Part shown: positions 1-61,161 of the stretch, in pieces
Numbering within the stretch: the stretch's first letter is position 1
How the letters are laid out: each line of letters starts with the position of its first letter
Assembly: GCA_030529605.1 (NCBI GenBank)
Contig: JAUMWO010000001.1
Location: forward strand, 1 to 61,161
Length of the DNA stretch: 61,161 nt
From: Bacillota bacterium
GTDB lineage: Bacteria > Bacillota > Clostridia > Peptostreptococcales > Acidaminobacteraceae
Reading direction: 5' to 3'
The notes under the pieces: generated by a model
Databases searched by the model: none
What the model saw: only the letters and a program-made list of their open reading frames with translations
What the model was told of the DNA's origin: nothing
Made by a program: the position numbers and the translations under genes

Positions 1-669
1 TGAAGGAATCGGTGTCGCCCCGACTTTGGATCGCACTTCCCGCACCATGTTTTGGGCGATCGTCTCGACATTGAGATCTCCGTAGCGATTGCCGATGACG
101 CCGTCGTATGCCGTGTAAGTCTCTCCACCATCTTTAAGCATCGCGACACCGTAAAGTAGGCAATAATTGCTGCGATCGGACAGATCCAGCCCCAAGGTGT
201 TGCGCATCCGCATTTCACTGACGCTTTCGATATAGGTACAGCTCGATACATCGCTGAGCTCCGGCGCGATCTCCTTGACACGTTTTTCGAGGAGCAGCGG
301 CATCCGGATCTTGTCCTCCACCGGCACCTGTTCCAGCCCCGGGTCGAAGGAATTCACCTCGACATAATCGCGCTTCTCGCCGAAGATAAAGACCCTATCC
401 TGCGACTCGATCGCCTTTCCGTTGGCATACGCTTCCTCGATCAACATCTCGAGTGAGGATTCGTCGACGCGCTCCGTGTAGGAATACCCGAGCTTCCCAT
501 CGATGATCCCTCGATACGACAGCCCCCCGTCCTTGCTGATTCCAAACTTTTCAATTTCACCTTGGTAGGCGCTGACCGTCATCGACTCGCTCGAAGAATA
601 ATAGACTTCCTGCGCTTCAAAGCCTTTCGCCTTGCCCATTTCAAACAATGTATCGATCAAGCGATTCAT
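1..669 (-). CDS. pmbA: PmbA/TldE-family protein, N-terminal part only (gene runs off the left edge)
   Basis: Not in the ORF track because there is no stop in the window. My minus-strand translation from the ATG at 669-667 reads MNRLIDTLFEMGKAKGFEAQEVYYSSSESMTVSAYQGEIEKFGISKDGGLSYRGIIDGKLGYSYTE..., which is PmbA-like. Its start overlaps the tldD stop as ATGA (666-669). Confidence 0.7.
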   Translation of the reverse strand, partial: MNRLIDTLFEMGKAKGFEAQEVYYSSSESMTVSAYQGEIEKFGISKDGGLSYRGIIDGKLGYSYTERVDESSLEMLIEEAYANGKAIESQDRVFIFGEKRDYVEVNSFDPGLEQVPVEDKIRMPLLLEKRVKEIAPELSDVSSCTYIESVSEMRMRNTLGLDLSDRSNYCLLYGVAMLKDGGETYTAYDGVIGNRYGDLNVETIAQNMVREVRSKVGATPIPS

Positions 670-2051
670 GATTCTTGCCCTCCCACAGTGATTTCCGAGA
701 CACGCAGTGCCGGTTGTCCGAGTCCTGCCGGGATGCTTCCGCTGGACGCACCGCACATCCCTTCGCCGGATGCAAAATTGTCGGAGACCGCATCGATTTT
801 TTGCAGAACTTCGAGACCGGTACCGATCAAAGTCGCTCCTTTCACCGGATGCGTCACCGTTCCGTTTTCGATCATATAGCCTTCGAGGACCGCAAAGTTG
901 AACTCACCGGTCGCCGGATTGACCGATCCGCCCCCGAGTTTCGCTGCGTAAAGCCCTTTTTCGACTCCCGCAAACAGCTCGGCTTTCGGCATATTGCCAT
1001 TCAAAATATAAGTGTTGGTCATCCGCGAAGTCGGAGCGAATTTGTAGCTTTGACGACGCGTTGATCCGGTCGGCGCCATGTTCATCCGCATTCCGTTGAG
1101 GCGGTCGACCATGTAGCCTTTCAACACACCATTTTCGATCAGCAGATTGCGCGATGTCGGGTTGCCCTCGTCGTCGATGTTGAGCGATCCCCACCCATTC
1201 GGGATGGTACCGTCGTCCACGGCGTTGACGAGAGGAGACGCGATCTGTTGACCGAGTTTGCCGGTGTACACGGAGTGCCCCTTCGCCACGGCACTCGCTT
1301 CGAGACCGTGACCGCAAGCCTCATGGAAAATAACGCCACCGAATGCGTTGTCGAGCACAGCCGGGAATCGTCCGCTCGGAGCTGCTTTTGCATCGAGCAT
1401 CACGAGAGAGGTGCGAGCCGCTTCCGCCCCGATCGCCCGAACATCGATCTCATCGAACATCTCGAAGCCCATTCCGCGCCCGAAGGAATCCCGTCCTTCC
1501 TGCATCAGTCCGCCGCGCGTTGCGACAGTGGAAATGGAATACCGCGTACGCACACGCTCGTCGGTTTTGAACAAGCCTTCCGTGTTCGCGATCAGGATGT
1601 TTTGACGATAGTCCAAATAATTGACGACGACTTGAGAAATCTCGTTCGACGCTGCAAATGCGGCATCGGAGCCTTCGCGCATCAACTGCACCTTTCGCGC
1701 CGTCGCCACGGATTGCGGAACAATCTTGACCTCGTGATGATTGACAAAGGGAGTCTCGACCAAATCGAGCGCCGCCGATTTCGGCACTCCGGAAATCGTA
1801 GCGGCCGCCTTACGCGCCAGCGTTTTCAAGGTAGCGACATCAAACCCGCTCATATAGGTATACACCGCATTGAGCCCGTGAATGATGCGCAATCCGACGC
1901 CGTAATCCCGACCGGACAATGTGTTTTCGACGACGCCTTTGACCATGTTGATTCCGAGATTGAATCGGTCTTCGACATAGAGTTCGGCGAAGTCCCCACC
2001 GGTCGACATCGCGATGGCGAGCACCTCTGAGATGATCTGTTTTTCCAGCAT
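666..2051 (-). CDS. tldD: TldD-family zinc metalloprotease
   Basis: 461-aa ORF with an HEACGH zinc motif (VIFHEACGHGLEA) and TldD-like N- and C-termini. It is paired with the downstream pmbA. Confidence 0.9.
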   Translation of the reverse strand: MLEKQIISEVLAIAMSTGGDFAELYVEDRFNLGINMVKGVVENTLSGRDYGVGLRIIHGLNAVYTYMSGFDVATLKTLARKAAATISGVPKSAALDLVETPFVNHHEVKIVPQSVATARKVQLMREGSDAAFAASNEISQVVVNYLDYRQNILIANTEGLFKTDERVRTRYSISTVATRGGLMQEGRDSFGRGMGFEMFDEIDVRAIGAEAARTSLVMLDAKAAPSGRFPAVLDNAFGGVIFHEACGHGLEASAVAKGHSVYTGKLGQQIASPLVNAVDDGTIPNGWGSLNIDDEGNPTSRNLLIENGVLKGYMVDRLNGMRMNMAPTGSTRRQSYKFAPTSRMTNTYILNGNMPKAELFAGVEKGLYAAKLGGGSVNPATGEFNFAVLEGYMIENGTVTHPVKGATLIGTGLEVLQKIDAVSDNFASGEGMCGASSGSIPAGLGQPALRVSEITVGGQES

Positions 2052-2137
2052 GTTCCATCCTTCCTTCTATTTCAAGTGTTTGATTTCTCTGCAAAGCAAA
2101 TCCGATGATGCGAACGCTGACGCAGCGACGCAACCGA

Positions 2138-3055
2138 CTACAGCTCCAGCTGCATGACGAGATAACCCTCGAGATTGTCGTAGTCGCTCGCCCGGATCCA
2201 ATCGATGCCGAAGGTCTCCATCGTGTGTTCCAAGATGAGACCGCCCGCGAGGATGATGTCCGCCCTCCGCGCGTCCAGACCGACCATCGATTTTCTTTCT
2301 TCGACGGATCTCCGAATGAGTTCCGCATTGATTTCACGGATCTGCGCCAGGGTCGCACGCTTCTCGTTGATGCGCGCGCCGTCATAAGGTCCGCCCATCT
2401 GATTCGCCATCGCCACAAAGGTCGTGATCGTGCCGCCGATTCCGATCGCGTATTCATAATGATACGGCCGAAACAGCGGCTTGATGGTCGCGATATGCTC
2501 CACGATTTCGCGTCGCAGGGCTTCTACCTCCTCCGGAGCGACCGGATCCGTCGTAATGCAGGCACCGGTCAGGCGCACCGCACCGATGTTGAGACTGAAA
2601 GCGTCCTTCATGCCGTCCCGACTGCCCGCAGCAACCTCCATCGAGCCGCCCCCGATGTCGATCACGAGGGCGTTCCCATCCGAATCCATCGTCTGTCGCA
2701 CTCCGTGGAAACCCATTTCCGCTTCCGCATTGCCCGAGACGATGCTCAGTTCGATGCCGGTCTTGTTGTAAATCATCTGACGAAAGTCGATCCCATTGTA
2801 AGCGTCGCGCACCGCGGAAGTTGCAAAAATAAAGACCTGCTCTGCTCCGGCTTCCAGCGCTTCCCGATGGAATTGATCGATCGCGTTGAGCGAGTCGATC
2901 ATTCGCTTGGGATCGAGCATCTTGGTCTCATTGACGCCTTTTCCGAGGCGCGCCATTTCCAGTTTTTTCTGTCGGTTCTCCAACCGTCCCCCTACCACAT
3001 CCGCGATGAGGAGGCGGATCGAGTTGGTGCCGACATCAATGCAAGCGTATTTCAT
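2138..3055 (-). CDS. ppx: Ppx/GppA-family exopolyphosphatase / guanosine pentaphosphate phosphohydrolase
   Basis: 305 aa. It has an ASKHA-fold N-terminus (MKYACIDVGTNSIRLLIA) plus DIGGGS and GIGGT motifs. Confidence 0.85.
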   Translation of the reverse strand: MKYACIDVGTNSIRLLIADVVGGRLENRQKKLEMARLGKGVNETKMLDPKRMIDSLNAIDQFHREALEAGAEQVFIFATSAVRDAYNGIDFRQMIYNKTGIELSIVSGNAEAEMGFHGVRQTMDSDGNALVIDIGGGSMEVAAGSRDGMKDAFSLNIGAVRLTGACITTDPVAPEEVEALRREIVEHIATIKPLFRPYHYEYAIGIGGTITTFVAMANQMGGPYDGARINEKRATLAQIREINAELIRRSVEERKSMVGLDARRADIILAGGLILEHTMETFGIDWIRASDYDNLEGYLVMQLEL

Positions 3056-3357
3056 GGGGCTCCCTTTTCGATGTAGTAAAGAATCTCGTCGGGTTTGACC
3101 ATCTTCAGCTTCTCGCGAGCCAGTTTTTCGATGTATTCCGGAGTTTGGGACAGCTTAAGCCGATCCTCCTGCATTTCGTTTTGCAAACGCAATTCTTCGC
3201 GCTCATTTTGCAGGGCTTCGTTGCGGATGCGTTCTTCTTGCAGTTTGATCTGCGAGACATAGATCTGATAGAGCAATATCCCGATCACTACGACAAAAAG
3301 CGAAATATAGAGGAAATTGGTTCGAAATACATTCTTTCTGGTGCGTCGTTTTGCCAT
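3052..3357 (-). CDS. divIC: Septum formation initiator (DivIC/FtsB family)
   Basis: Basic N-terminus, one TM helix (FLYISLFVVVIGILLYQIYV), a coiled coil, and a C-terminal YIEKLAREKLKMVKPDE motif. I prefer the ATG at 3357 (MAKRRTRK). The ORF-track start at 3405 would overlap the upstream S4 gene by 44 nt. Confidence 0.75.
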   Translation of the reverse strand: MAKRRTRKNVFRTNFLYISLFVVVIGILLYQIYVSQIKLQEERIRNEALQNEREELRLQNEMQEDRLKLSQTPEYIEKLAREKLKMVKPDEILYYIEKGAP

Positions 3358-3361
3358 AACG

Positions 3362-3598
3362 TTAAACAACCTCGTAGAGCTCTTTTGCACCGTCTTTACT
3401 GACATGTTCCGAGATCGAGAGCACGCGCACGCGCACCGAGCCGCTTCCCATCCGAACGTCGATCAAATCTCCGACGCGCACTTCGTCGCCGGCCTTGGCG
3501 ACTTTGTCGTTGATGGAAACGCGACCGCCGTCGCAAGCTTCTTTTGCGACGGTGCGCCGTTTGATGATACGAGCTACCTTAAGATACTTATCGATTCT
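3362..3598 (-). CDS. S4-domain RNA-binding protein (YabO/Hsp15-like)
   Basis: MRIDKYLKVARIIKRRTVAKEACDGGRVSINDKVAKAGDEV is a classic S4 domain. Trimmed to the internal ATG, since the track start at 3664 adds 22 non-conserved residues. Sits in the yabO synteny position. Confidence 0.8.
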   Translation of the reverse strand, partial: RIDKYLKVARIIKRRTVAKEACDGGRVSINDKVAKAGDEVRVGDLIDVRMGSGSVRVRVLSISEHVSKDGAKELYEVV

Positions 3599-3710
3599 CA
3601 TATCGTTATTATACTGTTCGGCTCGGGTGATTTCATTAACGAATTGTGAATATGAAAAAAACAATAGAGAAAAAGAGCCTCACTCGGAGAGTGAAGGCCC
3701 TTTACATTCA

Positions 3711-4019
3711 TTACTTACCTTTTTTTGCAGCTTTTTTCTTAGGAGCGTTGATTACTTCTTTCAGCGCCTTACCGGATTTGAAAACCGGAGCTTTCGAAGC
3801 CGGGATATTGATGGTTTGCTTCGGGTCTTTTGGGTTACGGCCTTGGCGAGCTTTTCTCTCGCGAACTTCGAATGTACCGAATCCAACGAGTTGAACCTTA
3901 CCGCCTTTTACCAGCTCCTCCTCTACGCTCTTCATGAAAGCGTTGAGAGCACCTTCCGAGTCCTTCTTAGTAAGTCCCGATTTTTCTGCAATGCTTGCTA
4001 CCAATTCAGCTTTGTTCAC
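3711..4019 (-). CDS. hup: HU-family DNA-binding protein with a Lys-rich C-terminal tail
   Basis: MNKAELVASIAEKSGLTKKD...GFGTFEVRERKARQGRNPKDPKQ is the canonical HU fold. It carries an extra tail, APKKKAAKKGK. Confidence 0.9.
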   Translation of the reverse strand: MNKAELVASIAEKSGLTKKDSEGALNAFMKSVEEELVKGGKVQLVGFGTFEVRERKARQGRNPKDPKQTINIPASKAPVFKSGKALKEVINAPKKKAAKKGK

Positions 4020-4102
4020 AATAACCTCCTATACAGATAGTAGTGAGCTAGCTATAGTATAAATTTCAAAATCGTATATTGCAAGCTGTTTACGCAAATT
4101 CG

Positions 4103-5173
4103 TTACACATTTTTGCGTAATTTCTCATTTTTCTCCGCGGCCTTAGCACGGTTATACGCTTCTAACGCTTCTTCAAGGGTTGAAACGTGTTCGCCTGCAA
4201 AGACATGCGGGTGACGACGAATGATTTTTTCACAGATTCCACGGAGGACATCCCGGAGACCGAAATATCCCTCTTCCTCTCCGAGGATCACCTGAAACAG
4301 CGTCAGCATCAATACATCGCCGAGTTCTTCTTCGACGCCCTCGACATCGCCCTGTTCGACCGCCTGCAAAACTTCCTGCGCTTCGCCGACCAGGTCCTGA
4401 GCGAGTTGGAGAGAAGTCACGGTCTGATCCCACGGACAGCCGTTTTCCCCACGGAGGGTGCGAATCAAATCCATCAATTCGCGAATCGTTTCGTTTTTAA
4501 GTGTAGACCTAGGAACATAGATCGATGTCCGCGGTCCGTAGACCATTTCGGCACGATCGAGTTCCGACAGAGTACAGCGCACCAGATGTTCCTGTCCGGA
4601 GATCCCCGCCGAATCGACAAGAATCACGCCGTGGTCATCCCCATAAACCTCCGACAGCCGAAGTTTGAGCTGCGAGGCGGTCATGCGATCATACACTTGT
4701 ATGAAAATTGAGTCGAGTGTCGGCACAGGCTCCGCCGTGGGATCCAAGGCGTCGATCACGGCGAGTCCATGCACCGGATCGATGCCGAGGCAAGTGATCA
4801 TCGCGTCGATGAAACTGACGCCATGCACAATCTCCAAAGCCTCTCGTCCCAAACGTTCGATCAGGATCTCGACGGTTTTTTCCGCGACGAAGGGATTGCC
4901 CGGAACCGCATAGACCACGTTCTCGGATCGTTCCCCCTCCGCAATCACCGCATTTGCGATCGCTTGATAGACTTCATCGAAGGTTGCACTCTCTTCATAA
5001 ACGGCATCGAAGGAGCGATATCGCATCCCTCGCGCCGCCAAATCCGCCACACATGGATGCTGTTCGGTGCGAAGCAGGATCTCACGACCGCTACAGAGCG
5101 CATCCAACGCGCGTACGGACAAATAATCCATGTCCCCGGGACCCAGTCCGACTACCGTCCATTTCCGACTCAT
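4103..5173 (-). CDS. mazG: YabN-type fusion: tetrapyrrole-methylase-like domain + MazG nucleoside triphosphate pyrophosphohydrolase
   Basis: The N-terminus VVGLGPGDMDYLSVRAL is methylase-like. The C-terminal half has MazG motifs (LVGEAQEVLQA...EEELGDVLMLTLF...HPHVF). ATGA overlap with the upstream gene (5170-5173). Confidence 0.85.
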   Translation of the reverse strand: MSRKWTVVGLGPGDMDYLSVRALDALCSGREILLRTEQHPCVADLAARGMRYRSFDAVYEESATFDEVYQAIANAVIAEGERSENVVYAVPGNPFVAEKTVEILIERLGREALEIVHGVSFIDAMITCLGIDPVHGLAVIDALDPTAEPVPTLDSIFIQVYDRMTASQLKLRLSEVYGDDHGVILVDSAGISGQEHLVRCTLSELDRAEMVYGPRTSIYVPRSTLKNETIRELMDLIRTLRGENGCPWDQTVTSLQLAQDLVGEAQEVLQAVEQGDVEGVEEELGDVLMLTLFQVILGEEEGYFGLRDVLRGICEKIIRRHPHVFAGEHVSTLEEALEAYNRAKAAEKNEKLRKNV

Positions 5174-6879
5174 TTCGTCCCCCTACGGAAGAGTTTCCGC
5201 TCCAATTTCTGCAGCTTCCGACCGCCCGGAATCATCGCGTAATCCTCATCGCTGAGCGTCTTTGTAAAGAAGAGCATAAAAAGATACACAACGACCCCTG
5301 CCGTGACCGACAAAATCGTCGCGATGCGTCCCAGGAACAACCCGAACACCAGCTGACTGATCCAGACGACGACGGACATCGCGATCACCGAGATCAAAGG
5401 CTTGACGAGTAACGCCTTGATATCCAGGCGGAACCCGAGATTGCGGTGCATCATCGCATAATTGAGCAAGAAGGCGACGATATAGGCGATCGTCGTAGAA
5501 ATCGCGGCTCCGTAGATATTGAGCGAAGGAATCTGAATCAAAAAGTGGTTGAGCATCACCTTGCAAACGACGGAAATCAGCATGTTGACGGCAGGAATCA
5601 TCGGACGATTCATCCCCTGTAAGATTCCCGTGGTCGCTTGGAACAATCCGAGGAAGATAACGCTCGGTCCCAGCCAAACCAGAAGCGCGCCGATGGTCGG
5701 AGCGACATCCGCTCGCGCCGGATACATCAGGTGGATGATCGGCGTCGCGAGCAGCATGATTCCCGCCGCCGCTGGCAATGCCAAGATGAATGTAATCCGG
5801 AGGGCATTGTTGATGAGCGAAGCCAATTCCGCCTTGGCCTTGATCGCCACATAGGCGGCGACTGCCGGAACGACGGATATCTGAATCGCCATGGTCAAGG
5901 CCTGCGGGAGATTGATGATCGTCAAAGCATAGGACGAGTACATCGCAAAGAGCTCATTGGCGTTTTGTTCGCTGAAACCGATCCTGGTCAGCAAGTTCAT
6001 GATCTGCGCGACATCGACGATGTTGATCAACGGAAGAATCGCGGCGCCCAATGTGATCGGCACCGCGATGACCAAGATTTTTCGCACGATCTCCGAGCGC
6101 GTCAACGCACGGCCCGATGCCACATTGCGTTTCATCGTCGAGAGCGACGATGCGATGTTGTCCCCGCCGAGATTTCGTGCCTTGAGAAAGACTTTGCCGC
6201 CTGCCGCATGCGCTACGACTCCGGCTCCCCGGCGCACAAAGCGCGAATAGAACAAGAGGATCAAAGCGAGACCGACCGCCGCTCCGGCAGTCGCACCGAA
6301 TGTCGCTCCGGCGGCCGCCGCCTCCGAGCTGATCTTGAGAAACAAGATGGCGAGCGCATAGCCGACGACGACGCGGCCGATCTGCTCGACCACCTGCGAT
6401 AACGCAAAGGGAGTCATGGCCTGATAGCCTTGGAAATACCCGCGGAACACCGCCATAATCGAGACGATGAGGATGCCCGGCGCCAAAGCCAGAAGCGACA
6501 ATTTCGCGCCCGGGTTGTTGATCCAAGTGACGATCCAGTCCGCGCCGAACCATACGACCAAAAAGCCAAACAAACCAATAGCCGACATCAGTACGAGGCC
6601 GGCTTTGAATGCGCTGTTGATATTTCGTTGTTCCCCGAGGGCGCGATACTCCGCGATCAACTTGGCAATCGCCGTCGGAAGCCCCGCCGTCGAGAGGACG
6701 ACGAAGAGCGTGTAGACGGGATACGCGGCTGAGTAGTAGCCCATCGCGTCGAGCCCGAGGATGTTCCCGAGCGGGATGCGGAAGAATCCGCCGATCAGTC
6801 GTACGATCACTCCCGCCAGTCCGAGAACGAAAGCTCCTTTGACAAAGGAGTCTCTGGAGATGTTATCTTCTTTGATCAT
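5170..6879 (-). CDS. MOP-superfamily polysaccharide/lipid II flippase-like protein (YabM/SpoVB/MurJ-like)
   Basis: 569 aa and multi-pass (about 14 TM helices). MurJ/SpoVB-like N-terminus (FVKGAFVLGLAGVIVRLIGGFFRIPLGNILG). Sits in the yabM synteny position. Confidence 0.8.
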   Translation of the reverse strand: MIKEDNISRDSFVKGAFVLGLAGVIVRLIGGFFRIPLGNILGLDAMGYYSAAYPVYTLFVVLSTAGLPTAIAKLIAEYRALGEQRNINSAFKAGLVLMSAIGLFGFLVVWFGADWIVTWINNPGAKLSLLALAPGILIVSIMAVFRGYFQGYQAMTPFALSQVVEQIGRVVVGYALAILFLKISSEAAAAGATFGATAGAAVGLALILLFYSRFVRRGAGVVAHAAGGKVFLKARNLGGDNIASSLSTMKRNVASGRALTRSEIVRKILVIAVPITLGAAILPLINIVDVAQIMNLLTRIGFSEQNANELFAMYSSYALTIINLPQALTMAIQISVVPAVAAYVAIKAKAELASLINNALRITFILALPAAAGIMLLATPIIHLMYPARADVAPTIGALLVWLGPSVIFLGLFQATTGILQGMNRPMIPAVNMLISVVCKVMLNHFLIQIPSLNIYGAAISTTIAYIVAFLLNYAMMHRNLGFRLDIKALLVKPLISVIAMSVVVWISQLVFGLFLGRIATILSVTAGVVVYLFMLFFTKTLSDEDYAMIPGGRKLQKLERKLFRRGTK

Positions 6880-6884
6880 CCGAT

Positions 6885-7901
6885 CTATTCCGCTCGTTCC
6901 GTGTGGATTTCGACCTTCGATTTGTTGAGAATCTCTTCGACACGCTTGAAGTATGCGCTGTTGACCAGTTCTCCCTTAATCGAAGTCTCCTGCTTTTCGA
7001 TTTCAAGCTCTGCCACGCCGGCATCTTTCATTTGCTGCACCGTGCGTGTATCTTCGACTTGGATGATGTGGAAGCCGAAGTCCGACTGCACGGGATCCGA
7101 GATATCCCCGATCTTCAGAGAGAAGGCCATCGCCTCAAAGGTCGGCACCATCACGCCGCGGCTGAAATATCCCAGATCCCCGCCGTTTTGAGCGCTGCCC
7201 GGATCTTGCGAATACTCGGTCGCCGCGTCGGAAAAGCTCTTTCCTTCTTTGATCTCTTCGATGATCTTCTTCGCTTCTTCCTCAGTCTTTACCAGGATGT
7301 GACGCGCTTTGACCTGGACGATGCGATTGGTGTAAAGATCATTGAGCGCCTTTTGATCGGCTTCGACCTCTTGGCGCAACATCTCTTCGAATTTGGCGAT
7401 GTACAGGCTGCGCTCGATCTCCTTGCGCACGAAGTCTTCGTCGATGCCGAATTCGGTCTTCGCCTTTTCAAACCCGCCGGTCGATTGCGATTGCTTCAGG
7501 AAATCCTGGAATTCCTTTTCGACCTCTTCTTTGGAGATGATCGTTCCCGTGGACCTGATGTAATTGACGATCGCGAGGTCATTGGCAAAATCATCCGCCA
7601 TATTCTTCTTGAGGATCTCACTGAATTTGATGCCGTTGATTTCACGCTCGGCAATCTCTTCCCCGTACATTTGATTGTATGCTTTCAGCTGCATCTTGTA
7701 ATATGCAACGAAGGTATCGTTATCGATGTAAGACTGATCGACGATGACGACCGCCTTTTCCAACGCCTCTTTGGACAGTTCCGACGAGGACGCTGTCGTT
7801 TCCGTCGCTTCCGTTGTCGCCGCACCTTGTCCGCCGCATCCGGTGAGCACCAGAGCCAGCACCATCGCCAGGGCGATCAGAAGTCTTTTTGCTTTTGTCA
7901 T
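6885..7901 (-). CDS. prsA: PrsA-like lipoprotein peptidyl-prolyl isomerase (parvulin type)
   Basis: Lipobox LVLTGC. Parvulin domain ARHILVKTEEEAKKI...GGDLGYFSRGVMVPTFE...SDFGFHIIQVED. Confidence 0.85.
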   Translation of the reverse strand: MTKAKRLLIALAMVLALVLTGCGGQGAATTEATETTASSSELSKEALEKAVVIVDQSYIDNDTFVAYYKMQLKAYNQMYGEEIAEREINGIKFSEILKKNMADDFANDLAIVNYIRSTGTIISKEEVEKEFQDFLKQSQSTGGFEKAKTEFGIDEDFVRKEIERSLYIAKFEEMLRQEVEADQKALNDLYTNRIVQVKARHILVKTEEEAKKIIEEIKEGKSFSDAATEYSQDPGSAQNGGDLGYFSRGVMVPTFEAMAFSLKIGDISDPVQSDFGFHIIQVEDTRTVQQMKDAGVAELEIEKQETSIKGELVNSAYFKRVEEILNKSKVEIHTERAE

Positions 7902-7918
7902 GTTTTCTCCTTAAAACG

Positions 7919-10900
7919 CTACGCGTTCAAAAATTCGCTATGAAAACTATATATGGTTTCAACGATCTTTTCAAGCGCAGCCAAATCTTGTTCTCGGTTT
8001 CGTAATTGTTTTGTAACTCGTATTTTGAATCCGTTCATGGTTCCGGCATGGAAACTGATCCGCGACGAATCGTGTTCGAGGACCTTGGCGATGAACAGCG
8101 GACTGTAGACATAACCCTCCGCGAAGCGAAGCTCGTACAAGCCTTCTCGGTAGCCGATCCAGTCGATGGACATCTCCTCGCAATGCGACTTGATCAACGA
8201 GACCTTGAGCAGATTGTCGACCGAATCCGGCACTCCGCCGAAGCGATCCTCGATCTCTCCGTAGACCGCCATCGCTTCCTCCTTGGTGCGCACCGAAGAG
8301 ATCATTTTGTAGACTTCGAGCTTCACCTGCGGATTGACGATGTAATACTCCGGAATGTACGCGTTGACCGAGAAGTCGATCTTCGCCTGAACGCGTTCGA
8401 CGATCTTCTCTCCGCGCCGCTCGCGGATGCTTTCGTCGAGCATCTTGCAATACAGTTCGTACCCGATCGCATCCAGATAGCCCGACTGCTCCGTGCCGAG
8501 GATGTTGCCCGCCCCACGAATCTCCAGATCGCGCATCGCGATTTTGAATCCGGCACCGAGCTCGGTAAACTCGCGAATCGCGCGCAGTCGTTTTTCGGCG
8601 ATTTCAGTCAGAACCTTATTCTCCGAGAAAAAGACATAGCAGTAGGCGATGCGGTTGCTGCGACCGACCCTGCCGCGAAGCTGATACAACTGCGACAGAC
8701 CATATTTGTCGCCGTCGATGATGATCATCGTGTTGACATTGGAAATATCCAGCCCCGTCTCGATGATGGTCGTCGACACCAACACTTGAAACTCATTGTT
8801 CATGAAGTCGACCATGACGCGTTCGAGTTGGTGCTCCTTCATCTGACCGTGAGCGAAACGGATGCTCGCTTCAGGAACCAATTGCATCAGCTCCGCCGTA
8901 ATGCGCTCGATGCTGTCGATGCGGTTGTAAACGAAATACACCTGCCCGCCCCGTTCCAATTCGCGGAGGATGGCTTCGCGCACGATGGTCTTGTCGTATT
9001 CGAGCACATAGGTCTGCACCGGATACCGATCCTCCGGCGGATCCTCGAGCACGGACATATCCCGAATACCGATCATCGACATGTGGAGCGTGCGCGGGAT
9101 CGGCGTAGCGGTGAGCGTGAGGACATCGATGCTCTCTTTGATTTGCTTGATTTTTTCCTTGTGTTTGACCCCAAAACGCTGCTCTTCGTCGATAATCAGA
9201 AGTCCTAGATTCTTGAACTGCACATCATCGCTCAACAGGCGATGTGTCCCGATCAGAATGTCGATGGAACCGTCCTTGAGCCCGACGATCGCTTTCTTGA
9301 TCTCCGCCGGTGTACGGAAACGTGATACCATCTCGACGCGCGCCGGATATTTGGAGAAGCGCTGGACGATGTTGTTGTAATGCTGTTGGGCGAGGATGGT
9401 CGTCGGCACGAGGATGGCCACCTGCTTGGAGTCCATCACCGCCTTGAAAGCCGCCCGCAAAGCGACTTCCGTTTTTCCGTAACCGACATCTCCGCAGAGC
9501 AGACGCTCCATCGGCACCGGCTTTTCCATATCCTGTTTGATTTCTTCGGTCGATTTGAGTTGATCCGCCGTCTCTTCATACGGAAATTGATCCTCGAAAT
9601 CCTTTTGCCATTCCGTATCCGGCTGAAAGGCGTAGCCGATCCGGCTTCTGCGCTTGGCATAAAGGTCAAGCAACTCGTCCGTAATGTCTTCGATCGACTT
9701 GCGCGCATTTCTCTTGGCGCGCTTCCATTCCGCCCCACCGAGGCGTGAAATCTTGACCTTGTCCGTATCGGAACCGAGATACTTTTGGATGCTGGCAGTC
9801 GATTCGACCGGAATATACAGCGAGTCATCTCCCGCGTAGCGGATTTTTAAATAGTCGCGGCGCATCTTATCGACGACCACCTGCTCGATGCCGACGAAAA
9901 CCCCGATCCCATGCTCTTCGTGAACGACGTAATCTCCGGGCTGCAGCTCTTCAAATGCCTTAATTTTCTTGCCGCCGGCGATCTTTCGTTTCGGTGCCTT
10001 CTTGCTCTCTCCGTAAATGTGATTTTCGGTCAGGAGAATGGCTTTGAAGGTATCAAAATAAAAGCCTTCCGCGACCGGAGCAACCGTCGCCAAAATTTGT
10101 CCCGAGCGAATCGAGGCGATCGTGTCCTCCAAGTCGCCGTCCGCCGCAGCAACCTCACCCTTCGTACCGACATCCGTCACGCCGTCATAAGGAAGTTGCT
10201 CGAAGAAACGCGTTTTTTTCTCCTCCGAGAAAAAGGTCAGATAGATCTTGTAACCGGAGAGTTGCCAGCGCCTCAGATCCGCTGCCAGCGCATCAAATTT
10301 ATTGAAATAGCTCTGCACCTCTTTGCTTGCCAGTTTGACGAGCTGCATCGGAGCGATGGTGTCAAGCGTCTTGAGCAGGAGCTCCGTCGAAATCAGCTTG
10401 GTCTTCGCGAGACGATCGAGCACTTCGATGCTGCGAAACATTGCATTGTGTTCGTCCGGGCTGACTTCTCCCTGTTCCAGTCGATCGGCAAACCGGCGAT
10501 CGTATTCCGCTTCGATGCCGCGCAAACGAGCGACACAGAGATTGTGATTCATCAAAAAGACGATGGGACTTTCGAGATAGGATTCGAGGGCAAAGCTTCT
10601 CTCCGCCGACGAGCTTGCATCGGACGAATCGCACATGCGCGATTCGACCACGCGATGTTCCTGAGCCGGAAAAACGACGAATGAGTCGAGGCGTTCGGTA
10701 GAAAGCTGTGTTTCGAGGGAGAAGAGACGCATCGAATCGATTTGATCGCCGAAAAACTCGAGACGAATCGGCGCATCCGCCAAAGGAGAATAGAGATCGA
10801 CGATGCCGCCCCGCACGGAAAATTGCCCTTTGCGGCCGATGTGATCGACCCGTTCATAACCATGTTCGACCAACCAAGCGATCAGATTGTCGGGATCGAT

Positions 10901-11326
10901 TTCCCGATCCAAATCGAGGCCGTAATCAACGTCGAAACGGACAGGATCCTCATACCGTACCCCCGCGTTTTGAATGCTCGTGAACAGAATCGGCGCGTTC
11001 TCCCTACGGGCACGCAAAAGCGCCTCCACACGTGCGATCGCACTCTCTTGTGAGTAGGCGATGAGGTTGTTCCAAACGACCTCTTTCTGTGGGAGGTATA
11101 TCGCTCCTTCGATTCCGGCCGCTGCATTTTTCGCTTTGGAATCGTCTTCCATGTAGACGAGTACCGACTGCTCTTTGTGACGCAATGCCGCCGCGAACCA
11201 GCGAAACGCGCTCGGTTCAGAACCGTAGAGCAGCAAGGGGAAACTCCCCTCACCCAGCGCTTTGAGAACGGTACGAAGCTCGGTCGAACCGGAAAACAGT
11301 CCCTGAATATCGATCGGATGGGTCAT
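7919..11326 (-). CDS. mfd: Transcription-repair coupling factor Mfd
   Basis: 1135 aa. It has the CarD-like region (GDYVVHEEHGIGVF), SF2 helicase motifs (GDVGYGKTEVA, DEEQRFG, TATPIPRT) and a TRCF C-terminal domain. Confidence 0.97.
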   Translation of the reverse strand: MTHPIDIQGLFSGSTELRTVLKALGEGSFPLLLYGSEPSAFRWFAAALRHKEQSVLVYMEDDSKAKNAAAGIEGAIYLPQKEVVWNNLIAYSQESAIARVEALLRARRENAPILFTSIQNAGVRYEDPVRFDVDYGLDLDREIDPDNLIAWLVEHGYERVDHIGRKGQFSVRGGIVDLYSPLADAPIRLEFFGDQIDSMRLFSLETQLSTERLDSFVVFPAQEHRVVESRMCDSSDASSSAERSFALESYLESPIVFLMNHNLCVARLRGIEAEYDRRFADRLEQGEVSPDEHNAMFRSIEVLDRLAKTKLISTELLLKTLDTIAPMQLVKLASKEVQSYFNKFDALAADLRRWQLSGYKIYLTFFSEEKKTRFFEQLPYDGVTDVGTKGEVAAADGDLEDTIASIRSGQILATVAPVAEGFYFDTFKAILLTENHIYGESKKAPKRKIAGGKKIKAFEELQPGDYVVHEEHGIGVFVGIEQVVVDKMRRDYLKIRYAGDDSLYIPVESTASIQKYLGSDTDKVKISRLGGAEWKRAKRNARKSIEDITDELLDLYAKRRSRIGYAFQPDTEWQKDFEDQFPYEETADQLKSTEEIKQDMEKPVPMERLLCGDVGYGKTEVALRAAFKAVMDSKQVAILVPTTILAQQHYNNIVQRFSKYPARVEMVSRFRTPAEIKKAIVGLKDGSIDILIGTHRLLSDDVQFKNLGLLIIDEEQRFGVKHKEKIKQIKESIDVLTLTATPIPRTLHMSMIGIRDMSVLEDPPEDRYPVQTYVLEYDKTIVREAILRELERGGQVYFVYNRIDSIERITAELMQLVPEASIRFAHGQMKEHQLERVMVDFMNNEFQVLVSTTIIETGLDISNVNTMIIIDGDKYGLSQLYQLRGRVGRSNRIAYCYVFFSENKVLTEIAEKRLRAIREFTELGAGFKIAMRDLEIRGAGNILGTEQSGYLDAIGYELYCKMLDESIRERRGEKIVERVQAKIDFSVNAYIPEYYIVNPQVKLEVYKMISSVRTKEEAMAVYGEIEDRFGGVPDSVDNLLKVSLIKSHCEEMSIDWIGYREGLYELRFAEGYVYSPLFIAKVLEHDSSRISFHAGTMNGFKIRVTKQLRNREQDLAALEKIVETIYSFHSEFLNA

Positions 11327-11892
11327 TCCGGCACTCGATTGAATTCGTTCATCGCCGAATCAATTCCTTTGTCAACGATTGCAACGACAGCGTCCGCCGC
11401 GCGATCGAGAACGGAATCCAGCGCATTCCACTCCTCGGCGGAAAAGGAAGAGAGCACATAGTCCGCCAAGTTGGCCCCCGTCTTCTGACCGATTCCGACG
11501 CGGATGCGGGGAAACACATCCGTTTCCAACAAATAGATGATGTTTTTCAGACCATTGTGCGAACCGGCCGACCCTTTGAAGCGCAGGCGAATCTGTCCGA
11601 ATTCCGTATCCTTGTCGTCGTAGACGACGATCAGTTTCTCCGGCGGGATCCGATAATAATTCATCGCCGCCATCACCGCTTCTCCCGACAGATTCATAAA
11701 GGTCTGAGGCTTCATCAGCAGCGCGCGCCGTCCTCCGAGGAGCCGTTCTTCCTTGATCAGGGATTTGAATTTGATGTTCCCGATCTTGACCCCGAGTTTC
11801 GAAGCGAGACGGTCCATGACAAGAAAACCGGCATTGTGCCGGGTTTTCTCGTACTGTTTGCCCGGATTTCCAAGCCCAACAATCAAATACAT
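11323..11892 (-). CDS. pth: Peptidyl-tRNA hydrolase
   Basis: MYLIVGLGNPGKQYEKTRHNAGF...GSAGSHNGLKNI. ATGA overlap with the mfd start. Confidence 0.95.
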   Translation of the reverse strand: MYLIVGLGNPGKQYEKTRHNAGFLVMDRLASKLGVKIGNIKFKSLIKEERLLGGRRALLMKPQTFMNLSGEAVMAAMNYYRIPPEKLIVVYDDKDTEFGQIRLRFKGSAGSHNGLKNIIYLLETDVFPRIRVGIGQKTGANLADYVLSSFSAEEWNALDSVLDRAADAVVAIVDKGIDSAMNEFNRVPE

Positions 11893-11904
11893 AGATGCCT
11901 CGAA

Positions 11905-12852
11905 TTATGCCTCAAACATCGTGCTGACCGAATCGTTGTTGTAGATCCGGCGAATCGCTTCCGCGAAGACCTGCGCCACCGATAAGGTACGAAGATTCGG
12001 CAGCTTGCGCGCTTCGTCGGACATGCGGATCGTATCGAGCATGATCAGCTCACGGATAACACTCGAGCCGATGCGCGAAACCGCAGGGCCGGATAGAACG
12101 CCATGCGTACAAGCGGCGTAAATGTCCTTCGCTCCCATATCGCGGAGCGCCTTCGCCGCATTGACGATGGTCCCCGCCGTGTCGATCATATCATCGATCA
12201 GGAGCACATTCTTGCCGACGACATCCCCGATGACATTCATCACTTCCGAGACATTCGCTTCCGGGCGTCGTTTGTCGAAGATCGCCATCGGAGCGCTGAG
12301 TCGCTGCGCAAAATCTCGCGAGCGCGTCACCGAACCGAGATCCGGCGATACGACGACCAAATCCTCGATCGCTTTCTCCTTGATGTATTGAGCGATGATC
12401 GGGACTCCCTTGAGGTGATCGACCGGGATATCAAAATAGCCTTGAATCTGCGCGGCATGAAGATCCATCGTCACCACGCGGTCCGCACCGGCGGCGGTGA
12501 TCAGATTGGCGACCAATTTCGCGGAAATCGGATCGCGCGCCTTGGTTTTGCGATCTTGACGCGCATATCCATAATATGGAACCACCGCGGTGATGCGGCC
12601 GGCCGAGGCGCGTTTGAAGGCGTCGATGCTGATCAGGAGCTCCATCAGATAATCGTTGACCTTGGGGATCGAAAGCGATTGGACCACGAAGACGTCGACA
12701 CCGCGCACGGTCTCATTGATGTTGACCGAGATCTCGCCGTCGCTGAAGGTTTTTACGACTGCGTCTCCCAGCGGAATCCTTAACTCCGCGCAGATCGCTC
12801 GGGTGAGCTCCGGATTGGAATTGCCGGAGAAAATTTTGATCCCTTTATTCAT
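11905..12852 (-). CDS. prs: Ribose-phosphate pyrophosphokinase
   Basis: Trimmed to the ATG at 12852 (MNKGIKIFSGNSNPELT), which is preceded by GGAGGAG. Motifs YARQDRK and VSPDLGS...DDMIDTAGT. Confidence 0.95.
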   Translation of the reverse strand: MNKGIKIFSGNSNPELTRAICAELRIPLGDAVVKTFSDGEISVNINETVRGVDVFVVQSLSIPKVNDYLMELLISIDAFKRASAGRITAVVPYYGYARQDRKTKARDPISAKLVANLITAAGADRVVTMDLHAAQIQGYFDIPVDHLKGVPIIAQYIKEKAIEDLVVVSPDLGSVTRSRDFAQRLSAPMAIFDKRRPEANVSEVMNVIGDVVGKNVLLIDDMIDTAGTIVNAAKALRDMGAKDIYAACTHGVLSGPAVSRIGSSVIRELIMLDTIRMSDEARKLPNLRTLSVAQVFAEAIRRIYNNDSVSTMFEA

Positions 12853-14206
12853 GGCTCTCCTCCACTCGCTTATTCGGTCGGTTTTCTTGTTTCGCACGCG
12901 CCACGGCAAAATGGCGGTCCGGAACATCCTGCGTCAAGGTCGAACCTGCCGCGACGAAGGTCTGGCTGCCGACGCGAATCGGCGCGACCAGATTGCTGTT
13001 GCAGCCGATGAAGGAATCGTCGCCGATCCGTGTCAGCGATTTTTTGTTGCCGTCGTAGTTGACAAAAATCGTTCCGCAACCGATGTTCACCCGTTCTCCG
13101 ATCTCACCGTCTCCGGCGTAGGTCAGATGCGGAATCTTCGATTTGGCACCGACTTTGGTATTTTTCAATTCGACAAAGTCGCCGACCTTCGCTCCCTCTC
13201 CGATCTCGCACCCGGGGCGAACATAGGCGAAAGGACCGATGACGGCGCGATTTGCGACTTTCGAGGAGAGCAAAACGGAATGCTGAATCACCACATCATC
13301 TCCGACTTCACAGTCCGTGAGGTCGGTGTTGGGACCGATCTCGCAGCCGGAGCCGATCACCGTATGCCCCATCAGACGGGTTCCCGGATGAATCGTCGTA
13401 TTTTCTCCGACTTGCACATCCTTATGGATAAAGACGGTCTCCGGCATATGGATGGTGACGCCGGAGTACAGTAGCGCCTTTTTGATGCGATCCTGATGGA
13501 TCGCTTCCGCCTTCATCAGCTGGTAGCGGTCGTTGACCCCCATCATCTCCGTCGCATCTTCGATCGGATATGCGCCGACGGTTCCGCCGTCCGCTAGGAT
13601 CATCTCGAATACATCGGTCAACATATAGTCCTTTTGGTCATTGTCATTGGAAAGCCGATCGAGTTTTTCTCCGAGCGCGACCGCATCGTACATCCCGACG
13701 CCCGAGTTGACTTCAACGATCTTTTTCTCGGCGATGCTCGCATCCCGCTCTTCGACGATGCGCAAAAATGCCCCCTGCTCATCCCGGACGATGCGCCCGA
13801 ATCCGGTCGGATCCGGCTGAATCGCGGTAATCAAGCTCGCGGTATTGCCTTCGCGGTGATGCAAGTCCATGAAATCACGCAAGGTCTTTGCCGTCAGGAG
13901 CGGGGTATCCCCATACAAAATCAAAACCGAACCCTCGGTGAAAAATGAGCGTGCCATCTTTGCCGCATGCCCCGTACCGAGCTGCTCCTTCTGCTCCACG
14001 AATTCGATCTCCTGCCCTGCAAGCGCCTCCATGACATGTTCTTTGCCATGCCCTACGACACATACGATTCGATTGCTCCCGATCTCGCTCGCGGCATCGA
14101 TGACATGCTGAAGCATGGTCTCACCGCTCACAGGTTGAAGCGCCTTCGGGAGCTTAGACTTCATTCGTTTCCCCAAGCCCGCAGCCAGAATTACTGTCGT
14201 TATCAT
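12845..14206 (-). CDS. glmU: Bifunctional GlcNAc-1-phosphate uridyltransferase / glucosamine-1-phosphate acetyltransferase
   Basis: LAAGLGKRMKS nucleotidyltransferase motif followed by C-terminal left-handed beta-helix hexapeptide repeats. The track start at 14224 is TTG; I prefer the ATG at 14206 (MITTVILAAG). Confidence 0.95.
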   Translation of the reverse strand: MITTVILAAGLGKRMKSKLPKALQPVSGETMLQHVIDAASEIGSNRIVCVVGHGKEHVMEALAGQEIEFVEQKEQLGTGHAAKMARSFFTEGSVLILYGDTPLLTAKTLRDFMDLHHREGNTASLITAIQPDPTGFGRIVRDEQGAFLRIVEERDASIAEKKIVEVNSGVGMYDAVALGEKLDRLSNDNDQKDYMLTDVFEMILADGGTVGAYPIEDATEMMGVNDRYQLMKAEAIHQDRIKKALLYSGVTIHMPETVFIHKDVQVGENTTIHPGTRLMGHTVIGSGCEIGPNTDLTDCEVGDDVVIQHSVLLSSKVANRAVIGPFAYVRPGCEIGEGAKVGDFVELKNTKVGAKSKIPHLTYAGDGEIGERVNIGCGTIFVNYDGNKKSLTRIGDDSFIGCNSNLVAPIRVGSQTFVAAGSTLTQDVPDRHFAVARAKQENRPNKRVEESHE

Positions 14207-14367
14207 ACTATCCCCACTTTCCAAGAATCATAAAAGCACACAAAGCGAGGCAAGGACCCCCTGCTTCGCTTTGACAGTATAACATAAAATGAGAAAAGGA
14301 CGCAGTCGGTACCGAAGCATTTCGATCCCGACGTCGTCCCGAGTTGTTTTGTCGCAAATTGTCGAAA

Positions 14368-14640
14368 TTACAAATTGTTGTTTCGCGCTTCGTCTTCGAA
14401 ATACTTGGCGAAGATGACGGATTCGATCTGCTGCCGCGCCTCTTTGTTGATCGGATGCACGATATCGCGATACCCCATATCGCCGACCTTTTTGTTCGGC
14501 ATGGCGACAAACAGTCCATGGTTGCCTTGTATGATGCGTACATCGTGGACGACAAAGGCGTCGTCGATCACCATGGAAACAAGCGCTTTCATATTGCCCT
14601 TCTCGTTGAATCTACGGATTTGTATATCCGTAACTTCCAT
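14368..14640 (-). CDS. spoVG: Regulatory protein SpoVG
   Basis: MEVTDIQIRRFNEKGNMKALVSMVIDDAFVVHDVRIIQGNHGLFVAMPNKK is near-canonical SpoVG. Confidence 0.95.
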   Translation of the reverse strand: MEVTDIQIRRFNEKGNMKALVSMVIDDAFVVHDVRIIQGNHGLFVAMPNKKVGDMGYRDIVHPINKEARQQIESVIFAKYFEDEARNNNL

Positions 14641-14734
14641 AGGATGCCCCTTTCGAATCGTTCATAATTTCGTGTCATATTATACCAAATCTTTTCGAAT
14701 GGATTCATCTTTTTTTTGCAATCCGACCAAAAAT

Positions 14735-15541
14735 TTACCATTTCACTTTGGAGCTCGGAGACACGGAAAATTGAGGCGCATCGCAGATCTCAAACAAGGA
14801 GACATACTCGTCCACCACTTTGTGATGATGCGGATTGAGATCGAATACAACGCCGGTCCCGGCGACTCGACCGCCCAGTTCGGACACGATGTTCTGCATT
14901 CCGAACGCCGTGCCGCCCGCCCGCATAAAGTCATCGATGATCAACACATTGGAATCCGGACGAATCGCTTTTTTGGACAGGTACATCGTCTTCAGCGTTC
15001 CCTTGGATCCGGACACATAGTTGATGCTGATCTTGGAGCCCTCCGTGGCGATGTTGTCATGCCGAGCGATCACGAGAGGGACATTGAGGTGACGCGCCGT
15101 CATCATCGCGATCGGAATCCCTTTGGTTTCAATGGTCAACACGACATCGATCGGAATCTCGAGCCGCCCGAAATGATCGGCGAGCAAGACCCCGATCTGA
15201 TGCGAAAGACGCGGATCGTAGAGGATATCGGACAGATAGACCAGTCCTCCTGCCATCTGCCGTTCCGTCTGTGACATCAGGGTACAGACCTCATCACGCA
15301 GTTCTTTGCGCTCTGCCGCACTGAGCGTCGGGATCATTCGGATTCCACCCGAAGCGCCTGCAAATCCTTCGATCCTGCCGATCTCAGCCTCCTCGATCCC
15401 GCGACGAATGATGTCGATGTCTTCCGAAATCGAGGTTTTCGACGCATCAAAACGCTCCGCAAAATAGCTGAGATTCAATCGTTCATTCGGTCGATCCGAC
15501 AAGATTTTGGTCATGACGGCGATTCGCTCATTTCGTTTCAT
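14735..15541 (-). CDS. purR: Pur operon repressor PurR (PRTase-fold)
   Basis: Trimmed to the ATG at 15541 (MKRNERIAVMTKILSDRPNE, SD GGAGAA). The PurR N-terminal wHTH is followed by a PRT domain (VLIIDDFMRAGGT). Confidence 0.9.
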   Translation of the reverse strand: MKRNERIAVMTKILSDRPNERLNLSYFAERFDASKTSISEDIDIIRRGIEEAEIGRIEGFAGASGGIRMIPTLSAAERKELRDEVCTLMSQTERQMAGGLVYLSDILYDPRLSHQIGVLLADHFGRLEIPIDVVLTIETKGIPIAMMTARHLNVPLVIARHDNIATEGSKISINYVSGSKGTLKTMYLSKKAIRPDSNVLIIDDFMRAGGTAFGMQNIVSELGGRVAGTGVVFDLNPHHHKVVDEYVSLFEICDAPQFSVSPSSKVKW

Positions 15542-15569
15542 GTTTTGTTCTCCGATTAAATTTGTAATT

Positions 15570-15598
15570 ATTATGACTGATATTCGGTGTCGATTCAA
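15570..15598 (-). promoter_or_regulatory. Sigma-70-type promoter of purR
   Basis: The minus strand reads TTGAAT-N17-CATAAT, about 30 nt upstream of the purR ATG. Confidence 0.45.
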
Positions 15599-15645
15599 TA
15601 AAAATGTTCGGATTCAAGCTATGCTATAATACCTGCGGAGGAAAT

Positions 15646-17055
15646 ATGATCAAACTTTCCGATGTTCAAACCATTCATATCGTAGGGATCGGCGGGATCT
15701 CCAACTCGGCGATCGCTGAAATTCTGATCTCCAAGGGCTTTCGTGTCACCGGCTCGGATCTGCGCGAATCGGCGGTGACCGAACGTCTCCGTAAGGCAGG
15801 CATTCCGATCGCCATCGGCCATGACGGCGCTCATTTGTTGCTCAGCGGAAACCGGCCCGATCTGGTCGCCTATACGGCAGCGATCGACACCCGGAATCCG
15901 GAGATCCGCGACGCGATGGATCACCGGATCCCTCTCTGCTCCCGTGCGGAACTGCTCGGCGCACTGATGGAACAATATCCGCACTCCATCGCGGTCTCCG
16001 GGACCCATGGAAAGACATCGACGACTTCGATGATCAACCATTTGCTCGAAGCGCATACCGATACAACCGCTCTGGTCGGCGGGTTTATCCACGCGCTCGG
16101 CAGCAATGTAAAAATCGGCACGGGCGATGTTTTGATCACCGAGGCCTGTGAATACAAGGACAGCTTTCTTTCCTTCCGCCCGGAAATCGGCGTGATTTTG
16201 AACATCGACGAAGATCATTTGGACTATTTTTCCGGAATCGATCCGATCATCGCTTCGTTCCGCCAATTTGCACAAGGGGTTCGGCGCACCTTGATCGTCA
16301 ATGCCGATGACCCTCATACCGCACCGGTCTTACAGGATTCGCACTCCGCCGCGACCATCACATTTGGGATGAATGTCGATGCGGACCTCCGGATCGCAGA
16401 CATCGACTACGACGACAAGGCATGCCCGCGCTTCCGCCTTATCGAGCGCAATGGGACCGAGACGTCGATCGCTCTTTCGGTTCCGGGAAAACACAATGTC
16501 TACAATGCTGCCGCGGCATTCGGTGTCGCACTTGCTGTGCTGAGAGCGGAAAATGCGCTCACCGACGGGCTCCGTGACGAACTCGCAGGGCGCCTCTCCA
16601 CCTTTCAAAACGCGGACCGTCGCTTTCAACACATCGGGATCTACAAGGGGGCGACTGTCGTCGACGACTATGCCCATCATCCGAACGAAATTGCCGCAAC
16701 CATCGCTGCAGCAAAGCAAATGAAAGAGATTCGGCGCATTTTGATCCTTTTTCAACCGCATACCTTCACCCGCACCAAACAGCTCCTGTCCGAGTTCGGA
16801 ACGGCGTTCCGAGGAGCGGATCTGGTCATTCTCTCCGACATCTACGCCGCGCGTGAGCCGAATCTCGGTGAGGTCCATGCAAGAGATGTCGTGCGCGCGA
16901 TCCGCGAATCCGGCACCGACTCCGAGTACGGCGGCGATATCGAGAACACGGCCGCCCTCGCCGAATCCAGGCTGCATCCGGGTGATTTGCTGATCACGAT
17001 GGGCGCCGGAGACATCGACCGCGTGCACAAACTCTGGTTTCAACAAAAAGCTTAG
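15646..17055 (+). CDS. murC: UDP-N-acetylmuramate--L-alanine ligase
   Basis: Trimmed to the ATG at 15646 (SD GGAGG). Motifs IHIVGIGGISNSAIAEIL and SGTHGKTSTTSM, with a MurC-like C-terminus. Confidence 0.95.
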   Translation: MIKLSDVQTIHIVGIGGISNSAIAEILISKGFRVTGSDLRESAVTERLRKAGIPIAIGHDGAHLLLSGNRPDLVAYTAAIDTRNPEIRDAMDHRIPLCSRAELLGALMEQYPHSIAVSGTHGKTSTTSMINHLLEAHTDTTALVGGFIHALGSNVKIGTGDVLITEACEYKDSFLSFRPEIGVILNIDEDHLDYFSGIDPIIASFRQFAQGVRRTLIVNADDPHTAPVLQDSHSAATITFGMNVDADLRIADIDYDDKACPRFRLIERNGTETSIALSVPGKHNVYNAAAAFGVALAVLRAENALTDGLRDELAGRLSTFQNADRRFQHIGIYKGATVVDDYAHHPNEIAATIAAAKQMKEIRRILILFQPHTFTRTKQLLSEFGTAFRGADLVILSDIYAAREPNLGEVHARDVVRAIRESGTDSEYGGDIENTAALAESRLHPGDLLITMGAGDIDRVHKLWFQQKA

Positions 17056-17112
17056 AAAAAGAAAGAGCGCAACAGATGCTTGAACAAAAGCCGGTTCAAC
17101 GGCTAAAATACA

Positions 17113-17148
17113 AAAACGCCGATCCTAAGGGGTCGGCGTCGGTTTTTC
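17113..17148. terminator. Bidirectional terminator between convergent murC and LCP genes
   Basis: A-run, ACGCCGA..TCGGCGT hairpin, then T-run (aaaaacgccgatcctaaggggtcggcgtcggttttt). The hairpin overlaps the LCP stop codon. Confidence 0.55.
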
Positions 17149-18090
17149 CATATTGTAGAATCGATACATCATTTCTTCGGTCGCCTCCTCATCGTGCATG
17201 AAGAAGGAGAGACCTTGAAAACTTCCCACGTCGCCGGGAAGCACATGCGCCTCCTGCTGTTGTTCGGTCATGGTCGAAGCTTTCGATGAAAGCGAGATCA
17301 TCTGATCCAATGTCATATCCGTGCTGATGTACTTTCCGGATACCATCGTGTTGATCACGGCGAGGAGTTTTCCGTCGAGCGCCTTGTTGATCATCGCACT
17401 GACGAAAGCTTGCTGCCGTGGAATCCGAACCAAGTCGCCCTCCGCGATGGTCCCGTCGTTGCTCTTACGAAAACGCAGGAATTTCAGCGTCGTCAGTCCA
17501 TCCATATGCTGTTGCCCTTGCGGAATGTCGATGTGAAGCGGCGGGTAGTCATATGGGTCATCGTACTGCATCCGGTACGGCACATAGACATCGTAGCCGC
17601 CGAGGGTGTCGACGATCGCGATCACCGAGCTGAACTCCACTTTGAGATAATGGTGAATCGGAATCCCGAGCAAATCCGAGAGTTCCCGCTTCATCCCGAG
17701 CACCCCGCCGATTTCTTTGAACGAATATACGGCATTGATCTTGCGCTCCCACGCCTCATCGCGCCCCAAAGTATGATGGTAAGTATCCCGAGGGATCGAG
17801 AGCATATTGAGATAATTCGTCTTCTGGTTGTAGCTGAAGACGATGATCGTATCCGCCAAGCCGTCGTTGAGACCGAATGCCGCAATGTTGATGATGTCCG
17901 GATCCGTAAACGGCGTATCTTCCGGCGGCATCGCAGGAATGAGCTGAGCTGCAGTCATCGGCTCGGTCGTAGGCGGACTTACAATGAGCGCCGAATCCTG
18001 ATTGAAAAAACCGAGAAACCACAAGACCACAAACATAATCAGCAAAGAACCGACAAAGCTGGCTCCAAATATCATCAAGTACTTCTTCAT
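17125..18090 (-). CDS. LytR-CpsA-Psr (LCP) family cell-wall glycopolymer transferase
   Basis: N-terminal TM anchor, then an LCP core (DTIIVFSYN...LSIPRDTY...INAVY...VDTLGG). Confidence 0.85.
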   Translation of the reverse strand: MKKYLMIFGASFVGSLLIMFVVLWFLGFFNQDSALIVSPPTTEPMTAAQLIPAMPPEDTPFTDPDIINIAAFGLNDGLADTIIVFSYNQKTNYLNMLSIPRDTYHHTLGRDEAWERKINAVYSFKEIGGVLGMKRELSDLLGIPIHHYLKVEFSSVIAIVDTLGGYDVYVPYRMQYDDPYDYPPLHIDIPQGQQHMDGLTTLKFLRFRKSNDGTIAEGDLVRIPRQQAFVSAMINKALDGKLLAVINTMVSGKYISTDMTLDQMISLSSKASTMTEQQQEAHVLPGDVGSFQGLSFFMHDEEATEEMMYRFYNMEKPTPTP

Positions 18091-18098
18091 TCTACCCC

Positions 18099-18551
18099 CT
18101 AATACAGTTCCGTTTTAAACAGAAGCAACAACGCTCCGATTAAAACGGCCGCTCCCGTGACATACATGTCCGCGACATTGAATACCGGGAACGATATCCA
18201 TTGAAACTCGAGAAAATCGACGACATACCCACGCATCAATCGGTCGATCAAATTCCCCACCGCTCCCGCCAAAAGCACGCCGTAGGCGAAGCGCACCGCG
18301 ACCGGGAGCTTGCGTCGCTTCGCACGCAGGATCAAATAGATCAAGAAAAGCGACACGATGGCGGAGACGGCGACCAAAAAGATCTGTTGTCCTTGCAAAA
18401 TGCTGAAAGCGGCGCCGCGATTTTCCGTGTAGCGAAGGCCGATGAGACCGTCGATCAGACCGAAGGTCCCGATCGGACGCAGCTTGGTGTATGCCAAATA
18501 TTTCGTCCACTGATCGATCCCGATCAGAATGATTGCAAGCAGATAGATCAT
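18099..18551 (-). CDS. lspA: Lipoprotein signal peptidase (signal peptidase II)
   Basis: Trimmed to the ATG at 18551 (MIYLLAIILIGIDQWTK, SD GGGGGAG). Motifs NRGAAFS and FNVADM. Confidence 0.9.
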   Translation of the reverse strand: MIYLLAIILIGIDQWTKYLAYTKLRPIGTFGLIDGLIGLRYTENRGAAFSILQGQQIFLVAVSAIVSLFLIYLILRAKRRKLPVAVRFAYGVLLAGAVGNLIDRLMRGYVVDFLEFQWISFPVFNVADMYVTGAAVLIGALLLLFKTELY

Positions 18552-18611
18552 TTCACTCCCCCCGTCATGCGCCGTCGCTTCACCCGCCGGCTTCACCGGC
18601 TTTCCTTTCAA

Positions 18612-20168
18612 CTACTGAAGCGGCGACACGATCCTTCCGATCGCTTCCAAGAACCTTCGATCGATTCCCCGCCGACGGAAGATCTCGAGATCGTACTTTT
18701 CGCACACCTTCAAATCCTCGTGGAAATCCTGCTCCAGTCGCAGGATCACGTCTTCGTCATACACAAATGCGTTGACTTCAAAGTTGATTTCCATCGAGCG
18801 CATGTCCAGGTTTGCCGTACCGACCGTCGCGATGCTTCGATCGCAGATCATCACCTTTGAGTGGACAAAGCCTTTGCCATACGCGTAAATTCGCACTCCC
18901 GCTTCCAGCAATTCCTGAATATTGGACTGCCCCGACCAATATACAAAAAAGTGGTCCGGATTCTTCGGGATGATGATGCGCACATCGACACCCGAGAGGG
19001 CGGCAACCTTGAGCGCCATCGAGATCGACTCGTCCGGCACAAGATACGGTGAAGTAATCCACAGTTTTTCTTTTGCGTCGGCGATCAATTTATGGAACGC
19101 ATGGTGCATCGATTTCCAACGATAGTCCGGTCCGGATGCGACGACCTGCACCATACAGTTCCCACAGTCATCTATTTTCGGAAAATACGCGCTTCCTGTC
19201 AAGTTTTGTTTGGCGACATAATTCCAGTCGTCCAGAAAAATGCTCTGCAGCGAGAGCACCGCTTCACCTCGAATCATCAGGTGCGTATCTCGCCAATATC
19301 CGAAGCGCTTGCTCTTGCCGAGGTATTCGTCGCCCACATTGAAGCCGCCGATGAAACCGATCTTGCCGTCCACGATCGCAATCTTGCGGTGATTGCGGTA
19401 GTTGAGATCGCGCGACAATGCCGGGAACAGCACCTCGAAGAAAGGATACAACTCGACGCCGGCCTCCTGTAGCTTTCTGCGGTAGGCGTGACTGAGCATG
19501 ATCGAGCCCACATCGTCAAAGACGATCCGCACTTCGACGCCTTGCTCCGCTTTGCGCACCAGCCGATCCGCCAATCGATTGCCGATCTCGTCGTCGCGCA
19601 GAATATAATACTCCAGATGGATATGATGCTCCGCCTGCTCGATCGCCTGGAACAGCGCTTCGAACTTCTCGGCGCCGTCCGAGATCACCGTCACCTGATT
19701 GTTGTCGGAGTACGGCGCATTGGCGCTCCGAAGCAACAGATTCATCAGACGCTCCGTCGTCGGAGATTCGATGTCGCTCAGATTGAGCAATTCCAATTGG
19801 TATGACGCGGCTTTCTCCATTCGATCGGAATGCTTCCGCGCCTTGATGTCGGCACGTCGCTTCTTTCGAAAACTGCGGCCGAACCAGATGTACAGGAAGA
19901 AACCGATGACCGGAAGCAAGACCAGCACCCCAACCCACGCGAGCGTCTTGGCCGGATTGGAATTTTCGAGCAAAATCAGCAACACGACCCAGATAATATT
20001 GAGACGAAACACGATCATAAACACGCGATACGCGAGATCAAGCCCCGGATTTTCAAAGCTCAGGTTATCAAAGAAACCCGCCAGGTACAGGAAGGCGAGC
20101 ACACACAACGCGACAAAGGACAGCGTATAGACCGTGAATTTAATCGCAAGATCCAGACGGCTTCGCAT
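18612..20168 (-). CDS. cls: Cardiolipin synthase (PLD superfamily)
   Basis: Trimmed to the ATG at 20168, which is preceded by GGAGGCGATC. Two HKD motifs (NHRKIAIVDG and HSKVMICD) and two N-terminal TM helices. Confidence 0.9.
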   Translation of the reverse strand: MRSRLDLAIKFTVYTLSFVALCVLAFLYLAGFFDNLSFENPGLDLAYRVFMIVFRLNIIWVVLLILLENSNPAKTLAWVGVLVLLPVIGFFLYIWFGRSFRKKRRADIKARKHSDRMEKAASYQLELLNLSDIESPTTERLMNLLLRSANAPYSDNNQVTVISDGAEKFEALFQAIEQAEHHIHLEYYILRDDEIGNRLADRLVRKAEQGVEVRIVFDDVGSIMLSHAYRRKLQEAGVELYPFFEVLFPALSRDLNYRNHRKIAIVDGKIGFIGGFNVGDEYLGKSKRFGYWRDTHLMIRGEAVLSLQSIFLDDWNYVAKQNLTGSAYFPKIDDCGNCMVQVVASGPDYRWKSMHHAFHKLIADAKEKLWITSPYLVPDESISMALKVAALSGVDVRIIIPKNPDHFFVYWSGQSNIQELLEAGVRIYAYGKGFVHSKVMICDRSIATVGTANLDMRSMEINFEVNAFVYDEDVILRLEQDFHEDLKVCEKYDLEIFRRRGIDRRFLEAIGRIVSPLQ

Positions 20169-20796
20169 TGATCGCCTCCAATTTATAAATCGGCATTCCT
20201 CGGGTCGCAAATTTGCTTTCGTATTCCGTCCGAACATTGTCCTCCGGTTCGTTCGAATGGAGATCCAAACTGACGAAGGAGAGGACGAACGGGGCACGCG
20301 AAAACTCGCAGAGCGAGAATTCGAACAGTTTGCGGTTGTCCGTCTTGAACTCGAGCTTGGCACCGGGCTTGAGCAGACGACTGTATTGCGCCAAAAATTC
20401 GCGATAGGTCAGGCGTCGCTTGTAATGCCCGCTCTTTGGCCACGGATCCGAAAAATTGAGAAACAGTCCGTCAAACTCGTCGTCCGCAAAGTACTCTGCC
20501 GCCGCGCGCAGATCGATCCGGGCAAAGCGGAGGTTGTGCGGCAGCGGATCGAGTTTTGACGCCTTCTTGACCGCTCGAATCAGAATCTCCGGCACCACAT
20601 CGACCATCAGATAGTCGACATCGGGATTGCGCCGCGCCTGCTCGATGATGAAGCCGCCCTTGCCTCCGCCGAATTCCGCAATCAGACGCGAAAAGCCCGG
20701 CCTGCGCCACGTCCCGCGCAACAAAGCGGGCTCTGCGACAAACAGCGGATAGTCGCAGAGCGCTTCTTCGGTACCGCGGATTCTACGAACACGCAC
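20140..20796 (-). CDS. trmB: tRNA (guanine46-N7)-methyltransferase
   Basis: Motifs EFGGGKGGF, FSDPWPK and KTDN. I prefer the GTG at 20796 ((M)RVRRIRG..., matching the MRMRHKPW-type TrmB N-terminus). It overlaps the pyrE stop by 1 nt (TAGTG). The track start is the TTG at 20835. Confidence 0.88.
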   Translation of the reverse strand: MRVRRIRGTEEALCDYPLFVAEPALLRGTWRRPGFSRLIAEFGGGKGGFIIEQARRNPDVDYLMVDVVPEILIRAVKKASKLDPLPHNLRFARIDLRAAAEYFADDEFDGLFLNFSDPWPKSGHYKRRLTYREFLAQYSRLLKPGAKLEFKTDNRKLFEFSLCEFSRAPFVLSFVSLDLHSNEPEDNVRTEYESKFATRGMPIYKLEAINAKPSGSCD

Positions 20797-21434
20797 TAAG
20801 CCTTCTCCGTGAACAGATATGGGTTTTCGCTCCAAGCGAGGAGCGTCGGAATCAACGAATCCGCGATGTAGCCGCGCTCACGTGCCCGTTCCAGCATCAC
20901 GGGATATGTCGTCAACGATTCGTAGGAGCTGGACGCCTTGGCGAATGTGTCCGCCGCCTTTGGGAAACCGTAACTGAAGATCGCCAGACATCCGAGCACA
21001 TCGGCACCTTCCGCGCGCAGACCTTCAATCGCCCCTACGGAACTTCCGCCCGTGGACACCAGATCCTCGATCAGCACGACCTTCGCGCCCGGATTGAGCA
21101 CTCCTTCCACCTGACGACCTCGGCCATGCTCCTTGCTCGCCGAGCGCACATAGACCATCGGAAGCCCCAAGATCTGCGCCACCCAAGCCGCATGCGGGAT
21201 GCCTGCAGTCGCCGTTCCGGCGATCACTTCCGCTTGCGGATACAGCGCACGGATGCGGGCGGCAAAGCCTTCGGCGATCACATTGCGCACTTCCGGGTAC
21301 GAAATGGTCATGCGGTTGTCGCAGTAAATCGGAGATCGAATCCCGGAAACCCAAGTGAACAGATGATCCGGGTCGACGATTTTCACAGCGCCGATGTCGA
21401 GCAAATGATCGGCGATCACGGTTCGAATATCCAT
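20796..21434 (-). CDS. pyrE: Orotate phosphoribosyltransferase
   Basis: Trimmed to the ATG at 21434 (SD GGGAGGAG). Motifs SGIRSPIYCDNR and VVLIEDLVSTGGSS. Confidence 0.93.
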   Translation of the reverse strand: MDIRTVIADHLLDIGAVKIVDPDHLFTWVSGIRSPIYCDNRMTISYPEVRNVIAEGFAARIRALYPQAEVIAGTATAGIPHAAWVAQILGLPMVYVRSASKEHGRGRQVEGVLNPGAKVVLIEDLVSTGGSSVGAIEGLRAEGADVLGCLAIFSYGFPKAADTFAKASSSYESLTTYPVMLERARERGYIADSLIPTLLAWSENPYLFTEKA

Positions 21435-21454
21435 AACTCCTCCCATTCGTTGCT

Positions 21455-22990
21455 TTATTCTTTTTTCAGTCCGTCTTCGGAGTAGACATTGGCCGCGTTC
21501 CAGATCAGCCACTCGTGGATGCCCTTGTCTTCGAGGGCCTGAATCTGTGCTCTCAGCTCACGTCCGCCATACGGGATATGCCCCGGGACCCATCCCGCGG
21601 TGAAGTCTTGGATCCAAGGACGCAGCAATGCCGGGGTATCGACATTTTCGTTTCGGCTGATCGAATCCTGAATCGCTCCGTAAATCGTCTCATACGGCTT
21701 GGCATCCGGCACGGCAAGGCCAAAGTTTCCTTCCCCGTAATGGCTCGGATAGATCATCGGGCACATGTAGTCGACGACATTGGTCATCGCCTCCCAGTGT
21801 TGCCCGATCCCGGCGTCGTCCAAAGCCGTCGCCGTCCAACCGAACACGTCCGCCGCGATGTACACTTTGCTGTCTGCCAGTTCGCGGTATGCCTGCTTCA
21901 AGAATCCTTGGATCGCAGCCGTTGCACTCTCGCCGTTGGTGTTTCGGTAGTCGACCGGAATCGACGGATGCACCGCCGGGAAACGCACATAGTCAAATTG
22001 GATCTCATCAAAGCCCATTTCTGCCGCTTCTTTGGCTACACCGATGTTGTATTCCCAAAGGGTGCGGTCATGCGGCGAAGCCCAGAGCAACTGGTCGCGA
22101 TCCGAATAAACCTGCCCCGTATCCGTACGCGTGATCGCACGCTCCGGATGCTTGACGGCATAGATCGGCGACTTGAAGGTGACGATGCGGGCGATCAGAT
22201 AAATCCCCTTGTCTTTGGCACGCTGCAACGCCGCCTTGATGTCGCGTTGACCGACATACTCATTCGCTCCCGGATTGAGGCGCTCGGCGGTCTTGGAATG
22301 GAACAACATATAATCGCTGTCGTCCTTGACGTCGATCACCATCGCATTGAGCTCCGTGCGATCGACCAGATCGCTCAGTTCGTCGAAACGCGGACCTGAA
22401 GCGGTACTGATGGTCACAAAGATGCCCTTGGCTTGAATGCGCGGTCTGCCCTCGAAGTCCGGATGCTTTTGAAATGCTGTATAATCGACATCTTGCTCCG
22501 GATAGGCGATGTAGTCCATACGGGTCTTCTTGACATCCTTTGCCGCAACATAGCCCAGCGGATCCGTCGCCTCAATGGTTTCGCGAACCTTATAAAAGAG
22601 CGGCGCACCATTGTCGTCTTTGATGATCTCATCGACGATCAGACCGCTTCGGCGCACGACGACATGCTTGACCGCCGCGTCGGTGCTCGGTGATTCCAGA
22701 ATCTCCGCTTCGGTTTCGACCATATAGGTCTTCTCTGCGATCTCTTTGGCGAGCTGCTCCCGGCGCTTCGCTTCTTCAGCGGCTTTGCGCTCCGCTTCGA
22801 GACGCTCCGCCTCCGCAACCGAAAGGGAAGCCGCTTCCGCCGAAGCAGATGCGGTGGTTCCTTGTGCTGTAGCAGTGGTCGGAGTTTCTGCTCCGGCGGT
22901 CTTGGCGAACATCGTCATCACGATGTAGGTCGAAAGCGCGATTACGGCAATCAACAAAATTACGATGGTAAATAATTTGCCTCTAGACAT
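21455..22990 (-). CDS. Membrane-anchored putative glycoside hydrolase (DUF4015/YngK-like TIM barrel)
   Basis: ATG at 22990 (MSRGKLFTIVILLIAVI, a TM anchor), then an Ala/Glu-rich linker. The core YLIARIVTFKS...EMGFDEIQFDYVRFP resembles the DUF4015 family. Assignment is from memory. Confidence 0.6.
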   Translation of the reverse strand: MSRGKLFTIVILLIAVIALSTYIVMTMFAKTAGAETPTTATAQGTTASASAEAASLSVAEAERLEAERKAAEEAKRREQLAKEIAEKTYMVETEAEILESPSTDAAVKHVVVRRSGLIVDEIIKDDNGAPLFYKVRETIEATDPLGYVAAKDVKKTRMDYIAYPEQDVDYTAFQKHPDFEGRPRIQAKGIFVTISTASGPRFDELSDLVDRTELNAMVIDVKDDSDYMLFHSKTAERLNPGANEYVGQRDIKAALQRAKDKGIYLIARIVTFKSPIYAVKHPERAITRTDTGQVYSDRDQLLWASPHDRTLWEYNIGVAKEAAEMGFDEIQFDYVRFPAVHPSIPVDYRNTNGESATAAIQGFLKQAYRELADSKVYIAADVFGWTATALDDAGIGQHWEAMTNVVDYMCPMIYPSHYGEGNFGLAVPDAKPYETIYGAIQDSISRNENVDTPALLRPWIQDFTAGWVPGHIPYGGRELRAQIQALEDKGIHEWLIWNAANVYSEDGLKKE

Positions 22991-23059
22991 GGTTTCTCCA
23001 TTGTTATAAATTCTCGCCAACAAAGGCGAAGGAAGCGATCGAAGCGGAACCGGCGGGAA

Positions 23060-23725
23060 TTACCTGTTCCGCGAGGCGGCGGATGCCGCAGGGCGCTTGG
23101 CAAACGCCAGCAAGAGTCCCAGCGAGATGCTCAGATACGCAGCGACGACCACGCGGTAATCTCCCGGCAACAGGAAGGTGACGGTATGTGCCGGGATCCA
23201 GAACAGCGGGATCGTTTTCTTGACCACAAAGCCGAGAAAACCGACGAGGTCTATCTTATGGGCGATCTCCGCTAAAGTCGGGTTCTTACCCTCTCCAAAC
23301 CGAAGATCGAGGTAGGAGTCGGTGAAGCGATGCGCCAACATCATCGTCGGCGCGAAGGTGAGATTCATACAGACGCTGATCCACAGTGCCGTCATGACGG
23401 AATTACCTGCAAACGGGAGCATTCCGCCATCCATCGCCGCCCGAACTCCATTCGAAAAGATCGAAAAAATCAGCGTGATCACGATGCCGAGAAGTCCCCA
23501 AATCACAACCCGCAGAAACAGCGCGGGCGGGAGGACCCACGCGCGCCTAACGATCCGACCGGCGAGCAATTCCCCCATGGTTGCGAGCAGAGCAAACTTG
23601 ACGAAGCCTCCCGGATAGGGATGCGCCGTCATCCACAGAAAAAAGCTCGATTTGGTTAAAATCAGCGCCGTAAAGCCGACAAATAGCGAGATCCAAATCA
23701 GATCTCCGACTCGATTGTTCTTCAT
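23060..23725 (-). CDS. Integral membrane protein of unknown function (about 6 TM)
   Basis: The 221-aa hydrophobic ORF starts at an ATG and fits the coding strand of its neighbours. I recognise no family motif. Confidence 0.5.
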   Translation of the reverse strand: MKNNRVGDLIWISLFVGFTALILTKSSFFLWMTAHPYPGGFVKFALLATMGELLAGRIVRRAWVLPPALFLRVVIWGLLGIVITLIFSIFSNGVRAAMDGGMLPFAGNSVMTALWISVCMNLTFAPTMMLAHRFTDSYLDLRFGEGKNPTLAEIAHKIDLVGFLGFVVKKTIPLFWIPAHTVTFLLPGDYRVVVAAYLSISLGLLLAFAKRPAASAASRNR

Positions 23726-23754
23726 ATCCCGTTCATCGATCCCGCGGATCCGTG

Positions 23755-24963
23755 CTATTTCTTAGAAACCGCCGGAGCGACCAATTTGGTGCCCTTGACA
23801 AATCCACTGCCGATCAAAGGCATCGCATATTGGACAAAAGCATCCGTGACATGGTTCCCTGCCGCATTGATGAATTCATCCGGCATATGCTTCGTGAGCG
23901 CAGCGATCTCGCGCAGTCCCACAACGCGCATCGAGACGGCATATTCGCCGCTTTGACGCTCCATCACGACCGAACCGTTTGCCCCGCCGCTCATCGCATG
24001 TTGTACGCCCTTGATCGCGACTGCACGCGCTTCGCGCTGATCCACATCGGATACGACGCCGAGAAAGGAACGCTGCATATAACCGAGCGTATCGGCACGC
24101 ACGCGTCCGATGCCGAGTTTTGCCTTGATTTCTGCTGCGAGCAGGTCGCCCAGCGCTCCCGTACCCGAAAGCTGAACATTGCCATGCGCATCCTTTTCCA
24201 CCGTATCCATCAATTTGGTTACGATCGGCACGCCGTTCTCGTCTTGGATCCCCTCTGAGACCGCAACGACGCAACGCCCTTCGCGCTCATACACCTCTTT
24301 GACATCGGCGAGAAAGCGCTCGATTTGGAACGGACGCTCCGGGAAATAAATGAGATGCGGCCCGTCGGATTCGCTTGCACGTCCAAGCGCTGCAGCTCCG
24401 GTGAGGAATCCGGCATGGCGTCCCATAATGACGCCGACATAGACGCCGGCGAGAGCGCGGTTGTCAAAATTGATGCCGGCAAAAGCCGATGCCACATAGC
24501 GTGCCGCCGAACCGAATCCCGGCGTATGATCGTTGATCACGAGGTCATTGTCGACCGTCTTCGGAATATGGATCGCGCGCAATTCGTATCCTTCTTTTTC
24601 CGCTTCTTCTGCGACGATGCGCACCGTGTCGGAAGAATCGTTGCCTCCGATGTAGAAGAAATAGCGGATGTCGTGCAATTTCATCGCTTCAAAGATCTTC
24701 TTGCAGTATTCCGGCGTCGGCTTGACACGCGTCGAGAGCAGAGCTGAGGACGGAGTCGCCGCAACCGCTTCCAAATGCTGCACATCCACATCGGTCAAAT
24801 CGACGAGATCTTGGTTGACGATCCCCTCGATCCCATGCACCGCTCCGTAGATGCGATTGACTTGTTCGTACTTGCGCGCCTCGAGTGCGACGCCCACCAT
24901 CGATTGATTAATGACTGCAGTCGGGCCGCCGCCTTGCGCGACCAGAAGATTTCCTTTTTTCAT
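23755..24963 (-). CDS. pfp: 6-phosphofructokinase, probably pyrophosphate-dependent (Pfp type)
   Basis: Motifs GGGPTAVINQS, IGGNDSSDT, PKTVDNDL and MGRHAGF. Asp occupies the position equivalent to E. coli PfkA Gly104, which favours PPi dependence. Confidence 0.85.
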   Translation of the reverse strand: MKKGNLLVAQGGGPTAVINQSMVGVALEARKYEQVNRIYGAVHGIEGIVNQDLVDLTDVDVQHLEAVAATPSSALLSTRVKPTPEYCKKIFEAMKLHDIRYFFYIGGNDSSDTVRIVAEEAEKEGYELRAIHIPKTVDNDLVINDHTPGFGSAARYVASAFAGINFDNRALAGVYVGVIMGRHAGFLTGAAALGRASESDGPHLIYFPERPFQIERFLADVKEVYEREGRCVVAVSEGIQDENGVPIVTKLMDTVEKDAHGNVQLSGTGALGDLLAAEIKAKLGIGRVRADTLGYMQRSFLGVVSDVDQREARAVAIKGVQHAMSGGANGSVVMERQSGEYAVSMRVVGLREIAALTKHMPDEFINAAGNHVTDAFVQYAMPLIGSGFVKGTKLVAPAVSKK

Positions 24964-25086
24964 CTATAACTCCTTTCGAATTCCGCTCGAGATTCTTCTT
25001 TTCTATCCTAAAAGTATATCATACGACCGCCAACTTCACCTTAAAATTTCCTTTAAATTCTGATATACTGGGGAGCGGAGGTAACC

Positions 25087-25611
25087 ATGAAACTATACGA
25101 TCAATGGAATCACCTGCTCAATGACGGACAGCAGGATTCCAAATTCTGGAATGCATATCTTGCCATGGAAACGACATTCTATGAAAATTTGCTCGCCTTG
25201 CCGGTAACCGGAGACGGCTTTGAGAAACGCATCGCATTCGAAACCAGTGTAAAGGAGCTCGCCGAAAAACACAAGATCGACGCCAAATTGGCTACGGGGT
25301 TTGTCGACGGAATCAATGACAGCCTTGCCGAAGCGATCGATCTCGAATCGCTTGAGGCGGATACGGAAATCCGCACTCAAGTCGTTCTTTCCAAGCTCTT
25401 CCAAAACATGATCAAGGCGAAGGCCGAATGGCTGTACACCTTGGATCAATGGGCGCCGATTTTCAGCGAAGAGGAGCGCAAACAGCTTCGCCGCGAATAC
25501 ATCGATTCCGTAACCGCAAAAAGCGAAAAAATCGCCGGTCGCAATGATCCCTGCCCTTGCGGAAGCGGGAAAAAGTACAAAAAATGTTGCTTAAACAAGG
25601 AGACACAATGA
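25087..25611 (+). CDS. SEC-C motif domain protein (function unknown)
   Basis: C-terminal GRNDPCPCGSGKKYKKCC is a SEC-C zinc-binding motif. I do not recognise the N-terminal 150 aa. Confidence 0.6.
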   Translation: MKLYDQWNHLLNDGQQDSKFWNAYLAMETTFYENLLALPVTGDGFEKRIAFETSVKELAEKHKIDAKLATGFVDGINDSLAEAIDLESLEADTEIRTQVVLSKLFQNMIKAKAEWLYTLDQWAPIFSEEERKQLRREYIDSVTAKSEKIAGRNDPCPCGSGKKYKKCCLNKETQ

Positions 25612-26285
25612 AGTCACGCATTCTACTATCCATCCTCGCACTGATTCTCGTCCTTACGGCGGCTTGTCAGTCGAACCCTGCCCCGGCCACCGACGGCAAT
25701 GCACCGACCAACGCATCGGCAACCACCCCGCCGGCGACATCCGGAGACGGTTCGAGCCAACCGGCTCCATCTCAACCGTCAAGCACTTCCGGTTCGAATC
25801 CTCCGACGACCGTCACCTCGACAACCGACGCTGCGGGGACGGAAACGACCAAGCCTCCATTCTACCTCGAAGACTATTCGCTCGCCCTCCTGAAAGACGG
25901 AAGCAAGACGAAGCTCTCCGAGAACACCAAAAAACTGACCGTCCTCAATTTCTGGGCGAGCTGGTGCCATTTCTGCGTGCAGGAAATGCCCGACCTGATC
26001 GAGATTTCCAAACGCGACGATGTGCGCGTCATCTTTATCAATGCCGGCGAAGACAAGCAAACTGTCGAAAACTTTATGAAAAACAACAATTACGACTTCG
26101 AAGTCCACACGGATGTCGACGATACGATGACTCGTTTCTTCGGGATCACCGGACTCCCGACGTCGATCTTCATCGGCGAGGATCGTGAGCTTTACTATAT
26201 CCACCGCGGATTGATGGATGTGGCGATGTTTGATGAGGTCAAAAAAGCAGTGGACGAATACATTGCAAAAAGGAGTCAGCCATGA
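25608..26285 (+). CDS. TlpA/ResA-like thiol-disulfide oxidoreductase lipoprotein
   Basis: The ATG at 25608 overlaps the upstream stop (ATGA). Lipobox LTAAC, then a Ser/Pro/Thr-rich linker, then a thioredoxin fold with WCHFC (NFWASWCHFCVQEMP). Confidence 0.8.
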   Translation: MKSRILLSILALILVLTAACQSNPAPATDGNAPTNASATTPPATSGDGSSQPAPSQPSSTSGSNPPTTVTSTTDAAGTETTKPPFYLEDYSLALLKDGSKTKLSENTKKLTVLNFWASWCHFCVQEMPDLIEISKRDDVRVIFINAGEDKQTVENFMKNNNYDFEVHTDVDDTMTRFFGITGLPTSIFIGEDRELYYIHRGLMDVAMFDEVKKAVDEYIAKRSQP

Positions 26286-27307
26286 TTCAAACGGAATTTT
26301 TAAAGGAAGCCCTTTCGACGATTCTGAACATCGAATCTCCAAGCGGCTACACCCACCATGTGATGGAGCGCATCGCGCAATATGCGAAAGAATTCGGCTA
26401 CGAATTCAAACGCAATCGAAAAGGTGGCGGTCTGATTCTCTTGGAAGGTCAGGACAACAGCCGAACCGTCTCCTTGTCCGGACATGTCGATACCCTCGGC
26501 GCGATGGTGCGGAGCATCGACGGAAGCGGAAATTTGATCTTCACGAAGGTCGGGGGACCGATTCTCGCGACACTCGACGGAGAATACGGAACCGTGATCA
26601 CGCGGGACGGCAAACGATTCCGCGGCACCTTCCTCTCCAAATCTCCGGCAGCGCATGTGTTCAGCGACAGCAATGACCGAAAGCGCGACGAGGACAATAT
26701 GTACTTCCGTCTCGACGCCAATGTGCGCAGCAAAGAGGATACACTCCATCTCGGCATCGGCGTCGGGGACTACATCTGCATCGACCCGAAACTCGAATTC
26801 GTCGGCGACTTTGTCAAATCGCGTTTCCTCGATGACAAAGCGAGCGTCGCTTGCATTCTCACGGCTCTGAAGCATTTGGCGGACAACGGTCTCAAGCCAA
26901 AATATCGCACCGTCGTGCTGATTTCAAACTACGAAGAAGTCGGGCACGGCGCTTCGCATATCCCGCACGAGATCGACGAAATGCTCGCCGTGGATATGGG
27001 CTGCATCGGCAAGGATTTGACTTGTACGGAATTCGATGTCTCGATCTGTGCCAAAGACTCGAGCGGTCCTTATGACTACCACATGGTCAGCGGCCTGATC
27101 GAATCCGCAAAGAAAAACGAAGTCCCTTATGCGGTCGATATCTACCCATACTACGGCTCCGATGCATCCGCTGCGCTCCGCGCCGGCAATGACATCCGCG
27201 CAGCCCTGATCGGACCGGGTGTCCACGCATCCCACGGGATGGAACGCACGACGATTCCGGCGCTCGAAGGTACGACAAAACTGATCCTGGCGTATTTGCT
27301 GGATTAA
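26282..27307 (+). CDS. M42-family aminopeptidase (FrvX/YsdC-like)
   Basis: 341 aa. Motifs LSGHVDTLG, RFLDDKA, NYEEVGHGA and GPGVHASHG. ATGA overlap with the upstream gene. Confidence 0.85.
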   Translation: MIQTEFLKEALSTILNIESPSGYTHHVMERIAQYAKEFGYEFKRNRKGGGLILLEGQDNSRTVSLSGHVDTLGAMVRSIDGSGNLIFTKVGGPILATLDGEYGTVITRDGKRFRGTFLSKSPAAHVFSDSNDRKRDEDNMYFRLDANVRSKEDTLHLGIGVGDYICIDPKLEFVGDFVKSRFLDDKASVACILTALKHLADNGLKPKYRTVVLISNYEEVGHGASHIPHEIDEMLAVDMGCIGKDLTCTEFDVSICAKDSSGPYDYHMVSGLIESAKKNEVPYAVDIYPYYGSDASAALRAGNDIRAALIGPGVHASHGMERTTIPALEGTTKLILAYLLD

Positions 27308-27336
27308 TCCGTCGCTCGGTGCCGCGCTCACGCGTA

Positions 27337-28485
27337 TCACTCCGGAATTACTCGAATCACACGGCTTCCCAAGCTTTCGATCGACTGCAACCACTGTGCT
27401 CGATCGACTTGTTGGAAGCCGTTTTCAGGATTCATTACAAAAAAGGTGCTGTCATCAAAACCGTGAAGCACGGTCACGATCAAATTGACCGGAGCGACAA
27501 ATTCCTCTCCCGTCGTGATCATATGCCACCGATAATCGAAACGAGCCGGCGCCAGGTCCGTCGTCTGCCAAACCACCAGCGGGATCCCCTCTCGCACGGA
27601 TTCGACAAGCCGGGATTCGGTCGGTTGTTCCATGGCTTCCACGCGGAAACCCGTCTCGCCGAGTTTGTGCAGGTAATCCCGCGTCGCCTGCATCACCGGT
27701 TTTTCGTACACGATCCATCCTTGGGAATCCGACGGCTTGCCCGCAAATGCGATCTCCGGATCAGCACCGAACAACAGACCGTTTTGATAATAAAAATCTT
27801 CCGTCTTTAAATGCGCCGCAAGCGCATTTTTTTTCGCGTCCACATTCCAGTATTGAAGCACGGATGTCATCGAGGCGATCGCATCTCCGGTCGGGAGATC
27901 GATTCCCGTAAGCACTTCCGGAATTTCCAAAACACGGTTTACCACGCGCAGTCCGCCCTTGCCGTCGGATTCGAATCGCGTGATGCCGGGGACCGGTTCG
28001 ATCGAAAATCGAAGGATCACCTCCGGATGCTCGACCGTGAAAGCGATGCGCTCCTCGCGCGGAGCGAGAATCCCGTCCCCTTCCCGGCGCAATACGGCTT
28101 CGTACGCAGTGCGATACTGAGCGACAAAGGGCTCCCCTCCGGTCGTCAAGGTCGCCACCTCGTCTCCATTTTGAAAGACGGTCACCGCCGCCCCCGTGAT
28201 CTCCACGGCATCGCCGACCAGAGCGGAAGCGCGCACCTTGGCGACTCGCGGGTCGCCAAGGAACGACGCTCGCAATTTACCGAAAAAGCCGAGCGACTCC
28301 CCTTCCACGCCAGATACATACACGATGCGAGCATCGTCCGGCGCCGCATGATCCCTGCCGAAATAGTACTGTAGATTGCCCAGAACTCCGGTGCGCTGTA
28401 GAAAAAAAGCGACCGCAACGATTCCGCAAAGAATCGCGCCGATCACTGCAAATTTAATCATACGGGACAACATTGTGCTCTCCAT
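27337..28485 (-). CDS. Membrane-anchored protein with a C-terminal peptidase-C39-like (YvpB-like) domain; canonical Cys/His apparently absent
   Basis: ATG at 28485 with SD AGGAGG, followed by a TM helix. The C-terminal 180 aa resemble the C39_2 family (LPTGDAIASMTSVLQYW ... LVVWQTT ... VTVLHGFDDSTFFVMNP). The family call is from memory. Confidence 0.45.
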   Translation of the reverse strand: MESTMLSRMIKFAVIGAILCGIVAVAFFLQRTGVLGNLQYYFGRDHAAPDDARIVYVSGVEGESLGFFGKLRASFLGDPRVAKVRASALVGDAVEITGAAVTVFQNGDEVATLTTGGEPFVAQYRTAYEAVLRREGDGILAPREERIAFTVEHPEVILRFSIEPVPGITRFESDGKGGLRVVNRVLEIPEVLTGIDLPTGDAIASMTSVLQYWNVDAKKNALAAHLKTEDFYYQNGLLFGADPEIAFAGKPSDSQGWIVYEKPVMQATRDYLHKLGETGFRVEAMEQPTESRLVESVREGIPLVVWQTTDLAPARFDYRWHMITTGEEFVAPVNLIVTVLHGFDDSTFFVMNPENGFQQVDRAQWLQSIESLGSRVIRVIPE

Positions 28486-28554
28486 GAATCCTCCTATCGG
28501 AAGCGGCGTTCAAACACATGATCACAGCGCTTGCTTACCTCGCAAAGCTCCCTC

Positions 28555-29706
28555 TTAAATGTGGAGTTCGGACTCGCCGTCCCCCTGTGTCATCATCCAG
28601 CGGGATTCTCCGTCCAGGGAGTCGAGATCGACCTTGCCCGAAATGTCAACGGCGATCATCATATTGTTCAACAGCGGTCTTTTGTTGTAAGCAAATCCAC
28701 ATTGAAGCAGAGCGGACTGCATCGCCTCATTTCCGCCGATGCAGAGCGTGATGTACTCGACATTCGCTCCGTAAGCAAACTCGACGACCGCAGCCGCTAA
28801 AGCCTTCGCCTCGGACGGCCGGCAAAAGAATTCCGCGACCGTCAACATCGAATGTCCTTTTTGCGGACAAACGCGCACGACTGCAAAGCCTTCCGAGGCA
28901 TCCGCCCCCTCTTTGCGGATCGTGATCGCGGTATATTTCTTGTCCGGACGTTGGTTGTAGCGATAGTTCAAATAGCGATAATCGCGGACGATATGCGCCC
29001 CGAATTGATCGCGGTATTTCAAATAACAGGCTTCCACTTCCGCGGGAACCGCGTCGAGCACTTCCGATCGGTATCCTTTGAGCGCGGCACGCAGACCCAT
29101 GCGCCGGAACGAATCGTAAACTCCATAGAAGAAAGCCCCGACCATCGGAAGCAACGGAATCCGGATTCTTCGGCGCAGACGTGTCGCGATCCGCACCGGG
29201 CGCACAAACAGGCGTTTTTCAAACAATGTGCGCCATCCAAATTTGACATAGGCGCCGTAGGAGTTGGAATTGGCGAGTCCAAGCACCAGATCGAGACCAT
29301 GTTCCTTTGCCTTGGCCAGCGAGTTCTCCGTCATTTGACGAAAGATCCCCTGCCGCATATAGTCCGGATGGGTCATCGATTCGACGGAATGCGCAGATTT
29401 GTAGACCTTGCCATCGATATAGAGATCGAAGGGATAGAGACCGTCCGAAGCGATCACCTTCTTGCCCGACTCCGGCGCGTCCGACGACAGCGACTCGCGC
29501 ATCACATACATCATGTTTTCCTGCGGCGGATTGTATGGGTTTTGATTGAAATACCAATCATACATCGCATAATCGGTCGTGATGCCGCTGCCGAAGCTGA
29601 GACGACTCAACTCCACAAAGGTCTCGTAGTCCTGCTTTAGTTCGATGCTGCCGATTTCTCTCGGCGGATGAGTTTTCTGTATGTCTTTCGTTTTTTCTTG
29701 AGTCAA
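28555..29706 (-). CDS. GNAT-fold acyltransferase, large two-lobed (383 aa), specificity unknown
   Basis: TTG start at 29706, 7 nt after GAGGAG. GNAT-like core VESMTHPDYMRQGIFRQMTENSLAKAKEHGLDLVLGLAN..YGAYVKFGW. It lies 14 nt downstream of the Mur-ligase gene. Confidence 0.55.
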   Translation of the reverse strand: MTQEKTKDIQKTHPPREIGSIELKQDYETFVELSRLSFGSGITTDYAMYDWYFNQNPYNPPQENMMYVMRESLSSDAPESGKKVIASDGLYPFDLYIDGKVYKSAHSVESMTHPDYMRQGIFRQMTENSLAKAKEHGLDLVLGLANSNSYGAYVKFGWRTLFEKRLFVRPVRIATRLRRRIRIPLLPMVGAFFYGVYDSFRRMGLRAALKGYRSEVLDAVPAEVEACYLKYRDQFGAHIVRDYRYLNYRYNQRPDKKYTAITIRKEGADASEGFAVVRVCPQKGHSMLTVAEFFCRPSEAKALAAAVVEFAYGANVEYITLCIGGNEAMQSALLQCGFAYNKRPLLNNMMIAVDISGKVDLDSLDGESRWMMTQGDGESELHI

Positions 29707-29720
29707 ATTTCACTCCTCTT

Positions 29721-31292
29721 CTATTCTCGGTCCGGCACATCTTGTTCCGGCAAAAAGCCGCAGACACGCTCTCGAATCGGCTCCAAGATGCTCTCGTCTC
29801 CGTGTCGTTTGCTCAGAGCCGACAAAGCGATGTGTCCGCCGCTGTCCATCCCCTGGCAGCCCGCCAAGAGAATGACATCTCCCGGTTCCGCCGCGTCTAC
29901 GACCCGGCGCACGGCATCCGTCAACCGGTCATAGTAATCGACCGCGATCCCTGCCTGATTCATGCAGTCAAGGAATACCGCTTTTTCCTCCGGAGTGACG
30001 GCGTCTTTCGAGGTGACGGTATCGATGGACGAGCTTGCGACGATTCTGTTCACTCCGAGACGTTCGAGATGCTTCACCATCGCTTCGGCATTTTCCCGAT
30101 TGACCGTCGTCCCGCGGAAGCCTCGCACTCCATAGCAGAGATGGAAGGTCCGATAGCTCATTTTGTGGATGGTCTCGAAAGTGACATCGATGTTGCCCGG
30201 ATTGGCAAAGTGGTCGTCAAAGATTTTGAATTCGCGGTCATAGATGCATTCGAAGCGTCGTTCGACTCCTCGGAAATTCTCCAAACCCTGCTTGATATGC
30301 TTCGCATCGATTCGGAGACCTTGGTTGCGGTTTTTCGGCGAATCCAACATCGCGCGCACGATGGTAGCAGCTGCCAGAGCGTTGATGACATTGTGGTAAC
30401 CGGAGACATTCAACGTGATTTCGATCCGCTCGCCGTCGAGCAGGAAAGAGAATTTCCCTCTTCCTGTGCTCAGGTCGAGATGTTGCAGGCTACAAAACGC
30501 ATCCGGACGCTTTACGGAAAAGCCGTAGCATCCGGCCGCCGTCTCTCGAGTGAGTGCTCGGATCCGCTCGTCATCTTCGTTGTAAACGAAGATGGCATCT
30601 CGGGAAAGTCGTTTCACCGCGGACGCTTTGAGCCCGAAGTAGGTCTCGAAATCGCCGTGATCGTCGATGTGCTCCCGCGAAATGTTCGCAAACGAAAGGA
30701 CATCGTAATCGATGCCGTACACACGGTTCATCGCGATCGAGATCGATGACACTTCCATCGTACAGGCCTTGAAGCCGCTGTCAACCATGTCGCGCAGATA
30801 ACTCTGCAGATGGGTCGAGTCGGGAGTGGTGAGCAACGACGGCACGACGCGCTTACCGGTCCGGGCAAACACCGTACCGAGCAGACCGGACTCGATGCCG
30901 GCCGCCTTGATGATCTCATCGACCATAAAACTGGTGGAAGTCTTGCCATTGCTAGCAGTGATACCCACCATAATCAAAGAATCCGCCGGATGTCTCTCGA
31001 AATTCGCCGCCATGACGGCGAGCGCACGACGCGTATCCTTGACGCGAATGACCGCTGCCTCGGTCTCGACCTCAGCGCCGTCCTCGACGACGACCGCGAT
31101 TGCGCCGCGTCTTACGGCATCCGGAATATACTTAGCTCCGAGCTCCAGTTTCCCGACATGCGCGACAAAAACCCAGCCGCTTTCGATTTCTCGCGAATCG
31201 CAGCTCAGACCCTTGACATCCCATGTTTCAGTATCAGCGGAAGAACGATCGAATTTGTAATCGACACCTTGTAAAATATCTGCTAATTTCAT
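29721..31292 (-). CDS. Mur ligase family protein, divergent MurE paralogue
   Basis: The MurE-like layout is retained: GITASNGKTS P-loop, TTPDS, MEVSS, FANISREHIDDHG and SGYHNVINALAA. The C-terminal substrate-domain motifs are altered (see finding). Confidence 0.8.
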   Translation of the reverse strand: MKLADILQGVDYKFDRSSADTETWDVKGLSCDSREIESGWVFVAHVGKLELGAKYIPDAVRRGAIAVVVEDGAEVETEAAVIRVKDTRRALAVMAANFERHPADSLIMVGITASNGKTSTSFMVDEIIKAAGIESGLLGTVFARTGKRVVPSLLTTPDSTHLQSYLRDMVDSGFKACTMEVSSISIAMNRVYGIDYDVLSFANISREHIDDHGDFETYFGLKASAVKRLSRDAIFVYNEDDERIRALTRETAAGCYGFSVKRPDAFCSLQHLDLSTGRGKFSFLLDGERIEITLNVSGYHNVINALAAATIVRAMLDSPKNRNQGLRIDAKHIKQGLENFRGVERRFECIYDREFKIFDDHFANPGNIDVTFETIHKMSYRTFHLCYGVRGFRGTTVNRENAEAMVKHLERLGVNRIVASSSIDTVTSKDAVTPEEKAVFLDCMNQAGIAVDYYDRLTDAVRRVVDAAEPGDVILLAGCQGMDSGGHIALSALSKRHGDESILEPIRERVCGFLPEQDVPDRE

Positions 31293-31309
31293 AAAATCCT
31301 CGCATCGCC

Positions 31310-31338
31310 ATTATAGCATTGATACGTCGGTCCGTAAA
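31310..31338 (-). promoter_or_regulatory. Extended -10 promoter for the MurE-like/GNAT operon
   Basis: The minus strand reads TTTACG-N17-TATAAT with TGC immediately upstream of the -10 element (TGnTATAAT). It lies about 18 nt upstream of the ATG at 31292. Confidence 0.45.
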
Positions 31339-31380
31339 TCCGGACACGCTCCCAACAATTCAAATTTCGGGGCTGCACAG

Positions 31381-31411
31381 CACAAGAAAACCGCCGATCA
31401 CTCGGCGGTTT
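31381..31411 (-). terminator. Rho-independent terminator after rubrerythrin
   Basis: The minus strand reads AAACCGCCGA-GTGA-TCGGCGGTTT followed by TCTTGTG. Confidence 0.6.
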
Positions 31412-31487
31412 CGGGTCAGAATGACGACGCAAGCCGGAGCGCGGAGCAACGACACGGAGTCCGACTCGGAGCCCGTTGGGACTCGGC

Positions 31488-32060
31488 TTAGTAATTGGTC
31501 TCTTTGAGTTCGAAGTATTCTTGCGGATGCTGACAAGCCGGACAAACACCCGGCGCACTCGTGCCCTCATGAACATATCCACACTTCGCGCACTTCCATC
31601 GGCGAGGCTCTGCTCGACGGAATACGAGTTCTTTCTCGATGTTCTCAGCGAGCTTGCGATAGCGATTTTCATGCTCGAGTTCCGCTTTCGCGATCATCTC
31701 AAATGCGACCGCTACCTTAGGGAAGCCTTCTTCCTTCGCTTTCGCCGCAAACGCAGGATAAAGATCCGCCCATTCTTCGTGCTCGCCATGCGCTGCAGCA
31801 AGAAGGTTTTCTTTCGTGTTGCCTACGACACCTGCCGGATACATCGCCGTGATCTCGACATCTCCGCCCTCCAGGAAATGGAAGAAACGATTCGCGTGAA
31901 TGCGCTCGTTGTCCGCCGTCTCCAAGAAGATCGCCGCGATCTGGTGGTATCCCTCTTTGGTCGCTTGCGACGCAAACATCTGGTATCGGTTGCGTGCCTG
32001 TGACTCACCTGCAAATGCTTTGAGCAGGTTCTTTTCGGTTTCCGTTCCTTTGATTGACAT
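31488..32060 (-). CDS. rbr: Rubrerythrin
   Basis: Di-iron four-helix bundle with ExxH motifs (EGYHQ..., ELEHEN). C-terminal rubredoxin-like CAKCG...CPAC. Confidence 0.95.
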   Translation of the reverse strand: MSIKGTETEKNLLKAFAGESQARNRYQMFASQATKEGYHQIAAIFLETADNERIHANRFFHFLEGGDVEITAMYPAGVVGNTKENLLAAAHGEHEEWADLYPAFAAKAKEEGFPKVAVAFEMIAKAELEHENRYRKLAENIEKELVFRRAEPRRWKCAKCGYVHEGTSAPGVCPACQHPQEYFELKETNY

Positions 32061-32110
32061 AATAACCCCCTATTCTCGTTCGCTCCCCGGAGGAAGCGAT
32101 ATTGCAAGAT

Positions 32111-32151
32111 GAGAAAAAGAACCCGGCGGGGTTTCGCCGCCCTCCGCCGGG
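32111..32151 (-). terminator. Rho-independent terminator after ferritin
   Basis: The minus strand has CCCGGCGG...CCGCCGGG stem arms followed by TTCTTTTTCTC. Confidence 0.7.
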
Positions 32152-32171
32152 ATTTCCATCATCTTGTCGTT

Positions 32172-32675
32172 CTAAGCTGTAGGTTCCGTGAACACACGAG
32201 TTTGGAACTCGCGATCGAGTTGCAGGAGACCGACTCCGCTGTCGCCGATCATCTTGAGTTCGTTCACGATCTGCTCTGCCGAGCTTTCTTCTTCGACCTG
32301 CTCGTCGATGAACCAAACGCAAAGGTTGCGAGTCGGACGATCCTTCTCTGCCTCCGCGATTTCAGCAATGTCGTTGATCATCTGCGTGACCAATTTCTCA
32401 TGCGCGAGTGCTTCCTCAAACGCGTGCAGTGGAGAGTTCCACTCAGTCTTCGGCTTTTCGATCGCGTCGAGCACCACGCGCGCACCGCGGTCGATCAGGA
32501 AGTTGAGGAACTTCATCGCATGGAACTGCTCCTCCTGGAATTGCACACGCATCCAGTTTGCAAATCCCGGAAGGTTGATGTCTTCGAAATAAGCAGCCAT
32601 GGAAAGATACATATACGCCGAGTAGAACTCCGCGTTGATCTGTTTGTTGATCACATTTTGTAATTTCTGATTCAT
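32172..32675 (-). CDS. ftn: Non-haem ferritin
   Basis: Trimmed to the ATG at 32675 (MNQKLQNVINKQINAEFYSAYMYLSMAAYF...QEEQFHAMKF). Confidence 0.9.
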   Translation of the reverse strand: MNQKLQNVINKQINAEFYSAYMYLSMAAYFEDINLPGFANWMRVQFQEEQFHAMKFLNFLIDRGARVVLDAIEKPKTEWNSPLHAFEEALAHEKLVTQMINDIAEIAEAEKDRPTRNLCVWFIDEQVEEESSAEQIVNELKMIGDSGVGLLQLDREFQTRVFTEPTA

Positions 32676-32685
32676 ATGTCTCCCT

Positions 32686-33054
32686 TTATGCTTTCCACAG
32701 ACCGTGGAGATTGCAGTATTCACGCGCGTAGAGCGCCTTTTCTTTCGTGTAGAATGTCGCAACCGGCGGTTCACCCGGCTTGAGGAAGCGAATCATCACT
32801 TCATTCTCCGTGACGAGCTCGATCCACTCGATCAAATGCTCTTCCGTCATCGGGTGGAGCGTCGTGCCGACCGTCACCTTGTAGCCGCCCTCGATCTCTT
32901 CGATCACAGGAACATGCTTCTCCGTCGCCTTATCCGCGGTGCGCTCGACCATTTTTTCCATCGGTTGTCCATTGCATTGGAGTTCAACGTCTCCGCCTCG
33001 CAGTTTCTCGACGATGACATCGCTTCCGCCACATTTGTAAACTTCTAACTTCAT
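32686..33054 (-). CDS. sor: Superoxide reductase (desulfoferrodoxin-like, degenerate centre I)
   Basis: Centre II ligands are intact (EKHVP, HPM, EEH, CNLHG). The N-terminal desulforedoxin-like domain keeps only 2 of 4 Cys. Confidence 0.9.
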   Translation of the reverse strand: MKLEVYKCGGSDVIVEKLRGGDVELQCNGQPMEKMVERTADKATEKHVPVIEEIEGGYKVTVGTTLHPMTEEHLIEWIELVTENEVMIRFLKPGEPPVATFYTKEKALYAREYCNLHGLWKA

Positions 33055-33078
33055 AGTAAACCCCCTTTGATCCTTCGA

Positions 33079-33486
33079 TCACGATTTTTTACATTCCTTG
33101 CAGACTCCGAACACCATAAACTGGCGTTCTCGAACCTCAAATCCGTCCAAACTTCTTCGCATCGCCTCCGCATCGATCTCCAAATCGATATCAAAGATCT
33201 TGCGGCAGACCAAGCATTGGAAATGCCCGTGAAAATCCATAATCGCGTCAAAATGTTGCTCCGAATCGTCGACATGGATGGCACGCACAATTTGTTTTTC
33301 AACAAAGAGCTTCAGTGTGTTATAGATTGTGGTTTTTGACAGAGTCGGCATCGACGGTCCGAGCGCTCCATAGATCTTATCGACGGTCGGATGGTCGTAA
33401 TTGTCCATCAGATACTCGTAGATACGAATCCTTTGTACGGAAGGCTTGATCCCATTCTCTTTTAATAGTTCAACAATGCGGTCCAT
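33079..33486 (-). CDS. perR: Fur-family regulator, PerR-like by context
   Basis: QRIRIYEYL wHTH, HGH motif, and two CxxC pairs (CLVC, CKEC). It is embedded in an oxidative-stress gene cluster. Confidence 0.8.
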   Translation of the reverse strand: MDRIVELLKENGIKPSVQRIRIYEYLMDNYDHPTVDKIYGALGPSMPTLSKTTIYNTLKLFVEKQIVRAIHVDDSEQHFDAIMDFHGHFQCLVCRKIFDIDLEIDAEAMRRSLDGFEVRERQFMVFGVCKECKKS

Positions 33487-33522
33487 TCAGGATTCTCCTT
33501 GCCGATGCTTCTGTTTTTTCCT

Positions 33523-33555
33523 AAAAAATTACGGCGGCAGCCTCGCTGCACGCCG
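33523..33555 (-). terminator. Rho-independent terminator after rubredoxin
   Basis: The minus strand reads CGGCGTGCAGC-GAG-GCTGCCGCCG followed by TAATTTTTT. Confidence 0.6.
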
Positions 33556-33567
33556 TGTTCCGCGTGA

Positions 33568-33726
33568 TTAGCTCAGCGGCTCGAACATATCTTTACCAAC
33601 TCCGCAGAGCGGGCATACCCAATCCTCAGGAAGATCAGCAAACTCAGTGCCTGCAGCGATTCCGCTGTCCGGATCTCCTTGCGCAGGATCGTAGATATAT
33701 CCACAAGCTACACATTCGTACTTCAT
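33568..33726 (-). CDS. rub: Rubredoxin (52 aa)
   Basis: Below the ORF-track length cutoff. My translation is [52 protein letters not shown], with CxxC...CPxC and SD AAAGGAG. Confidence 0.9.
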
Positions 33727-33747
33727 CGAATTCTCCTTTCTCTCAGT

Positions 33748-33762
33748 TTGTATTCGTTACAA
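33748..33762. promoter_or_regulatory. PerR/Fur-box-like 7-1-7 inverted repeat
   Basis: TTGTAACGAATACAA (minus strand) matches 11 of 14 positions of the B. subtilis PerR box TTATAATNATTATAA. It starts 5 nt downstream of the -10 element. Confidence 0.35.
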
Positions 33763-33766
33763 GTTG

Positions 33767-33795
33767 ATACTAACACCAGCCATCCGGCTTGTCAA
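33767..33795 (-). promoter_or_regulatory. Sigma-70-type promoter of the rubredoxin gene
   Basis: The minus strand reads TTGACA-N17-TAGTAT. Confidence 0.55.
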
Positions 33796-33848
33796 CGAAA
33801 TATACGTCTCATTTACCCATTTTCTCAGATATGGAGTAAGAAAGATTA

Positions 33849-35222
33849 TTAATTAACTCGCTGTTCTCCGAGAACTAAATTCAATTCCATAAAAGTTCCA
33901 TTGCGATAAAGACCAATTTTGATGGGCTCCCCCGCATTCTTTCCGCTGAGGGTCGCGCTGAGTTGTTGCATGGTCGTCACCGGCTCGTCGTCGATCGACA
34001 CTAGGTAATCGCCGATCTTGATGCCATATTGTTCGGCAGCGGCACCCGGGATCAAATCCACCACCCGAATCGCTGCCAGCTCTTCGGAATTGAAATCCGT
34101 CCCTCGGATTCCGATAAAGGCCTTGGTGCTGTAGCCCTTCTCGACCAATTGCGGGAAAATTTGACGGAGCAGCGACGACGGGATCGAAAAGCCGATTCCT
34201 TCGACTTCGACATCCTTGATCTTTGCGGTATTGATGCCGATCAGTTGTCCTGCCGCGTTGACCAGCGCTCCGCCGGAATTGCCCGGGTTGATCGCCGCAT
34301 CCGTCTGGATGTATTTCACCGAACCGGCGCCCTCAACGAAGCGATCGACCGCCGAGATGATGCCCGCCGTGACCGTGTTGGAATAGCCGATCGGGTTCCC
34401 GATCGCGATCGCCCGCTCGCCGACGCGGATATCGCCTGAATCCGCGATCTCAATCGGACGGATGTAGTCGATCTGATCCGCAGTCAAATCCGACTTTCGC
34501 ACCGAGAGCATCGCGATGTCCTTTTCGGAATCGGTCCCGAGCACGGTGGCTTTCGCGCGCGTCTTGGTGTTGAAATCGACATAGATGCTGCGATAGTCTT
34601 CGATCACATGGTAATTGGTGACCACGAGGATCGCATCCTCCGTCTCTTGAAGCACCACACCCGAACCGTTGCTCGTAAACGCCCCGACCGGGCCGAAACG
34701 CTCGACGCTGAATCCGTCGACATGAATGCCCGCCACGGACGGCAACACCTTTTGATAAATCTCCGGGATCGAATCCCCGGCCACCACCGTCTGCGGCATC
34801 ACATTTTCCACGCCGTTCTCGTTGATGTAGCGATGCACGGCGGAGCGAATCTCCGAGTTCCAAGTCTGCGAAGAAAGCTTCTCATAATTTGCCCGGATGT
34901 GGTCGTCGGTCGAAGCATATTTGACGCCGAGCCCGAACGCGACGACGATCAGGATGGCGGTGATACCGAGCCAGAGCACGGTCGCCAGCAACCGCTTGCT
35001 TTGCTGTCTTTTGTAAGCCTGCACCGTCGAGGCGAGCCCGCGGTTGACTTCGCGCACAACGACCTCGTTGAGCTTGCGCTCCGCGATGCGATCGATTTTT
35101 TCGTAGAGCGTGTTGAGCACATCGCTGTACGGATTGGCTCCGCGCCGGTCCTGCTGGCCGTCATTCGGACGCGGATCGGTCACGGAAGGTTGGGAAAATC
35201 GTTTCGAATCAAACTCTTGCAT
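33849..35222 (-). CDS. htrA: HtrA/DegP-family serine protease with TM anchor and PDZ domain
   Basis: Trypsin-like triad context (TNYHV, DIAML, GNSGGAL) plus a C-terminal PDZ domain. Confidence 0.9.
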   Translation of the reverse strand: MQEFDSKRFSQPSVTDPRPNDGQQDRRGANPYSDVLNTLYEKIDRIAERKLNEVVVREVNRGLASTVQAYKRQQSKRLLATVLWLGITAILIVVAFGLGVKYASTDDHIRANYEKLSSQTWNSEIRSAVHRYINENGVENVMPQTVVAGDSIPEIYQKVLPSVAGIHVDGFSVERFGPVGAFTSNGSGVVLQETEDAILVVTNYHVIEDYRSIYVDFNTKTRAKATVLGTDSEKDIAMLSVRKSDLTADQIDYIRPIEIADSGDIRVGERAIAIGNPIGYSNTVTAGIISAVDRFVEGAGSVKYIQTDAAINPGNSGGALVNAAGQLIGINTAKIKDVEVEGIGFSIPSSLLRQIFPQLVEKGYSTKAFIGIRGTDFNSEELAAIRVVDLIPGAAAEQYGIKIGDYLVSIDDEPVTTMQQLSATLSGKNAGEPIKIGLYRNGTFMELNLVLGEQRVN

Positions 35223-35616
35223 TCCGTGCTCCTTTCTGATTTTTCGGAATCTTTATATACAATACCCCGGAGGCATAACTCGCTTCGATCTGATTCTCGT
35301 CGATCGACTCGATGTAAAACGAACGCTTGTATTTGCCGTAGCAACGCTCGCCCCGAATCAAAGTTCTGCCGTCCGTCGGCGTTCCGCGCGAACGGTACGC
35401 TTCGATTTCCAGATAATTGTCTTCGTACTGAATGTGAATATCCTGGATCGAAATCCCCGGAAGTTCCGCTTCAATATAGAAACATGCGTCGTCGGAATAG
35501 ACGTCGACATGGAAGGAAGTCGCGTTTTCGCCGCAGTTATACGGTCGCTCGTTCGTACGATGCGATGTCACCTCGTAAAACAGTAGGTCGAGCGCTTTTT
35601 TATGTGTTTGCTTCAT
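35209..35616 (-). CDS. Hsp20/alpha-crystallin family small heat-shock protein
   Basis: Trimmed to the ATG at 35616. The alpha-crystallin domain reads FHVDVYSDDACFYIEAELPGISIQDIHIQYEDNYLEIEA...ERCYGKYKRSFYI...ASYASGVLYIKIPK. Confidence 0.75.
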   Translation of the reverse strand: MKQTHKKALDLLFYEVTSHRTNERPYNCGENATSFHVDVYSDDACFYIEAELPGISIQDIHIQYEDNYLEIEAYRSRGTPTDGRTLIRGERCYGKYKRSFYIESIDENQIEASYASGVLYIKIPKNQKGARNARV

Positions 35617-37048
35617 GATGATTACTCGCTTTCTTAAAAATCTGCACCGGAATCGTAAAGATGAACGCCACGCCGATGTCCTCATTGGAGTACACCTCGA
35701 TCGTCTCATTGTGGGCATTGATGATTTCGCGCACGATCGAGAGACCGAGTCCGGACGATCGCTTTTCCAATCCACGGGATGCATCCAGTTTTTCAAAACG
35801 GTTCCAAATCCGCGCTCGTTCCTCCGGCGTCATCACCTTGCCGGTGTTGCTGATCCCGACATAGAATTTCTCATTTTTGAGCTCGGTTCGGATGCTGATC
35901 GCCCCCCCGACATCGACAAATTTTGTCGCATTGTCGAGCAGATTGTAGACGATGCGCTGGATGCCGTTGACATCGCCGTGCGCCAGAACATGCTCACGAT
36001 GCAGGTCGATATTGAGCTTGACCTGCTTCTCCAAAATAATGGTCTCAAACGAATCGAGCACGGTAAGGATCAATTGATTGAGGTCAAAATCGGTCTTGGA
36101 AAGCACCAGCTCGCCCGATTCCATCTTGGCAAGGTCGAGCAGGTTGTTGGACATGGTCAGCATCCGGTCGCATTCGGAGACCACGATGCCGAGGTACCGA
36201 TCCTGCTTCTCCCGATCGATGGTTCCGTCGAGAATCCCCGCGGTGTAACCTTTGATGGTCGTCAGAGGCGTACGGATATCATGCGAGAAACTCGACACGA
36301 AATTGCGACGCGCCCGCTCCTGCTTCTGGATGTCGTTGGCCATCTTGTTGAACGCATCAGCGAGTTCCGCCAGCTCATCCGTCCCGTTTTTTCTTCCCTT
36401 GATCCGCTGATCGAGCTGACCTTTGGCGATCTTGTCGGCGGATACTGCGATCGCCCGGATCTCGGAAGTCATTCGATTGGTGAGCAGATAGATGGAAACC
36501 AGCGCCAGGAAGGCGACGAGAACGAGCGAAACAAAGACGATCAAGGACACACGCGTGATGGTGTCGGCAATCTCGAGCATCGGCAAGCTGACAAAAATCG
36601 AGAACCGCTGCTCGCCGACACGTAGAGGAACTCCGACACGAAGCATCCGTTCCCGGTTGACGCCTTCGTTGACCAATGTCTTGGTGACTCCGCCCTCTCG
36701 GACATTTTGCCAGTCCGCATGCAGGCGCTCGACATCGGATTCGGTCAGACTGCCGAGATCTTGGTCGGTCCCGTAGATTCCGCCCTCTTCATCGACCAAC
36801 CATATCGTTCCACCCGAGTAACTGTCGAGCAAGAGCACCTGCTCCTTGACCAGAGACAGACTGATCCGATCGACATAACTCGCGTTGAGCAATGTCTCAT
36901 AATTGCCGATACGCGCCCGGATCTGTCCCGTTTCCTTTTCGATGAAATAGTTTTCGAGCGCAATCCGTACCCCGACGACGATCAGGATGAAGGAAAGCAG
37001 GAAGAGCAGCAGATACACGAACGAGAACTTTCGAAAAATCGAGTTCAT
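35600..37048 (-). CDS. Sensor histidine kinase (2 TM, HAMP, HisKA, HATPase_c)
   Basis: H-box SFSHDIRTPLT, N-box LLDNATKF and G-boxes (GLGLSIV). Confidence 0.9.
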   Translation of the reverse strand: MNSIFRKFSFVYLLLFLLSFILIVVGVRIALENYFIEKETGQIRARIGNYETLLNASYVDRISLSLVKEQVLLLDSYSGGTIWLVDEEGGIYGTDQDLGSLTESDVERLHADWQNVREGGVTKTLVNEGVNRERMLRVGVPLRVGEQRFSIFVSLPMLEIADTITRVSLIVFVSLVLVAFLALVSIYLLTNRMTSEIRAIAVSADKIAKGQLDQRIKGRKNGTDELAELADAFNKMANDIQKQERARRNFVSSFSHDIRTPLTTIKGYTAGILDGTIDREKQDRYLGIVVSECDRMLTMSNNLLDLAKMESGELVLSKTDFDLNQLILTVLDSFETIILEKQVKLNIDLHREHVLAHGDVNGIQRIVYNLLDNATKFVDVGGAISIRTELKNEKFYVGISNTGKVMTPEERARIWNRFEKLDASRGLEKRSSGLGLSIVREIINAHNETIEVYSNEDIGVAFIFTIPVQIFKKASNHHEANT

Positions 37049-37052
37049 ACGA

Positions 37053-37742
37053 TCAATCGTTGACCTTAAACTTGTAGCCTACGCCCCAAACGGTCTTGAT
37101 CTCCCAGTTTGTGCCGGGCTTATCGAATTTTTCGCGCAGCCGCTTGATGTGCACGTCGACCGTGCGCGTCTCACCGAAGAAGTCATAGCCCCAGATTTTG
37201 TCGAGGAGCTGCTCCCTCGTAAACACGCGATTCGGATTGCTTGCGAGATAAAAGAGCAGTTCGATCTCCTTCGGCGGAAGCTCGAAGGTCTCCCCGAAAT
37301 ACGTCACGACATAATTATCGAGGTTAATGGTCAGATGATCCAGTTCAACCACGCCTTTACTTTCCGGCGTCTCCGCGACTTTCGCACGGCGGAGCACTGC
37401 CTTGACGCGCGCCGCCATTTCCTTTCCATCAAATGGTTTCACGATATAGTCGTCCGCACCGAGCTCGAGTCCGATGATCTTGTCGAGCGTCTCGTCTTTG
37501 GCGGTGACCATGATAATCGGAACTTCAGCGATCTTTTTGATTTCTTTGAGCGTATCGTAGCCATCCATTCCCGGCATCATCAAGTCAAGCAAAATCAGAT
37601 CCGGCAAGGTTTGTCGAGCACGTTTGACCACCTCTTCGCCATTCGCGAATCCCTCGACTTCATAGCCTTCTTTGTCGAGATAGAGTTGGATCAATTCCCG
37701 GATATTCGGATCGTCGTCCACGACATAAATCTTCTTGTTCAT
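37053..37742 (-). CDS. OmpR/PhoB-family response regulator
   Basis: Trimmed to the ATG at 37742 (MNKKIYVVDDDPNIREL, SD GGAGAGGAG). Receiver domain plus a winged-helix C-terminus (TVWGVGYKF). Confidence 0.93.
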   Translation of the reverse strand: MNKKIYVVDDDPNIRELIQLYLDKEGYEVEGFANGEEVVKRARQTLPDLILLDLMMPGMDGYDTLKEIKKIAEVPIIMVTAKDETLDKIIGLELGADDYIVKPFDGKEMAARVKAVLRRAKVAETPESKGVVELDHLTINLDNYVVTYFGETFELPPKEIELLFYLASNPNRVFTREQLLDKIWGYDFFGETRTVDVHIKRLREKFDKPGTNWEIKTVWGVGYKFKVND

Positions 37743-37914
37743 GCGATCTCCTCTCCGCGTAGGCATTTGAGCCTCTACGCTCTCATAACGCATTCATTAT
37801 AGCCTCTCGCGAGGAGTCAAAAAACATCAGTAAAGACATTATGTGTAAATAAATTATGTCGAAGCCGCTTCGAGCGATAGCCGGAGAGAATGTATGTAAG
37901 CGATAAAACATCAT

Positions 37915-37944
37915 AAAAAAGAGCTGTCGAATGCTCGACAGCTC
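37915..37944 (-). terminator. Rho-independent terminator of the tRNA pair
   Basis: Perfect 10-bp stem (gagctgtcga/tcgacagctc) with a 4-nt loop, followed on the minus strand by TTTTTT. Confidence 0.75.
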
Positions 37945-37947
37945 GGA

Positions 37948-38022
37948 TGGCTGGGGATATAGGATTTGAACCTATGAATGACGGAGTCAAAGTCCGGTGC
38001 CTTACCGCTTGGCGAATCCCCA
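37948..38022 (-). tRNA. tRNA-Gln (anticodon UUG)
   Basis: The reverse complement reads TGGGGATTCGCCAAGCGGTAAGGCACCGGACTTTGACTCCGTCATTCATAGGTTCAAATCCTATATCCCCAGCCA. It folds as a cloverleaf with a CTTTGAC anticodon loop and an encoded CCA. Confidence 0.9.
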
Positions 38023-38026
38023 ATGC

Positions 38027-38111
38027 TGGTGGAGGGAGAAGGATTCGAACCTTCGAAATCGACGATAACGGATTTACAGTCCGCCCCCTTTGGCCACTCG
38101 GGAACCCCTCC
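38027..38111 (-). tRNA. tRNA-Tyr (anticodon GUA), long variable arm
   Basis: The reverse complement reads GGAGGGGTTCCCGAGTGGCCAAAGGGGGCGGACTGTAAATCCGTTATCGTCGATTTCGAAGGTTCGAATCCTTCTCCCTCCACCA. Confidence 0.9.
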
Positions 38112-38140
38112 ACGCACAGTCACGGTATGTGACAAGGGTT

Positions 38141-38170
38141 ATTATACAACAGGTGGTTTGATCATGGCAA
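38141..38170 (-). promoter_or_regulatory. Sigma-70-type promoter for the tRNA-Tyr/Gln operon
   Basis: The minus strand reads TTGCCA-N18-TATAAT. The -10 element ends about 29 nt upstream of the tRNA-Tyr 5' end. Confidence 0.6.
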
Positions 38171-38205
38171 GATAAAATTTGCAGGTTGAGCAATTTTTGT
38201 TGAAA

Positions 38206-39444
38206 TCATCGCGCCTTGCGTTCCGCCTCGTAGACCTTCCGATTCTCCGCCGCAGGACGCGAGATCAAAAGATAGATCGCCAGGATGCCGACAAAGGTAA
38301 ACATGACGACCGTAGCGCGATAACCGAACCGGTCTCCGACGATACCGCCGATAAACTGAATCAGGATCGCCATCAGAGTTGCATATGCGCCGAAAACGGC
38401 GCTGACTTTCGCCCGCATTTGCGGATCGAGGTAAGACTGAACACTCGCTTGTCGAACAGTAGCGGATGTCATGCCAAGCCCCCCGACAACAAAGCGATTG
38501 AACAGCATCAGCGGATAAGGGATAAAGAGCAGCAAAAGATCACAGAAGTCGTAAGTATAGTAGACAAATTGCGTTACACGATATCTCTTTTTCGGTGTGA
38601 TCGTCCAAACATACTGCATCACTCCGGCAAGCATACGCCCGATCGTCTCTGCACTGATCAGAAAACCGTACAATGTCGCTCCCAACCAAGGTGAACTTTG
38701 AAAGAACGCCTGCACCTGTACCGTCTTCGCATCGGAGAGTCCCTGCGTAATCCCCATATAAGCGTATATATTGCGAATTCCCTTTTCTGCCCGGATGTAG
38801 TGAAATCCGGACATCATTTCCTCTCGGTACGCCGCAAAACCCCTCACTGCGCATCGAACCGGTTCAAAACGCTCGCGAATGAAGAGTTCGGAGGTTGCAG
38901 CCAGAAGCAACATCGCACCGACCAAGTAGAAGAGATCGTGCATCTCCATACTTTTGTAAAGGAAGGCGGAAATCGGCGCCATGAAGATCGTGATGCTGGG
39001 ATAAAGTGTACCCGAAATCGCATACCCCTTGTGTTCGAAACCTTTCGGGATCAGATCGGGGAACCACGCTTGGTAGGCATTGGAATAAATCGCGCTGATT
39101 ACCCCGAACAGAAAACTGATCAGCACATAGAACATATAATGAAACCCGATGTGAGAAAGCGTCGCCCCAAGTACAAAATACATCACCGCCAGCAAATAAT
39201 CCAAAGCAACGATCACCGGTTTCTTACGATTGCGATCAATCAAGGGAGCGACCAAAATCGGAAGGACAGTACCCGGAATCATTCCGATGACAAACATCAT
39301 GCTGGACCGGAGCACGGATCCGGTTTTTTCAAATACAGTCAAACTGAGAGGCAGTTGAATCACCTGGCCACCGATGATCGAGATCACGGTGCCGAAAGTA
39401 ATCAGCGAAAAATCCCGCGTCCAAAGTGTCCGATCCGTCTTCAT
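38206..39444 (-). CDS. MFS transporter
   Basis: 412 aa with about 12 TM helices and an MFS-like N-terminus. It follows the sucD terminator directly, with SD GGAGGAGGG. Confidence 0.8.
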   Translation of the reverse strand: MKTDRTLWTRDFSLITFGTVISIIGGQVIQLPLSLTVFEKTGSVLRSSMMFVIGMIPGTVLPILVAPLIDRNRKKPVIVALDYLLAVMYFVLGATLSHIGFHYMFYVLISFLFGVISAIYSNAYQAWFPDLIPKGFEHKGYAISGTLYPSITIFMAPISAFLYKSMEMHDLFYLVGAMLLLAATSELFIRERFEPVRCAVRGFAAYREEMMSGFHYIRAEKGIRNIYAYMGITQGLSDAKTVQVQAFFQSSPWLGATLYGFLISAETIGRMLAGVMQYVWTITPKKRYRVTQFVYYTYDFCDLLLLFIPYPLMLFNRFVVGGLGMTSATVRQASVQSYLDPQMRAKVSAVFGAYATLMAILIQFIGGIVGDRFGYRATVVMFTFVGILAIYLLISRPAAENRKVYEAERKAR

Positions 39445-39463
39445 ACGCCCTCCTCCGTTACCT

Positions 39464-39497
39464 TCAAAATAAGACCCCCCCGGTGAAGCCGAGGGGG
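39464..39497 (-). terminator. Probable rho-independent terminator after sucD
   Basis: The minus strand reads CCCCCTCGG-CTTCA-CCGGGGGGG followed by TCTTATTTT. Confidence 0.5.
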
Positions 39498-39532
39498 ATT
39501 GAAATCACTTGAATCTACGCGAGTCTAAACTC

Positions 39533-40885
39533 TTATGCCCAGATCTCATCGTCCGTAGGGACTTTGATTTTTGCGCTGAGCGGCGCAATGCGAGTGATAT
39601 TGAGCAGATGCTTGTAGGTGAAGTTCTCGGAAATCGAGTTATTTCCCCACGAGCCGCAGCCCAGAGTGTTGGTCACGGCGAGACCGTTCTGCATCGATCC
39701 GCCCGCCGTTGTAGCCGACGGAGCGTTGACCACAAAGCGCGAGACATTCAGCTCGCTGCCGGCCTTGATGATATTGCCCTGGTTGTTCGAGTGGATCGCC
39801 GCCGTGTGACCGCTTCCCTCGAGGTTGAGGTTGGTCTTCGCGATCAGAATCGCTTCCTCGAAATTGTCGTACGGATATGCCGAGAGCACCGGGCACATCT
39901 TCTCTTTGGAGATCATATCCGCAGCGCCGTAACCCTCGGACTCGAGCACGAGCACACGAGTGCCTTCCGGAATCGCGATTCCCGCCTTGTCCGCGATGAA
40001 CTTCGGCGATTGACCGACGATGTCGCCCGCGAGGTGACCGTCTTCAAAGATCGCACCGACCACTTTCGCTTTGTCCGCCATCGGTACGATGTACGCTTTG
40101 CTCGCTTCGAATGCCTTCATCACTTCTTCGCGCTGATCGCGTGGGTAGATGAAACTTTGCTCGCCGGAGCAGATGATGCCGTTGTCGAAGGTACGACCAG
40201 CGACGACTTTCGCAGCGGCCGCCGCATAGTCGATATGGCGATCCAAGATGACTTGGACATTCCCTGCGCCGACACCGAAGGACGGCTTTCCGGAGGAGTA
40301 CGCCGATTTGACCATCGCCATACCGCCCGTCGCAACGACGACATCCGCTTCCTTCATCAGCTCGCTCGTCTTCTCGATGGAAGGCTCGGCGATGATTTGG
40401 ATCAGGTTCTCAGGTACATTGAACTTCTTGAGGTTTTCCTTGATCAGGCGAACCGTCTCGCCGGAGCATCCTTTCGAACGCGGGTGCGGCGCGATAATGA
40501 TCGCATTCTTTGTCTTGAGGGCAAACATGATCTTGGACATCGGGGTGACGATCGGGTTGGTGGTCGGTGTGATTCCCGCTACGACGCCGATCGGCTTCGC
40601 CACTTCGATCAAACCGGTACGATCGCAGATGCTCAGAATACCCATCGACTTCTTGCCGCGAATGTCGTTCCAGATCGCTTTGGATTTGCCTTTGTTCTTG
40701 GCAACCTTGTCTTCGTAAACGCCCATGCGCGTCTCTTTGACCGCCATGTCCGCGAGCATTTCCGCATTGTCGTACACGGTTTTACCGACCGTCTTGACGA
40801 TCTGATCGACCGTATCCTGGTCGAAGTTCAGCGCGTATTCCGCTTGCGCTTCACGCGCCTTTTGAACCATTTCCTTGATGTTCAT
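39533..40885 (-). CDS. sucD: CoA-acylating succinate-semialdehyde dehydrogenase
   Basis: Closely resembles Clostridium kluyveri SucD along its whole length (AEMLADMAVKETRMGVYEDKVAKNKGKS..., GIICSGEQS, LGCGSWGNNSISEN, ...DDEIWA). Confidence 0.9.
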   Translation of the reverse strand: MNIKEMVQKAREAQAEYALNFDQDTVDQIVKTVGKTVYDNAEMLADMAVKETRMGVYEDKVAKNKGKSKAIWNDIRGKKSMGILSICDRTGLIEVAKPIGVVAGITPTTNPIVTPMSKIMFALKTKNAIIIAPHPRSKGCSGETVRLIKENLKKFNVPENLIQIIAEPSIEKTSELMKEADVVVATGGMAMVKSAYSSGKPSFGVGAGNVQVILDRHIDYAAAAAKVVAGRTFDNGIICSGEQSFIYPRDQREEVMKAFEASKAYIVPMADKAKVVGAIFEDGHLAGDIVGQSPKFIADKAGIAIPEGTRVLVLESEGYGAADMISKEKMCPVLSAYPYDNFEEAILIAKTNLNLEGSGHTAAIHSNNQGNIIKAGSELNVSRFVVNAPSATTAGGSMQNGLAVTNTLGCGSWGNNSISENFTYKHLLNITRIAPLSAKIKVPTDDEIWA

Positions 40886-40946
40886 CGAATTGTTTCCGCC
40901 TTATCTGATTATTTGTTGTAGTTTGTCTTGCAGTTGGTCGATGCGC

Positions 40947-42062
40947 CTAGTAGAGCGCCTTGTAAATGTCGCGGATCTCATCGCGAGAAAGCTCGACATA
41001 GTTGTTCGCGAGCAGACGCTGCTGTCCGGCGATCACACTGTCGGCAAAAGATTCGATCTCCGATTCCTTCATGCCGTAAGTGCTGAGGCGATTCTTGGAC
41101 AGAAGGTTGCCGAGGAGCTTCTCGAGCTCGTCATATACTTTGTCCGGAGTGGTTCCGAGCAACTCCGCATAGATCTTGTTGAGTCGAACGATGCGGCCGG
41201 TCGGATTTTTCTTTTGGTAGTACTTGAAGATTTCAGTAAAAAACTGATAATTGGACTCGCCATGCGGTACATGGTAGGTGCCGCCGAGCGGATACGACAT
41301 CGCGTGAACCGCACCGACACCGGTGTTGCCGAATGCGATGCCGGCATAGTTGCTCGCCATCAGCATCTCATCGAGACATTCCATACGATACGCTTCGCCT
41401 TTAGCGACAATGTTTTGGTAGATGCCGACGATGATGCGGATCGCTTCGATCGCATACAGCTCGGTGTACGGATTGGATTTTGGAGAAACAAAGGACTCCG
41501 TCGCATGAATCAACGCGTCGATCGAGCTGTAAACATAGAATTTGTACGGAAGCGTCTTGATCATTTCCGGAATCAGGACCGCATCGTCGGCGAGCAGTTC
41601 ATCGACCGCAAGCCCTTTCTTCGTGCCGAGGGACTTGAGTTCCGCGATCGAGATATTGGTCACTTCGGATCCGGTACCGCAGGTCGTCGGAACGATGACC
41701 AATTCCTTTTCTTTGATTAGATCGACACGACGTTCGAACGCGTCGACGACATTGTCGATCCCTTTGAGAACAAAGAGCTTCGAGATGTCGATGACCGTAC
41801 CGCCGCCGACCGCGATGATGCGCTTGAACTCATACTTCTTGATCTCTTGGAGCATCGCGTTCATCATTTCATCCGACGGCTCGCCCACGCCGTATTTCTC
41901 TTGGAAAATAAAGCGGGACTGGAGGCCGAGCGGCTTCATGAACGGCTCATAGATGAATTCGTTGGTGACGACGACGTCGTCCGCTCCGATTTGAAACTCT
42001 TTCGCAAATTCTGCAAAAGTGTCAAAACGGTGTAGTCTGGATTTGAGTTTGAATAGCTGCAT
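40947..42062 (-). CDS. 4hbD: 4-hydroxybutyrate dehydrogenase (iron-containing ADH family)
   Basis: Trimmed to the ATG at 42062 (MQLFKLKSRLHRFDTFAEFAKEF). Near-collinear with C. kluyveri 4HbD (VPTTCGTGSEVTN, GVGAVHAMSYPLGGTYHVPHGE, ...IYKALY). Confidence 0.9.
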   Translation of the reverse strand: MQLFKLKSRLHRFDTFAEFAKEFQIGADDVVVTNEFIYEPFMKPLGLQSRFIFQEKYGVGEPSDEMMNAMLQEIKKYEFKRIIAVGGGTVIDISKLFVLKGIDNVVDAFERRVDLIKEKELVIVPTTCGTGSEVTNISIAELKSLGTKKGLAVDELLADDAVLIPEMIKTLPYKFYVYSSIDALIHATESFVSPKSNPYTELYAIEAIRIIVGIYQNIVAKGEAYRMECLDEMLMASNYAGIAFGNTGVGAVHAMSYPLGGTYHVPHGESNYQFFTEIFKYYQKKNPTGRIVRLNKIYAELLGTTPDKVYDELEKLLGNLLSKNRLSTYGMKESEIESFADSVIAGQQRLLANNYVELSRDEIRDIYKALY

Positions 42063-42063
42063 C

Positions 42064-43362
42064 TTATCTCTCCTTTGGAAATCTTTTCTTGAATTCTTCT
42101 TCGAGCATCGGTCTGTGATCCGGGTGAGCGATAGCGACCAGTGCCTTGGCACGCTCACGCAGTGTTTTGCCGCGCAGATGAGCAATTCCGTATTCCGTGA
42201 TGATGTAGTCCACGTCATTGCGCGTCGTCGTGACGGCTGTGCCCTCCTTCAGGAAAGGCACGATGCGCGAAACCTTGCCACCGGCAGCCGTCGAAGGAAT
42301 CGCGATGATCGATTTGCCTCCCTTCGCCGCCGATGCGCCGCGCACATAGTCGACTTGTCCGCCGGTACCGCTGAACTGTCTGAGCCCGATCGATTCCGAA
42401 GCGACCTGACCCATGAGATCCACCTCGATGCAGGAGTTGATCGAAATCATATTCTCATTCTGCATAATCGTCAGAGGGTTGTTGACATAGTCGACCGGAT
42501 AAAGCTCCACATCTTTGTTGTGGTCGATGAAATCGTAGAGCGCTTTGGTCCCCATCAAGAAGGTCGAAACCATCTTGCCCGGATGAAGCGTCTTTTTGGC
42601 TCCGGTGATGCAGCCGCGCTTCACGAGCTCCAGTGCACCGTCGGAGAACATCTCCGTATGGATCCCGAGATCCTTCTTGTCGCCCAGGAACATCAGAACC
42701 GCATCCGGAATCCCGCCGATCCCGAGCTGAAGCGTGTCGCCGTCTTTGATCAGCGAAGCGCAGTGACGTCCGATCTCCTTTTCGATGTCGCCGATCGGTC
42801 CCGGCTTAAGTTCGTACAATGGGTAGGAGCAAGGAATGATGTGGTCGATCTGATCGAGGTGAATGAAGTTGTCCCCATAGACATAAGGCATCTGATCATT
42901 GACCTCGGCGATGACGATCTTGGCATTTTCAGCCGCCGGCTTTGTGTAATCGCAAGAGATACCGAAGCTGCAGTTGCCGTTTTCATCCGGAGCCGAGACT
43001 TGAATCACGGCGACATCGACATCGATGCTTCCGTTTCGGAACAGTCGCGGCACTTCGTAGAAGAAGCAAGGGGTAAAGTCCGCCCGATCCTCCTCGACCG
43101 CTTTGCGCGTGTTTGCGCCGACAAAAATCGCATTATGCCGGAAATTTTCTTCATACTCAGGGAGGGCATATCGGCCCTCCCCCAGTCCCAGCATATGGAT
43201 GATTTGAACATTTCTGTAGTCTGCGCTGTGATCCAGCAGCGCTTTGATCGTCTCTTGAGGTACCGCCGCCGCGTGCGCAAAGACGACTTTGTCGTTGTCT
43301 TTGATGTGACGAATCGCCTCTGCCGCGGTCGTTACCTTGTGTGCGTTTTTACCGAAATTCAT
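42064..43362 (-). CDS. cat2: 4-hydroxybutyrate CoA-transferase
   Basis: Acetyl-CoA hydrolase/transferase family. Cat2/AbfT-like motifs include GIGGIPDAV and SGTGGQVDYVRGA. It lies 1 nt upstream of 4hbD. Confidence 0.9.
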   Translation of the reverse strand: MNFGKNAHKVTTAAEAIRHIKDNDKVVFAHAAAVPQETIKALLDHSADYRNVQIIHMLGLGEGRYALPEYEENFRHNAIFVGANTRKAVEEDRADFTPCFFYEVPRLFRNGSIDVDVAVIQVSAPDENGNCSFGISCDYTKPAAENAKIVIAEVNDQMPYVYGDNFIHLDQIDHIIPCSYPLYELKPGPIGDIEKEIGRHCASLIKDGDTLQLGIGGIPDAVLMFLGDKKDLGIHTEMFSDGALELVKRGCITGAKKTLHPGKMVSTFLMGTKALYDFIDHNKDVELYPVDYVNNPLTIMQNENMISINSCIEVDLMGQVASESIGLRQFSGTGGQVDYVRGASAAKGGKSIIAIPSTAAGGKVSRIVPFLKEGTAVTTTRNDVDYIITEYGIAHLRGKTLRERAKALVAIAHPDHRPMLEEEFKKRFPKER

Positions 43363-43409
43363 TCCGTCATCCTCACCTATGCTTGATTTTATTTGATGAT
43401 GTTACGATG

Positions 43410-44876
43410 TTATGCGCGGTCTCTGGAAACGTCGACATGCGCAAGTTCGCGCGCGAGCGCTTTCTTCGCTTCGAGATTTCCCTGGCGCGAAATCATGATG
43501 CGCTGTGCTTGTGGAGAACCCGCACCGTGCATCGACTCGGTACGATAGCCGACCGCCGCCGTTCCGAGCGTGATGTTCTCGATCAGGCGCAGGATGCGCA
43601 TACGGTTTTCGGTGTCTTTGCCGACTTTACCTGCCAGATATTTCTTGACATATGCGCCGAGTTTCTCGTCTTTGAAGTCCGCCTCGGAAGGCATAGTGAC
43701 CATCAAACCGCCTGCGATATCCTCGGCGAGACGCGCAATCTCGTAAGGGAAACGCGTCACGTTCTGCTTGCAGACATTCGCGAGAAGCAGGTCGATCAGG
43801 TAGTTGCCGGACTCGGTTTTGTGCGATTCGTACGAGCAAGCGAGCGCACTCGACCAGAGCGTTTCGTTGAGGTGAATCATTTCGATGAGTTTGTCCTTGA
43901 CATGGCTCGCCTTCTCAACGCCATTGTAGTCCGCAGCGAGAGCAGCGGCTCCGATCAGAACGTCACCGACACCGGTCTTACAAGCGTAAGACTGTCTGTG
44001 GTATCCCGAGAAGCGCTCGACCATCATGTTGGCATACTTCGCTTCGCGGCACATAAAGACGCGCTCATTCGGTACAAATACATTGTCGAAGATGACGAGA
44101 GCTTCATGTCCGCCGAATTCGCGGTTACCGAGGTCAATGTCTGCGCCCGGCTCCATCTTACGCGTATCGCAAGACTGACGGCCGTAGATCATGAAAACTC
44201 CTTCCGCATCCGAAGGAACCGCAAAGGATACCGCGTAATCCGCGTCCTCGTCCTTCATCGACATCGTCGGCATGATCAGATGCTCATGCGAGTTGACCGC
44301 ACCGGTCTGGTGAGCCTTCGCACCGCGAACGACGATACCGTCCTCACGCACTTCGACGACATGCAGGTACATATCCGGATCTTCCTGTTTGGAAGGCGCC
44401 AGACCGCGATCGCCTTTCGGGTCGGTCATCGCACCGTCGATTACGAGGTCATTCTTCTGAGCAAATTTTACATATTCGATGAAACGCTTGTGGTACTCCG
44501 TTCCATACTCTTTGTCCATTTCGTAAGTTGTCGAATAAATTGCATTGAGCGCGTCCATACCGACACATCGCTGGAAGCAAGAACCGGTCTTTTGACCGAG
44601 CAAACGCTGCATCTTGATCTTCTTGACCAAGTCGTCTTGGCTCATGTGGATGTGGCAGAAACGGTTGACTCGCTCGCCGGTGAATGGAGAGATCGCAGTG
44701 ACCAAATCACGATACTCATCCTGCTGTGCCAGCTCGTAAGTCATCGCTACTGAATTGAGCGACGGCCGAATGATCGGATGATCGACCGGATTCTCGATCC
44801 GCTCTCCGAACATGTACACTTTGAGGTCCAGTTTCCGTAAACTTTCGATGTACTCTTCCCTTGTTTTCAACGCCAT
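43410..44876 (-). CDS. abfD: 4-hydroxybutyryl-CoA dehydratase / vinylacetyl-CoA delta-isomerase
   Basis: 488 aa with an AbfD-like N-terminus (MALKTREEYIESLRKLDLKVYMFGERIENPVDHPII). The Cys/His cluster-ligand context is CHIHMSQDD ... CFQRC. Confidence 0.92.
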   Translation of the reverse strand: MALKTREEYIESLRKLDLKVYMFGERIENPVDHPIIRPSLNSVAMTYELAQQDEYRDLVTAISPFTGERVNRFCHIHMSQDDLVKKIKMQRLLGQKTGSCFQRCVGMDALNAIYSTTYEMDKEYGTEYHKRFIEYVKFAQKNDLVIDGAMTDPKGDRGLAPSKQEDPDMYLHVVEVREDGIVVRGAKAHQTGAVNSHEHLIMPTMSMKDEDADYAVSFAVPSDAEGVFMIYGRQSCDTRKMEPGADIDLGNREFGGHEALVIFDNVFVPNERVFMCREAKYANMMVERFSGYHRQSYACKTGVGDVLIGAAALAADYNGVEKASHVKDKLIEMIHLNETLWSSALACSYESHKTESGNYLIDLLLANVCKQNVTRFPYEIARLAEDIAGGLMVTMPSEADFKDEKLGAYVKKYLAGKVGKDTENRMRILRLIENITLGTAAVGYRTESMHGAGSPQAQRIMISRQGNLEAKKALARELAHVDVSRDRA

Positions 44877-44936
44877 AACCCTTCTCCTTTCACATTACGA
44901 AATAAACAGTCGAACAGCAACCGTGACTTCGTTATA

Positions 44937-44958
44937 TTTTAGACAATTAAGTCTAAAA
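44937..44958. promoter_or_regulatory. 22-bp palindrome in the abfD leader (candidate operator or RNA hairpin)
   Basis: TTTTAGAC-AATTAA-GTCTAAAA has perfect 8-bp inverted arms. It lies between the predicted promoter and the abfD ATG. Confidence 0.35.
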
Positions 44959-45000
44959 AAAAGCCGAACCCATCGATTGCTATCCTCTTTCGCCGCCCTA

Positions 45001-45029
45001 ATCTTAGCACTCCGATTTGGGGGTGTCAA
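45001..45029 (-). promoter_or_regulatory. Sigma-70-type promoter of the abfD-cat2-4hbD-sucD operon
   Basis: The minus strand reads TTGACA-N17-TAAGAT, about 120 nt upstream of the abfD ATG. Confidence 0.55.
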
Positions 45030-45080
45030 CCGATTCGGCAAAATTAAATGCGAGACCGAACTTTGTCAAGAAGGTTGAAT

Positions 45081-45113
45081 AAGCAAAGAGCACCCGAGAT
45101 CGCTCTCAGGTGC
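45081..45113 (-). terminator. Rho-independent terminator closing the CitMHS-DUF1446-DUF4387 operon
   Basis: The minus strand reads GCACCTGAGA-GCGA-TCTCGGGTGC (10 bp including one G-U pair), followed by TCTTTGCTTATT. Confidence 0.6.
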
Positions 45114-45159
45114 CCTTCGGGTCGAATATCAAATCGTTGGGAAGATCCTTTTGAAGTGG

Positions 45160-45465
45160 TTACCAGTCGACTTCCATGTCGAGCAAATAGCAGGACAATC
45201 CCTTGCCGTGCATATCGAGCGACAGAGTCCGGGTCACCCCGCCTCCGAGCGCTTCATACATCACGAAGTTGAGAGCACCGAGCTGCGGCACTTCGTATCG
45301 CACCACATCGCCCTTTACCATGCCCGCAAAATGCTGTTTCACGCGCTCCGGTGTTACCAGACGCGCCATTTTTTCATAATCCTCGATGCGGTACGCAATC
45401 AGAGAAATGTTTGAGATGTTGCCCTTATCGCCGGTTCGCGAATGGGCGATATTACATAATTTCAT
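45160..45465 (-). CDS. DUF4387-like small protein (equivalent to the C-terminal domain of fused AtuA proteins)
   Basis: ATG at 45465 after SD GGAGG. MKLCNIAHSRTGDKGNISNISLIAY...LGALNFVMYEALGGGVTRTLSLD resembles the DUF4387 family (from memory). Confidence 0.65.
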   Translation of the reverse strand: MKLCNIAHSRTGDKGNISNISLIAYRIEDYEKMARLVTPERVKQHFAGMVKGDVVRYEVPQLGALNFVMYEALGGGVTRTLSLDMHGKGLSCYLLDMEVDW

Positions 45466-45475
45466 CAAGCACCTC

Positions 45476-46825
45476 CTACGATTCCGTCATCTTGACGGTC
45501 GGATGAACATCGGAACGATCGATGACGATCGAAGCGACCGATACGATTTCTCGGATCCCCTTCGTCGCGCCGCATCCACCTGCCGGTCCGTTGGTGTAAA
45601 GAGCTTCCACTTCTTCGCCGACCCGCGCCGCCGTCGCCCGATCTTTCGCCCGTGCCGAGACGCGCAGTCGGATCTCGGTCGGCATGGTTTCCGGCTGTCG
45701 GCACCCGGCGCCCCAATACAGCGAATTGACTCCGATGAGGTCGACCTTGAGTTCCTCAAATTCGATATTGCGCAATTTGAGGCGATCGACCACGATCTCA
45801 CCGGCCAACTTTGCCCGTTCATAGGCTCCCGGGCCGCCGTAGCTGATCTCACCGTCGCCGATGACGCAGTCCTTGTAACCCAGGGACACCTTCAATGTCT
45901 GCGGCTTTTGCTTGCCGCCAGCGCCCTTCGCCTCGACCACGTCCTTCCCTTTTTCCAAGAATTGAACCTTCGAAAAGTCGGCTACGACATCCGGCGTGAT
46001 GTAATTTGCGGGATCGTGGATCTCGTAAAGCATCTGCTCCGTGCAGGTATGCGCGTTGACGACACCGCCGCTTCCCTCGACCTTTGTGACAAAGAAGGAA
46101 CCGTCTTCGCACACTTCGACAAGCGGGAAACCGAGTCGTGCCAAACCGTCGACGGTTTTTCCCGCAGCCGGATCCGCGTAATATCCTCCGCTGACCTGTC
46201 CTCCGCATTCGAGCAAATGACCGATCAACGTTCCCTTGCCGAGCTTATCCCAATCGTCCGGAGACCAGCCGAACTCATAAATCATCGGCGCCATAAAAAT
46301 GGCAGGATCCGCCACGCGACCGGTGATCACGATATCCGCGCCACCGCGGAGCGCTTCGACGATCCCTTCGACGCCAAGGTAAACATTGGCGGACACCACC
46401 TCGCCGTCGAGCTCCGAAAGCGGCTTTCCCGTCTCCCAGACGGTAGCGTCCTGATACTTGGTCAATTTTTCCAGCACATCGTCGCCGAGCACCGCCGCGA
46501 CACGAAGTCCATGAATTCCGTGCTTCCGCGCAATCTCGATGCAGACATCCACCGCCGCCTCCGGATTGGCAGCGCCCATATTGGTGATCACTTTGACGCC
46601 GTGCTTCTTCGCGAGCGGGATCACCTTTTCCATCCGGTAGGCCAGCAGACCGTTGTAGCCTTTTTTCGGATCCTTCAGCTTTTCCATCTGCGCGATCGCG
46701 ATCGTACGCTCCGCAAGACACTCAAAGCTGATATAGTTCAGATTTCCTTTCTCGATGAGTTCCAACGCCGGTTCCAGACGGTCGCCCGCATAACCGGCTC
46801 CACTACCGATTCGTAAGGTTTTCAT
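45476..46825 (-). CDS. DUF1446 / AtuA-like (acyclic terpene utilisation family) protein, function unknown
   Basis: 449 aa. The N-terminus MKTLRIGSGAGYAGDRLEPALELIE... is typical of DUF1446. SD AGGAGG. Confidence 0.75.
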   Translation of the reverse strand: MKTLRIGSGAGYAGDRLEPALELIEKGNLNYISFECLAERTIAIAQMEKLKDPKKGYNGLLAYRMEKVIPLAKKHGVKVITNMGAANPEAAVDVCIEIARKHGIHGLRVAAVLGDDVLEKLTKYQDATVWETGKPLSELDGEVVSANVYLGVEGIVEALRGGADIVITGRVADPAIFMAPMIYEFGWSPDDWDKLGKGTLIGHLLECGGQVSGGYYADPAAGKTVDGLARLGFPLVEVCEDGSFFVTKVEGSGGVVNAHTCTEQMLYEIHDPANYITPDVVADFSKVQFLEKGKDVVEAKGAGGKQKPQTLKVSLGYKDCVIGDGEISYGGPGAYERAKLAGEIVVDRLKLRNIEFEELKVDLIGVNSLYWGAGCRQPETMPTEIRLRVSARAKDRATAARVGEEVEALYTNGPAGGCGATKGIREIVSVASIVIDRSDVHPTVKMTES

Positions 46826-46833
46826 AGTTCCTC

Positions 46834-48183
46834 CTAAATCGCAATCGCTCCGATCACCACGGAGATCACGAGCATAATCAGCGTCACCGCAAAGGCCATC
46901 GGAATCGTCTTCTTCTGATGTTCACCAAACTCGACACCGGCGAGCCCGATCAGAAGGAAGGTGGAAGGGGTCAGCGGAGACACCGGGAAACCGGTCGTCA
47001 TCTGCCCGAGAATAGCGGCGCGACCGATCATGATCGCTTCCACACCAAAGCCGGAAGCGGTATTTCCGAGAACAGGCAACACACCGAAATAGAAGGAATC
47101 CGGATCAAAGAGCAGGGATGCCGGCATCGCAATCGCACCGGTGATCACCGGGAAATAGCGACCGAGCGAGACGGGGATGATGCTGACGAGCGCATCCGAC
47201 ATCGCGGTGATCATTCCGGTCCCTTTCATAATGCCGGTAAACGCTCCCGCTGCAAACAGAACGGACGCCATCATCAGAGCCGACTTCGCATGAGCATCGA
47301 TGCGCTCTTTTTGAAGTTTCGGTTGCGGATAGTTGACAAGCATCGCAAGCACAAAGGCCACCATGAAAATGACTTCCGGCTTGATCTTGAAATTTCCGCC
47401 GACGATCAGACCCGTGATGGTCAAGACGATCAGAAGCACATTGATCCAGAATCGATTTGGACGCAGCAGCGCCTGCTTCTCCGGAGAAAGCTCCTCTTCC
47501 GTCAGTTGGATCTTTCCGGCACTCGAGGCGCCAAGGCGTTTTTTCTCCGCTTTTCCGAGCAGGAAGGCAAACACGAGCACCGTGAGGAGTCCGCCGATGA
47601 CCGCCGGAAGCACCGGCATAAAAAGATTCATAACATCGATGTTGAACGCGGTCGCGGCACGAATCGTCGGGCCGCCCCAAGGCAGGATGTTCATTGTACC
47701 TGCGGAAAGCGCGACGATGGTAGCGAGCGTCGTTCGCTTCATGCCGACCGCATCATACACCGGAATCAAAGCAGGAACACAGATCAGGAAGGTGATGGCT
47801 CCGGAGCCGTCCAAGTGGATGATCATCGCCAAAATCGCCGTACCGAGAGCAATTTTGACCGGATCCGTACCGATCACTTTGAGGATGCCGCGGATGATCG
47901 GGCGGAAGGTTCCGGCATCCGTCAGAATACCGAAGAAGAGAATCGAGAAGATGAACATGACGCCCGTCGCAGCGACGGTTCCGACCCCTTTCGAAATCAT
48001 TCCGCCCAGAGCAACGACATTCGCCGCCGGGATAATATCACCCTTTTCATTCGGGAAAAAGAAGCAAGCGACCAAGCCGATCAAGATCGGAATCAAGATC
48101 AGAGCCACGGTCGGCGAGAGCTTCTTCGTCATAATCAGAAGAAGCACAAGCACTACAGTAAGAAAGCCAAGGATAGCCAGCAT
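46834..48183 (-). CDS. CitMHS-family citrate/tricarboxylate:cation symporter
   Basis: 449 aa and multi-pass, with a CitM/CitH-like N-terminus (MLAILGFLTVVLVLLLIMTKKLSPTVALILIPIL). SD AGGAGG. Confidence 0.8.
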   Translation of the reverse strand: MLAILGFLTVVLVLLLIMTKKLSPTVALILIPILIGLVACFFFPNEKGDIIPAANVVALGGMISKGVGTVAATGVMFIFSILFFGILTDAGTFRPIIRGILKVIGTDPVKIALGTAILAMIIHLDGSGAITFLICVPALIPVYDAVGMKRTTLATIVALSAGTMNILPWGGPTIRAATAFNIDVMNLFMPVLPAVIGGLLTVLVFAFLLGKAEKKRLGASSAGKIQLTEEELSPEKQALLRPNRFWINVLLIVLTITGLIVGGNFKIKPEVIFMVAFVLAMLVNYPQPKLQKERIDAHAKSALMMASVLFAAGAFTGIMKGTGMITAMSDALVSIIPVSLGRYFPVITGAIAMPASLLFDPDSFYFGVLPVLGNTASGFGVEAIMIGRAAILGQMTTGFPVSPLTPSTFLLIGLAGVEFGEHQKKTIPMAFAVTLIMLVISVVIGAIAI

Positions 48184-48216
48184 AAAAACCTCCTATTTGA
48201 GATACTTTATGCTTAC

Positions 48217-48231
48217 GCAAACAATGTGCCA
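48217..48231 (-). promoter_or_regulatory. Sigma-54 (-24/-12) promoter
   Basis: The minus strand reads TTGGCACATTGTTTGCG, which is TGGCAC-N5-TTGC with exact consensus spacing. The -12 GC lies 34 nt upstream of the CitMHS ATG. Confidence 0.75.
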
Positions 48232-48382
48232 AACCGAAAGACTCACCACGAGAAGTCAAAGAAATTGTGAAAAGATTCCCATTGCGGCAGCGCAGGGGGA
48301 TGGAACATGCTATCTGTGGAGAAACTGAGAACGACGCGTGTCCAAAATTCTAAAATTCGAGAACATTTCTAAAATCGCGGAA

Positions 48383-49741
48383 TTACGACTCCTCGGTTCC
48401 CGCCAGTTTTTTGTACAGACCGGAAAGGCTGATTCCGAGCTGTTGCGCCGTTTTGCGCTTACCGGAGACGCCACTGCCGTTTTCTTCGAGCAAACGGAGG
48501 ATTTCCGCCCGCTCAAAGCGACGGACGCGCTCCGCCAAAGTTCCCCGGGACGAAGAGTCAAAAGTCGGTTCCGCCAAGACTTGCCGCATTCCCGCCGGCA
48601 ACATCGACTCCCGAATCACACCGTCTTCGCTGAGATAAGAAAGAAATTCGAGCACATTGCGCAGTTCACGCGCATTTCCCGGCCAGGGATACGATCGCAT
48701 TGCGGACACAGCTTCGGGAGTCAACCGGATCGCGCGGCGACATCGCACGGAAAACTCGAGCAACAACCGGTGCGCCAACGGCTCGATGTCTTCGATGCGT
48801 TCGCGCAAAGGCGGAATCCGGATCGGGAATGCGTTCAGACGATAATAGAGATCCGCTCGGAAGCGTCCTTCACGCAGCGCTTGGCTCATGTCTACATTGG
48901 TAGAAGCGATGACGCGCACGTCGACCGCACGCTCTTCCACAGCACCGACCGGACGAATTTTGCGCTCCTGGAGCGCCCTCAAAATCTTTGCCTGCAGTCC
49001 CGGTTCGATCTCCGTGATCTCATCGAGGAACAGAGTACCTCCCGATGCCGCTTCGAACAGGCCGACCTTGCCGCCCTTTTTCGCCCCCGTAAACGCGCCT
49101 TCCACATAGCCGAAAAGCTCTGATTCCAAGGTACTGTGGTTGAAGGTAGCGCAGTTGATCGCGAGAAAGACTTGATCGCGCCGGTCGCCCGCATTGTGAA
49201 TCGCCTGCGCGTACAGTTCCTTGCCGGTACCGCTTTCGGATTGCAAAAAGACGGTCGCGTCCGTTGCGGCGGCACGCCGCGCCATCTCTTTCACCGCAAT
49301 CGAAGCGGGAGATTCCGCCACAATGTCGTCGAAGGTATACTTGGCGGATGCGGACGCGCGCGCAATCCGTCGGATCACGAGTTTCGAGTGTCGCAGTGCT
49401 TCGTCGATCGCCGCCTTCAAATCCTCCGCCTGCTGAAAAAATGTGACCACGGAGAGTCCTGCAACGATCTCGCCCCCTCGGCGAATCGGATACATGTTGA
49501 CAAAATAAAGATCCGACCCTTCGCGGCGCGGGACACGCAGAACCGCTTTTCCGCTTTTCAGCACATCCGGCAGCATCGCCCCGGCGCGAATTTCACGCAA
49601 TGTCTGACCGACGAGCTGGTCCAGCGGGCGCTTTAAAAACGAGCAATAGGCGTCGTTGGCATACAAAATCACGCCCTCCGTATCGATCAATAAAATTCCT
49701 TCTTCCATCGCATCGAAGATGATGCGCACTTGGTCGGTCAT
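48383..49741 (-). CDS. Sigma-54-dependent transcriptional activator (PAS + AAA+ + Fis-type HTH)
   Basis: Walker A SESGTGKE, GAFTGA loop (EGAFTGAKKGG), and C-terminal HTH TAQQLGISLSGLYKKL. Trimmed to the ATG at 49741 (MTDQVRIIFDAMEEGILLID starts the PAS domain). The track ORF extends 204 codons further, across the divergent pirin promoter and gene. Confidence 0.88.
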   Translation of the reverse strand: MTDQVRIIFDAMEEGILLIDTEGVILYANDAYCSFLKRPLDQLVGQTLREIRAGAMLPDVLKSGKAVLRVPRREGSDLYFVNMYPIRRGGEIVAGLSVVTFFQQAEDLKAAIDEALRHSKLVIRRIARASASAKYTFDDIVAESPASIAVKEMARRAAATDATVFLQSESGTGKELYAQAIHNAGDRRDQVFLAINCATFNHSTLESELFGYVEGAFTGAKKGGKVGLFEAASGGTLFLDEITEIEPGLQAKILRALQERKIRPVGAVEERAVDVRVIASTNVDMSQALREGRFRADLYYRLNAFPIRIPPLRERIEDIEPLAHRLLLEFSVRCRRAIRLTPEAVSAMRSYPWPGNARELRNVLEFLSYLSEDGVIRESMLPAGMRQVLAEPTFDSSSRGTLAERVRRFERAEILRLLEENGSGVSGKRKTAQQLGISLSGLYKKLAGTEES

Positions 49742-49871
49742 TTCAAAACTCAAACTCTCCACCTCGCAGTCCTGACCGGAGCGCTCCCATTGGATCGACT
49801 GCCCGGGCGCTCCCCTTTTATTATAGTGCCCAATCGCCCGTCGCGCCACTGCGGTATTCTTGACGCGCAAG

Positions 49872-49885
49872 GTCATGCGCATGAC
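49872..49885. promoter_or_regulatory. Perfect 14-bp palindrome in the activator/pirin divergent intergenic region (candidate operator)
   Basis: GTCATGCGCATGAC lies 12 nt upstream of an extended -10 element, TGGTATAAT (49895-49903), that faces pirin. Confidence 0.35.
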
Positions 49886-49936
49886 TTTCTCTTCTGGTAT
49901 AATCGGAATGAGCGCCTTAGCGCGATAGGAGGGCAT

Positions 49937-50965
49937 ATGCCATCGTTTCGACCGATAGAGACAATCATCCGCGACGTCCCCCCGTACTGGGTGGGCAACG
50001 GATTCTATGTCCGACAATATTTTCCGACGAAGCGCATCGAAAACTTTTTTCAGCGCTTCTCTCCTTTTCTCGTGATGGACTACGGCGCGCCGACGCATTT
50101 CAAAGGCACGGATCGCCCTGCAGGCATCGGACCGCACCCACATCGCGGGATCGCCACCGTCACCTTCGCCTTCGAAGGCTCGATCGAGCACGGCGACAAC
50201 CAGGGCAACCGCGGCGTCATCCATCCCGGTGACATCCAGTGGATGACCGCCGGCGACGGGATCCTCCACAAAGAGTATCACGAGCCCGAATACGCCAAGA
50301 ACGACCGAATCCTTCATATGATCCAGCTCTGGGTCGACCTGCCGACGCCGCACAAACGCACCGCACCGACCTACCAGGCGATCACAGCGGATCAGATGGG
50401 CAAGCGCGTGCTCGCAAACGGCGCCGAGGTAATCGTTTACGCCGGAGAAGCCTTCGGCACGACCGGGCCGGCCGCGACCTTCTCACCGATGAACATCTAC
50501 AAGATTCGCCTCAGCAAGGGACAGAGCGTCACGCTCCGCGAACCGGCGGGCTACAACACCGGCGCCCTCGTGATCGCAGGCTCCGCGCTCGTCAATCCGG
50601 CGACGCTCGGTGAATCCGATGCCGAGACGGCGACCGAGGTGACCGCTCACGCCGGGCGCGACGCCTGCCACCATACGTCCGCAGCGAGCGCGTCCCCGAC
50701 GGCGAAGGTTTGCCGGGATGCCGAGACGGCGGATCGATCGCACCACACCCGCGCTCTGGCGCACGACTTTATGCTGTTCTCCAATGCCGGCGAAGAGATC
50801 CTCTTCGTGTGCGAGGACGAGAGCGCGGAGATCGTCGTCTTGAGCGGACAGCCGCTCAACCAACCGGTTGCGGCACAGGGACCATTCGTGATGAACACGC
50901 AAGCCGAACTCCTCGAAGCGCACCGAGACTATCAGGAAGGTCGCTTCGGAAGCCATGTTTTCTAA
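49937..50965 (+). CDS. Pirin-family bicupin protein
   Basis: Trimmed to the ATG at 49937 (SD AGGAGGG). Motif HPHRGIATVTFAFEGSIEHGDNQGNRGVIHPGDIQWMTAGDGILHKE. Confidence 0.85.
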   Translation: MPSFRPIETIIRDVPPYWVGNGFYVRQYFPTKRIENFFQRFSPFLVMDYGAPTHFKGTDRPAGIGPHPHRGIATVTFAFEGSIEHGDNQGNRGVIHPGDIQWMTAGDGILHKEYHEPEYAKNDRILHMIQLWVDLPTPHKRTAPTYQAITADQMGKRVLANGAEVIVYAGEAFGTTGPAATFSPMNIYKIRLSKGQSVTLREPAGYNTGALVIAGSALVNPATLGESDAETATEVTAHAGRDACHHTSAASASPTAKVCRDAETADRSHHTRALAHDFMLFSNAGEEILFVCEDESAEIVVLSGQPLNQPVAAQGPFVMNTQAELLEAHRDYQEGRFGSHVF

Positions 50966-51672
50966 TGGTGCGCCTCTTACTGATTCGCCACGGCGAATCC
51001 GAATCCGATCTGCTCCATGTCCATGAGGGACGTGCCGATTTTTCGCTGACGCCCCGCGGTCTGCAGCAGGCAAAGGCGCTCGCGACCTATGTCGCGACCC
51101 ATTACCAAGTCGATCGCATCTATACCAGTCCGCTCCGGAGAGCGGCACAGACCGCGGCGTTGTTGCACGAAGCGACCGGCGCTCCGCAGTATGTCGACGA
51201 CGATCTGATGGAATTCGACAACGGACTGCTTGCCGGTCTGCCCTTTGCCGAAGCCGCGGTACGCTACCCGAAGCCCGACGCACTCCCGCTCCATGCCTCC
51301 ACGCATGGACAGGAGTCTCGACTCGCCTTTCGCTACCGAGCGGAGCGCGCACTCTCCAAGATCTTGTCCGACGCGGGCGAGCCTCTCGGTGAGGCGAAGC
51401 GCACGGCGGCCGCGGCCGGCGAACCGGGGTCGAACAGCGCGCCGGAGCAGGCCGAGAGCAAGCGGGATCGTACTGTCGCGATCGTTTCGCACGGCGGGAT
51501 GATCAACCGCATGTACCACTGCTTTCTGCGGCTACCCGTCGATACCGATCTCCTGTTTCCGACCGCGGATACCGGACTGCACGAATGGACGATCGCCGAG
51601 GGAGCACGCCGCATCGTACGCGCCAATTATCACGACCACACGCAAACTTTATCTCATACGGAGACCCCATGA
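50965..51672 (+). CDS. Histidine phosphatase family protein (phosphoglycerate-mutase-like)
   Basis: The ATG at 50965 overlaps the pirin stop (TAATG). RHGES motif (LLLIRHGESESD), with SHGG later in the sequence. Confidence 0.85.
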   Translation: MVRLLLIRHGESESDLLHVHEGRADFSLTPRGLQQAKALATYVATHYQVDRIYTSPLRRAAQTAALLHEATGAPQYVDDDLMEFDNGLLAGLPFAEAAVRYPKPDALPLHASTHGQESRLAFRYRAERALSKILSDAGEPLGEAKRTAAAAGEPGSNSAPEQAESKRDRTVAIVSHGGMINRMYHCFLRLPVDTDLLFPTADTGLHEWTIAEGARRIVRANYHDHTQTLSHTETP

Positions 51673-52388
51673 TGAACGAAATGTCGAGCGCACCGATTCT
51701 ATCGATCCAGCATCTCTTCAAATCCTACGGACCCAAACCCGCGCTGTCGGATCTCAATCTGCAGATCAACGCGCCGCGCATCATCGGATTGCTCGGACCC
51801 AACGGTTCCGGCAAAACGACCCTCTTCAAATTGATCGCCGGGTTGCAGCAACCGACCTCCGGCACCATCCAAGTTTGCGGCGAACCCGTCGGGGCCAAAA
51901 GCCGCGCGCTGACCTCTTATCTGCCGGACAAGATGCATCTCAACCCGGGTCACACGGTAAGGCAGCACATCGATTTTTTTGCCGACTTCTTTGACGATTT
52001 CGATCGCCAACGTGCGGAAGATCTCGCGCATTCGCTCCGACTCGAGCCGAACCAGGTCCTCAAAACCCTCTCAAAGGGTACGCAGGAACGCCTCCAACTC
52101 GTCCTCGCGATGGCGCGGCGCGCTCGACTGTATCTCCTCGACGAACCGATCGGAGGAGTCGATCCGGCGACACGCGATTTCATCCTCGACATCATTCGCT
52201 CCAATTATCTCGAATCCTCCGCATTGATCATCTCGACCCACCTCGTTTCCGATATCGAGCACATCTTCGACGACGTGCTCTTTCTGCATACAGGCAAAAT
52301 CCATCTCGCCGGCGCTGTGGACGATCTACGCAAACAACACGGCAAGACCATCGATCAATTGTTCCGGGAGGTTTTCCATGTTTATTAA
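51669..52388 (+). CDS. ABC transporter ATP-binding protein
   Basis: ATGA overlap with the upstream gene. Walker A GPNGSGKTT, signature LSKGTQERL and Walker B LYLLDEP. Confidence 0.9.
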   Translation: MMNEMSSAPILSIQHLFKSYGPKPALSDLNLQINAPRIIGLLGPNGSGKTTLFKLIAGLQQPTSGTIQVCGEPVGAKSRALTSYLPDKMHLNPGHTVRQHIDFFADFFDDFDRQRAEDLAHSLRLEPNQVLKTLSKGTQERLQLVLAMARRARLYLLDEPIGGVDPATRDFILDIIRSNYLESSALIISTHLVSDIEHIFDDVLFLHTGKIHLAGAVDDLRKQHGKTIDQLFREVFHVY

Positions 52389-53148
52389 GCTCCTCGTTCA
52401 CGAATTTCGCGCCACCGTACGCAACTTCCTTCCAATCTATGCTGCGATGCTCGCGGCGGGAGTGGTTCTGTACTTCTCCTATTTCTGGATTCAAAACGGC
52501 TGGCTGACGGCGTTTTCGATGGGGATGCTGCTCCTGACGATCTTTGCGCTCGCTTTCGTGACCCCGATCCTCTGCGGATTTCGCTTCTACCGCAGCCTGT
52601 ACAGCGAGCAGGGATACCTCTGGTTTTCTCTGCCGGTGACGCGCGCGACTCTTATGCACAGCAAATTGGTGATGGCCTTCTTTTGGGCGATCTTCGGCGC
52701 GATCTGCAGCTGGGCGATGTTCTACCTGCTGTATCTCATCGGTGTCGACAGGGACTTTTGGATCAGCCATCTGATGACTTGGTTCTTGAGTCTCAATCAT
52801 TCCTCGACCCTCTTCCTCATCACGGCACAAGCGATCTTGATCGCGATGACCTTTGTGACGGAGGTATATGCCTGCATCGCCGTGTCGCAGTCGACTTACA
52901 ACCAGAACAAACTGCTGGTCGGCATCGGGCTGTACATTACCTTTATGATCATTTCGAGCACCGTCGGACCGCTGATCATGGGACTGCTGATCCAACTGCC
53001 GCTCAGCCTTATGTTCCAAGCGAACAATCCGATTCTCAACATCATCGACAATGTCCTCATCGTCACGTTGATCGGCAAATTCATCGAATGCGGCATCTAC
53101 TACGCGATCGCTTGGTATTACTGCACCAAGAAACTCAACCTACAGTGA
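52378..53148 (+). CDS. ABC-2-type permease-like membrane protein
   Basis: 256 aa with about 6-7 TM helices. It overlaps the ATPase gene by 11 nt. I recognise no specific motif. Confidence 0.6.
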   Translation: MFIKLLVHEFRATVRNFLPIYAAMLAAGVVLYFSYFWIQNGWLTAFSMGMLLLTIFALAFVTPILCGFRFYRSLYSEQGYLWFSLPVTRATLMHSKLVMAFFWAIFGAICSWAMFYLLYLIGVDRDFWISHLMTWFLSLNHSSTLFLITAQAILIAMTFVTEVYACIAVSQSTYNQNKLLVGIGLYITFMIISSTVGPLIMGLLIQLPLSLMFQANNPILNIIDNVLIVTLIGKFIECGIYYAIAWYYCTKKLNLQ

Positions 53149-53155
53149 GGTCGCT

Positions 53156-54355
53156 ATGAAAACCTCCATCCCCGCGCTGAGCGTCCGCCCCATCTTCCAA
53201 GAGCTCGGAAGCCCCCTGTTGCTCCCCGAGTCCTTTGACCCGTCCTCTCGTAGCCTCGCGCTGGAATTGCCGGAGGGAAGCATCATCGACCTCGTCGACG
53301 GACGGGACAAGGGTCGTTTTGTGGCGCGCGCTTATCTCGGCAGGCAAAACAAAGGAATCGGCTGGGTGCTCACCGCCAACCCCAAAGAAGCGATCGACAC
53401 GACCTTTTTCCACAAAAAATTGCGCTCGGCTCTCGAAAAGCGACTGACCATACTGAAGAACCCAAAGACCACCGCATTCCGCGTATTCAACGGCGAAGGG
53501 GACGGCATCGGCGGACTCACCATCGACTACTACGACGAAAGTTATCTGATCACCTATTACAGCGAAGGCATCGCGTGCTATCATGACCGAATCCTCAGGG
53601 AACTCCTGCGTCTGACCGCACCGCGCACCGTGATTCGCAAACTCCGCTTCGGCGAACATAACCCGAGCGGAGAACTCGTCACCGGCTCGCCGGACGAAGC
53701 CCCGCGCCAAATCTTGGAGAACGGCGTATCTCTCTGCGTCGATCTGCTCGACGGCGCGATGACGGGAATCTTTCTCGACCAACGCGATGTGCGACGCGCC
53801 CTCCGCAATCGGTATGCCAAGGGCAGGCGCGTTCTCAATCTCTTTTCCTACAGCGGCGCCTTCTCCGTCTTTGCCGCCAAGGGAGGAGCAAGCACGACCC
53901 TCAGCGTCGATGCCGCACCGCGCTCCATCGCCCTCACCGAGGCCAATTTTGCCGCCAATCGCCTTCCCTTCGGCGACGGGACACCCAACACCATCCTCAT
54001 TGCCGACGTCTTCGACTACTTGGAGCAGGCCGCCAAATCTCTCGCTGCAAAATTCGATCTCATCGTGCTCGATCCGCCGAGCTTTTCGACCGTACACGGA
54101 AGAGTCTTTCGCTCCGAAAAGGATTATGCCGGCCTTGCAGCCCAATGCGCCCGCCTCCTGAGCAAGAACGGGATCCTGGTGCTCTCGACCAACAACGCGC
54201 AAATTCCCCTCGATAAATTCGAAAAAAAAATCGCCGAGGGCATCGGCTCACACCGCGTCCTCGAACGATTCGGACTCCCACAGGATTTCCGCACTCATTC
54301 CAAATACAAGGAAGGAGAATACCTAAAGGTATGGATGGTACAACCGGATGTATAA
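53156..54355 (+). CDS. Class I SAM-dependent RNA methyltransferase (RlmI/RlmK-like, PUA + MTase)
   Basis: SAM-binding LNLFSYSGAFSVFAAKGGA and motif IV VLDPPSF. Confidence 0.78.
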   Translation: MKTSIPALSVRPIFQELGSPLLLPESFDPSSRSLALELPEGSIIDLVDGRDKGRFVARAYLGRQNKGIGWVLTANPKEAIDTTFFHKKLRSALEKRLTILKNPKTTAFRVFNGEGDGIGGLTIDYYDESYLITYYSEGIACYHDRILRELLRLTAPRTVIRKLRFGEHNPSGELVTGSPDEAPRQILENGVSLCVDLLDGAMTGIFLDQRDVRRALRNRYAKGRRVLNLFSYSGAFSVFAAKGGASTTLSVDAAPRSIALTEANFAANRLPFGDGTPNTILIADVFDYLEQAAKSLAAKFDLIVLDPPSFSTVHGRVFRSEKDYAGLAAQCARLLSKNGILVLSTNNAQIPLDKFEKKIAEGIGSHRVLERFGLPQDFRTHSKYKEGEYLKVWMVQPDV

Positions 54356-55676
54356 AAAGCTGATCTGGAGCCTTTTGGGTGCCACCTGTTTGATCGCTCT
54401 GGCGCTCTATCTGTCCAGCATGAGCCTCCCCGAGCTCGAGGAGGCGATTTTGCACGCTCCGCAGGCACAGCGCTCCGTCGACGACAGCATCCATGTCGAG
54501 AGCATCCTGCGAGAAGGAAAGGTCCACATCTCCGCCCATCGTCCCGTCTTCGGACTGCGGCGGATCGACGAGCAATTGAGCGCCTTCATCGACGAACGCA
54601 TCGCGCTCTTCGAAGACCTCGACGATTTTACGATCGAATCGGATCCCTCGGATCTCCTCATCGAATACGAGGTCGTCCACCGCAGCCCCAACTACCTTTC
54701 GCTGCTCTTTTGCGAAAAACGCAACACACAGCACACCCCCAATGCGAACCAGATCTTCACATTCAATTTTGACATCGGGACGCAGGAACGCCTTGAGTTG
54801 TCTCATTTTTTCCAGTCGTCGGAACCGCTGTTTCACACATTTTATGAATTGGCACAGCAAAAGATTCTCGAAGGCAGCATCCCGGATGTCGCCCTCAACG
54901 AAGCGGTGACTCGCGTCATCGCGCCGCTCGAATACAATTATCACAATTTTACGATCGACTCCGAGAAGATCACCTTTTATATCCGCCCGGGCGAACTGGA
55001 TTTTTTCCCGCTCAGCATCCTCTTCCAAGAACTTGCCGGCAAGATCGAGCGACTGCCGGTCGTAGGATCTTCCATCATCGCCGAACGGCCCGCCGCCTTT
55101 AAACTCCGAGCTCCGATCGTCGCGAACGATCCGGGCTCTCCGCGCAAAAAGGTCGCTCTCATCTTCCTCGACGGCCCCCATTACCAATACACCGAAGCCA
55201 TCCTCGACATCCTGTACGAGCGGCAGGCACGCGCCACCTTCGCACCGCTGGGCATCCGCGCTGCGGAATTCGAGCCTTTGGTTCGCCGCATTCTGTGGGA
55301 GGGCCACCGAGTCGAAAACCACGGCTGGAGCAAACCGCCTTACAACCGTGCCGATCTGGCGTCGGACTATCGCCGGGCGAAAGAGCTGTTCGACAAACTT
55401 TCGATCTCCAGCAAACATTACATCATCCCGGGCGCCGTCCTCTCCGCCGCCAAGCTGCGAAGCATCCCGGCGCATGTCCTCACACAGATGACCTGCATCG
55501 ACGAGAAGACCTATCCCGATCCTGCACGCGTGATCCCGATCATTCTGGGCGATATCGACCGCCATCGCATTCTGTGCTTCAACGAGAGCGCTTATACCGT
55601 CAATGTCTTGCCGAAACTGATCGACGCGCTCTACGACGCCGGCTACGAGGTCGATCTGCTCGACGCCGTACGTTAG
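54348..55676 (+). CDS. PdaC-like membrane-anchored protein: DUF4163/DUF3298 region + NodB-homology (polysaccharide deacetylase) domain with degenerate catalytic motifs
   Basis: TM anchor, then a DUF3298-like region (LLIEYEVVHRSPNYLSLLF), then a NodB-like region (VALIFLDGPH...RATFAPLG...HRVENHGWS). Confidence 0.65.
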   Translation: MYKKLIWSLLGATCLIALALYLSSMSLPELEEAILHAPQAQRSVDDSIHVESILREGKVHISAHRPVFGLRRIDEQLSAFIDERIALFEDLDDFTIESDPSDLLIEYEVVHRSPNYLSLLFCEKRNTQHTPNANQIFTFNFDIGTQERLELSHFFQSSEPLFHTFYELAQQKILEGSIPDVALNEAVTRVIAPLEYNYHNFTIDSEKITFYIRPGELDFFPLSILFQELAGKIERLPVVGSSIIAERPAAFKLRAPIVANDPGSPRKKVALIFLDGPHYQYTEAILDILYERQARATFAPLGIRAAEFEPLVRRILWEGHRVENHGWSKPPYNRADLASDYRRAKELFDKLSISSKHYIIPGAVLSAAKLRSIPAHVLTQMTCIDEKTYPDPARVIPIILGDIDRHRILCFNESAYTVNVLPKLIDALYDAGYEVDLLDAVR

Positions 55677-58436
55677 CTATTCCACGATCAATCCGAAGGT
55701 CGCCATGGTGAATCCATCGTGCAGACCCGAAATGATATCCTTTTTCCCCGCTCGCACATAGACACCGGCGAGCTGTTTCCCGTAAGTAAAGAGCCCCGTA
55801 ATCGTGTGGAAGGACTCAATCTCCAAAGTCACCGGATGAACATTGCGATTCACCGGCTGTTTTGCGTATTTTTGTATGATATAACCGGCGTCCGCCTTCT
55901 CGCGGAGCAATTCCAGCCACTCGGCATCCGTCGCCGACATCCCCGTCACGACCCCTTTGGACGCATACGAATCGATCGGTTTGAGAATGTACGCATCCTT
56001 CTGCGTCGTGATCTGCGGATCCTCGAGATGCCGCGCCGAGAGATACTCCGTGTGCGGGATATGCCGTTCGATCCATTCTTTTTCCTGTGGTGTCCAAACA
56101 TCCTCGAGCTCCGGATGATGCAGCATTTCGAAGAATCGCTTCGAGTGGACGACCTGCGTATGGAGGCTGCCGATCACGCAAGTCTTTTGTCCCAGACCTT
56201 CGATGAATCCCGGAATCTCGTCATATCGGTTGAGCAGATCCGCCGTCACAAGACGTCGGTACACGATGTCGATCCGCCGACCTTCCACCGTCATAAAACC
56301 GTCCTGCACTTTGATCTGCCTCGGGTCCACCACCTCACAGTCATAACCCCGCTCCAGAAAAGTCTGTCGGAAGCGTTCAAACTCGATGCCGACCCCCGAA
56401 TCCAAAAAGTCCACAATCGCGACGCGCAGGCGCCGAAAGACCGGAAAATTCGGCCAACCGCTGGTGAAATCATGATAGATCGGCTTGATCGCATCCACCC
56501 AGCTGTGGAAGAGCTCAAACGACTGCGTCCACACTTTCGGGAGATCGCGAATCTCCTGCATCACCGCCGATTGCCGGATGCAGCGATTCAGCTCCGCCTC
56601 CTCATTCATCGCCGACGACCCGTCCGTATTCAGCTCACAAAATTGAAACTCGCCCTTACCGTGATAGAAAATATCGAACCGCCCCATCGGGACATAGGGT
56701 TCGTTCATCAGCGGCTGCAAAATCAGCGTCTCGATCCGCGGGTCAAAATCATACAGCGCGCGCACTTCCGGACACGCCTGATAGAGCCGGATCATCTTCT
56801 CGCAGATCAGGTGCATCCGGTGAAGAATGTCCCGGAAGCAAGCGAGATCCGCCTCATGATAGAGCATCGGCAAATGCAGATAGGGCACAATCTCTCCCTT
56901 GTAATATGCTTGGGACGCCTGCACCAGCCGATCGATTCGCTCAAACTCTTCGCGCCGGTCGGCGCGGTTCGTCCAGCGCTCCGCCAAGCTGCCGCAGATT
57001 TGTTCCGCCCGCCGGATCGCAGGAGACTCCCAGTCGGGCACCGCCTTTTCCACATCGTATCGGTCAAAGTCGTAATCCGCACGCAGTTGCGGCTTTTCCA
57101 AAACCTCCGCTCGGAACGCTTCCATGTCCTCTCGATACCGTATGCGCAGCGATTCGGCGATCGATCCATGCGTGCGAATCGCGTCCTGCAGCGCACACAG
57201 CGCATCCTTCGCCGCTCCGTCGGGGTCGACCGTTCGCGCATCGCCGACGCGGTGCAGCAGGTCGAGCAGGAATTCGCGCGAGACCGTGCCGTCCGCACCG
57301 CGGTAGGAGCGCGCTTCCCGATACAGCGCATGGTAGGTTTCCAGGAGATCTTCGCGATACATCAACTCGCCGATCACCGCCGGCACCGCCATCCGGTAGC
57401 GCGCCGGCACCGCATCGGGCACCCGAACCTCGAGATAGCCCTTGAACCGCACAGGCGGAAAGACCATCGTCAAGAAATGGGAGAGATGCTCCGGACCGAA
57501 GCGATTCTCGGCGAGCAGCTCCGCGACCGTCTGTTCGCCCGTCTCGACCGCATCGCCGTTGTCCATCATCAGGATCGGTTTCGAATCGAGCAGGAAATCG
57601 ATGTATCCCTCAAAACTCCACTGCTCTCTCGGCAGCATCGTGCGGGACGGATCGGTGTTTTTCCAGATCGCTTGACGCAGGGTGTCCCCGACCTCGAAGC
57701 ACACCGGGGCGCCGGTCTGCGTCTCCGCATCCCCCGCTCCGGTTACATGCCCCTCGAAGACCGGCGCCGCGTCAAACAGCGCATACAGCGCGTCCGCAAG
57801 GTAATTGGCGACTTGGAACTTCCGGTTGAAGTCGTCGAGGTCGCGATAATCGACCGACACCTGCGTCGAAGCGGTGCCTTTCATCATATAAAGTCCTGCA
57901 GGATGCAGCCGACGAAAATACGCTTCCATGATGGCGTACCGCGGCTTTGGCAGTAGAGCGATCGAATCGATGCGCGACGCCGGATGATAACCGAGCGAGA
58001 CGAGGGATTGGTCCTCACGCAAACAACGACCGATCTCGCCCATCAAATCCGCATACTCCGCTGCGATCTCCCCGATCGTGTTCATCGGGCGCAGGCTGAG
58101 TTCGATCTGTCCTCCCGGCTCCAAGGTCAGCGCCGATTCCCGCTTCTCCATATACAGAGGGCCGATACGGGACACTTCGTTTAAATACCATTTTTGTTCC
58201 AGCAATTTGAGCATCATCGCACAGCTGCCCTGCGGCTCTTCGTAGCCATAGCTCCGCAGATCGTGATCGGCGACCAAAAAATGCTCAAACTCCGCCCCGA
58301 TTTTTCTCGGAGCGGAGCTTCGGTTGCGCTCAAAAAAGTCGCGCATGACTTGGTGATATTCTTCCCTGGTATAGCTTCGATAGACTGTGATGGCATCCTC
58401 CTTTCGAATCGGGACGATTCCTTCCCTCGTGCTCAC
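55677..58436 (-). CDS. Fusion protein: glutamate--cysteine ligase-like (GCS2/plant-type) N-terminal half + glutathionylspermidine-synthase-like ATP-grasp C-terminal half
   Basis: The N-terminal half has GAEFEHFLV, TLEPGGQIELS and KGTASTQVSVD (GCL-like). The C-terminal half has MGRFDIFYHGKGEFQFCELNTDGSSAMNEE (GspS/YgiC-like pre-ATP-grasp). The track start at 58436 is GTG; the alternative is the ATG at 58346. Confidence 0.65.
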   Translation of the reverse strand: MSTREGIVPIRKEDAITVYRSYTREEYHQVMRDFFERNRSSAPRKIGAEFEHFLVADHDLRSYGYEEPQGSCAMMLKLLEQKWYLNEVSRIGPLYMEKRESALTLEPGGQIELSLRPMNTIGEIAAEYADLMGEIGRCLREDQSLVSLGYHPASRIDSIALLPKPRYAIMEAYFRRLHPAGLYMMKGTASTQVSVDYRDLDDFNRKFQVANYLADALYALFDAAPVFEGHVTGAGDAETQTGAPVCFEVGDTLRQAIWKNTDPSRTMLPREQWSFEGYIDFLLDSKPILMMDNGDAVETGEQTVAELLAENRFGPEHLSHFLTMVFPPVRFKGYLEVRVPDAVPARYRMAVPAVIGELMYREDLLETYHALYREARSYRGADGTVSREFLLDLLHRVGDARTVDPDGAAKDALCALQDAIRTHGSIAESLRIRYREDMEAFRAEVLEKPQLRADYDFDRYDVEKAVPDWESPAIRRAEQICGSLAERWTNRADRREEFERIDRLVQASQAYYKGEIVPYLHLPMLYHEADLACFRDILHRMHLICEKMIRLYQACPEVRALYDFDPRIETLILQPLMNEPYVPMGRFDIFYHGKGEFQFCELNTDGSSAMNEEAELNRCIRQSAVMQEIRDLPKVWTQSFELFHSWVDAIKPIYHDFTSGWPNFPVFRRLRVAIVDFLDSGVGIEFERFRQTFLERGYDCEVVDPRQIKVQDGFMTVEGRRIDIVYRRLVTADLLNRYDEIPGFIEGLGQKTCVIGSLHTQVVHSKRFFEMLHHPELEDVWTPQEKEWIERHIPHTEYLSARHLEDPQITTQKDAYILKPIDSYASKGVVTGMSATDAEWLELLREKADAGYIIQKYAKQPVNRNVHPVTLEIESFHTITGLFTYGKQLAGVYVRAGKKDIISGLHDGFTMATFGLIVE

Positions 58437-58530
58437 CCTGCGTCTAATTCGCCGGGCGTTTTCTTTGGATGATCAGATTGATCGAATAGTATTCGAGACG
58501 ATCGGTTGTTACTCCTCCTTCGGAATACCT

Positions 58531-60159
58531 TTAAATCGACTCCGGTACGAAACTCAGCTCGTAGAGTCCTCCTGCGATCGACCGAACTTCCGAGAGCTGC
58601 TCCGCGTCGATGTCCCAAGCGTCGACCATGCGCCCGAGATCGACGATCTCCGAACGCTGCACATTGCCTCCGCTGCCGCTTTCGATCGATAATTTCCCTT
58701 CTGTGACAAAGAGCACCGTTTCATCGTCCAACTCGTAGGACTGACTTTGATCCGGTCCTTGAATCATCACAAACCAGCGATCCGAACCGAGCACGATCGC
58801 CACCTCGTCTTTGCGATAGTACTGCGACCAACGCGGAGCGTTCGCCTCTTCGTACTTTGACGCGGTATAAGGCGCGTACGACGAGATCAGTTCGCGGATC
58901 TCCGCATTCGCCTCGAGCTGGGCCGGCATGTGGTCCAGCTCATAATTCAGATACGCATAGATGTCCCTCGCTTGATCGAGAGCTTCCGGATCGAGATCCA
59001 TGACGTCGACCCCCGCCGCGAGCGGCTTTTGGATCCGATCCTCATAAATTCGGTCGAATCGAGCAGTTTGGCTGCGGAGCGAAACCTGGTATGCTGAAAA
59101 ATAGCCGAAAGTGGCGACCAAGATCAACGCCGCGGCGACACCCGGCACCCAGTGCTGCGTCAGTCGATGATTCCACAGGAGGAGGAAGGTGCTGATCAGC
59201 GAGAAGACTGCGACCATGAGGAGCAGATAGCGCGGTATGGTCATACCGTACAACATGATGCGCAGCCCCACGGAATAAAACAGCATCGCGATCGGAACCA
59301 ACAGAACATAGCCGAAATAATGCGTCGCCGCGAGAGCCCAACGCGCGAATTCTCCCTGTTGTTGCTCGATCGAACGCGAGAAGTAGATCGTCGCGATCGC
59401 GACCAGCAGGTACCAGCTGACGAGATGCCCCATCGTATTTTCCGGAAACGATCGCTCGACCGCGAGCTTGAGGAAATACACATAGAGGATGACGGTATAA
59501 ATCAGCAGAAGCGGCAAGAGAATGTAGAGGAACAACGCGCGGTAAAGAAATGCGACCTTGCGCGGCTCGGATTCTCTCTCCGGATAGAAGGCAAAAAACG
59601 TAAGCGGCCATAGGAACACAAACACGATGCTGGCAATATCGCGAAATAGCCCCCAGCTGTAATCCAGATCGAACAACATGCTGATCGATAAGGTAATAAA
59701 GGTTGATCCCGCGAAAAGAACGAGCATAAAGAAAAGAGACAGGAAAAAGGTCGAAACGATCTGCAGCACATACTTGCCGAGACCTTCCCGATCCCAGAGA
59801 TACGGAATCATCGCGACCGCAATCGTCGACACCGCAATGATCCCGATCGGCCCCACGCTTCGGACGGCATAGGGTTCCCAAAGCATCATGACATAGAGCC
59901 ATGAAGCCGCCGCCACGATCGCTTGAAGGATCAGCGTTTTCCAGACTTCCCAGTTGACGCGCTCACCGATCAGGTGCACGCTCGCCGAAAGCGGAATCAT
60001 CATCAGTAAAAACATTCCCCATTCCGGGGTATCCAGAAACGGCAAGCGCAAGGAAGCGCTCATGGTCAAAGCCAGCAGGAACGCCGCGACATTGGTCACG
60101 GCAAAACGCTTCGAAGAGAGGAAGATTTTTTGGAGACTACCGGCGAAAAATTTCTTCAT
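58531..60159 (-). CDS. DUF4153-like polytopic membrane protein with a soluble C-terminal domain
   Basis: 542 aa with about 10-12 TM helices followed by a roughly 190-aa hydrophilic tail. ATG with SD AAGGAG. The family call is from memory. Confidence 0.55.
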   Translation of the reverse strand: MKKFFAGSLQKIFLSSKRFAVTNVAAFLLALTMSASLRLPFLDTPEWGMFLLMMIPLSASVHLIGERVNWEVWKTLILQAIVAAASWLYVMMLWEPYAVRSVGPIGIIAVSTIAVAMIPYLWDREGLGKYVLQIVSTFFLSLFFMLVLFAGSTFITLSISMLFDLDYSWGLFRDIASIVFVFLWPLTFFAFYPERESEPRKVAFLYRALFLYILLPLLLIYTVILYVYFLKLAVERSFPENTMGHLVSWYLLVAIATIYFSRSIEQQQGEFARWALAATHYFGYVLLVPIAMLFYSVGLRIMLYGMTIPRYLLLMVAVFSLISTFLLLWNHRLTQHWVPGVAAALILVATFGYFSAYQVSLRSQTARFDRIYEDRIQKPLAAGVDVMDLDPEALDQARDIYAYLNYELDHMPAQLEANAEIRELISSYAPYTASKYEEANAPRWSQYYRKDEVAIVLGSDRWFVMIQGPDQSQSYELDDETVLFVTEGKLSIESGSGGNVQRSEIVDLGRMVDAWDIDAEQLSEVRSIAGGLYELSFVPESI

Positions 60160-60222
60160 GATCCAACTCCTTTGACCGCAGTATACCCTTGTAACATTAA
60201 AGCAACATTAAGAAATGGATAT

Positions 60223-60246
60223 AAAAAAGGAGGGCCGAAGCCCTCC
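60223..60246 (-). terminator. Rho-independent terminator after hpf
   Basis: The minus strand reads GGAGGGC-TTCG-GCCCTCC followed by TTTTTT. Confidence 0.7.
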
Positions 60247-60259
60247 GAAGCCATCAAAA

Positions 60260-60802
60260 TTACTCGACCTCCGGCTCAATGATCCCATAATTGCCGTCCT
60301 TGCGTTTGTAGACGACATTGATTTCATTGGTATCGCCGTTGAGGAACATATAGAAATCGTGGTTGAGCAGTTCCATCTGAAGCACCGCTTCCTCCGGCAT
60401 CATCGGCTTGACCGCAAAGCGCTTGGATTTGACGATCTTTGGCTCATCGGCGTCTGCGGATGTCGGATCAAACTCCGGAATCTGATCAAATCGAATCGAG
60501 TTGTTGGTCTGGAATCGCTTCTCGAGTTTGGTCTTGTGTTTGCGAAGCTGTCTCGAGATTTTATCGATCGCGTCGTCGATCGCCGAATACATATCCTCCG
60601 ATCTCGACTCCGCCCGAATGATCGATCCATTTTTCAACGGAATGGTGATCTCGACGATGTGGTCATTCTTTTGTGTGCTGAATGTCGCAAACGCTTCGGT
60701 CTCGCTCTTAAACAGTTTATCGAACTTGCTGAGTTTCTTATCGACCTGTTCTTTGATCGATTCCGTGATCGCGATGTTTCGTCCACTTACGATAACTTTC
60801 AT
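60260..60802 (-). CDS. hpf: Ribosome hibernation promoting factor (long HPF)
   Basis: MKVIVSGRNIAITESIKEQVDKKLSKFDKLF..., with a C-terminal dimerisation domain (KSKRFAVKPMMPEEAVLQMELLNHDFYMFLN). Confidence 0.93.
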   Translation of the reverse strand: MKVIVSGRNIAITESIKEQVDKKLSKFDKLFKSETEAFATFSTQKNDHIVEITIPLKNGSIIRAESRSEDMYSAIDDAIDKISRQLRKHKTKLEKRFQTNNSIRFDQIPEFDPTSADADEPKIVKSKRFAVKPMMPEEAVLQMELLNHDFYMFLNGDTNEINVVYKRKDGNYGIIEPEVE

Positions 60803-60827
60803 AAGACACCTCCCGGTAATTGTACTT

Positions 60828-61161
60828 CTATCTTACCGTATCTTGGGAGGTTTGAAAAGTCAAAGCCGAAATCTTTTGGACGAGACGCTGCAGGCGGGAT
60901 AAAGCCTCGCGTGCAGCCGGATCGAGGGCATCGACGTCGATGCTTCCGTCCGCATGCATCGGGAGCGTCGCCCGATATGCGGCGTAGGCGACATTGAACT
61001 CCGCATCCAGAAGCAAAATCTGCGCATCCACCTCGCGGCATCGGTCTTGAAGAGCGACGCGCATGGATTCGCGCGGATGAGTCGCCAGAAGCGCCCGGCG
61101 CTCTTGCTGCTCGCGAGCGATGTCCAGCTTTTGTTCCAAGAGCGCGAGGACGCGCTCAAAC
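60828..61161 (-). CDS. Helical protein of unknown function, C-terminal part (open to the right edge)
   Basis: The reading frame stays open upstream of the track start (TTG at 61139) to the window end. The product is Ala/Leu/Arg/Gln-rich and helical. The position upstream of hpf recalls flagellar chaperone genes in Bacillus, but I see no diagnostic motif. Confidence 0.35.
   Translation of the reverse strand, partial: FERVLALLEQKLDIAREQQERRALLATHPRESMRVALQDRCREVDAQILLLDAEFNVAYAAYRATLPMHADGSIDVDALDPAAREALSRLQRLVQKISALTFQTSQDTVR

Follow-up and report, generated by a model that had tools for sequence, protein, structure and literature searches.

Closest described systems

The ligase encoded at this locus resembles bacterial MurE, the UDP-MurNAc-L-Ala-D-Glu:meso-DAP or L-Lys ligase (PDB 2WTZ/2XJA, 4C12, 1E8C), with which it shares the three-domain fold at a TM of 0.77-0.79. 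In Mur ligases, the N-terminal and central domains hold the nucleotide-peptide acceptor, which is UDP-MurNAc-L-Ala-D-Glu in MurE, and the C-terminal domain binds the incoming amino acid. The ligase keeps the P-loop, DSR, TTP, EVSS and NxSR(D/E)H motifs and the carbamyl-lysine position of MurE, but its C-terminal domain contains none of DYAHTPD, GCGGDRD, DNPR/DNPA and GKGHE (20 bits to the murE model), and its gene is located outside a dcw cluster and paired with a GNAT gene. That domain is clearly homologous to the C-terminal domain of the archaeal pseudomurein ligase pMurE, or Mur-delta (PDB 6VR8, 7UFP, 7TZI; NCBIfam NF053648), as represented by the motifs DD..(H)NP..I, (A/V)RG.RG..(V/I)N and LL.G(A/C)QGMD and a longer insert with S-x-D/E-x-V. 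The acceptor of pMurE is UDP-Glu-Ala and not a MurNAc peptide, and the addition of lysine to UMP/UDP-Glu-Ala in vitro was shown in 2026 (PMC12996149). Archaeal pMurE genes share a cluster with the gene of an ATP-grasp ligase (PMC10117817), and a Bacillota sister clade of the present ligase shows the same arrangement. Unlike pMurE, the ligase has a bacterial host and no MraY-like neighbour.

The best structural matches of the GNAT protein were the Eis family (M. tuberculosis Eis, M. abscessus Eis2, B. anthracis 3N7Z, E. faecalis 2HV2/2I00) and the N-myristoyltransferases, with a match probability of 1.0 and a TM of ~0.57 over ~355 columns. The tandem lobes, the acyl-CoA loop and a conserved extreme C-terminus are shared, but the identity is only 13-15% and the TM stays below 0.6. 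To our knowledge, no Eis-like enzyme coupled or fused to a Mur ligase has been described. In Enterococcus faecium, an ATP-grasp D-Asp ligase (Aslfm) and an aspartate racemase (Racfm) decorate the L-Lys side chain of the precursor with D-Asp. This system is similar in that a decorator of the position-3 side-chain amine is encoded with a helper, and the sister clade has an ATP-grasp ligase, which we infer to be a D-Asp ligase, with a TIGR00035 racemase; the partner at the present locus, in contrast, is an acyl-CoA-type GNAT, with neither ATP-grasp ligase nor racemase. The third protein of the locus matched the YvpB-type C39-like protein 3ERV (PF13529) at E = 1.6e-6.

Organization of the locus

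The window analysed here is a stretch of 61,161 nucleotides of a Bacillota bacterium (contig JAUMWO010000001.1). The three co-directional minus-strand open reading frames described in an earlier note, which was made from the sequence alone, were all recovered, and the features of the region are as follows.

29721-31292, minus strand: ligase gene, 523 aa, ATG start
30978..31292, minus strand: ligase residues 1-105, MurE/MurF-type N-terminal UDP-binding domain with the DSR motif (PF01225)
30312..30977, minus strand: ligase residues 106-327, central ATPase domain with P-loop TASNGKTS, TTP, MEVSS, NISREHIDDHG and K222
29724..30311, minus strand: ligase residues 328-523, pMurE-type C-terminal amino-acid domain and family-specific tail with a conserved RVCG
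28555-29706, minus strand: GNAT gene, 383 aa, TTG start, two-lobed Eis/NMT-like acyltransferase
27337-28485, minus strand: C39-like gene, 382 aa, ATG start, membrane-anchored C39_2-like pseudo-peptidase
31310..31338, minus strand: promoter-like site upstream of the ligase gene, TTTACG-17-TATAAT with TG extension, a consensus match only
~31385..31410, minus strand: hairpin ACCGCCG-AGTGAT-CGGCGGT followed by a T-run, read directly from the sequence
29713..29720, minus strand: Shine-Dalgarno sequence AAGAGGAG of the GNAT gene, immediately downstream of the ligase stop codon

The extended -10 promoter noted earlier was found by the promoter scan (31338-31310; 10/12 matches, TG present), which detected 7 promoter-like sites in the region where 2.6 were expected. 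The hairpin and T-run, which the terminator scan did not list, are likely the terminator of the upstream rubrerythrin-like gene and would form the 5' boundary of the unit. The Shine-Dalgarno sequence claimed for the GNAT gene is present; it does not lie inside the last codons of the ligase gene, as had been thought, but in the 14-nt spacer after the TAG stop codon (29721-29723). With a spacer this short, translational coupling from ligase to GNAT is plausible. The 69-nt gap before the C39-like gene contained an AGGAGG and, according to the scan, no terminator-like site, and the C39-like gene is probably co-transcribed with the pair. No dcw cluster was present within the window, in agreement with the earlier note. 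The window also holds murC (15604-17055), glmU and the gene of an LCP transferase; murC and glmU are 13-17 kb away from the ligase-GNAT pair, in a genome whose mur genes are dispersed.

Mosaic architecture of the ligase

All motifs quoted for the ligase, namely GITASNGKTS, TTPDS, MEVSS, FANISREHIDDHG and GYHNVINALAA in the first two domains and DDHFANPGNI, LCYGVRGFRG, SSSIDT and LLAGCQGMD in the C-terminal region, were found in its translation. The Pfam domains Mur_ligase (30.1 bits), Mur_ligase_M (129.2 bits) and Mur_ligase_C (41.7 bits) scored well above their gathering scores. The predicted structure of the whole protein had a pLDDT of 93.2 and superposed better on MurE than on pMurE (TM 0.73).

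Domain-wise scans of NCBIfam separated the protein into two parts. The N-terminal domain matched bacterial MurE models best (62.8 bits) and pMurE not at all, and the central domain scored 169.3 bits against bacterial MurE models versus 24 bits against pMurE; residues 18-327 together reached 145 bits against M. tuberculosis MurE. The C-terminal domain, with DDHFANPGNI, VRGFRG, SSSIDT...KD and LLAGCQGMD, gave 127.9 bits (E = 4e-37) with the pMurE model versus 20.1 with the MurE subfamily model, and in the PDB it matched pMurE chains only (7TZI, E = 1.5e-20; 6VR8 and 7UFP, 9e-17). The view of a divergent MurE-like enzyme with its divergence concentrated in the C-terminal amino-acid-binding domain thus held up. 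The domain is not an unrecognised rewrite, however, but of pMurE type, and the mosaic of bacterial MurE and pMurE is common to at least 120 Bacillota proteins, which no curated equivalog model covers and on which no paper was found. Against TIGR01085 the ligase scored 225.4 bits, where the cut-off is 257.3, and it fell below the cut-offs of all MurE equivalog models, which confirms that it lies outside the housekeeping MurE models; against the pMurE model the whole protein reached 155 bits, where the cut-off is 600. The scan of curated models also agreed with the earlier note in excluding MurT/GatD, CapB and cyanophycin synthetase.

Across 49 family members, the P-loop, E180, H208/H212 and K222, which is at the carbamyl-lysine position, are invariant, as are the pocket motifs DDH.AN, RG.RG, D430 and GxQxxD; within GCQGMD, at least 90% of the members keep G481 and M482. 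D32, S33 and R34 of the DSR motif are invariant in the close clade. In the phylogeny, the GNAT-linked ligases formed one clade adjoining a larger sister clade, and both were apart from canonical MurE. Close-clade ligases scored 220-242 bits against the murE subfamily cut-off of 257.3, which sister-clade members exceeded. In the sister clade, the ligase of Halobacillus litoralis (L004) adjoins an ATP-grasp ligase and an asp_race racemase (TIGR00035), that of another locus (L005) neighbours an ATP-grasp ligase, murC and a PF00912 transglycosylase, and that of Anaerosphaera sits within a recJ-relA-dtd-aspS housekeeping block; the ATP-grasp gene is missing at two of the four loci. In the close clade, one ligase (P0011, L121) is a neighbour of ftsZ and lacks a GNAT partner.

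The GNAT protein and its pairing with the ligase

The predicted structure of the GNAT protein (pLDDT 91.9) is a two-lobed tandem GNAT, with 3N7Z, 2HV2, Eis2, Eis and NMT as the top Foldseek matches. Its Pfam domain is Acetyltransf_9 (PF13527; 52.0 bits, cut-off 25), and no curated NCBIfam family matched. The Eis-type acyl-CoA loop Y-x-R-Q-G-I-F-R is kept, with Q119 and G120 invariant, and QGDGE.EL is conserved at the C-terminus. Of the earlier description as a large two-lobed Fem/Eis-like enzyme, the two lobes and the likeness to Eis and NMT stood, while Foldseek and the loop spoke against a Fem-like protein.

The ligase and GNAT genes were found as a pair in four unrelated contexts with different flanking genes each time: they are separated by 14 nt in the window, by 7 nt at L116 and by 45 nt at L122, and they overlap by 13 nt at L117-L120. 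The paired ligases span 52-100% identity across these neighbourhoods. In a fifth case, the 911-aa protein P0005 from one 6-kb assembly contig, the ligase (residues 1-509) is fused to the GNAT (534-911). This recurrence supports the functional tie between the two proteins that had been suggested. GNAT relatives at 37-46% identity adjoin no Mur ligase; GNAT-only relatives often lie beside cell-wall genes encoding an SLT transglycosylase, a glucosaminidase or an SLH protein.

The C39-like protein

The third gene encodes, as described earlier, a protein with an N-terminal hydrophobic anchor and a C39-like domain (Peptidase_C39_2, PF13529; residues 198-353, 45.8 bits, cut-off 24), and an extra 140-residue region, absent from YvpB-type proteins, lies between the two. 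The family has 1227 representatives at E <= 1e-3. The catalytic Cys, present in 142 of 148 aligned relatives, is replaced by Asp201, and the catalytic His, present in 145 of the 148, by Ile336; each is the sole such substitution in the alignment. No homologue of the third gene was present in the 123 related loci fetched, and a word-based search of 5.8 billion proteins returned only a near-identical copy (99%). The gene is judged to be a catalytically dead, species-specific neighbour outside the conserved unit, with no part in the mechanism.

Proposed mechanism and alternative explanations

We tentatively favor a two-gene operon of Mur ligase and GNAT as the functional unit, a possibility to which we give somewhat less than an even chance, in which the ligase would extend UDP-MurNAc-L-Ala-D-Glu by Lys or Orn, whose free amine the GNAT would acylate. 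The ligase would use ATP to activate the γ-carboxyl of D-Glu as an acyl phosphate and then join L-lysine or a closely related dibasic amino acid, for example ornithine, and the GNAT would transfer an acyl group from acyl-CoA to the remaining free amino group of that residue on the cytoplasmic precursor, so that position 3 of the stem peptide would be capped. In a less likely order, the GNAT would pre-acylate the amino acid, which the ligase would then add. Lysine is proposed because the C-terminal domain is of pMurE type and pMurE adds lysine (PMC12996149); the specificity would be carried over by analogy from an archaeal enzyme whose C-terminal domain is ~30% identical and whose acceptor is different. 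Some facts weigh against this mechanism: the partner enzymes seem to be optional, since P0011 is without GNAT and two of the four sister-clade loci are without ATP-grasp, and the GNAT family is independent of the ligase, since its relatives occur away from Mur ligases. Some type-B peptidoglycans are reportedly acylated at position 3 (Schleifer and Kandler, 1972), but we know of no enzyme identified for acyl-CoA-dependent acylation at this position, which also counts against the mechanism, as does the limitation of the fusion to a single 6-kb assembly contig.

The pair might instead make a non-peptidoglycan product, a soluble or envelope-linked N-acylated peptide on a UDP-linked or free carboxylate, with the GNAT supplying or capping the amino acid and the ligase forming the amide. 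Such a product could be a UDP-peptide resembling that of pseudomurein, a compatible solute like the N-acetyl-dipeptides, or a small secondary metabolite. CapB, CphA, FPGS and CfbE are Mur-ligase-fold enzymes that act outside murein. CfbE has been described as such (PMC10117817), and the candidate promoter of the pair, its location outside the dcw cluster, flanking genes that vary in every lineage, as for an accessory cassette, and close-clade scores under the murE cut-off would all suit this explanation. We nevertheless consider it unlikely, with the acceptor-holding N-terminal and central domains, including DSR and TTP, being the best conserved and matching strongly only bacterial MurE models, with sister-clade members that pass the murE cut-off near murC and a peptidoglycan glycosyltransferase, and with no transporter, tailoring or regulatory genes accompanying the pair. 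Less probable again is that the ligase is the only housekeeping MurE of the organism, a third sequence type, and the GNAT an ordinary acetyltransferase of unrelated substrate on the same transcript. Dispersed mur genes, the location of the GNAT-less ligase next to ftsZ, the housekeeping block in Anaerosphaera and the GNAT relatives without a ligase are consistent with it, but the pairing recurs, tight or overlapping, over a wide range of ligase identity and once as a fusion, and chance co-transcription rarely outlasts such recurrence. The housekeeping half may well hold and is compatible with the favored mechanism too, so that only the unrelated GNAT is a true rival.

The tandem architecture of the GNAT is also that of FemX/FemA, and bridges of D-amino acids have been described as the work of ATP-grasp enzymes, those of L-amino acids or glycine as the work of GNAT-fold Fem enzymes (PMC2922099). 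On this basis the GNAT could be an aminoacyl-tRNA-dependent transferase that branches the ligase-added lysine with an L-amino acid or glycine, in a role equivalent to that of the putative ATP-grasp D-Asp ligase of the sister clade but with a GNAT fold. This is improbable in view of the Pfam scan, in which PF02388 (FemAB) was not matched and Acetyltransf_9 was, of the top 50 structural matches, all of them Eis-family proteins or N-myristoyltransferases with no Fem protein, and of the conserved acyl-CoA pyrophosphate-binding loop. Least credible is the three-gene module of the earlier note, in which the membrane-anchored C39-like protein would process or transfer the product of the pair outside the cell. 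Its co-directional position 69 nt downstream, its own AGGAGG, the lack of an intervening terminator-like site in the scan and the anchor suit such a role, but the gene is absent from all 123 related loci fetched, so that the module fails the synteny test set beforehand; together with the single near-identical copy in the word search and the lost catalytic dyad, this largely refutes the three-gene model and its extracytoplasmic papain-like activity.

On the favored mechanism, a capped position 3 would parallel the sister clade, where genes for an ATP-grasp ligase and an aspartate racemase accompany the same type of ligase. The ligase-GNAT pair probably makes a modified cell-wall building block.

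Organization of the ligase-GNAT locus

Three open reading frames were found on the minus strand, and every motif that the earlier note had quoted for them was present in the translations.

29721-31292, minus strand: MurE-like ligase, 523 aa
28555-29706, minus strand: GNAT-fold protein, 383 aa, TTG start codon
27337-28485, minus strand: C39-like third protein, 382 aa
31338-31310, minus strand: promoter-like site from the site scan, TTTACG-17-TATAAT with a TG extension

The promoter-like site was located just downstream of the hairpin and T-run that close a rubrerythrin-like gene. The GNAT gene possessed a Shine-Dalgarno sequence, as had been claimed, but this was not located inside the last codons of the ligase gene; AAGAGGAG sat in the 14-nt spacer past the ligase stop codon. 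The third gene followed 69 nt past the GNAT gene with its own AGGAGG, and no terminator-like site was detected in this 69-nt gap.

Directly upstream of the ligase gene, the translations of 31488-33486 (minus strand) resembled rubrerythrin, a ferritin-like protein, desulfoferrodoxin and a Fur/PerR-type regulator, and from these sequences the run looked like the kind of oxidative-stress cluster that anaerobes typically carry. At 33849-37793 (minus strand), genes for a WalK/WalR-like two-component system (243 bits with the YycF model, under the cut-off) adjoined an HtrA-type serine protease gene; together they form an envelope-stress set a few kb away from the ligase, and nothing evident connects the two. 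Four genes at 39533-44876 and 48383-50353 (both minus strand) scored as an acylating aldehyde dehydrogenase, an iron alcohol dehydrogenase, a butyryl-CoA:acetate CoA-transferase-like enzyme and an HpaB-family protein. The set looked like succinate-semialdehyde/4-hydroxybutyrate fermentation, and genes for a sigma-54 PrdR-like activator and a CitMHS transporter lay near it.

Domain composition of the ligase

Membership of the Mur ligase superfamily was established by the three Pfam domains (PF01225, 30.1 bits; PF08245, 129.2 bits; PF02875, 41.7 bits; all above their gathering scores) and by the catalytic motifs TASNGKTS, MEVSS (with E180), NISREHIDDHG and K222 at the carbamylation position. The residues N115, G116, K117, T118, E180, H208, H212 and K222 were invariant in the alignment of 49 relatives. 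Among the NCBIfam models, the whole ligase was closest to those of MurE, yet it fell under every cut-off (225.4 bits against 257.3 for TIGR01085, and 264.7 against 373 for the best MurE equivalog, NF001126). The model of pMurE, the archaeal pseudomurein ligase also called Mur-delta (NF053648), gave 155.2 bits over residues 90-486 against a cut-off of 600. MurT/GatD, CapB and cyanophycin synthetase had been dismissed as identities of the ligase, in agreement with family-model scores far under the cut-offs (27.1 against 800 for MurT and 41.9 against 850 for cyanophycin synthetase) and with no CapB hit among the NCBIfam models.

Best scores of the three ligase domains scanned separately against NCBIfam

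N-terminal domain, residues 1-105: bacterial MurE 62.8 bits; pMurE no hit
Central domain, residues ~106-326: bacterial MurE 169.3 bits; pMurE 24 bits
C-terminal domain, residues 328-523: bacterial MurE 20.1 bits; pMurE 127.9 bits

The match of the C-terminal domain to the pMurE model (E = 4.4e-37) covered profile positions 302-458. Judged by these scores, the ligase is a mosaic of bacterial-MurE-like N-terminal and central domains and a pMurE-type C-terminal domain, and by similarity the first two would be of the MurE type that binds UDP-MurNAc-L-Ala-D-Glu. The search against solved structures gave the same division, with residues 18-327 aligned to Mycobacterium tuberculosis MurE (145 bits) and residues 329-486 aligned to the pMurE chains of Methanothermobacter (7TZI) and Methanothermus (6VR8, 7UFP). 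When the C-terminal 197 residues were searched alone, pMurE chains were the sole PDB matches (E = 1.5e-20 and 9e-17). The predicted structure of the ligase (pLDDT 93.2) had an overall MurE fold, and superposition gave TM scores of 0.77-0.79 with the M. tuberculosis and S. aureus MurE and 0.73 with pMurE.

The motifs of the C-terminal domain differed from canonical MurE and were shared with pMurE. DD..(H)NP..I took the place of DYAHTPD, (A/V)RG.RG..(V/I)N took the place of GCGGDRD, and the DNPR region was replaced, as in pMurE, by a longer insert with S-x-D/E-x-V. The sequence LLAGCQGMD, located where MurE has AGKGHE, matched the LL.GAQGMD of pMurE. The earlier view of a divergent MurE-like ligase whose difference lies in the C-terminal domain was borne out by the low MurE score of that domain beside those of the other two, but its reading of this domain as a novel rewrite was overstated, for the "rewritten" motifs are those of pMurE.

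Beyond GCQGMD, residues ~487-515 (~29748-29834 in the window) formed a C-terminal tail common to the bacterial family. Canonical MurE is without this tail, which lies past the aligned pMurE segments. R509 was nearly invariant in the 49-sequence family alignment, and C511 and G512 were invariant in the close clade described below, forming an RVCG motif that several sister-clade members did not have.

A family of Bacillota ligases

The family comprised at least 120 Bacillota proteins. Among the best 120 homologues, RG.RG was present in all and GCQGMD also in 117, and DNPR, DNPA and GKGHE were found in none of these closest relatives. Wherever the host was named, it belonged to the Bacillota (Halobacillus, Lysinibacillus, Neobacillus, Cohnella, Filifactor, Anaerosphaera, Acidaminobacter and Tissierellia). 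In the neighbour-joining tree, canonical MurE was separate from this family, 13 proteins at least 50% identical to the query formed one close clade, and a larger sister clade with ~40-45% identity stood beside it. Some sister-clade proteins passed the murE subfamily cut-off and the close clade remained under it; the equivalog cut-off was reached by neither. In both clades, the ATP-site residues and those of the C-terminal domain pocket were invariant or nearly so, which argues that the two would accept incoming amino acids of one kind.

Members of the family are currently annotated as "Mur ligase family protein" or, misleadingly, as DAP-adding MurE. Literature searches on the bacterial family, on Mur ligase and GNAT clusters, on a MurE paralogue with D-aspartate ligase and on UDP-MurNAc peptide acetylation returned nothing that described the family or the pairing. 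A profile scan of genome contigs with the close-clade alignment was keyed on the generic P-loop, and 79 of the 80 loci held ordinary MurE, only the Syntrophomonadaceae locus L011 being in the family.

Pairing of the ligase with the GNAT protein

In the close clade, the ligase gene was followed by the GNAT gene in four unrelated neighbourhoods, and the two were joined in a single protein in a fifth context.

Neighbourhood 1: the window
Neighbourhood 2: SLH protein, old-yellow-enzyme (OYE), ligase and GNAT, with a 13-nt ligase-GNAT overlap, in at least 5 assemblies
Neighbourhood 3: band-7/ABC block with ligase, GNAT and OGG
Neighbourhood 4: ligase, GNAT, OGG and asparaginase, on a related contig
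Fifth context: fused protein P0005 of 911 aa, on one 6-kb contig, with ligase at 1-509, a 25-residue linker and GNAT at 534-911

Short contigs indicated three further ligase-GNAT pairs. The pair or close relatives of it occur in the assemblies GCA_041795455.1, GCA_041791225.1, GCA_041777285.1 and GCA_002754915.1, besides the one that contains the window. The proposed coupling of the ligase to the GNAT protein was supported by the four neighbourhoods and the fusion. One close-clade ligase (P0011, 50% identical; locus L121, 8001-11532) stood without a GNAT gene and was directly followed by ftsZ and nrdR, which hints that this ligase type may serve as the division-cluster MurE in some genomes. 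At L117 (9651-13249), and likewise at L118-L120, genes for serine recombinases, a YhcG-like nuclease and an HTH regulator came directly after the OYE-ligase-GNAT genes; they resemble an integrated mobile element that borders on the operon.

The third protein contained a Peptidase_C39_2 domain (PF13529, residues 198-353, 45.8 bits against a gathering score of 24) and matched 3ERV (E = 1.6e-6). No homologue of its gene was present in any fetched locus. The word-based search found solely a 99% identical copy, and the exhaustive HMMER search found 1227 distant relatives, the best with 37% identity. In the alignment of 148 relatives, 142 kept the catalytic Cys (motif LPNGCE) and 145 kept the catalytic His (NLHCVV); the third protein had Asp201 at the Cys column and Ile336 at the His column, each the sole such substitution in the alignment. 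By its sequence, it is a membrane-anchored pseudo-peptidase, species-specific and outside the conserved unit. The earlier note, correct on a divergent MurE-like ligase coupled to a GNAT protein, was wrong to count a C39-like activity as the third member of the module, since synteny and both catalytic residues were missing.

The GNAT protein

Pfam placed Acetyltransf_9 (PF13527) at residues 25-159 of the GNAT protein with 52.0 bits against a gathering score of 25. Eis-like structures were matched weakly by sequence (3N7Z, E = 2.8e-4), and the acyl-CoA loop aligned with that of 3N7Z. Q119 and G120 were invariant in the nine close-clade GNAT proteins; in the 50-sequence alignment, G120 was invariant and Q119 nearly so. 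The Eis-type acyl-CoA loop was kept, as was QGDGE.EL at the extreme C-terminus. The model built from the 50-sequence alignment (pLDDT 91.9) had 3N7Z, 2HV2, Eis2, Eis and N-myristoyltransferases as its best structural neighbours (TM ~0.57, range 0.50-0.58). The Eis family, with two lobes and an SCP2-like domain in a hexamer, and the N-myristoyltransferases, with two lobes and no SCP2 domain, were about equally close to the model. The FemAB domain PF02388 gave no hit in Pfam at E <= 0.1, and no Fem structure was among the top 50 structural neighbours. Because of these Eis and N-myristoyltransferase neighbours, the lack of a Fem match and the conserved acyl-CoA loop, the protein is judged, from the predicted model, to be a two-lobed N-acyltransferase that probably depends on acyl-CoA, rather than an aminoacyl-tRNA transferase of the Fem type. 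From the former description as a Fem/Eis-like two-lobed protein, the Eis-like and two-lobed parts are retained and the Fem-like part is dropped.

None of the distant GNAT relatives (37-46% identity) was found beside a Mur ligase, including those from the metagenome-contig scan with the GNAT alignment (38-46%). They often adjoined cell-wall genes, for ArgRS with an SLT transglycosylase, a glucosaminidase or an SLH protein, and these neighbours are suggestive. Three arrangements recurred at the ligase-less loci (L007-L010, L105 and L107, with the GNAT gene at ~6000-9100; L094, L098, L099, L102, L103 and L110; and L093), namely SLH-GNAT-split LysO-family exporter, MutS2-(PhzF)-GNAT-ArgRS-SLT transglycosylase and GNAT-glucosaminidase. 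The LysO-family lysine exporters were considered as a sign of a lysine substrate and given little weight, since the SLH-GNAT-LysO arrangement was confined to one lineage.

Sister-clade neighbourhoods

In Halobacillus litoralis (L004, 4672-8308), the sister-clade ligase gene lay between genes for an ATP-grasp (Ddl/CPS-like) ligase and a TIGR00035-type amino-acid racemase that passed the cysteate-racemase CuyB model as well. In the metagenomic locus L005 (4633-7533 and 8384-12036), the ligase followed an ATP-grasp ligase, with murC and a PF00912 monofunctional glycosyltransferase nearby. The ATP-grasp gene was missing at two sister-clade loci, L011 and Anaerosphaera L123, where the L123 ligase lay within a recJ-relA-dtd-aspS block. 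An ATP-grasp ligase with a racemase is the kind of enzyme pair by which D-Asp is added to the L-Lys of the Enterococcus faecium precursor. The genus Halobacillus is described as having Orn-D-Asp walls; the one paper found on this point makes a general statement for Bacillus. The arrangement in L004 and L005 has the appearance of a genetic signature for Lys/Orn-D-Asp wall chemistry. A split cyanophycin synthetase, as another reading of the ATP-grasp and Mur ligases, was rejected as the leading one because of the MurE-type UDP-binding N-terminal domain, the score of 42 bits to cyanophycin synthetase and the location of L005 near murC and the glycosyltransferase.

Proposed mechanism and alternative readings

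We tentatively propose that the ligase and the GNAT protein make an acylated Lys/Orn stem precursor, a possible but less than even reading; from the homologies, the pairing and the fold we infer which substrates are used, in what order the steps run and what becomes of the product. The N-terminal and central domains of the ligase would bind UDP-MurNAc-L-Ala-D-Glu and ATP, and the pMurE-like C-terminal domain would position lysine or a closely similar dibasic amino acid, for example ornithine, giving UDP-MurNAc-tripeptide(Lys/Orn). The GNAT protein, plausibly coupled in translation and sometimes fused, would then acylate the remaining free amine using acyl-CoA; alternatively, it may make an N-acyl-amino acid that the ligase then uses. 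The ATP-grasp ligase and racemase would be the equivalent partner in the sister clade. For the pMurE of M. fervidus, ATP-dependent addition of lysine to UMP/UDP-Glu-Ala was demonstrated in 2026 (PMC12996149), and the pMurE genes of methanogens lie in a cluster with those for an ATP-grasp ligase and MraY (PMC10117817).

The ligase could also be the housekeeping MurE, which is compatible with the proposed chemistry and would turn a "paralogue" into a third type of MurE. No second MurE-like gene was present in the 61-kb window. The following genes lay scattered in it, none of them within a dcw cluster.

15604-17055, plus strand: murC, 427.7 bits against a cut-off of 335.1
12845-14224, minus strand: glmU
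11905-12927, minus strand: prs
17125-18090, minus strand: LCP-family glycopolymer transferase
18612-20363, minus strand: cardiolipin synthase

Since the cell-wall precursor genes are dispersed in this genome and mur genes occur outside a dcw cluster, location becomes a weaker argument for the ligase as an extra copy. A wider claim, which we regard as unlikely, is that the family represents a third type of position-3 ligase in Bacillota with the Lys domain of archaeal pMurE, hard-wired or fused in one lineage to an Eis-like GNAT protein for a novel cytoplasmic precursor modification, and marks the bacterial source or recipient of the pMurE C-terminal domain. One possibility under this claim is that lysine would be linked by its epsilon-amine as in pseudomurein, with the GNAT protein capping the alpha-amine to give a non-cross-linkable or specially cross-linked stem.

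Implications for MurE specificity and pMurE origin

If the acylated Lys/Orn precursor is real, MurE specificity in Gram-positives would include a third sequence type beside the DAP type and the Lys type of Staphylococcus and Streptococcus. The partner that modifies the side chain would be exchangeable in this type, either an ATP-grasp ligase or a GNAT protein, and some wall chemotypes would then be explained by the genes present. An acyl-CoA-dependent modification of the stem peptide would also be identified, for which we know of no assigned enzyme.

Lupo et al. (2025) recovered Mur-delta, that is pMurE, inside Bacillota MurE in some trees and preferred another topology (PMC11915815). A Bacillota family that carries a pMurE-type C-terminal domain on a bacterial N-terminal and central part bears on this disputed origin, and it supplies bacterial sequences for a domain-wise phylogeny of where the C-terminal domain arose.

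Follow-up and report, generated by a model that had tools for sequence, protein, structure and literature searches.

The operon described here is a real, sigma-54-controlled unit of four genes, and it probably encodes a two-subunit enzyme, related to citramalate lyase, that splits an imported citrate-like acid. The reading that we prefer, and in which we place about even confidence, is that of an inducible operon by which a citrate-like hydroxy-dicarboxylic acid, most likely 3-hydroxy-3-methylglutarate (HMG), is taken up and enters the first step of its breakdown. Throughout, we infer that the enzyme is a lyase, which substrate it uses, the cargo of the transporter, the PAS ligand and any role of a nucleotide.

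Organization of the operon

Our analysis was based on a 61-kb stretch of DNA (61,161 nt), referred to as the window. ORF calls placed the four genes of the sigma-54-type unit co-directionally on the minus strand, at the positions given in the first-pass annotation. The features considered are:

48383..49741, minus strand: EBP, sigma-54 enhancer-binding activator, 452 aa (Pfam, motifs, homologue length)
48348..48372, minus strand: candidate upstream activator site (UAS), inverted repeat and half site
48217..48231, minus strand: sigma-54 -24/-12 promoter TGGCACATTGTTTGC, 33 nt upstream of the CitMHS ATG
46834..48183, minus strand: secondary transporter of the CitMHS family, 449 aa, predicted to import the substrate acid (PF03600, TIGR00784)
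45476..46825, minus strand: AtuA_N, large subunit of the AtuA family, 449 aa, predicted to be catalytic (PF07287, AF2, Foldseek)
45160..45465, minus strand: AtuA_C, AtuA ferredoxin-like small subunit, 101 aa (PF23544)
45084..45119, minus strand: intrinsic-terminator-like hairpin with a 16-bp stem and UUUGCUUAUU tail (RNA fold)

Re-measurement returned the reported spacing, namely 199 bp between the EBP and CitMHS genes and 8 and 10 nt for the remaining two intergenic gaps, with GGAGG Shine-Dalgarno sites ahead of each of the three structural genes (CitMHS, AtuA_N and AtuA_C). The terminator, annotated earlier at 45081-45113, is indeed present as a hairpin, with slightly different boundaries (45084-45119). 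RNA folding assigned it -29.6 kcal/mol (z = -4.06; 0 of 200 shuffles were equally stable); its U-tail is weak, and a partial version of the hairpin was also returned by a separate scan.

The operon's neighbors in the window are a pirin gene and an abfD-type operon. The suggested link to the 4-hydroxybutyrate operon, which might consume a C4 product, was not supported, as such adjacency was found in 0 of 80 related loci, with a candidate case only in L081, a 99%-identical relative, and as the two units are separated by a terminator and have separate promoters.

Activator and promoter

The EBP matches Sigma54_activat (PF00158, 208 bits) together with PAS_4/PAS_8/PAS and AAA_lid_14 in Pfam, and is composed of an N-terminal PAS sensor, an AAA+ sigma-54 interaction domain with an intact GAFTGA loop (residues 215-220, 49082-49099) and a C-terminal Fis-type HTH (about 48428-48448). 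Among NCBIfam models, the best match was PrdR-like, far under the cutoff of that model. The reading frame stays open up to 50353; as homologues beside the same operon are 444-463 aa long, translation is likely to start from the ATG at 49741.

The consensus -24/-12 element that had been noted in the EBP-CitMHS spacer was confirmed. TGGCACATTGTTTGC is the sole exact match to TGGCAC-N5-TTGC on both strands of the window, and of the 17 Bacillota loci in which an EBP gene adjoins the operon, 15 have an equivalent element ahead of CitMHS, as do L001, L016 and L081, while none was found upstream of CitMHS among LysR-type loci. It should be noted that when one mismatch is allowed, the pattern occurs five times in the window as compared to 3.0 expected, i.e. 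without enrichment. The candidate UAS consists of a full inverted repeat, TTCTCGAATTTTAGAA (48348-48363), and a half site, TTAGAA (48367-48372); it precedes the -24 element by about 125 bp, within the 100-200 bp expected of such sites. Two to three copies of TTCTAA-N4-TTAGAA are also found upstream of the sigma-54 promoter in seven species (L001, L003, L004, L008, L009, L016 and L019), and the motif is a putative binding site of the EBP. The search for rpoN found no copy within the 61-kb window; in one relative (L003), rpoN lies immediately upstream of the EBP gene.

The AtuA pair and its relation to citramalate lyase

The large subunit matches AtuA (PF07287) with 533.7 bits and the small subunit matches AtuA_ferredoxin (PF23544) with 121.7 bits, such that both models of the family are represented. 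HMM searches thus agreed with the earlier labels for the EBP, CitMHS and AtuA large subunit proteins, and not with that of the 101-aa protein, which had been labeled DUF4387: PF14330 gave no match to it even at E <= 10, while the CmlB control scored 119.5 bits. The Pfam label was therefore wrong, although the domain that was meant is correct, since in fused AtuA proteins PF23544 makes up the C-terminal part. DUF4387 (PF14330) is, in turn, the small subunit of CmlAB. Across 32 homologues, H8, R10, G12-D13-K14-G15, N19, R56, N66, D84 and H86-G87-K88 of the small subunit are invariant.

The split arrangement had been regarded as unusual, yet with > 8000 homologues of about 447 aa it is the common form. 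AtuA_N and AtuA_C are also fused in other species, in both domain orders. The family comprises 932 clusters (50% identity, E <= 1e-30), and in about 79 of 81 loci the small subunit gene lies directly 3' of that of the large subunit, with L062 and L078 ending at contig edges. By adjacency and fusion, the two parts thus form one unit.

The AF2 model of the large subunit (pLDDT 88.7) finds as its top Foldseek match 9evf_A, with an alignment that spans the full length (E 2.5e-25, TM 0.69/0.68), while the next matches are limited to some 130 residues, with E > 3e-4. 9evf_A is CmlA, the AtuA-family chain of citramalate lyase, solved with ADP and pyruvate. Profile comparison also relates the large subunit to CmlA (9erq_A/9evf, E 9e-6), with G169-R170-x-x-D173, E206-C207, Y267-E268, K312 and E384 common to both; CmlA itself falls in Pfam AtuA (67 bits), and identity between the two is only 16-26%. 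For the small subunit, the best PDB match was CmlB (9evf_B; prob 0.97, E 0.16, TM 0.48), a weak match because the model is poor (pLDDT 62.9), and profile comparison gave no similarity to CmlB (hhalign probability 0.75%). The large subunit is predicted to be the catalytic part of a lyase that cleaves a hydroxy acid independently of CoA.

The earlier statement that no activity has been established for the AtuA family is outdated, as entries 9erq/9evf are titled 'Citramalate lyase, subunit A (cmlA)' (9evf was released on 2025-10-08) and as cmlAB of Raoultella planticola was employed as a direct citramalate lyase (2026 preprint, bioRxiv 10.64898/2026.01.16.699985).

The similarity to CmlAB of Enterobacteria extends from the arrangement of a ~450-aa AtuA large subunit followed by a ~100-aa small subunit, through the full-length fold and the GRxxD, EC and YE motifs of the large subunit, to the use, predicted in our case, of a free hydroxy-dicarboxylate and the adjacency to a carboxylate importer. 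The two systems differ, however, in the small subunit (PF14330 in CmlAB, PF23544 here), in the low large-subunit identity and in gene context. CmlAB loci (L082/L083) carry glutamate mutase, methylaspartate ammonia-lyase (methylaspartase), a mesaconase-type fumarase, an SDF transporter and a LysR regulator, and neither the window nor the 80 related loci show the glutamate mutase/methylaspartase/mesaconase context. Moreover, the product of CmlAB is pyruvate, while neighboring genes in relatives of our operon point to acetoacetate.

Conserved gene neighborhoods and the transporter

Of the 80 related loci, 44, from Bacillota, Pseudomonadota and Bacteroidota, keep the triad CitMHS-AtuA_N-AtuA_C with gene order and strand unchanged and with CitMHS (38-69% identity) directly 5' of the pair. 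In other loci, AtuA pairs adjoin TTT/Bug, TctA or TRAP-TAXI importers, which agrees with the proposal that split pairs recurrently sit beside carboxylate importers. More distant pairs have other partners (Bug/TctC, Ldh_2, amidohydrolase, TRAP), and this variety suggests several substrates within the family.

The genes that follow the triad are of an acetoacetate-consuming type in 31 of the 44 CitMHS triads, as compared to 0 of 36 loci without CitMHS, and cleavage of HMG into acetoacetate and acetate is thus the likely reaction. Twenty CitMHS-linked loci encode the A and B subunits of a CoA-transferase, followed by an acetyl-CoA acetyltransferase, with the A subunit reaching the AtoD equivalog (376 bits, cutoff 315). 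In 11 Oscillospiraceae/Lachnospiraceae loci, the next gene encodes an ADC-family protein (PF06314), which none of the NCBIfam models matched, those for acetoacetate decarboxylase included; the ADC family includes non-decarboxylases. A Rubrivivax locus also contains Pta-like and acetate-kinase-like genes, as read from translations only. No acetoacetate genes were found beside the triad in the window or in its 13 closest CitMHS-linked relatives, nor anywhere in the 61 kb. The window protein is 56% and 54% identical to the AtoDA- and ADC-linked groups, respectively, while these groups share 50% identity between them, and CitMHS-linked proteins differ from the rest at only five alignment positions.

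The transporter scores 94.7 bits against PF03600 (cutoff 31.9) and 414.6 bits against TIGR00784 (cutoff 259.7). To our knowledge, all characterized CitMHS members carry metal-citrate. Nonetheless, the gene neighborhoods of relatives speak for another acid as the cargo, and the substrate in this operon is probably not citrate. The 'tricarboxylate' that had been named as the substrate class is likewise unlikely, as these neighbors indicate a C6 hydroxy-dicarboxylate. The operon resembles the CitM/CitH metal-citrate systems with their own regulators in having a CitMHS-family transporter induced alongside catabolic genes, and differs in that the transporter is coupled to an AtuA-type pair and a sigma-54 activator.

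Proposed function

In the scheme that we propose, the PAS-domain activator would sense the acid or a derivative, occupy the TTCTAA-N4-TTAGAA site and open the sigma-54 promoter ahead of the CitMHS gene. The acid would enter via CitMHS, and the AtuA pair (PF07287 and PF23544) would remove acetate from the tertiary carbinol without CoA, converting HMG to acetoacetate and acetate by the type of reaction through which the structural relative CmlAB converts citramalate to pyruvate and acetate. Enzymes for the further use of acetoacetate would be encoded at other sites of this genome, whereas in other species their genes lie directly downstream. The earlier suggestion that a citrate-like hydroxy acid undergoes a reaction of the lyase type, by analogy with 3-hydroxy-3-alkylglutaryl chemistry, fits both the resemblance to CmlAB and the acetoacetate-consuming neighbors. 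The presence of ADP in 9evf hints that a nucleotide may be required, which the scheme of HMG cleavage does not explain.

In Snodgrassella alvi, the cluster reads LysR-CitMHS-AtuA_N-AtuA_C-AtoDA-thiolase (loci L021, L025-L027, L033 and L039). HMG was depleted in the bee gut by five of five Snodgrassella strains tested, and S. alvi produced acetate from HMG in vitro (PMC11343714). Cleavage of HMG by this cluster would agree with this physiology and supply the unannotated first steps of HMG use in S. alvi. As S. alvi also grows on citrate, its CitMHS could, however, be a citrate carrier.

The most serious competitor of HMG cleavage, although we consider it clearly the less probable, keeps the importer and a Cml-like, CoA-independent lyase and replaces the acid by citrate (yielding oxaloacetate and acetate), homocitrate or another 3-hydroxy-3-substituted glutarate; in one variant, the substrate of the window clade might differ from that of the AtoDA- and ADC-linked clades. 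This is in line with membership in CitMHS/TIGR00784, of which the characterized members carry citrate, with the missing acetoacetate genes beside the window clade and with the varied partners of distant pairs, and an ADC-family protein could in principle, speculatively, decarboxylate oxaloacetate. The CoA-transferase and acetyl-CoA acetyltransferase of 20 loci fit only a 3-oxoacid such as acetoacetate, however, and the intermediate identity of the window protein between two acetoacetate-linked groups and the small number of positions (five) that set CitMHS-linked proteins apart also speak against it. That the pair performs no C-C cleavage, acting instead as an isomerase, dehydratase, decarboxylase or ATP-dependent activating enzyme, or that it acts on a CoA ester as proposed for the Pseudomonas Atu pathway, is improbable. 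In its favor are the remoteness of the fold match to CmlA, the ADP in the crystal of CmlA and the invariant H-x-R-x-GDKG motif of the small subunit, for which profile comparison found no counterpart in CmlB. Against it, the core motifs common to CmlA are conserved, no CoA ligase or transferase precedes the pair (in the window clade there is none at all) and Atu-type carboxylase and acyl-CoA dehydrogenase genes were not seen nearby.

It is very unlikely that the pair is the CmlAB orthologue itself, with citramalate or mesaconate being imported. While CmlA and CmlB are the best structural matches of the two subunits and both large subunits belong to Pfam AtuA, the identity of 16-26%, a small subunit of PF23544 rather than PF14330 (with the hhalign result above) and the lack of the CmlAB neighbor set near the window genes and in the 80 loci all speak against orthology, and pyruvate would require neither CoA-transferase nor thiolase. 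Finally, the possibility that the genes are not a regulatory or functional unit, being adjacent by chance or preceded by a fortuitous promoter match, can be practically dismissed. The mismatched promoter pattern is not enriched, but the sole exact match falls in the spacer ahead of the transporter gene, promoter, UAS and gene order are kept across many species and the gaps of 8-10 nt carry Shine-Dalgarno sequences. Chance adjacency of the four genes is contradicted by the conservation data. The self-contained, EBP-controlled sigma-54 operon of the first-pass annotation was thus supported, and the interpretation given there was supported in part.

Relation to known lyases and implications

AtuA of Pseudomonas has a proposed, unproven role in the cleavage of acetate from 3-hydroxy-3-isohexenylglutaryl-CoA. 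It combines PF07287 and PF23544 as well, there fused in ~600-aa proteins, and shares with our prediction the type of reaction and the 3-hydroxy-3-alkylglutaryl skeleton. Here, by contrast, the parts are separate polypeptides accompanied by a transporter, and the substrate is probably a free acid rather than a CoA ester; genes for geranyl-CoA carboxylase, hydratase and acyl-CoA dehydrogenase were found neither in the window neighborhood nor in the recurrent neighbor clusters. The predicted chemistry, in which a 3-hydroxy-3-substituted (di/tri)carboxylate loses a C2 unit and yields a 3-oxo/2-oxo acid, also recalls HMG-CoA lyase (HmgL/LiuE) and citrate lyase CitDEF, genes for which were not found in the operon. 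HMG-CoA lyase is a TIM-barrel acting on a CoA ester and CitDEF is an acyl-carrier-protein-dependent complex, and their folds and mechanisms are unrelated.

A CoA-independent HMG lyase is a family that we propose here and not an established one, and our confidence that CitMHS-linked AtuA_N/AtuA_C pairs are the first such enzymes falls slightly short of even. If they are, the pair and its transporter would be the missing entry steps for gut bacteria feeding on host-derived HMG, with carriers including Snodgrassella alvi of bees, Orbaceae, Serratia and, from animal guts, Oscillospiraceae/Flavonifractor. The AtuA family as a whole would then consist of 'acetate-releasing' tertiary-carbinol lyases, the specificity of which is set by the substituent, i.e. 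a COOH-adjacent methyl (citramalate), methyl (HMG) or isohexenyl (Atu pathway), and the role of AtuA in Pseudomonas would also be settled.

Operon layout and gene identities

The four genes at 45160-49741 form a real, well-delimited operon under sigma-54 control, running in one direction on the minus strand. The coordinates of the first-pass annotation hold, and its labels for the activator, the CitMHS transporter and the AtuA protein are backed by Pfam and NCBIfam:

48383-49741, minus: sigma-54 enhancer-binding activator (EBP), PAS + Sigma54_activat + AAA_lid (Pfam/NCBIfam), GAFTGA intact
48217-48231, minus: sigma-54 promoter TGGCACATTGTTTGC, the sole exact TGGCAC-N5-TTGC of the window
46834-48183, minus: CitMHS transporter, TIGR00784, 414.6 bits (cutoff 259.7)
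45476-46825, minus: AtuA-family large subunit (AtuA_N), PF07287, 533.7 bits
45160-45465, minus: small subunit (AtuA_C), 101 aa, PF23544 'AtuA ferredoxin-like domain', 121.7 bits

The activator and transporter genes are separated by a 199-bp spacer, in which a -24/-12 element had been proposed and in which the exact promoter match indeed lies. The two remaining intergenic gaps measure 8 and 10 nt, with GGAGG in each, and the unit is closed, as had also been expected, by a terminator, a 16-bp hairpin at 45084-45119 (-29.6 kcal/mol, z = -4.06). The label DUF4387, initially given to the small protein, has to be replaced, as PF14330 (DUF4387) is not matched at all and PF23544 is.

Upstream of the ATG at 49741 the activator frame stays open as far as 50353, which would bring it into overlap with a divergent pirin gene. 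As activator homologues adjoining equivalent operons are 444-463 aa long, this ATG is the sensible start. The exact large subunit of the window is absent from the database records; a large-subunit relative of 99% identity is found on a Logan contig (L081) with unchanged layout, where the gene caller's choice of activator start gives 499 aa. Among the species-representative genomes, the closest large subunit reaches 68% identity. The operon is flanked by:

About 49937-50965, plus: pirin-family gene (Pirin + Pirin_C), divergent from the activator
45029-45001, minus: sigma-70-like promoter TTGACA-17-TAAGAT, ahead of the abfD-like gene start at 44876
44937-44958: perfect inverted repeat TTTTAGAC-N6-GTCTAAAA, between this promoter and the abfD-like start
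39533-44876, minus: 4-hydroxybutyrate-type operon, four proteins

The pirin-activator arrangement is the same in L081, and no link of the pirin gene to the operon is evident. The 4-hydroxybutyrate-type operon encodes a 4-hydroxybutyryl-CoA dehydratase-like protein (HpaB_N/HpaB; abfD-type), a CoA-transferase of the acetyl-CoA hydrolase/transferase family, an Fe-alcohol dehydrogenase (Fe-ADH) and an acylating aldehyde dehydrogenase, and the inverted repeat is its candidate operator. The Fe-ADH ORF, listed to 42218, overlaps the CoA-transferase; its true start is probably an internal Met near 42062. The 4-hydroxybutyrate-type operon is a separate transcription unit with its own sigma-70-like promoter beyond the hairpin terminator. 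A link between this operon and the module, as first suggested, was dropped, since none of its four proteins, searched in all related loci, was found adjacent to the module.

Conservation and synteny of the module

Our locus set was obtained by scanning one genome per species and comprises 80 loci with large-subunit relatives of 48-68% identity (handles beginning with L). Neighbouring genes were found by tblastn panels and direct ORF reading, as naive ORF calls gave spurious antisense ORFs at high GC. The small-subunit gene comes next after the large subunit in about 79/81 loci, L062 and L078 ending at contig edges. CitMHS lies directly upstream of the pair, on the same strand, in 44/80 loci from three phyla: Bacillota (Oscillospiraceae, Sedimentibacter, Lutispora, Sporomusa, Symbiobacteriaceae, Flavonifractor, Lawsonibacter), Pseudomonadota (Serratia, Leminorella, Budvicia, Gilliamella, Orbaceae, Snodgrassella, Rubrivivax) and Bacteroidota (Algoriphagus). 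Further pairs adjoin Bug/TctC, TctA or TRAP-TAXI carboxylate importers, which bears out the expectation that split AtuA pairs recur beside such importers.

The split form, contrasted at first with the Pseudomonas fusion, is the rule, with >8000 database homologues of about 447 aa. Fusions exist in both orders, PF07287-PF23544 and PF23544-PF07287, and the two polypeptides therefore work as one enzyme. The ferredoxin-like domain stands at the N-terminus of the fused proteins P0379 and P0419, the reverse of the Pseudomonas-type AtuA order; P0408 and P0414 resemble these two in length and match offset. In P0418 (818 aa) a luciferase-like monooxygenase is fused to the AtuA domain.

Distant AtuA pairs of 48-52% identity (L053-L080 in Burkholderiales, L048-L068 in Rhodobacterales) are accompanied by Bug/TctC binding proteins, Ldh_2-family dehydrogenases, Amidohydro_2 proteins or TRAP-TAXI transporters. 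As no acetoacetate genes were found near these pairs, they probably act on other substrates. A secreted-type PF00756 esterase adjoins the CitMHS–AtuA_N–AtuA_C triad in 3/3 Bacteroidota loci (Algoriphagus/Cyclobacteriaceae; L011:7565-8587, L014:7650-8672, L031:7608-8645) and, speculatively, could release the acid from esters. Plant glycosides contain esters of 3-hydroxy-3-methylglutarate (HMG). In L017 a Peptidase_S15/CocE-type hydrolase lies downstream.

Regulation

A sigma-54 activator stands beside the triad in Bacillota only (n=17 loci), with a divergent LysR regulator instead in Proteobacteria (n=16 loci). TGGCA[CT]-N5-TTGC was found upstream of CitMHS in 15/17 EBP loci, also in L081 and in L001 and L016, two loci where the range covered showed no EBP; every LysR-type locus lacks it. 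In the window clade TTCTAA-N4-TTAGAA occurs as an inverted repeat, present 2-3 times at 60-200 bp ahead of the promoter; in the window, the candidate activator site consists of the repeat TTCTCGAATTTTAGAA and one half site. An Oscillospiraceae clade with a neighbouring acetoacetate-decarboxylase (ADC)-family gene (L030, L037, L038, L040, L042, L044, L047, L056) has a divergent EBP of 35-37% identity, and its upstream repeats read TTGAGAC(A)...GTCTCAA, not TTCTAA-N4-TTAGAA. Sigma-54 control has thus been conserved there and the DNA-recognition specificity changed.

No rpoN was found within the 61-kb window. In an Oscillospiraceae MAG with 67% AtuA_N identity, rpoN (PF00309, PF04963, PF04552; L003:5580-6917) lies immediately upstream of the operon's activator. 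Just upstream of the module in Sedimentibacter saalensis (L009:2859-6733) are a second sigma-54 activator (640 aa) and then aconitase-family large and small subunits (PF00330, PF00694), which may be another hydroxy-acid hydratase unit.

Relation to citramalate lyase

Single-sequence searches of the PDB with either subunit gave no match, and the large subunit reached CmlA, of the two-subunit citramalate lyase CmlAB, by profile and fold search only. In a Foldseek search with its AlphaFold2 model (pLDDT 88.7), 9evf_A ('Citramalate lyase - ADP - pyruvate complex', released 2025-10-08) stands out over the whole chain (E 2.5e-25, TM 0.69), the remaining matches having E > 3e-4 and being confined to the C-terminal ferredoxin-like part. 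The family profile also recovers this chain at sequence level (E 9e-6). Its deposited name is 'Acyclic terpene utilization AtuA family protein | Citramalate lyase, subunit A (cmlA)', and its aligned portion scores 67 bits against Pfam AtuA. Common to both large subunits are G169-R170-x-x-D173, E206-C207, Y267-E268, K312 and E384. The CmlA crystal holds a nucleotide (ADP), to which the lyase scheme gives no role.

In the clusters that carry CmlA homologues, genes for glutamate mutase and methylaspartate ammonia-lyase precede CmlA, and DUF4387 (105 aa), an SDF transporter and a fumarase follow it. This CmlA gene is the DUF1446 gene reported downstream of mal in 2015 (PMC4682846), the sole relevant paper found on DUF1446. 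From the CmlA-DUF4387 adjacency it follows that DUF4387 is the CmlAB small subunit, that of the window being PF23544. Profile comparison detected no similarity of the window small subunit to DUF4387/CmlB, and its profile gave nothing meaningful against the PDB. Its structure, predicted from an alignment of database homologues at low confidence (pLDDT 62.9), has CmlB (9evf_B) as best PDB match (prob 0.97, E 0.16, TM 0.48). As judged from the predicted model, the fold relationship of the large subunit to CmlA is distant, and orthology of the pair to CmlAB is ruled out by 16-26% identity, a different small-subunit family and an unlike genomic context. We infer that the window pair works like CmlAB. 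In NCBIfam (June 2026) neither the two subunits nor CmlAB are covered by a model, and our literature search found no primary paper on CmlAB, none on DUF4387, none on AtuA together with CitMHS and none linking AtuA with HMG.

Candidate substrate

In 20 proteobacterial loci the triad is followed by CoA-transferase A and B subunits and an acetyl-CoA acetyltransferase, the A subunit being an AtoD equivalog (376 bits, cutoff 315). In Rubrivivax, Pta-like and acetate-kinase-like genes, called from translations alone, lie between the post-triad genes. In 11 Oscillospiraceae/Lachnospiraceae loci the gene after the triad encodes an ADC-family protein (PF06314, 77.5 bits). Both neighbour types point to acetoacetate, and neither AtoDA/thiolase nor ADC-family genes were found beside any of 36 AtuA pairs without CitMHS. 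As a Cml-type cleavage giving acetoacetate and acetate would start from HMG, the candidate substrate deduced is HMG, which has the citrate skeleton with CH3 replacing the central carboxylate and thus fits a CitMHS importer. CitMHS would import HMG and the AtuA pair would cleave it to acetoacetate and acetate. HMG, deduced here from the acetoacetate-consuming neighbours of relatives, also matches the '3-hydroxy-3-alkylglutaryl' analogy drawn in the first-pass annotation.

The physiology of Snodgrassella alvi, whose gene order is LysR-CitMHS-AtuA_N-AtuA_C-AtoDA-thiolase, should be considered as an independent line. For ketone-body genes and their fitness in this species, Powell (2016) is cited. 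Host HMG in the bee gut was depleted by 5/5 Snodgrassella strains tested, and S. alvi made acetate from HMG in vitro (PMC11343714), which agrees with the HMG reading. The first steps of this use were called 'not annotated' in a 2024 study.

When these results are referred to the window, it should be noted that its clade (Bacillota and Algoriphagus) carries the regulator, transporter and pair only, and that no AtoDA, thiolase or ADC homologues were found within the 61 kb. The window large subunit shares 56% identity with the AtoDA-linked group and 54% with the ADC-linked one, the value between these two groups being 50%; together with the CitMHS synteny common to all three, this makes the same function likely. 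A substrate signature from specificity-determining positions was abandoned, as only 5 positions differ consistently between CitMHS-linked and other AtuA proteins. We regard it as probable that a hydroxy-polycarboxylate is taken up by way of this operon and undergoes Cml-like cleavage, and for HMG specifically as the substrate we see an even chance. Another acid in its place, handled by the same kind of importer and cleavage, is less likely.

Discussion

AtuA/DUF1446 proteins form a large family in bacteria, fungi and plants, to which, to our knowledge, no reaction had been assigned until the CmlAB structure was deposited in 2025. Within the AtuA/Cml lyases the operon represents a distinct, widespread and uncharacterised subfamily, and its conserved neighbours give this subfamily a concrete candidate reaction, HMG to acetoacetate and acetate. 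If true, this would supply the missing first steps of HMG use in S. alvi, a symbiont of the bee gut, account for the scavenging of HMG or ketone bodies by Clostridia of the gut and widen the range of acids carried by CitMHS transporters. It would also back the assignment, proposed long ago, of Pseudomonas AtuA as the 3-hydroxy-3-isohexenylglutaryl-CoA lyase.

Follow-up and report, generated by a model that had tools for sequence, protein, structure and literature searches.

The window, by which we mean the whole 61,161-nucleotide stretch analysed, carries on its reverse strand a single open reading frame encoding a glutamate-cysteine ligase (GCL) domain and an ATP-grasp ligase domain in one polypeptide, preceded by a gene for a multi-pass membrane protein (Table 1); no rRNA lies within the window. 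The frame lies where the initial annotation placed it, is intact and contains no internal stop codons, with every motif quoted there found in the translation. As that annotation also said, the start codon is uncertain; in frame, only GTG 58436 and ATG 58346 are canonical starts. The region homologous to plant GCL starts at residue 14 (sequence match to PDB 2gwc), and in a full-length AlphaFold2 model (mean pLDDT 88.7, pTM 0.58) the first helix spans residues 24–37, so that a start at the ATG (residue 31) would fall mid-helix. A non-canonical start region is also possible: a strong Shine–Dalgarno-like AAGGAGG precedes an in-frame ATC at residue 16, and one relative (L084), when aligned, has a GTG behind AAGGGGGA no more than one residue away from that ATC.

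Table 1. Features of the fused synthetase gene and its surroundings (positions in the window; residues of the 919-residue protein).
Feature	Nucleotides	Strand	Residues	Description
Whole open reading frame	55677–58436	−		919 aa from GTG 58436; stop codon 55677–55679; GCL and ATP-grasp ligase fused
Possible alternative start region	58389–58403	−	16 (ATC)	Shine–Dalgarno-like AAGGAGG 58403–58397, then 5 nt, then in-frame ATC 58391–58389; direct sequence reading
Plant-type GCL domain (predicted)	57102–58379	−	~20–445	Pfam, NCBIfam, PDB, fold
GAEFEHFLV motif			47–55	
GAEFEHF in GCL domain	58278–58298	−		
TLEPGGQIELS motif			104–114	
LEPGGQIELS in GCL domain	58095–58124	−		
PKPRY in GCL domain	57936–57950	−		includes R166
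MKGTASTQVSVD motif			185–196	
Inter-domain linker	57027–57101	−	~446–470	residues 450–465 predicted disordered (pLDDT < 50); length variable in alignment
ATP-grasp carboxylate-amine ligase domain (predicted)	55680–57026	−	~471–919	GspS/CP_ATPgrasp by sequence; eukaryotic-GS-like predicted fold
RFD + 8 residues + FQFCELNTDGSSAMNEE motif			586–613	
R586-F-D588...E601-L-N603-TDGSS motif	56613–56681	−		
DUF4153 multi-pass membrane protein	58531–60159	−		542 aa; Pfam DUF4153 2.4e-15; directly upstream of the fusion gene
Terminator-like hairpin	60246–60229			after the HPF gene

In the nearest genome loci the two halves are separate genes that often overlap by a few bases, so that one indel could join them; the fusion might then be a pseudogene or an error of sequencing or assembly, with two genes misjoined by a lost stop or a frameshift. 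This reading is effectively refuted, and we give it next to no credence. An independent Logan assembly from another run (L003) carries the same 2,760-nt frame intact, with 18 nucleotide differences from the window (10 synonymous and 5 non-synonymous codon changes) and none in the junction region; about 40 other cluster representatives are fused, several of them on many contigs and in many samples; and both domains retain all of their invariant catalytic residues and fold confidently in the full-length model. The assembly join, which the initial annotation had named as something that would refute its proposal, is ruled out by the intact second assembly and by the other fused homologues.

The fused architecture is a recurrent family and not unique to the window. 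An exhaustive protein search returned 3,132 matches, counting either half of the protein, and roughly 40 of the best 150 cluster representatives share the fusion, these representatives coming from Lachnospiraceae and Coriobacteriales metagenome-assembled genomes; a word-indexed search with the full protein had given one full-length match, and the impression of near-uniqueness proved on exhaustive searching to be an artefact of sensitivity. There are 284 relatives among GTDB species genomes; the genome scan gave no close relative, its best hit being 50% identical. Fusibacter, Tissierella, Acidaminobacter and Wansuia, all cultured, are among the carriers of the module. A GCL homologue lies immediately upstream, on the same strand, in 75 of the 80 genome loci with the ATP-grasp gene, the paired genes mostly overlapping or abutting, and two of the five unpaired loci sit at contig edges. 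A two-gene operon running from GCL to ATP-grasp ligase is widespread in anaerobic Clostridia, and the window fusion is its Rosetta-stone version: fusion or fission has occurred more than once, and the coexistence of fused and unfused forms supports a functional link between the two enzymes. Where fused, the genes stand alone amid housekeeping genes, their lack of module neighbours being as expected for a self-sufficient enzyme. The initial suggestion of two consecutive ligations is strongly reinforced by this near-constant adjacency of the same two enzymes; our literature search found no relevant paper on the GCL plus ATP-grasp module.

The N-terminal half is by homology a plant-type GCL, with glutamate-cysteine ligase as its predicted activity, and profile searches bore out the initial assignment. 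Pfam GCS2 (PF04107) matches well above its gathering cutoff (78.4 bits against 21, E = 7.8e-22), and the nearest curated NCBIfam families, plant GCL and EgtA, are both true glutamate-cysteine ligases. The protein falls far below both equivalog cutoffs, at 140.7 bits (E = 4.5e-41) against 463.15 for plant GCL TIGR01436 and at 109.4 bits against 370.8 for EgtA TIGR03444. We therefore regard this half as a relative and not an equivalog of these enzymes, a distinct subfamily by profile score whose amine substrate could be other than cysteine. The match to 2gwc covers residues 14–368 (E = 1.4e-28), and the predicted fold superposes on that structure over 464 columns (Foldseek TM 0.84, target-normalised; rmsd 2.8 Å; 26% identity), against a TM of only 0.65 for YbdK (1r8g); NCBIfam models of YbdK-type ligases gave no match at E <= 1. 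The motifs GxExE, LEPGGQxExS, PKxRY and VRxKxYxExRxxD align with 2gwc, and E49, E51, E106, Q110, E112, R166, Y167, D196, R330, E336 and R338 are invariant in 35 fused proteins. Arg220, a cysteine-pocket residue of the plant enzyme (BjGCL; PMC6463388), aligns with R166, invariant across the fused family, and the position of the plant redox-switch Cys178 is Ala in the window protein.

Sequence places the C-terminal half at the borderline of the GSP_synth-type ATP-grasp ligases. The full protein scores 26.6 bits against Pfam GSP_synth (PF03738; cutoff 29.3, E = 4.4e-6) and the C-terminal half alone 29.6 bits, just over the cutoff; 41 of 42 relatives match the same family at E <= 0.01 (best 1.2e-10), and 39 of the 42 match CP_ATPgrasp_2. 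In the pre-ATP-grasp region, the R-x-D...E-x-N motif lines up with GRFDF...FEYNADSAS in trypanothione synthetase. Profile and fold neighbours both concur with the GspS/YgiC-type assignment made at the outset, which, like that of the GCL half, is far too strong for chance, and the model refines it, placing the predicted fold (pLDDT 89.3) nearer to eukaryotic glutathione synthetase (GS) and homoglutathione (hGSH) synthetase than to GspS. The best Foldseek neighbours comprise GS from human, potato and yeast and hGSH synthetase from soybean (TM 0.60–0.67), and the top 21 (E = 1.6e-17 to 2.3e-14, TM 0.54–0.67) all belong to the eukaryotic GS family—GS, hGSH synthetases and nematode GS-like effectors—except for Cp1B at rank 7; 5oes, 1m0w and 3kak, among the best, are (homo)glutathione synthetases crystallised with γ-Glu-Cys. 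YgiC, YjfC, GspS and trypanothione synthetase are also significant structural neighbours. Sequence identity to GS is 13–16%, and the eukaryotic GS Pfam families PF03917 and PF03199 match neither the window protein nor any of the 42 relatives. In hhalign, a broadened family alignment matched the GS profile end to end (96.8% probability, E = 3.3e-10, 383 columns), against 9% for the family with the single human GS sequence; searching PDB sequences with a profile of the ATP-grasp alignment gave weak matches to Cp1B (5e-4), 3n6x (0.05) and trypanothione synthetase (0.45). The same fold clade holds Cp1B, which uses epoxysuccinate and an amino acid, and YgiC/YjfC, which use a peptide and spermidine (PMC12568646), so that the fold cannot by itself fix the substrates.

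In human GS (hGS), Arg125, Ser151 and Arg267 bind γ-Glu-Cys, and Asp127, Glu144, Asn146, Lys305 and Lys364 serve ATP and Mg (PMC2845819); their window counterparts are R586, S608 and R728 for the former set and D588, E601, N603, K766 and K819 for the latter. Within this half, R586, D588, E601, N603, K766, K819 and R895 are invariant in the 35 fused proteins. hhalign gave no confident counterpart for hGS Glu214/Asn216, Tyr270, Glu368 or Glu425, and placed Ala opposite the glycine-site Arg450 and Phe opposite Lys452; the window protein terminates at hGS position 457 and so lacks the A-loop (Val461/Ala462). An acceptor site so unlike that of GS, together with the nearest sequence families (GSP_synth and CP_ATPgrasp_2) and the YgiC, YjfC, GspS and trypanothione synthetase fold matches, would suit a ligase that acts on a peptide or protein as YgiC/YjfC or GspS do, adding a polyamine or the GCL product to a C-terminus and releasing no free tripeptide. 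We consider this quite improbable. The near-obligate pairing with GCL suggests instead that the carboxylate substrate is what GCL makes, R728 preserves the GS residue (Arg267) holding the γ-glutamyl carboxylate, the fused genes have only housekeeping genes around them, and no conserved small open reading frame or candidate target protein was found beside the module in the related loci. A γ-Glu-Cys-polyamine product is counted under the γ-Glu-Cys-X synthesis that we favour below, and not here.

Genes around the module offer a further line of evidence. The DUF4153 protein of the window has a counterpart in a related locus, encoded immediately ahead of GCL (L004; BLASTP 5e-42), and the family occupies that position in 14 of the related loci, a conserved upstream accessory partner of the module in a minority of cases. 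In the window its gene is probably co-transcribed with the fusion gene, judging from the sequence; no GC-rich canonical terminator was found in the 94-nt gap between them. A role in transport is possible, and a literature search on DUF4153 returned nothing relevant. Searching for a third gene, we found recurrent neighbours to be mostly lineage-specific housekeeping genes (RuvAB, DAP dehydrogenase, a DnaJ-domain protein, cation efflux); the apparent associates are only DUF4153, VOC, MFS, TetR and methyltransferase proteins, each in a minority of loci. The VOC protein has lactoylglutathione lyase and FosA as its nearest curated families and scores far under the cutoffs of thiol-dependent families; the TetR regulator lies next to the GCL gene or is fused to it; the MFS efflux pump is of Mef/EntS type (11 loci); the methyltransferase is of amino-group type; and cation-efflux genes lie near the module in 6 loci. 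The combination of TetR, MFS efflux and VOC would likewise be in keeping with a cluster for drug response or export.

Such pumps, regulators and cation-efflux genes fit an exported product, and DUF4153 is a membrane protein with no assigned role. With the GCL half well under the cutoffs for true GCLs, they could speak for a pair of ligases that builds a non-thiol γ-glutamyl compound—perhaps a metallophore, an osmolyte or a small peptide for secretion—the GCL-like half joining glutamate to some amine that is not cysteine and the ATP-grasp half extending the product. This seems to us unlikely, if worth keeping in view: both nearest curated families use cysteine, the equivalent of cysteine-pocket Arg220 is invariant (role from PMC6463388), the match to the plant GCL fold is very high, and the accessory genes accompany only a minority of loci.

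We lean instead, with moderate confidence, towards a self-contained bifunctional synthetase that would make γ-Glu-Cys and then γ-Glu-Cys-X, X being glycine or another amine; the product of the gene pair is probably glutathione or a related small thiol. The analysis establishes which domains are present, that their catalytic residues are conserved, that the genes are linked and that the fusion is real; substrates, order of reactions and product we infer as follows. From homology, the GCL domain would phosphorylate the γ-carboxylate of glutamate and ligate cysteine to give γ-Glu-Cys. Judging by its fold, its conserved residues and the linkage of the genes, the ATP-grasp domain would then take γ-Glu-Cys as eukaryotic GS does, R728 holding the γ-glutamyl α-carboxylate and R586 and S608 the cysteinyl part, and would phosphorylate the cysteinyl carboxylate with ATP on K766 and K819 and Mg on D588, E601 and N603, before amine X is added to yield γ-Glu-Cys-X. 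Glycine as X would give glutathione; the window protein has neither of the glycine-specific elements of GS, Arg450 and the A-loop, and a different amino acid, or an amine such as a polyamine, could therefore just as well take the place of X.

Glutathione, mycothiol, bacillithiol and trypanothione set the redox and detoxification chemistry of entire lineages, and we know of no major low-molecular-weight thiol for most anaerobic Clostridia. The module described here, small and uncharacterised, with its activities on one gene or two, would by prediction supply a γ-Glu-Cys-based compound. That hypothesis lends itself to direct testing: there are carriers in culture, and expressing one gene in a foreign host should be enough. 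A bolder proposal, which we advance tentatively and think improbable as it stands, is that the GCL-linked ATP-grasp family is the long-missing prokaryotic relative of eukaryotic GS and that, with its plant-type GCL partner, it provides glutathione or some new γ-Glu-Cys-X thiol by a third pathway, assembled independently, in strict anaerobes of the Clostridia and Coriobacteriia, which to our knowledge are generally thought to lack glutathione; on this proposal its partners (DUF4153, TetR, VOC, methyltransferase) would point to a thiol physiology not yet explored. Were the second enzyme truly a GS relative, it would bear on the origin of eukaryotic GS, for which bacterial GshB provides no explanation.

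Among known systems, the closest in plan is GshF (GshAB) of Streptococcus, Listeria, Enterococcus and Pasteurella, which is likewise a single polypeptide with an N-terminal glutamate-cysteine ligase and a C-terminal ATP-grasp domain, a self-sufficient gene for (presumably, in the window protein) two successive ATP-dependent amide ligations. GshF joins an E. coli-type GshA domain to a D-Ala-D-Ala-ligase-like ATP-grasp domain; the window protein, by contrast, joins a plant-type GCS2 domain to an ATP-grasp domain of the GspS/eukaryotic GS clade. No GshF model matched in NCBIfam at E <= 1, and no GshF structure appeared among the PDB sequence matches or the top 50 fold matches, so that the non-GshF architecture proposed by the initial annotation holds, as do all other parts of its interpretation that computation can address: the likeness is a convergent architecture in which only domain order is analogous, with no whole-protein homology.

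Half by half, the nearest structures are eukaryotic. The N-terminal half superposes on plant GCL 2gwc, and the best structural matches of the C-terminal half are GS and hGSH synthetases (2hgs, 5oes, 1m0w, 3kal), whose γ-Glu-Cys, ATP and Mg residues are retained. The eukaryotic pathway uses separate GCL and GS enzymes, whereas the window version is fused and bacterial; its identity is only 26% to plant GCL and about 14% to eukaryotic GS, it has Ala for the redox-switch Cys178 of the former, and it lacks the Pfam GS match, Arg450 and A-loop of the latter. By sequence the second half is nearest to the GSP_synth enzymes (E. coli Gss, trypanothione synthetase, YgiC/YjfC), with which it has the R-x-D...E-x-N motif in common, but its Pfam score lies around the gathering cutoff (26.6–29.6 against 29.3), it has no CHAP amidase domain, and its TM scores to them (0.53–0.58) are lower than those to eukaryotic GS. 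We know of no Gss, trypanothione synthetase or YgiC/YjfC fused to a GCL or operon-linked to a GCL gene. Finally, Cp1B, a fungal enzyme of E-64 biosynthesis (PDB 9cjn), is the best PDB sequence-profile match and a top structural neighbour, and shares its structural relatives with the window ATP-grasp half (PMC12568646); it differs in joining epoxysuccinate to an amino acid within a fungal secondary-metabolite cluster and in having no GCL partner, and the likeness is limited to the common fold.

The fusion gene's 919-codon reading frame, counted from its GTG, runs uninterrupted, and each of the GCL and GspS/YgiC-type motifs quoted in the initial annotation was found at its place in the protein. 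That the fusion is an artefact, an assembly join of two genes, is very improbable: L003, an independent Logan assembly from a separate sequencing run, carries an ORF of identical length (2760 nt) with the same neighbours, and its 18 nucleotide differences from the window (10 synonymous and 5 non-synonymous codon changes) keep the frame, with none near the domain junction. The fusion is thus genuine, as first proposed.

Coordinates of the fusion gene, its neighbours and related features
Feature	Contig or locus	Position	Strand	Description
Two adjacent tRNA genes	window	37951-38111	-	
Fusion gene	window	55677-58436	-	
Antisense ORF, 745 aa	window	55719-57956	+	Arg/His/Pro-rich, low-complexity-looking translation
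Insertion TGAGDAETQTGAPVCFEV	window	57687-57740	-	aa 233-250 of GCL domain; pLDDT about 50-56
5' coding hairpin	window	58287-58320	-	By folding; 14-bp stem then U-run; codons 39-50, including part of GAEFEHF
AAGGAGG/ATC site	window	58389-58403	-	By sequence; perfect AAGGAGG 5 nt upstream of in-frame ATC (aa 16), without canonical start
DUF4153 membrane protein gene	window	58531-60159	-	542 aa; directly upstream of fusion gene
Long-form HPF gene	window	60260-60802	-	Upstream of fusion gene
Long-form HPF gene	L084	3962-4504		Upstream of fusion gene
TetR-GCL fusion	L001	6143-8008		
Methyltransferase fused to ATP-grasp (P0060)	L002	5910-8270		
Methyltransferase after ATP-grasp	L006	5937-6971		
Pyr_redox_2 flavoprotein	L085	9697-10587	-	296 aa, TrxB-sized

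Candidate start codons are GTG 58436, ATG 58346 and, as a possible non-canonical start, ATC 58391 of the AAGGAGG/ATC site; at the position aligned with this site L084, the locus of the closest fused relative (P0136), has GTG preceded by AAGGGGGA. The 5' coding hairpin, whose 81-nt fold (-36 kcal/mol, z = -4.24) was matched by none of 200 shuffles, is identical in L003 and, judged by eye, has no obvious counterpart at the aligned position of L084; it may be an intragenic attenuator or have arisen by chance. Rather than a gene, the long antisense ORF most probably reflects the GC-rich coding strand opposite it. Rfam gave no matches in the window beyond the tRNA genes, and neither rRNA nor riboswitch was found there.

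The initial annotation had described the N-terminal half as a GCS2/plant-like GCL, and both profiles and predicted structure support that assignment. The protein matches Pfam GCS2 (E = 7.8e-22), the half's top curated families are plant-type GCL (TIGR01436, 140.7 bits) and EgtA (109.4 bits), both scores lying far under the equivalog cutoffs, and phmmer matches aa 14-368 to Brassica GCL (2gwc, E = 1.4e-28). Plant-type GCL and EgtA are true Glu-Cys ligases. In an AlphaFold2 model of the full-length protein (mean pLDDT 88.7), the N-terminal half superposes on 2gwc with a TM of 0.84 (rmsd 2.8 Å, 26% identity), YbdK reaching just 0.65. The motifs GxExE, LEPGGQxExS, PKxRY and VRxKxYxExRxxD show no variation across 35 fused homologues; with the numbering offset verified via Cys178 in the 2gwc alignment, R166, the arginine of PKxRY, aligns with BjGCL Arg220, a residue of the cysteine-binding pocket (PMC6463388). 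Cys178 itself, the plant redox switch, is replaced by Ala, and redox control of the plant kind is therefore not to be expected. The insertion within the GCL domain is specific to the window, being missing from nearly all other fused homologues.

The C-terminal half is harder to place. Against GSP_synth (cutoff 29.3) it scores 26.6 bits within the full protein and 29.6 bits in isolation, making it a borderline member by sequence; no NCBIfam models were found over it, and 41 of 42 relatives match GSP_synth at E <= 0.01, with 39 of the 42 matching CP_ATPgrasp_2 as well. A model built from the alignment of these 42 relatives (pLDDT 89.3, pTM 0.89) has as its best Foldseek matches (TM normalised to the query) the eukaryotic GS and homoglutathione synthetases (human 8fbz/2hgs, potato 5oes, yeast 1m0w, soybean 3kal; TM 0.60-0.67, E 1.6e-17 to 1.6e-14), followed by Cp1B (0.64, 1.3e-15), the putative GspS 3n6x (0.59, 6.5e-14), E. 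coli GspS and YjfC/YgiC (0.53-0.58, 9.6e-14 to 3e-11) and trypanothione synthetase (0.48-0.51, 4.0e-12 to 4.2e-11). When 76 family members were compared, profile to profile, with vertebrate GS, the alignment ran end to end (96.8% probability, E = 3.3e-10). The proposed GspS/YgiC-type ATP-grasp clade is supported, with a predicted fold nearer eukaryotic GS. Because Cp1B of the E-64 paper shares these structural neighbours yet acts on other substrates (PMC12568646), the fold marks a clade of carboxylate-amine ligases rather than a substrate; that the ATP-grasp domain modifies a peptide or protein is a reading we consider improbable.

Aligning the half with human GS (sequence identical to 2hgs_A; residue roles from PMC2845819) places R586, S608 and R728 at the gamma-Glu-Cys-binding Arg125, Ser151 and Arg267, K766 and K819 at the ATP phosphate-binding Lys305 and Lys364, and D588, E601 and N603 at the Mg-site Asp127, Glu144 and Asn146, all invariant or nearly so across the family. 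The alignment contains no counterpart of Arg450, which holds the glycine carboxylate; the C-terminus falls short of the A-loop, and Glu214/Asn216, Tyr270, Glu368 and Glu425 have no confident placement. Donor-side residues thus resemble glutathione synthetase and the acceptor side does not, so that X may be glycine, another amino acid or a polyamine. Domains, linkage and accessory genes together lead us to lean slightly towards two successive ATP-dependent ligations, in which the GCL domain would join Glu and Cys and the ATP-grasp domain would then join gamma-Glu-Cys to X, yielding gamma-Glu-Cys-X; glutathione itself we consider roughly half as probable as this general scheme. A non-thiol gamma-glutamyl product is unlikely, though less so than peptide or protein modification. 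The linker between the domains (aa 450-465) is predicted to be disordered, and their relative orientation is undefined in the model (pTM 0.58).

A word-indexed search had made the fusion appear nearly unique, a picture overturned by an exhaustive search that returned 3132 relatives. Of its top 150 cluster representatives, some 40 match both halves in one protein (775-1074 aa). Relatives of the C-terminal half alone, at about 440 aa, number in the hundreds. The fusion protein thus belongs to a sizeable family, whose fused members, where named, come from Lachnospiraceae and Coriobacteriales MAGs, with annotations that go no further than 'glutamate-cysteine ligase family protein' or 'hypothetical'. 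Scanning GTDB species genomes gave 284 relatives; the best 80, which include Fusibacter, Acidaminobacter, Tissierella, Anaeromonas, Oceanirhabdus, Wukongibacter, Wansuia, Fenollaria and some Coriobacteriia, formed our locus survey. In 75 of these loci the ATP-grasp gene is directly preceded, on the same strand, by a separate ORF for a GCL homologue, which usually overlaps or abuts it; of the five loci that depart from this pattern, two lie at the edge of a contig. In a rough NJ tree the window protein and P0136 lie beside the separate-gene clade, fused P0137 falls within it and the remaining fused proteins form deep clades, implying more than one event of fusion or fission.

Other fused genes stand alone amid housekeeping genes, between HPF and ProRS in L084 and beside GreA in L086. 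P0136 is only 44% identical to the window protein, yet the HPF-fusion order is common to both loci; the flagellar genes FlaG, FliD and FliS precede HPF in L084, and the intervening DUF4153 gene is present in the window and absent there. The DUF4153 protein is homologous (E = 5e-42) to a same-position protein whose family occurs there in 14 loci. Since a terminator-like hairpin lies 3' of HPF and the 94-nt DUF4153-fusion gap has no GC-rich canonical terminator, co-transcription of these two genes is plausible. Further partners are a Mef/EntS-like MFS efflux pump (11 loci), a directly downstream VOC protein (8 loci) whose nearest curated families, lactoylglutathione lyase and FosA, both score far under cutoff, and an N6_N4_Mtase/UPF0020-type (amino-group-type) methyltransferase with a DLPYG motif (6 loci), which hints that the product is N-methylated in some lineages; none of the four is universal. 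In L085, the flavoprotein gene, convergent to fused P0164, encodes a candidate disulfide reductase for a new thiol, seen at this one locus. At three of the 80 loci (L001 being the same Acidaminobacter locus as L027; also L042 and L046) a complete TetR repressor (TetR_N plus TetR_HI_0893_C) is fused to the GCL N-terminus, giving proteins of about 625 aa (P0002-P0013) in several Clostridia, such as Acidaminobacter sp. JC074, and five other loci carry the same TetR as a separate gene just upstream. To our knowledge it is unusual for a biosynthetic ligase to carry a fused DNA-binding repressor; the arrangement suggests autoregulation by the product.

A literature search found no papers on the GCL/ATP-grasp module or DUF4153 function, and cultured relatives, among them Tissierella praeacuta DSM 18095 and Fusibacter paucivorans DSM 12116 with the two-gene pair, allow direct testing of the bifunctional ligase reading. 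As the initial annotation held, GshF is built from different halves: the fusion protein would work alike, yet neither of its halves belongs to the GshF lineages. It resembles instead a plant GCL and a eukaryotic-type GS joined in a bacterium, although its C-terminal half fails family-level sequence tests for eukaryotic GS, has no glycine site and, judged by sequence, is a marginal member of GSP_synth. The fusion protein is real and is well supported as a putative, uncharacterised bifunctional ligase, a variation on the bifunctional glutathione-synthetase idea.
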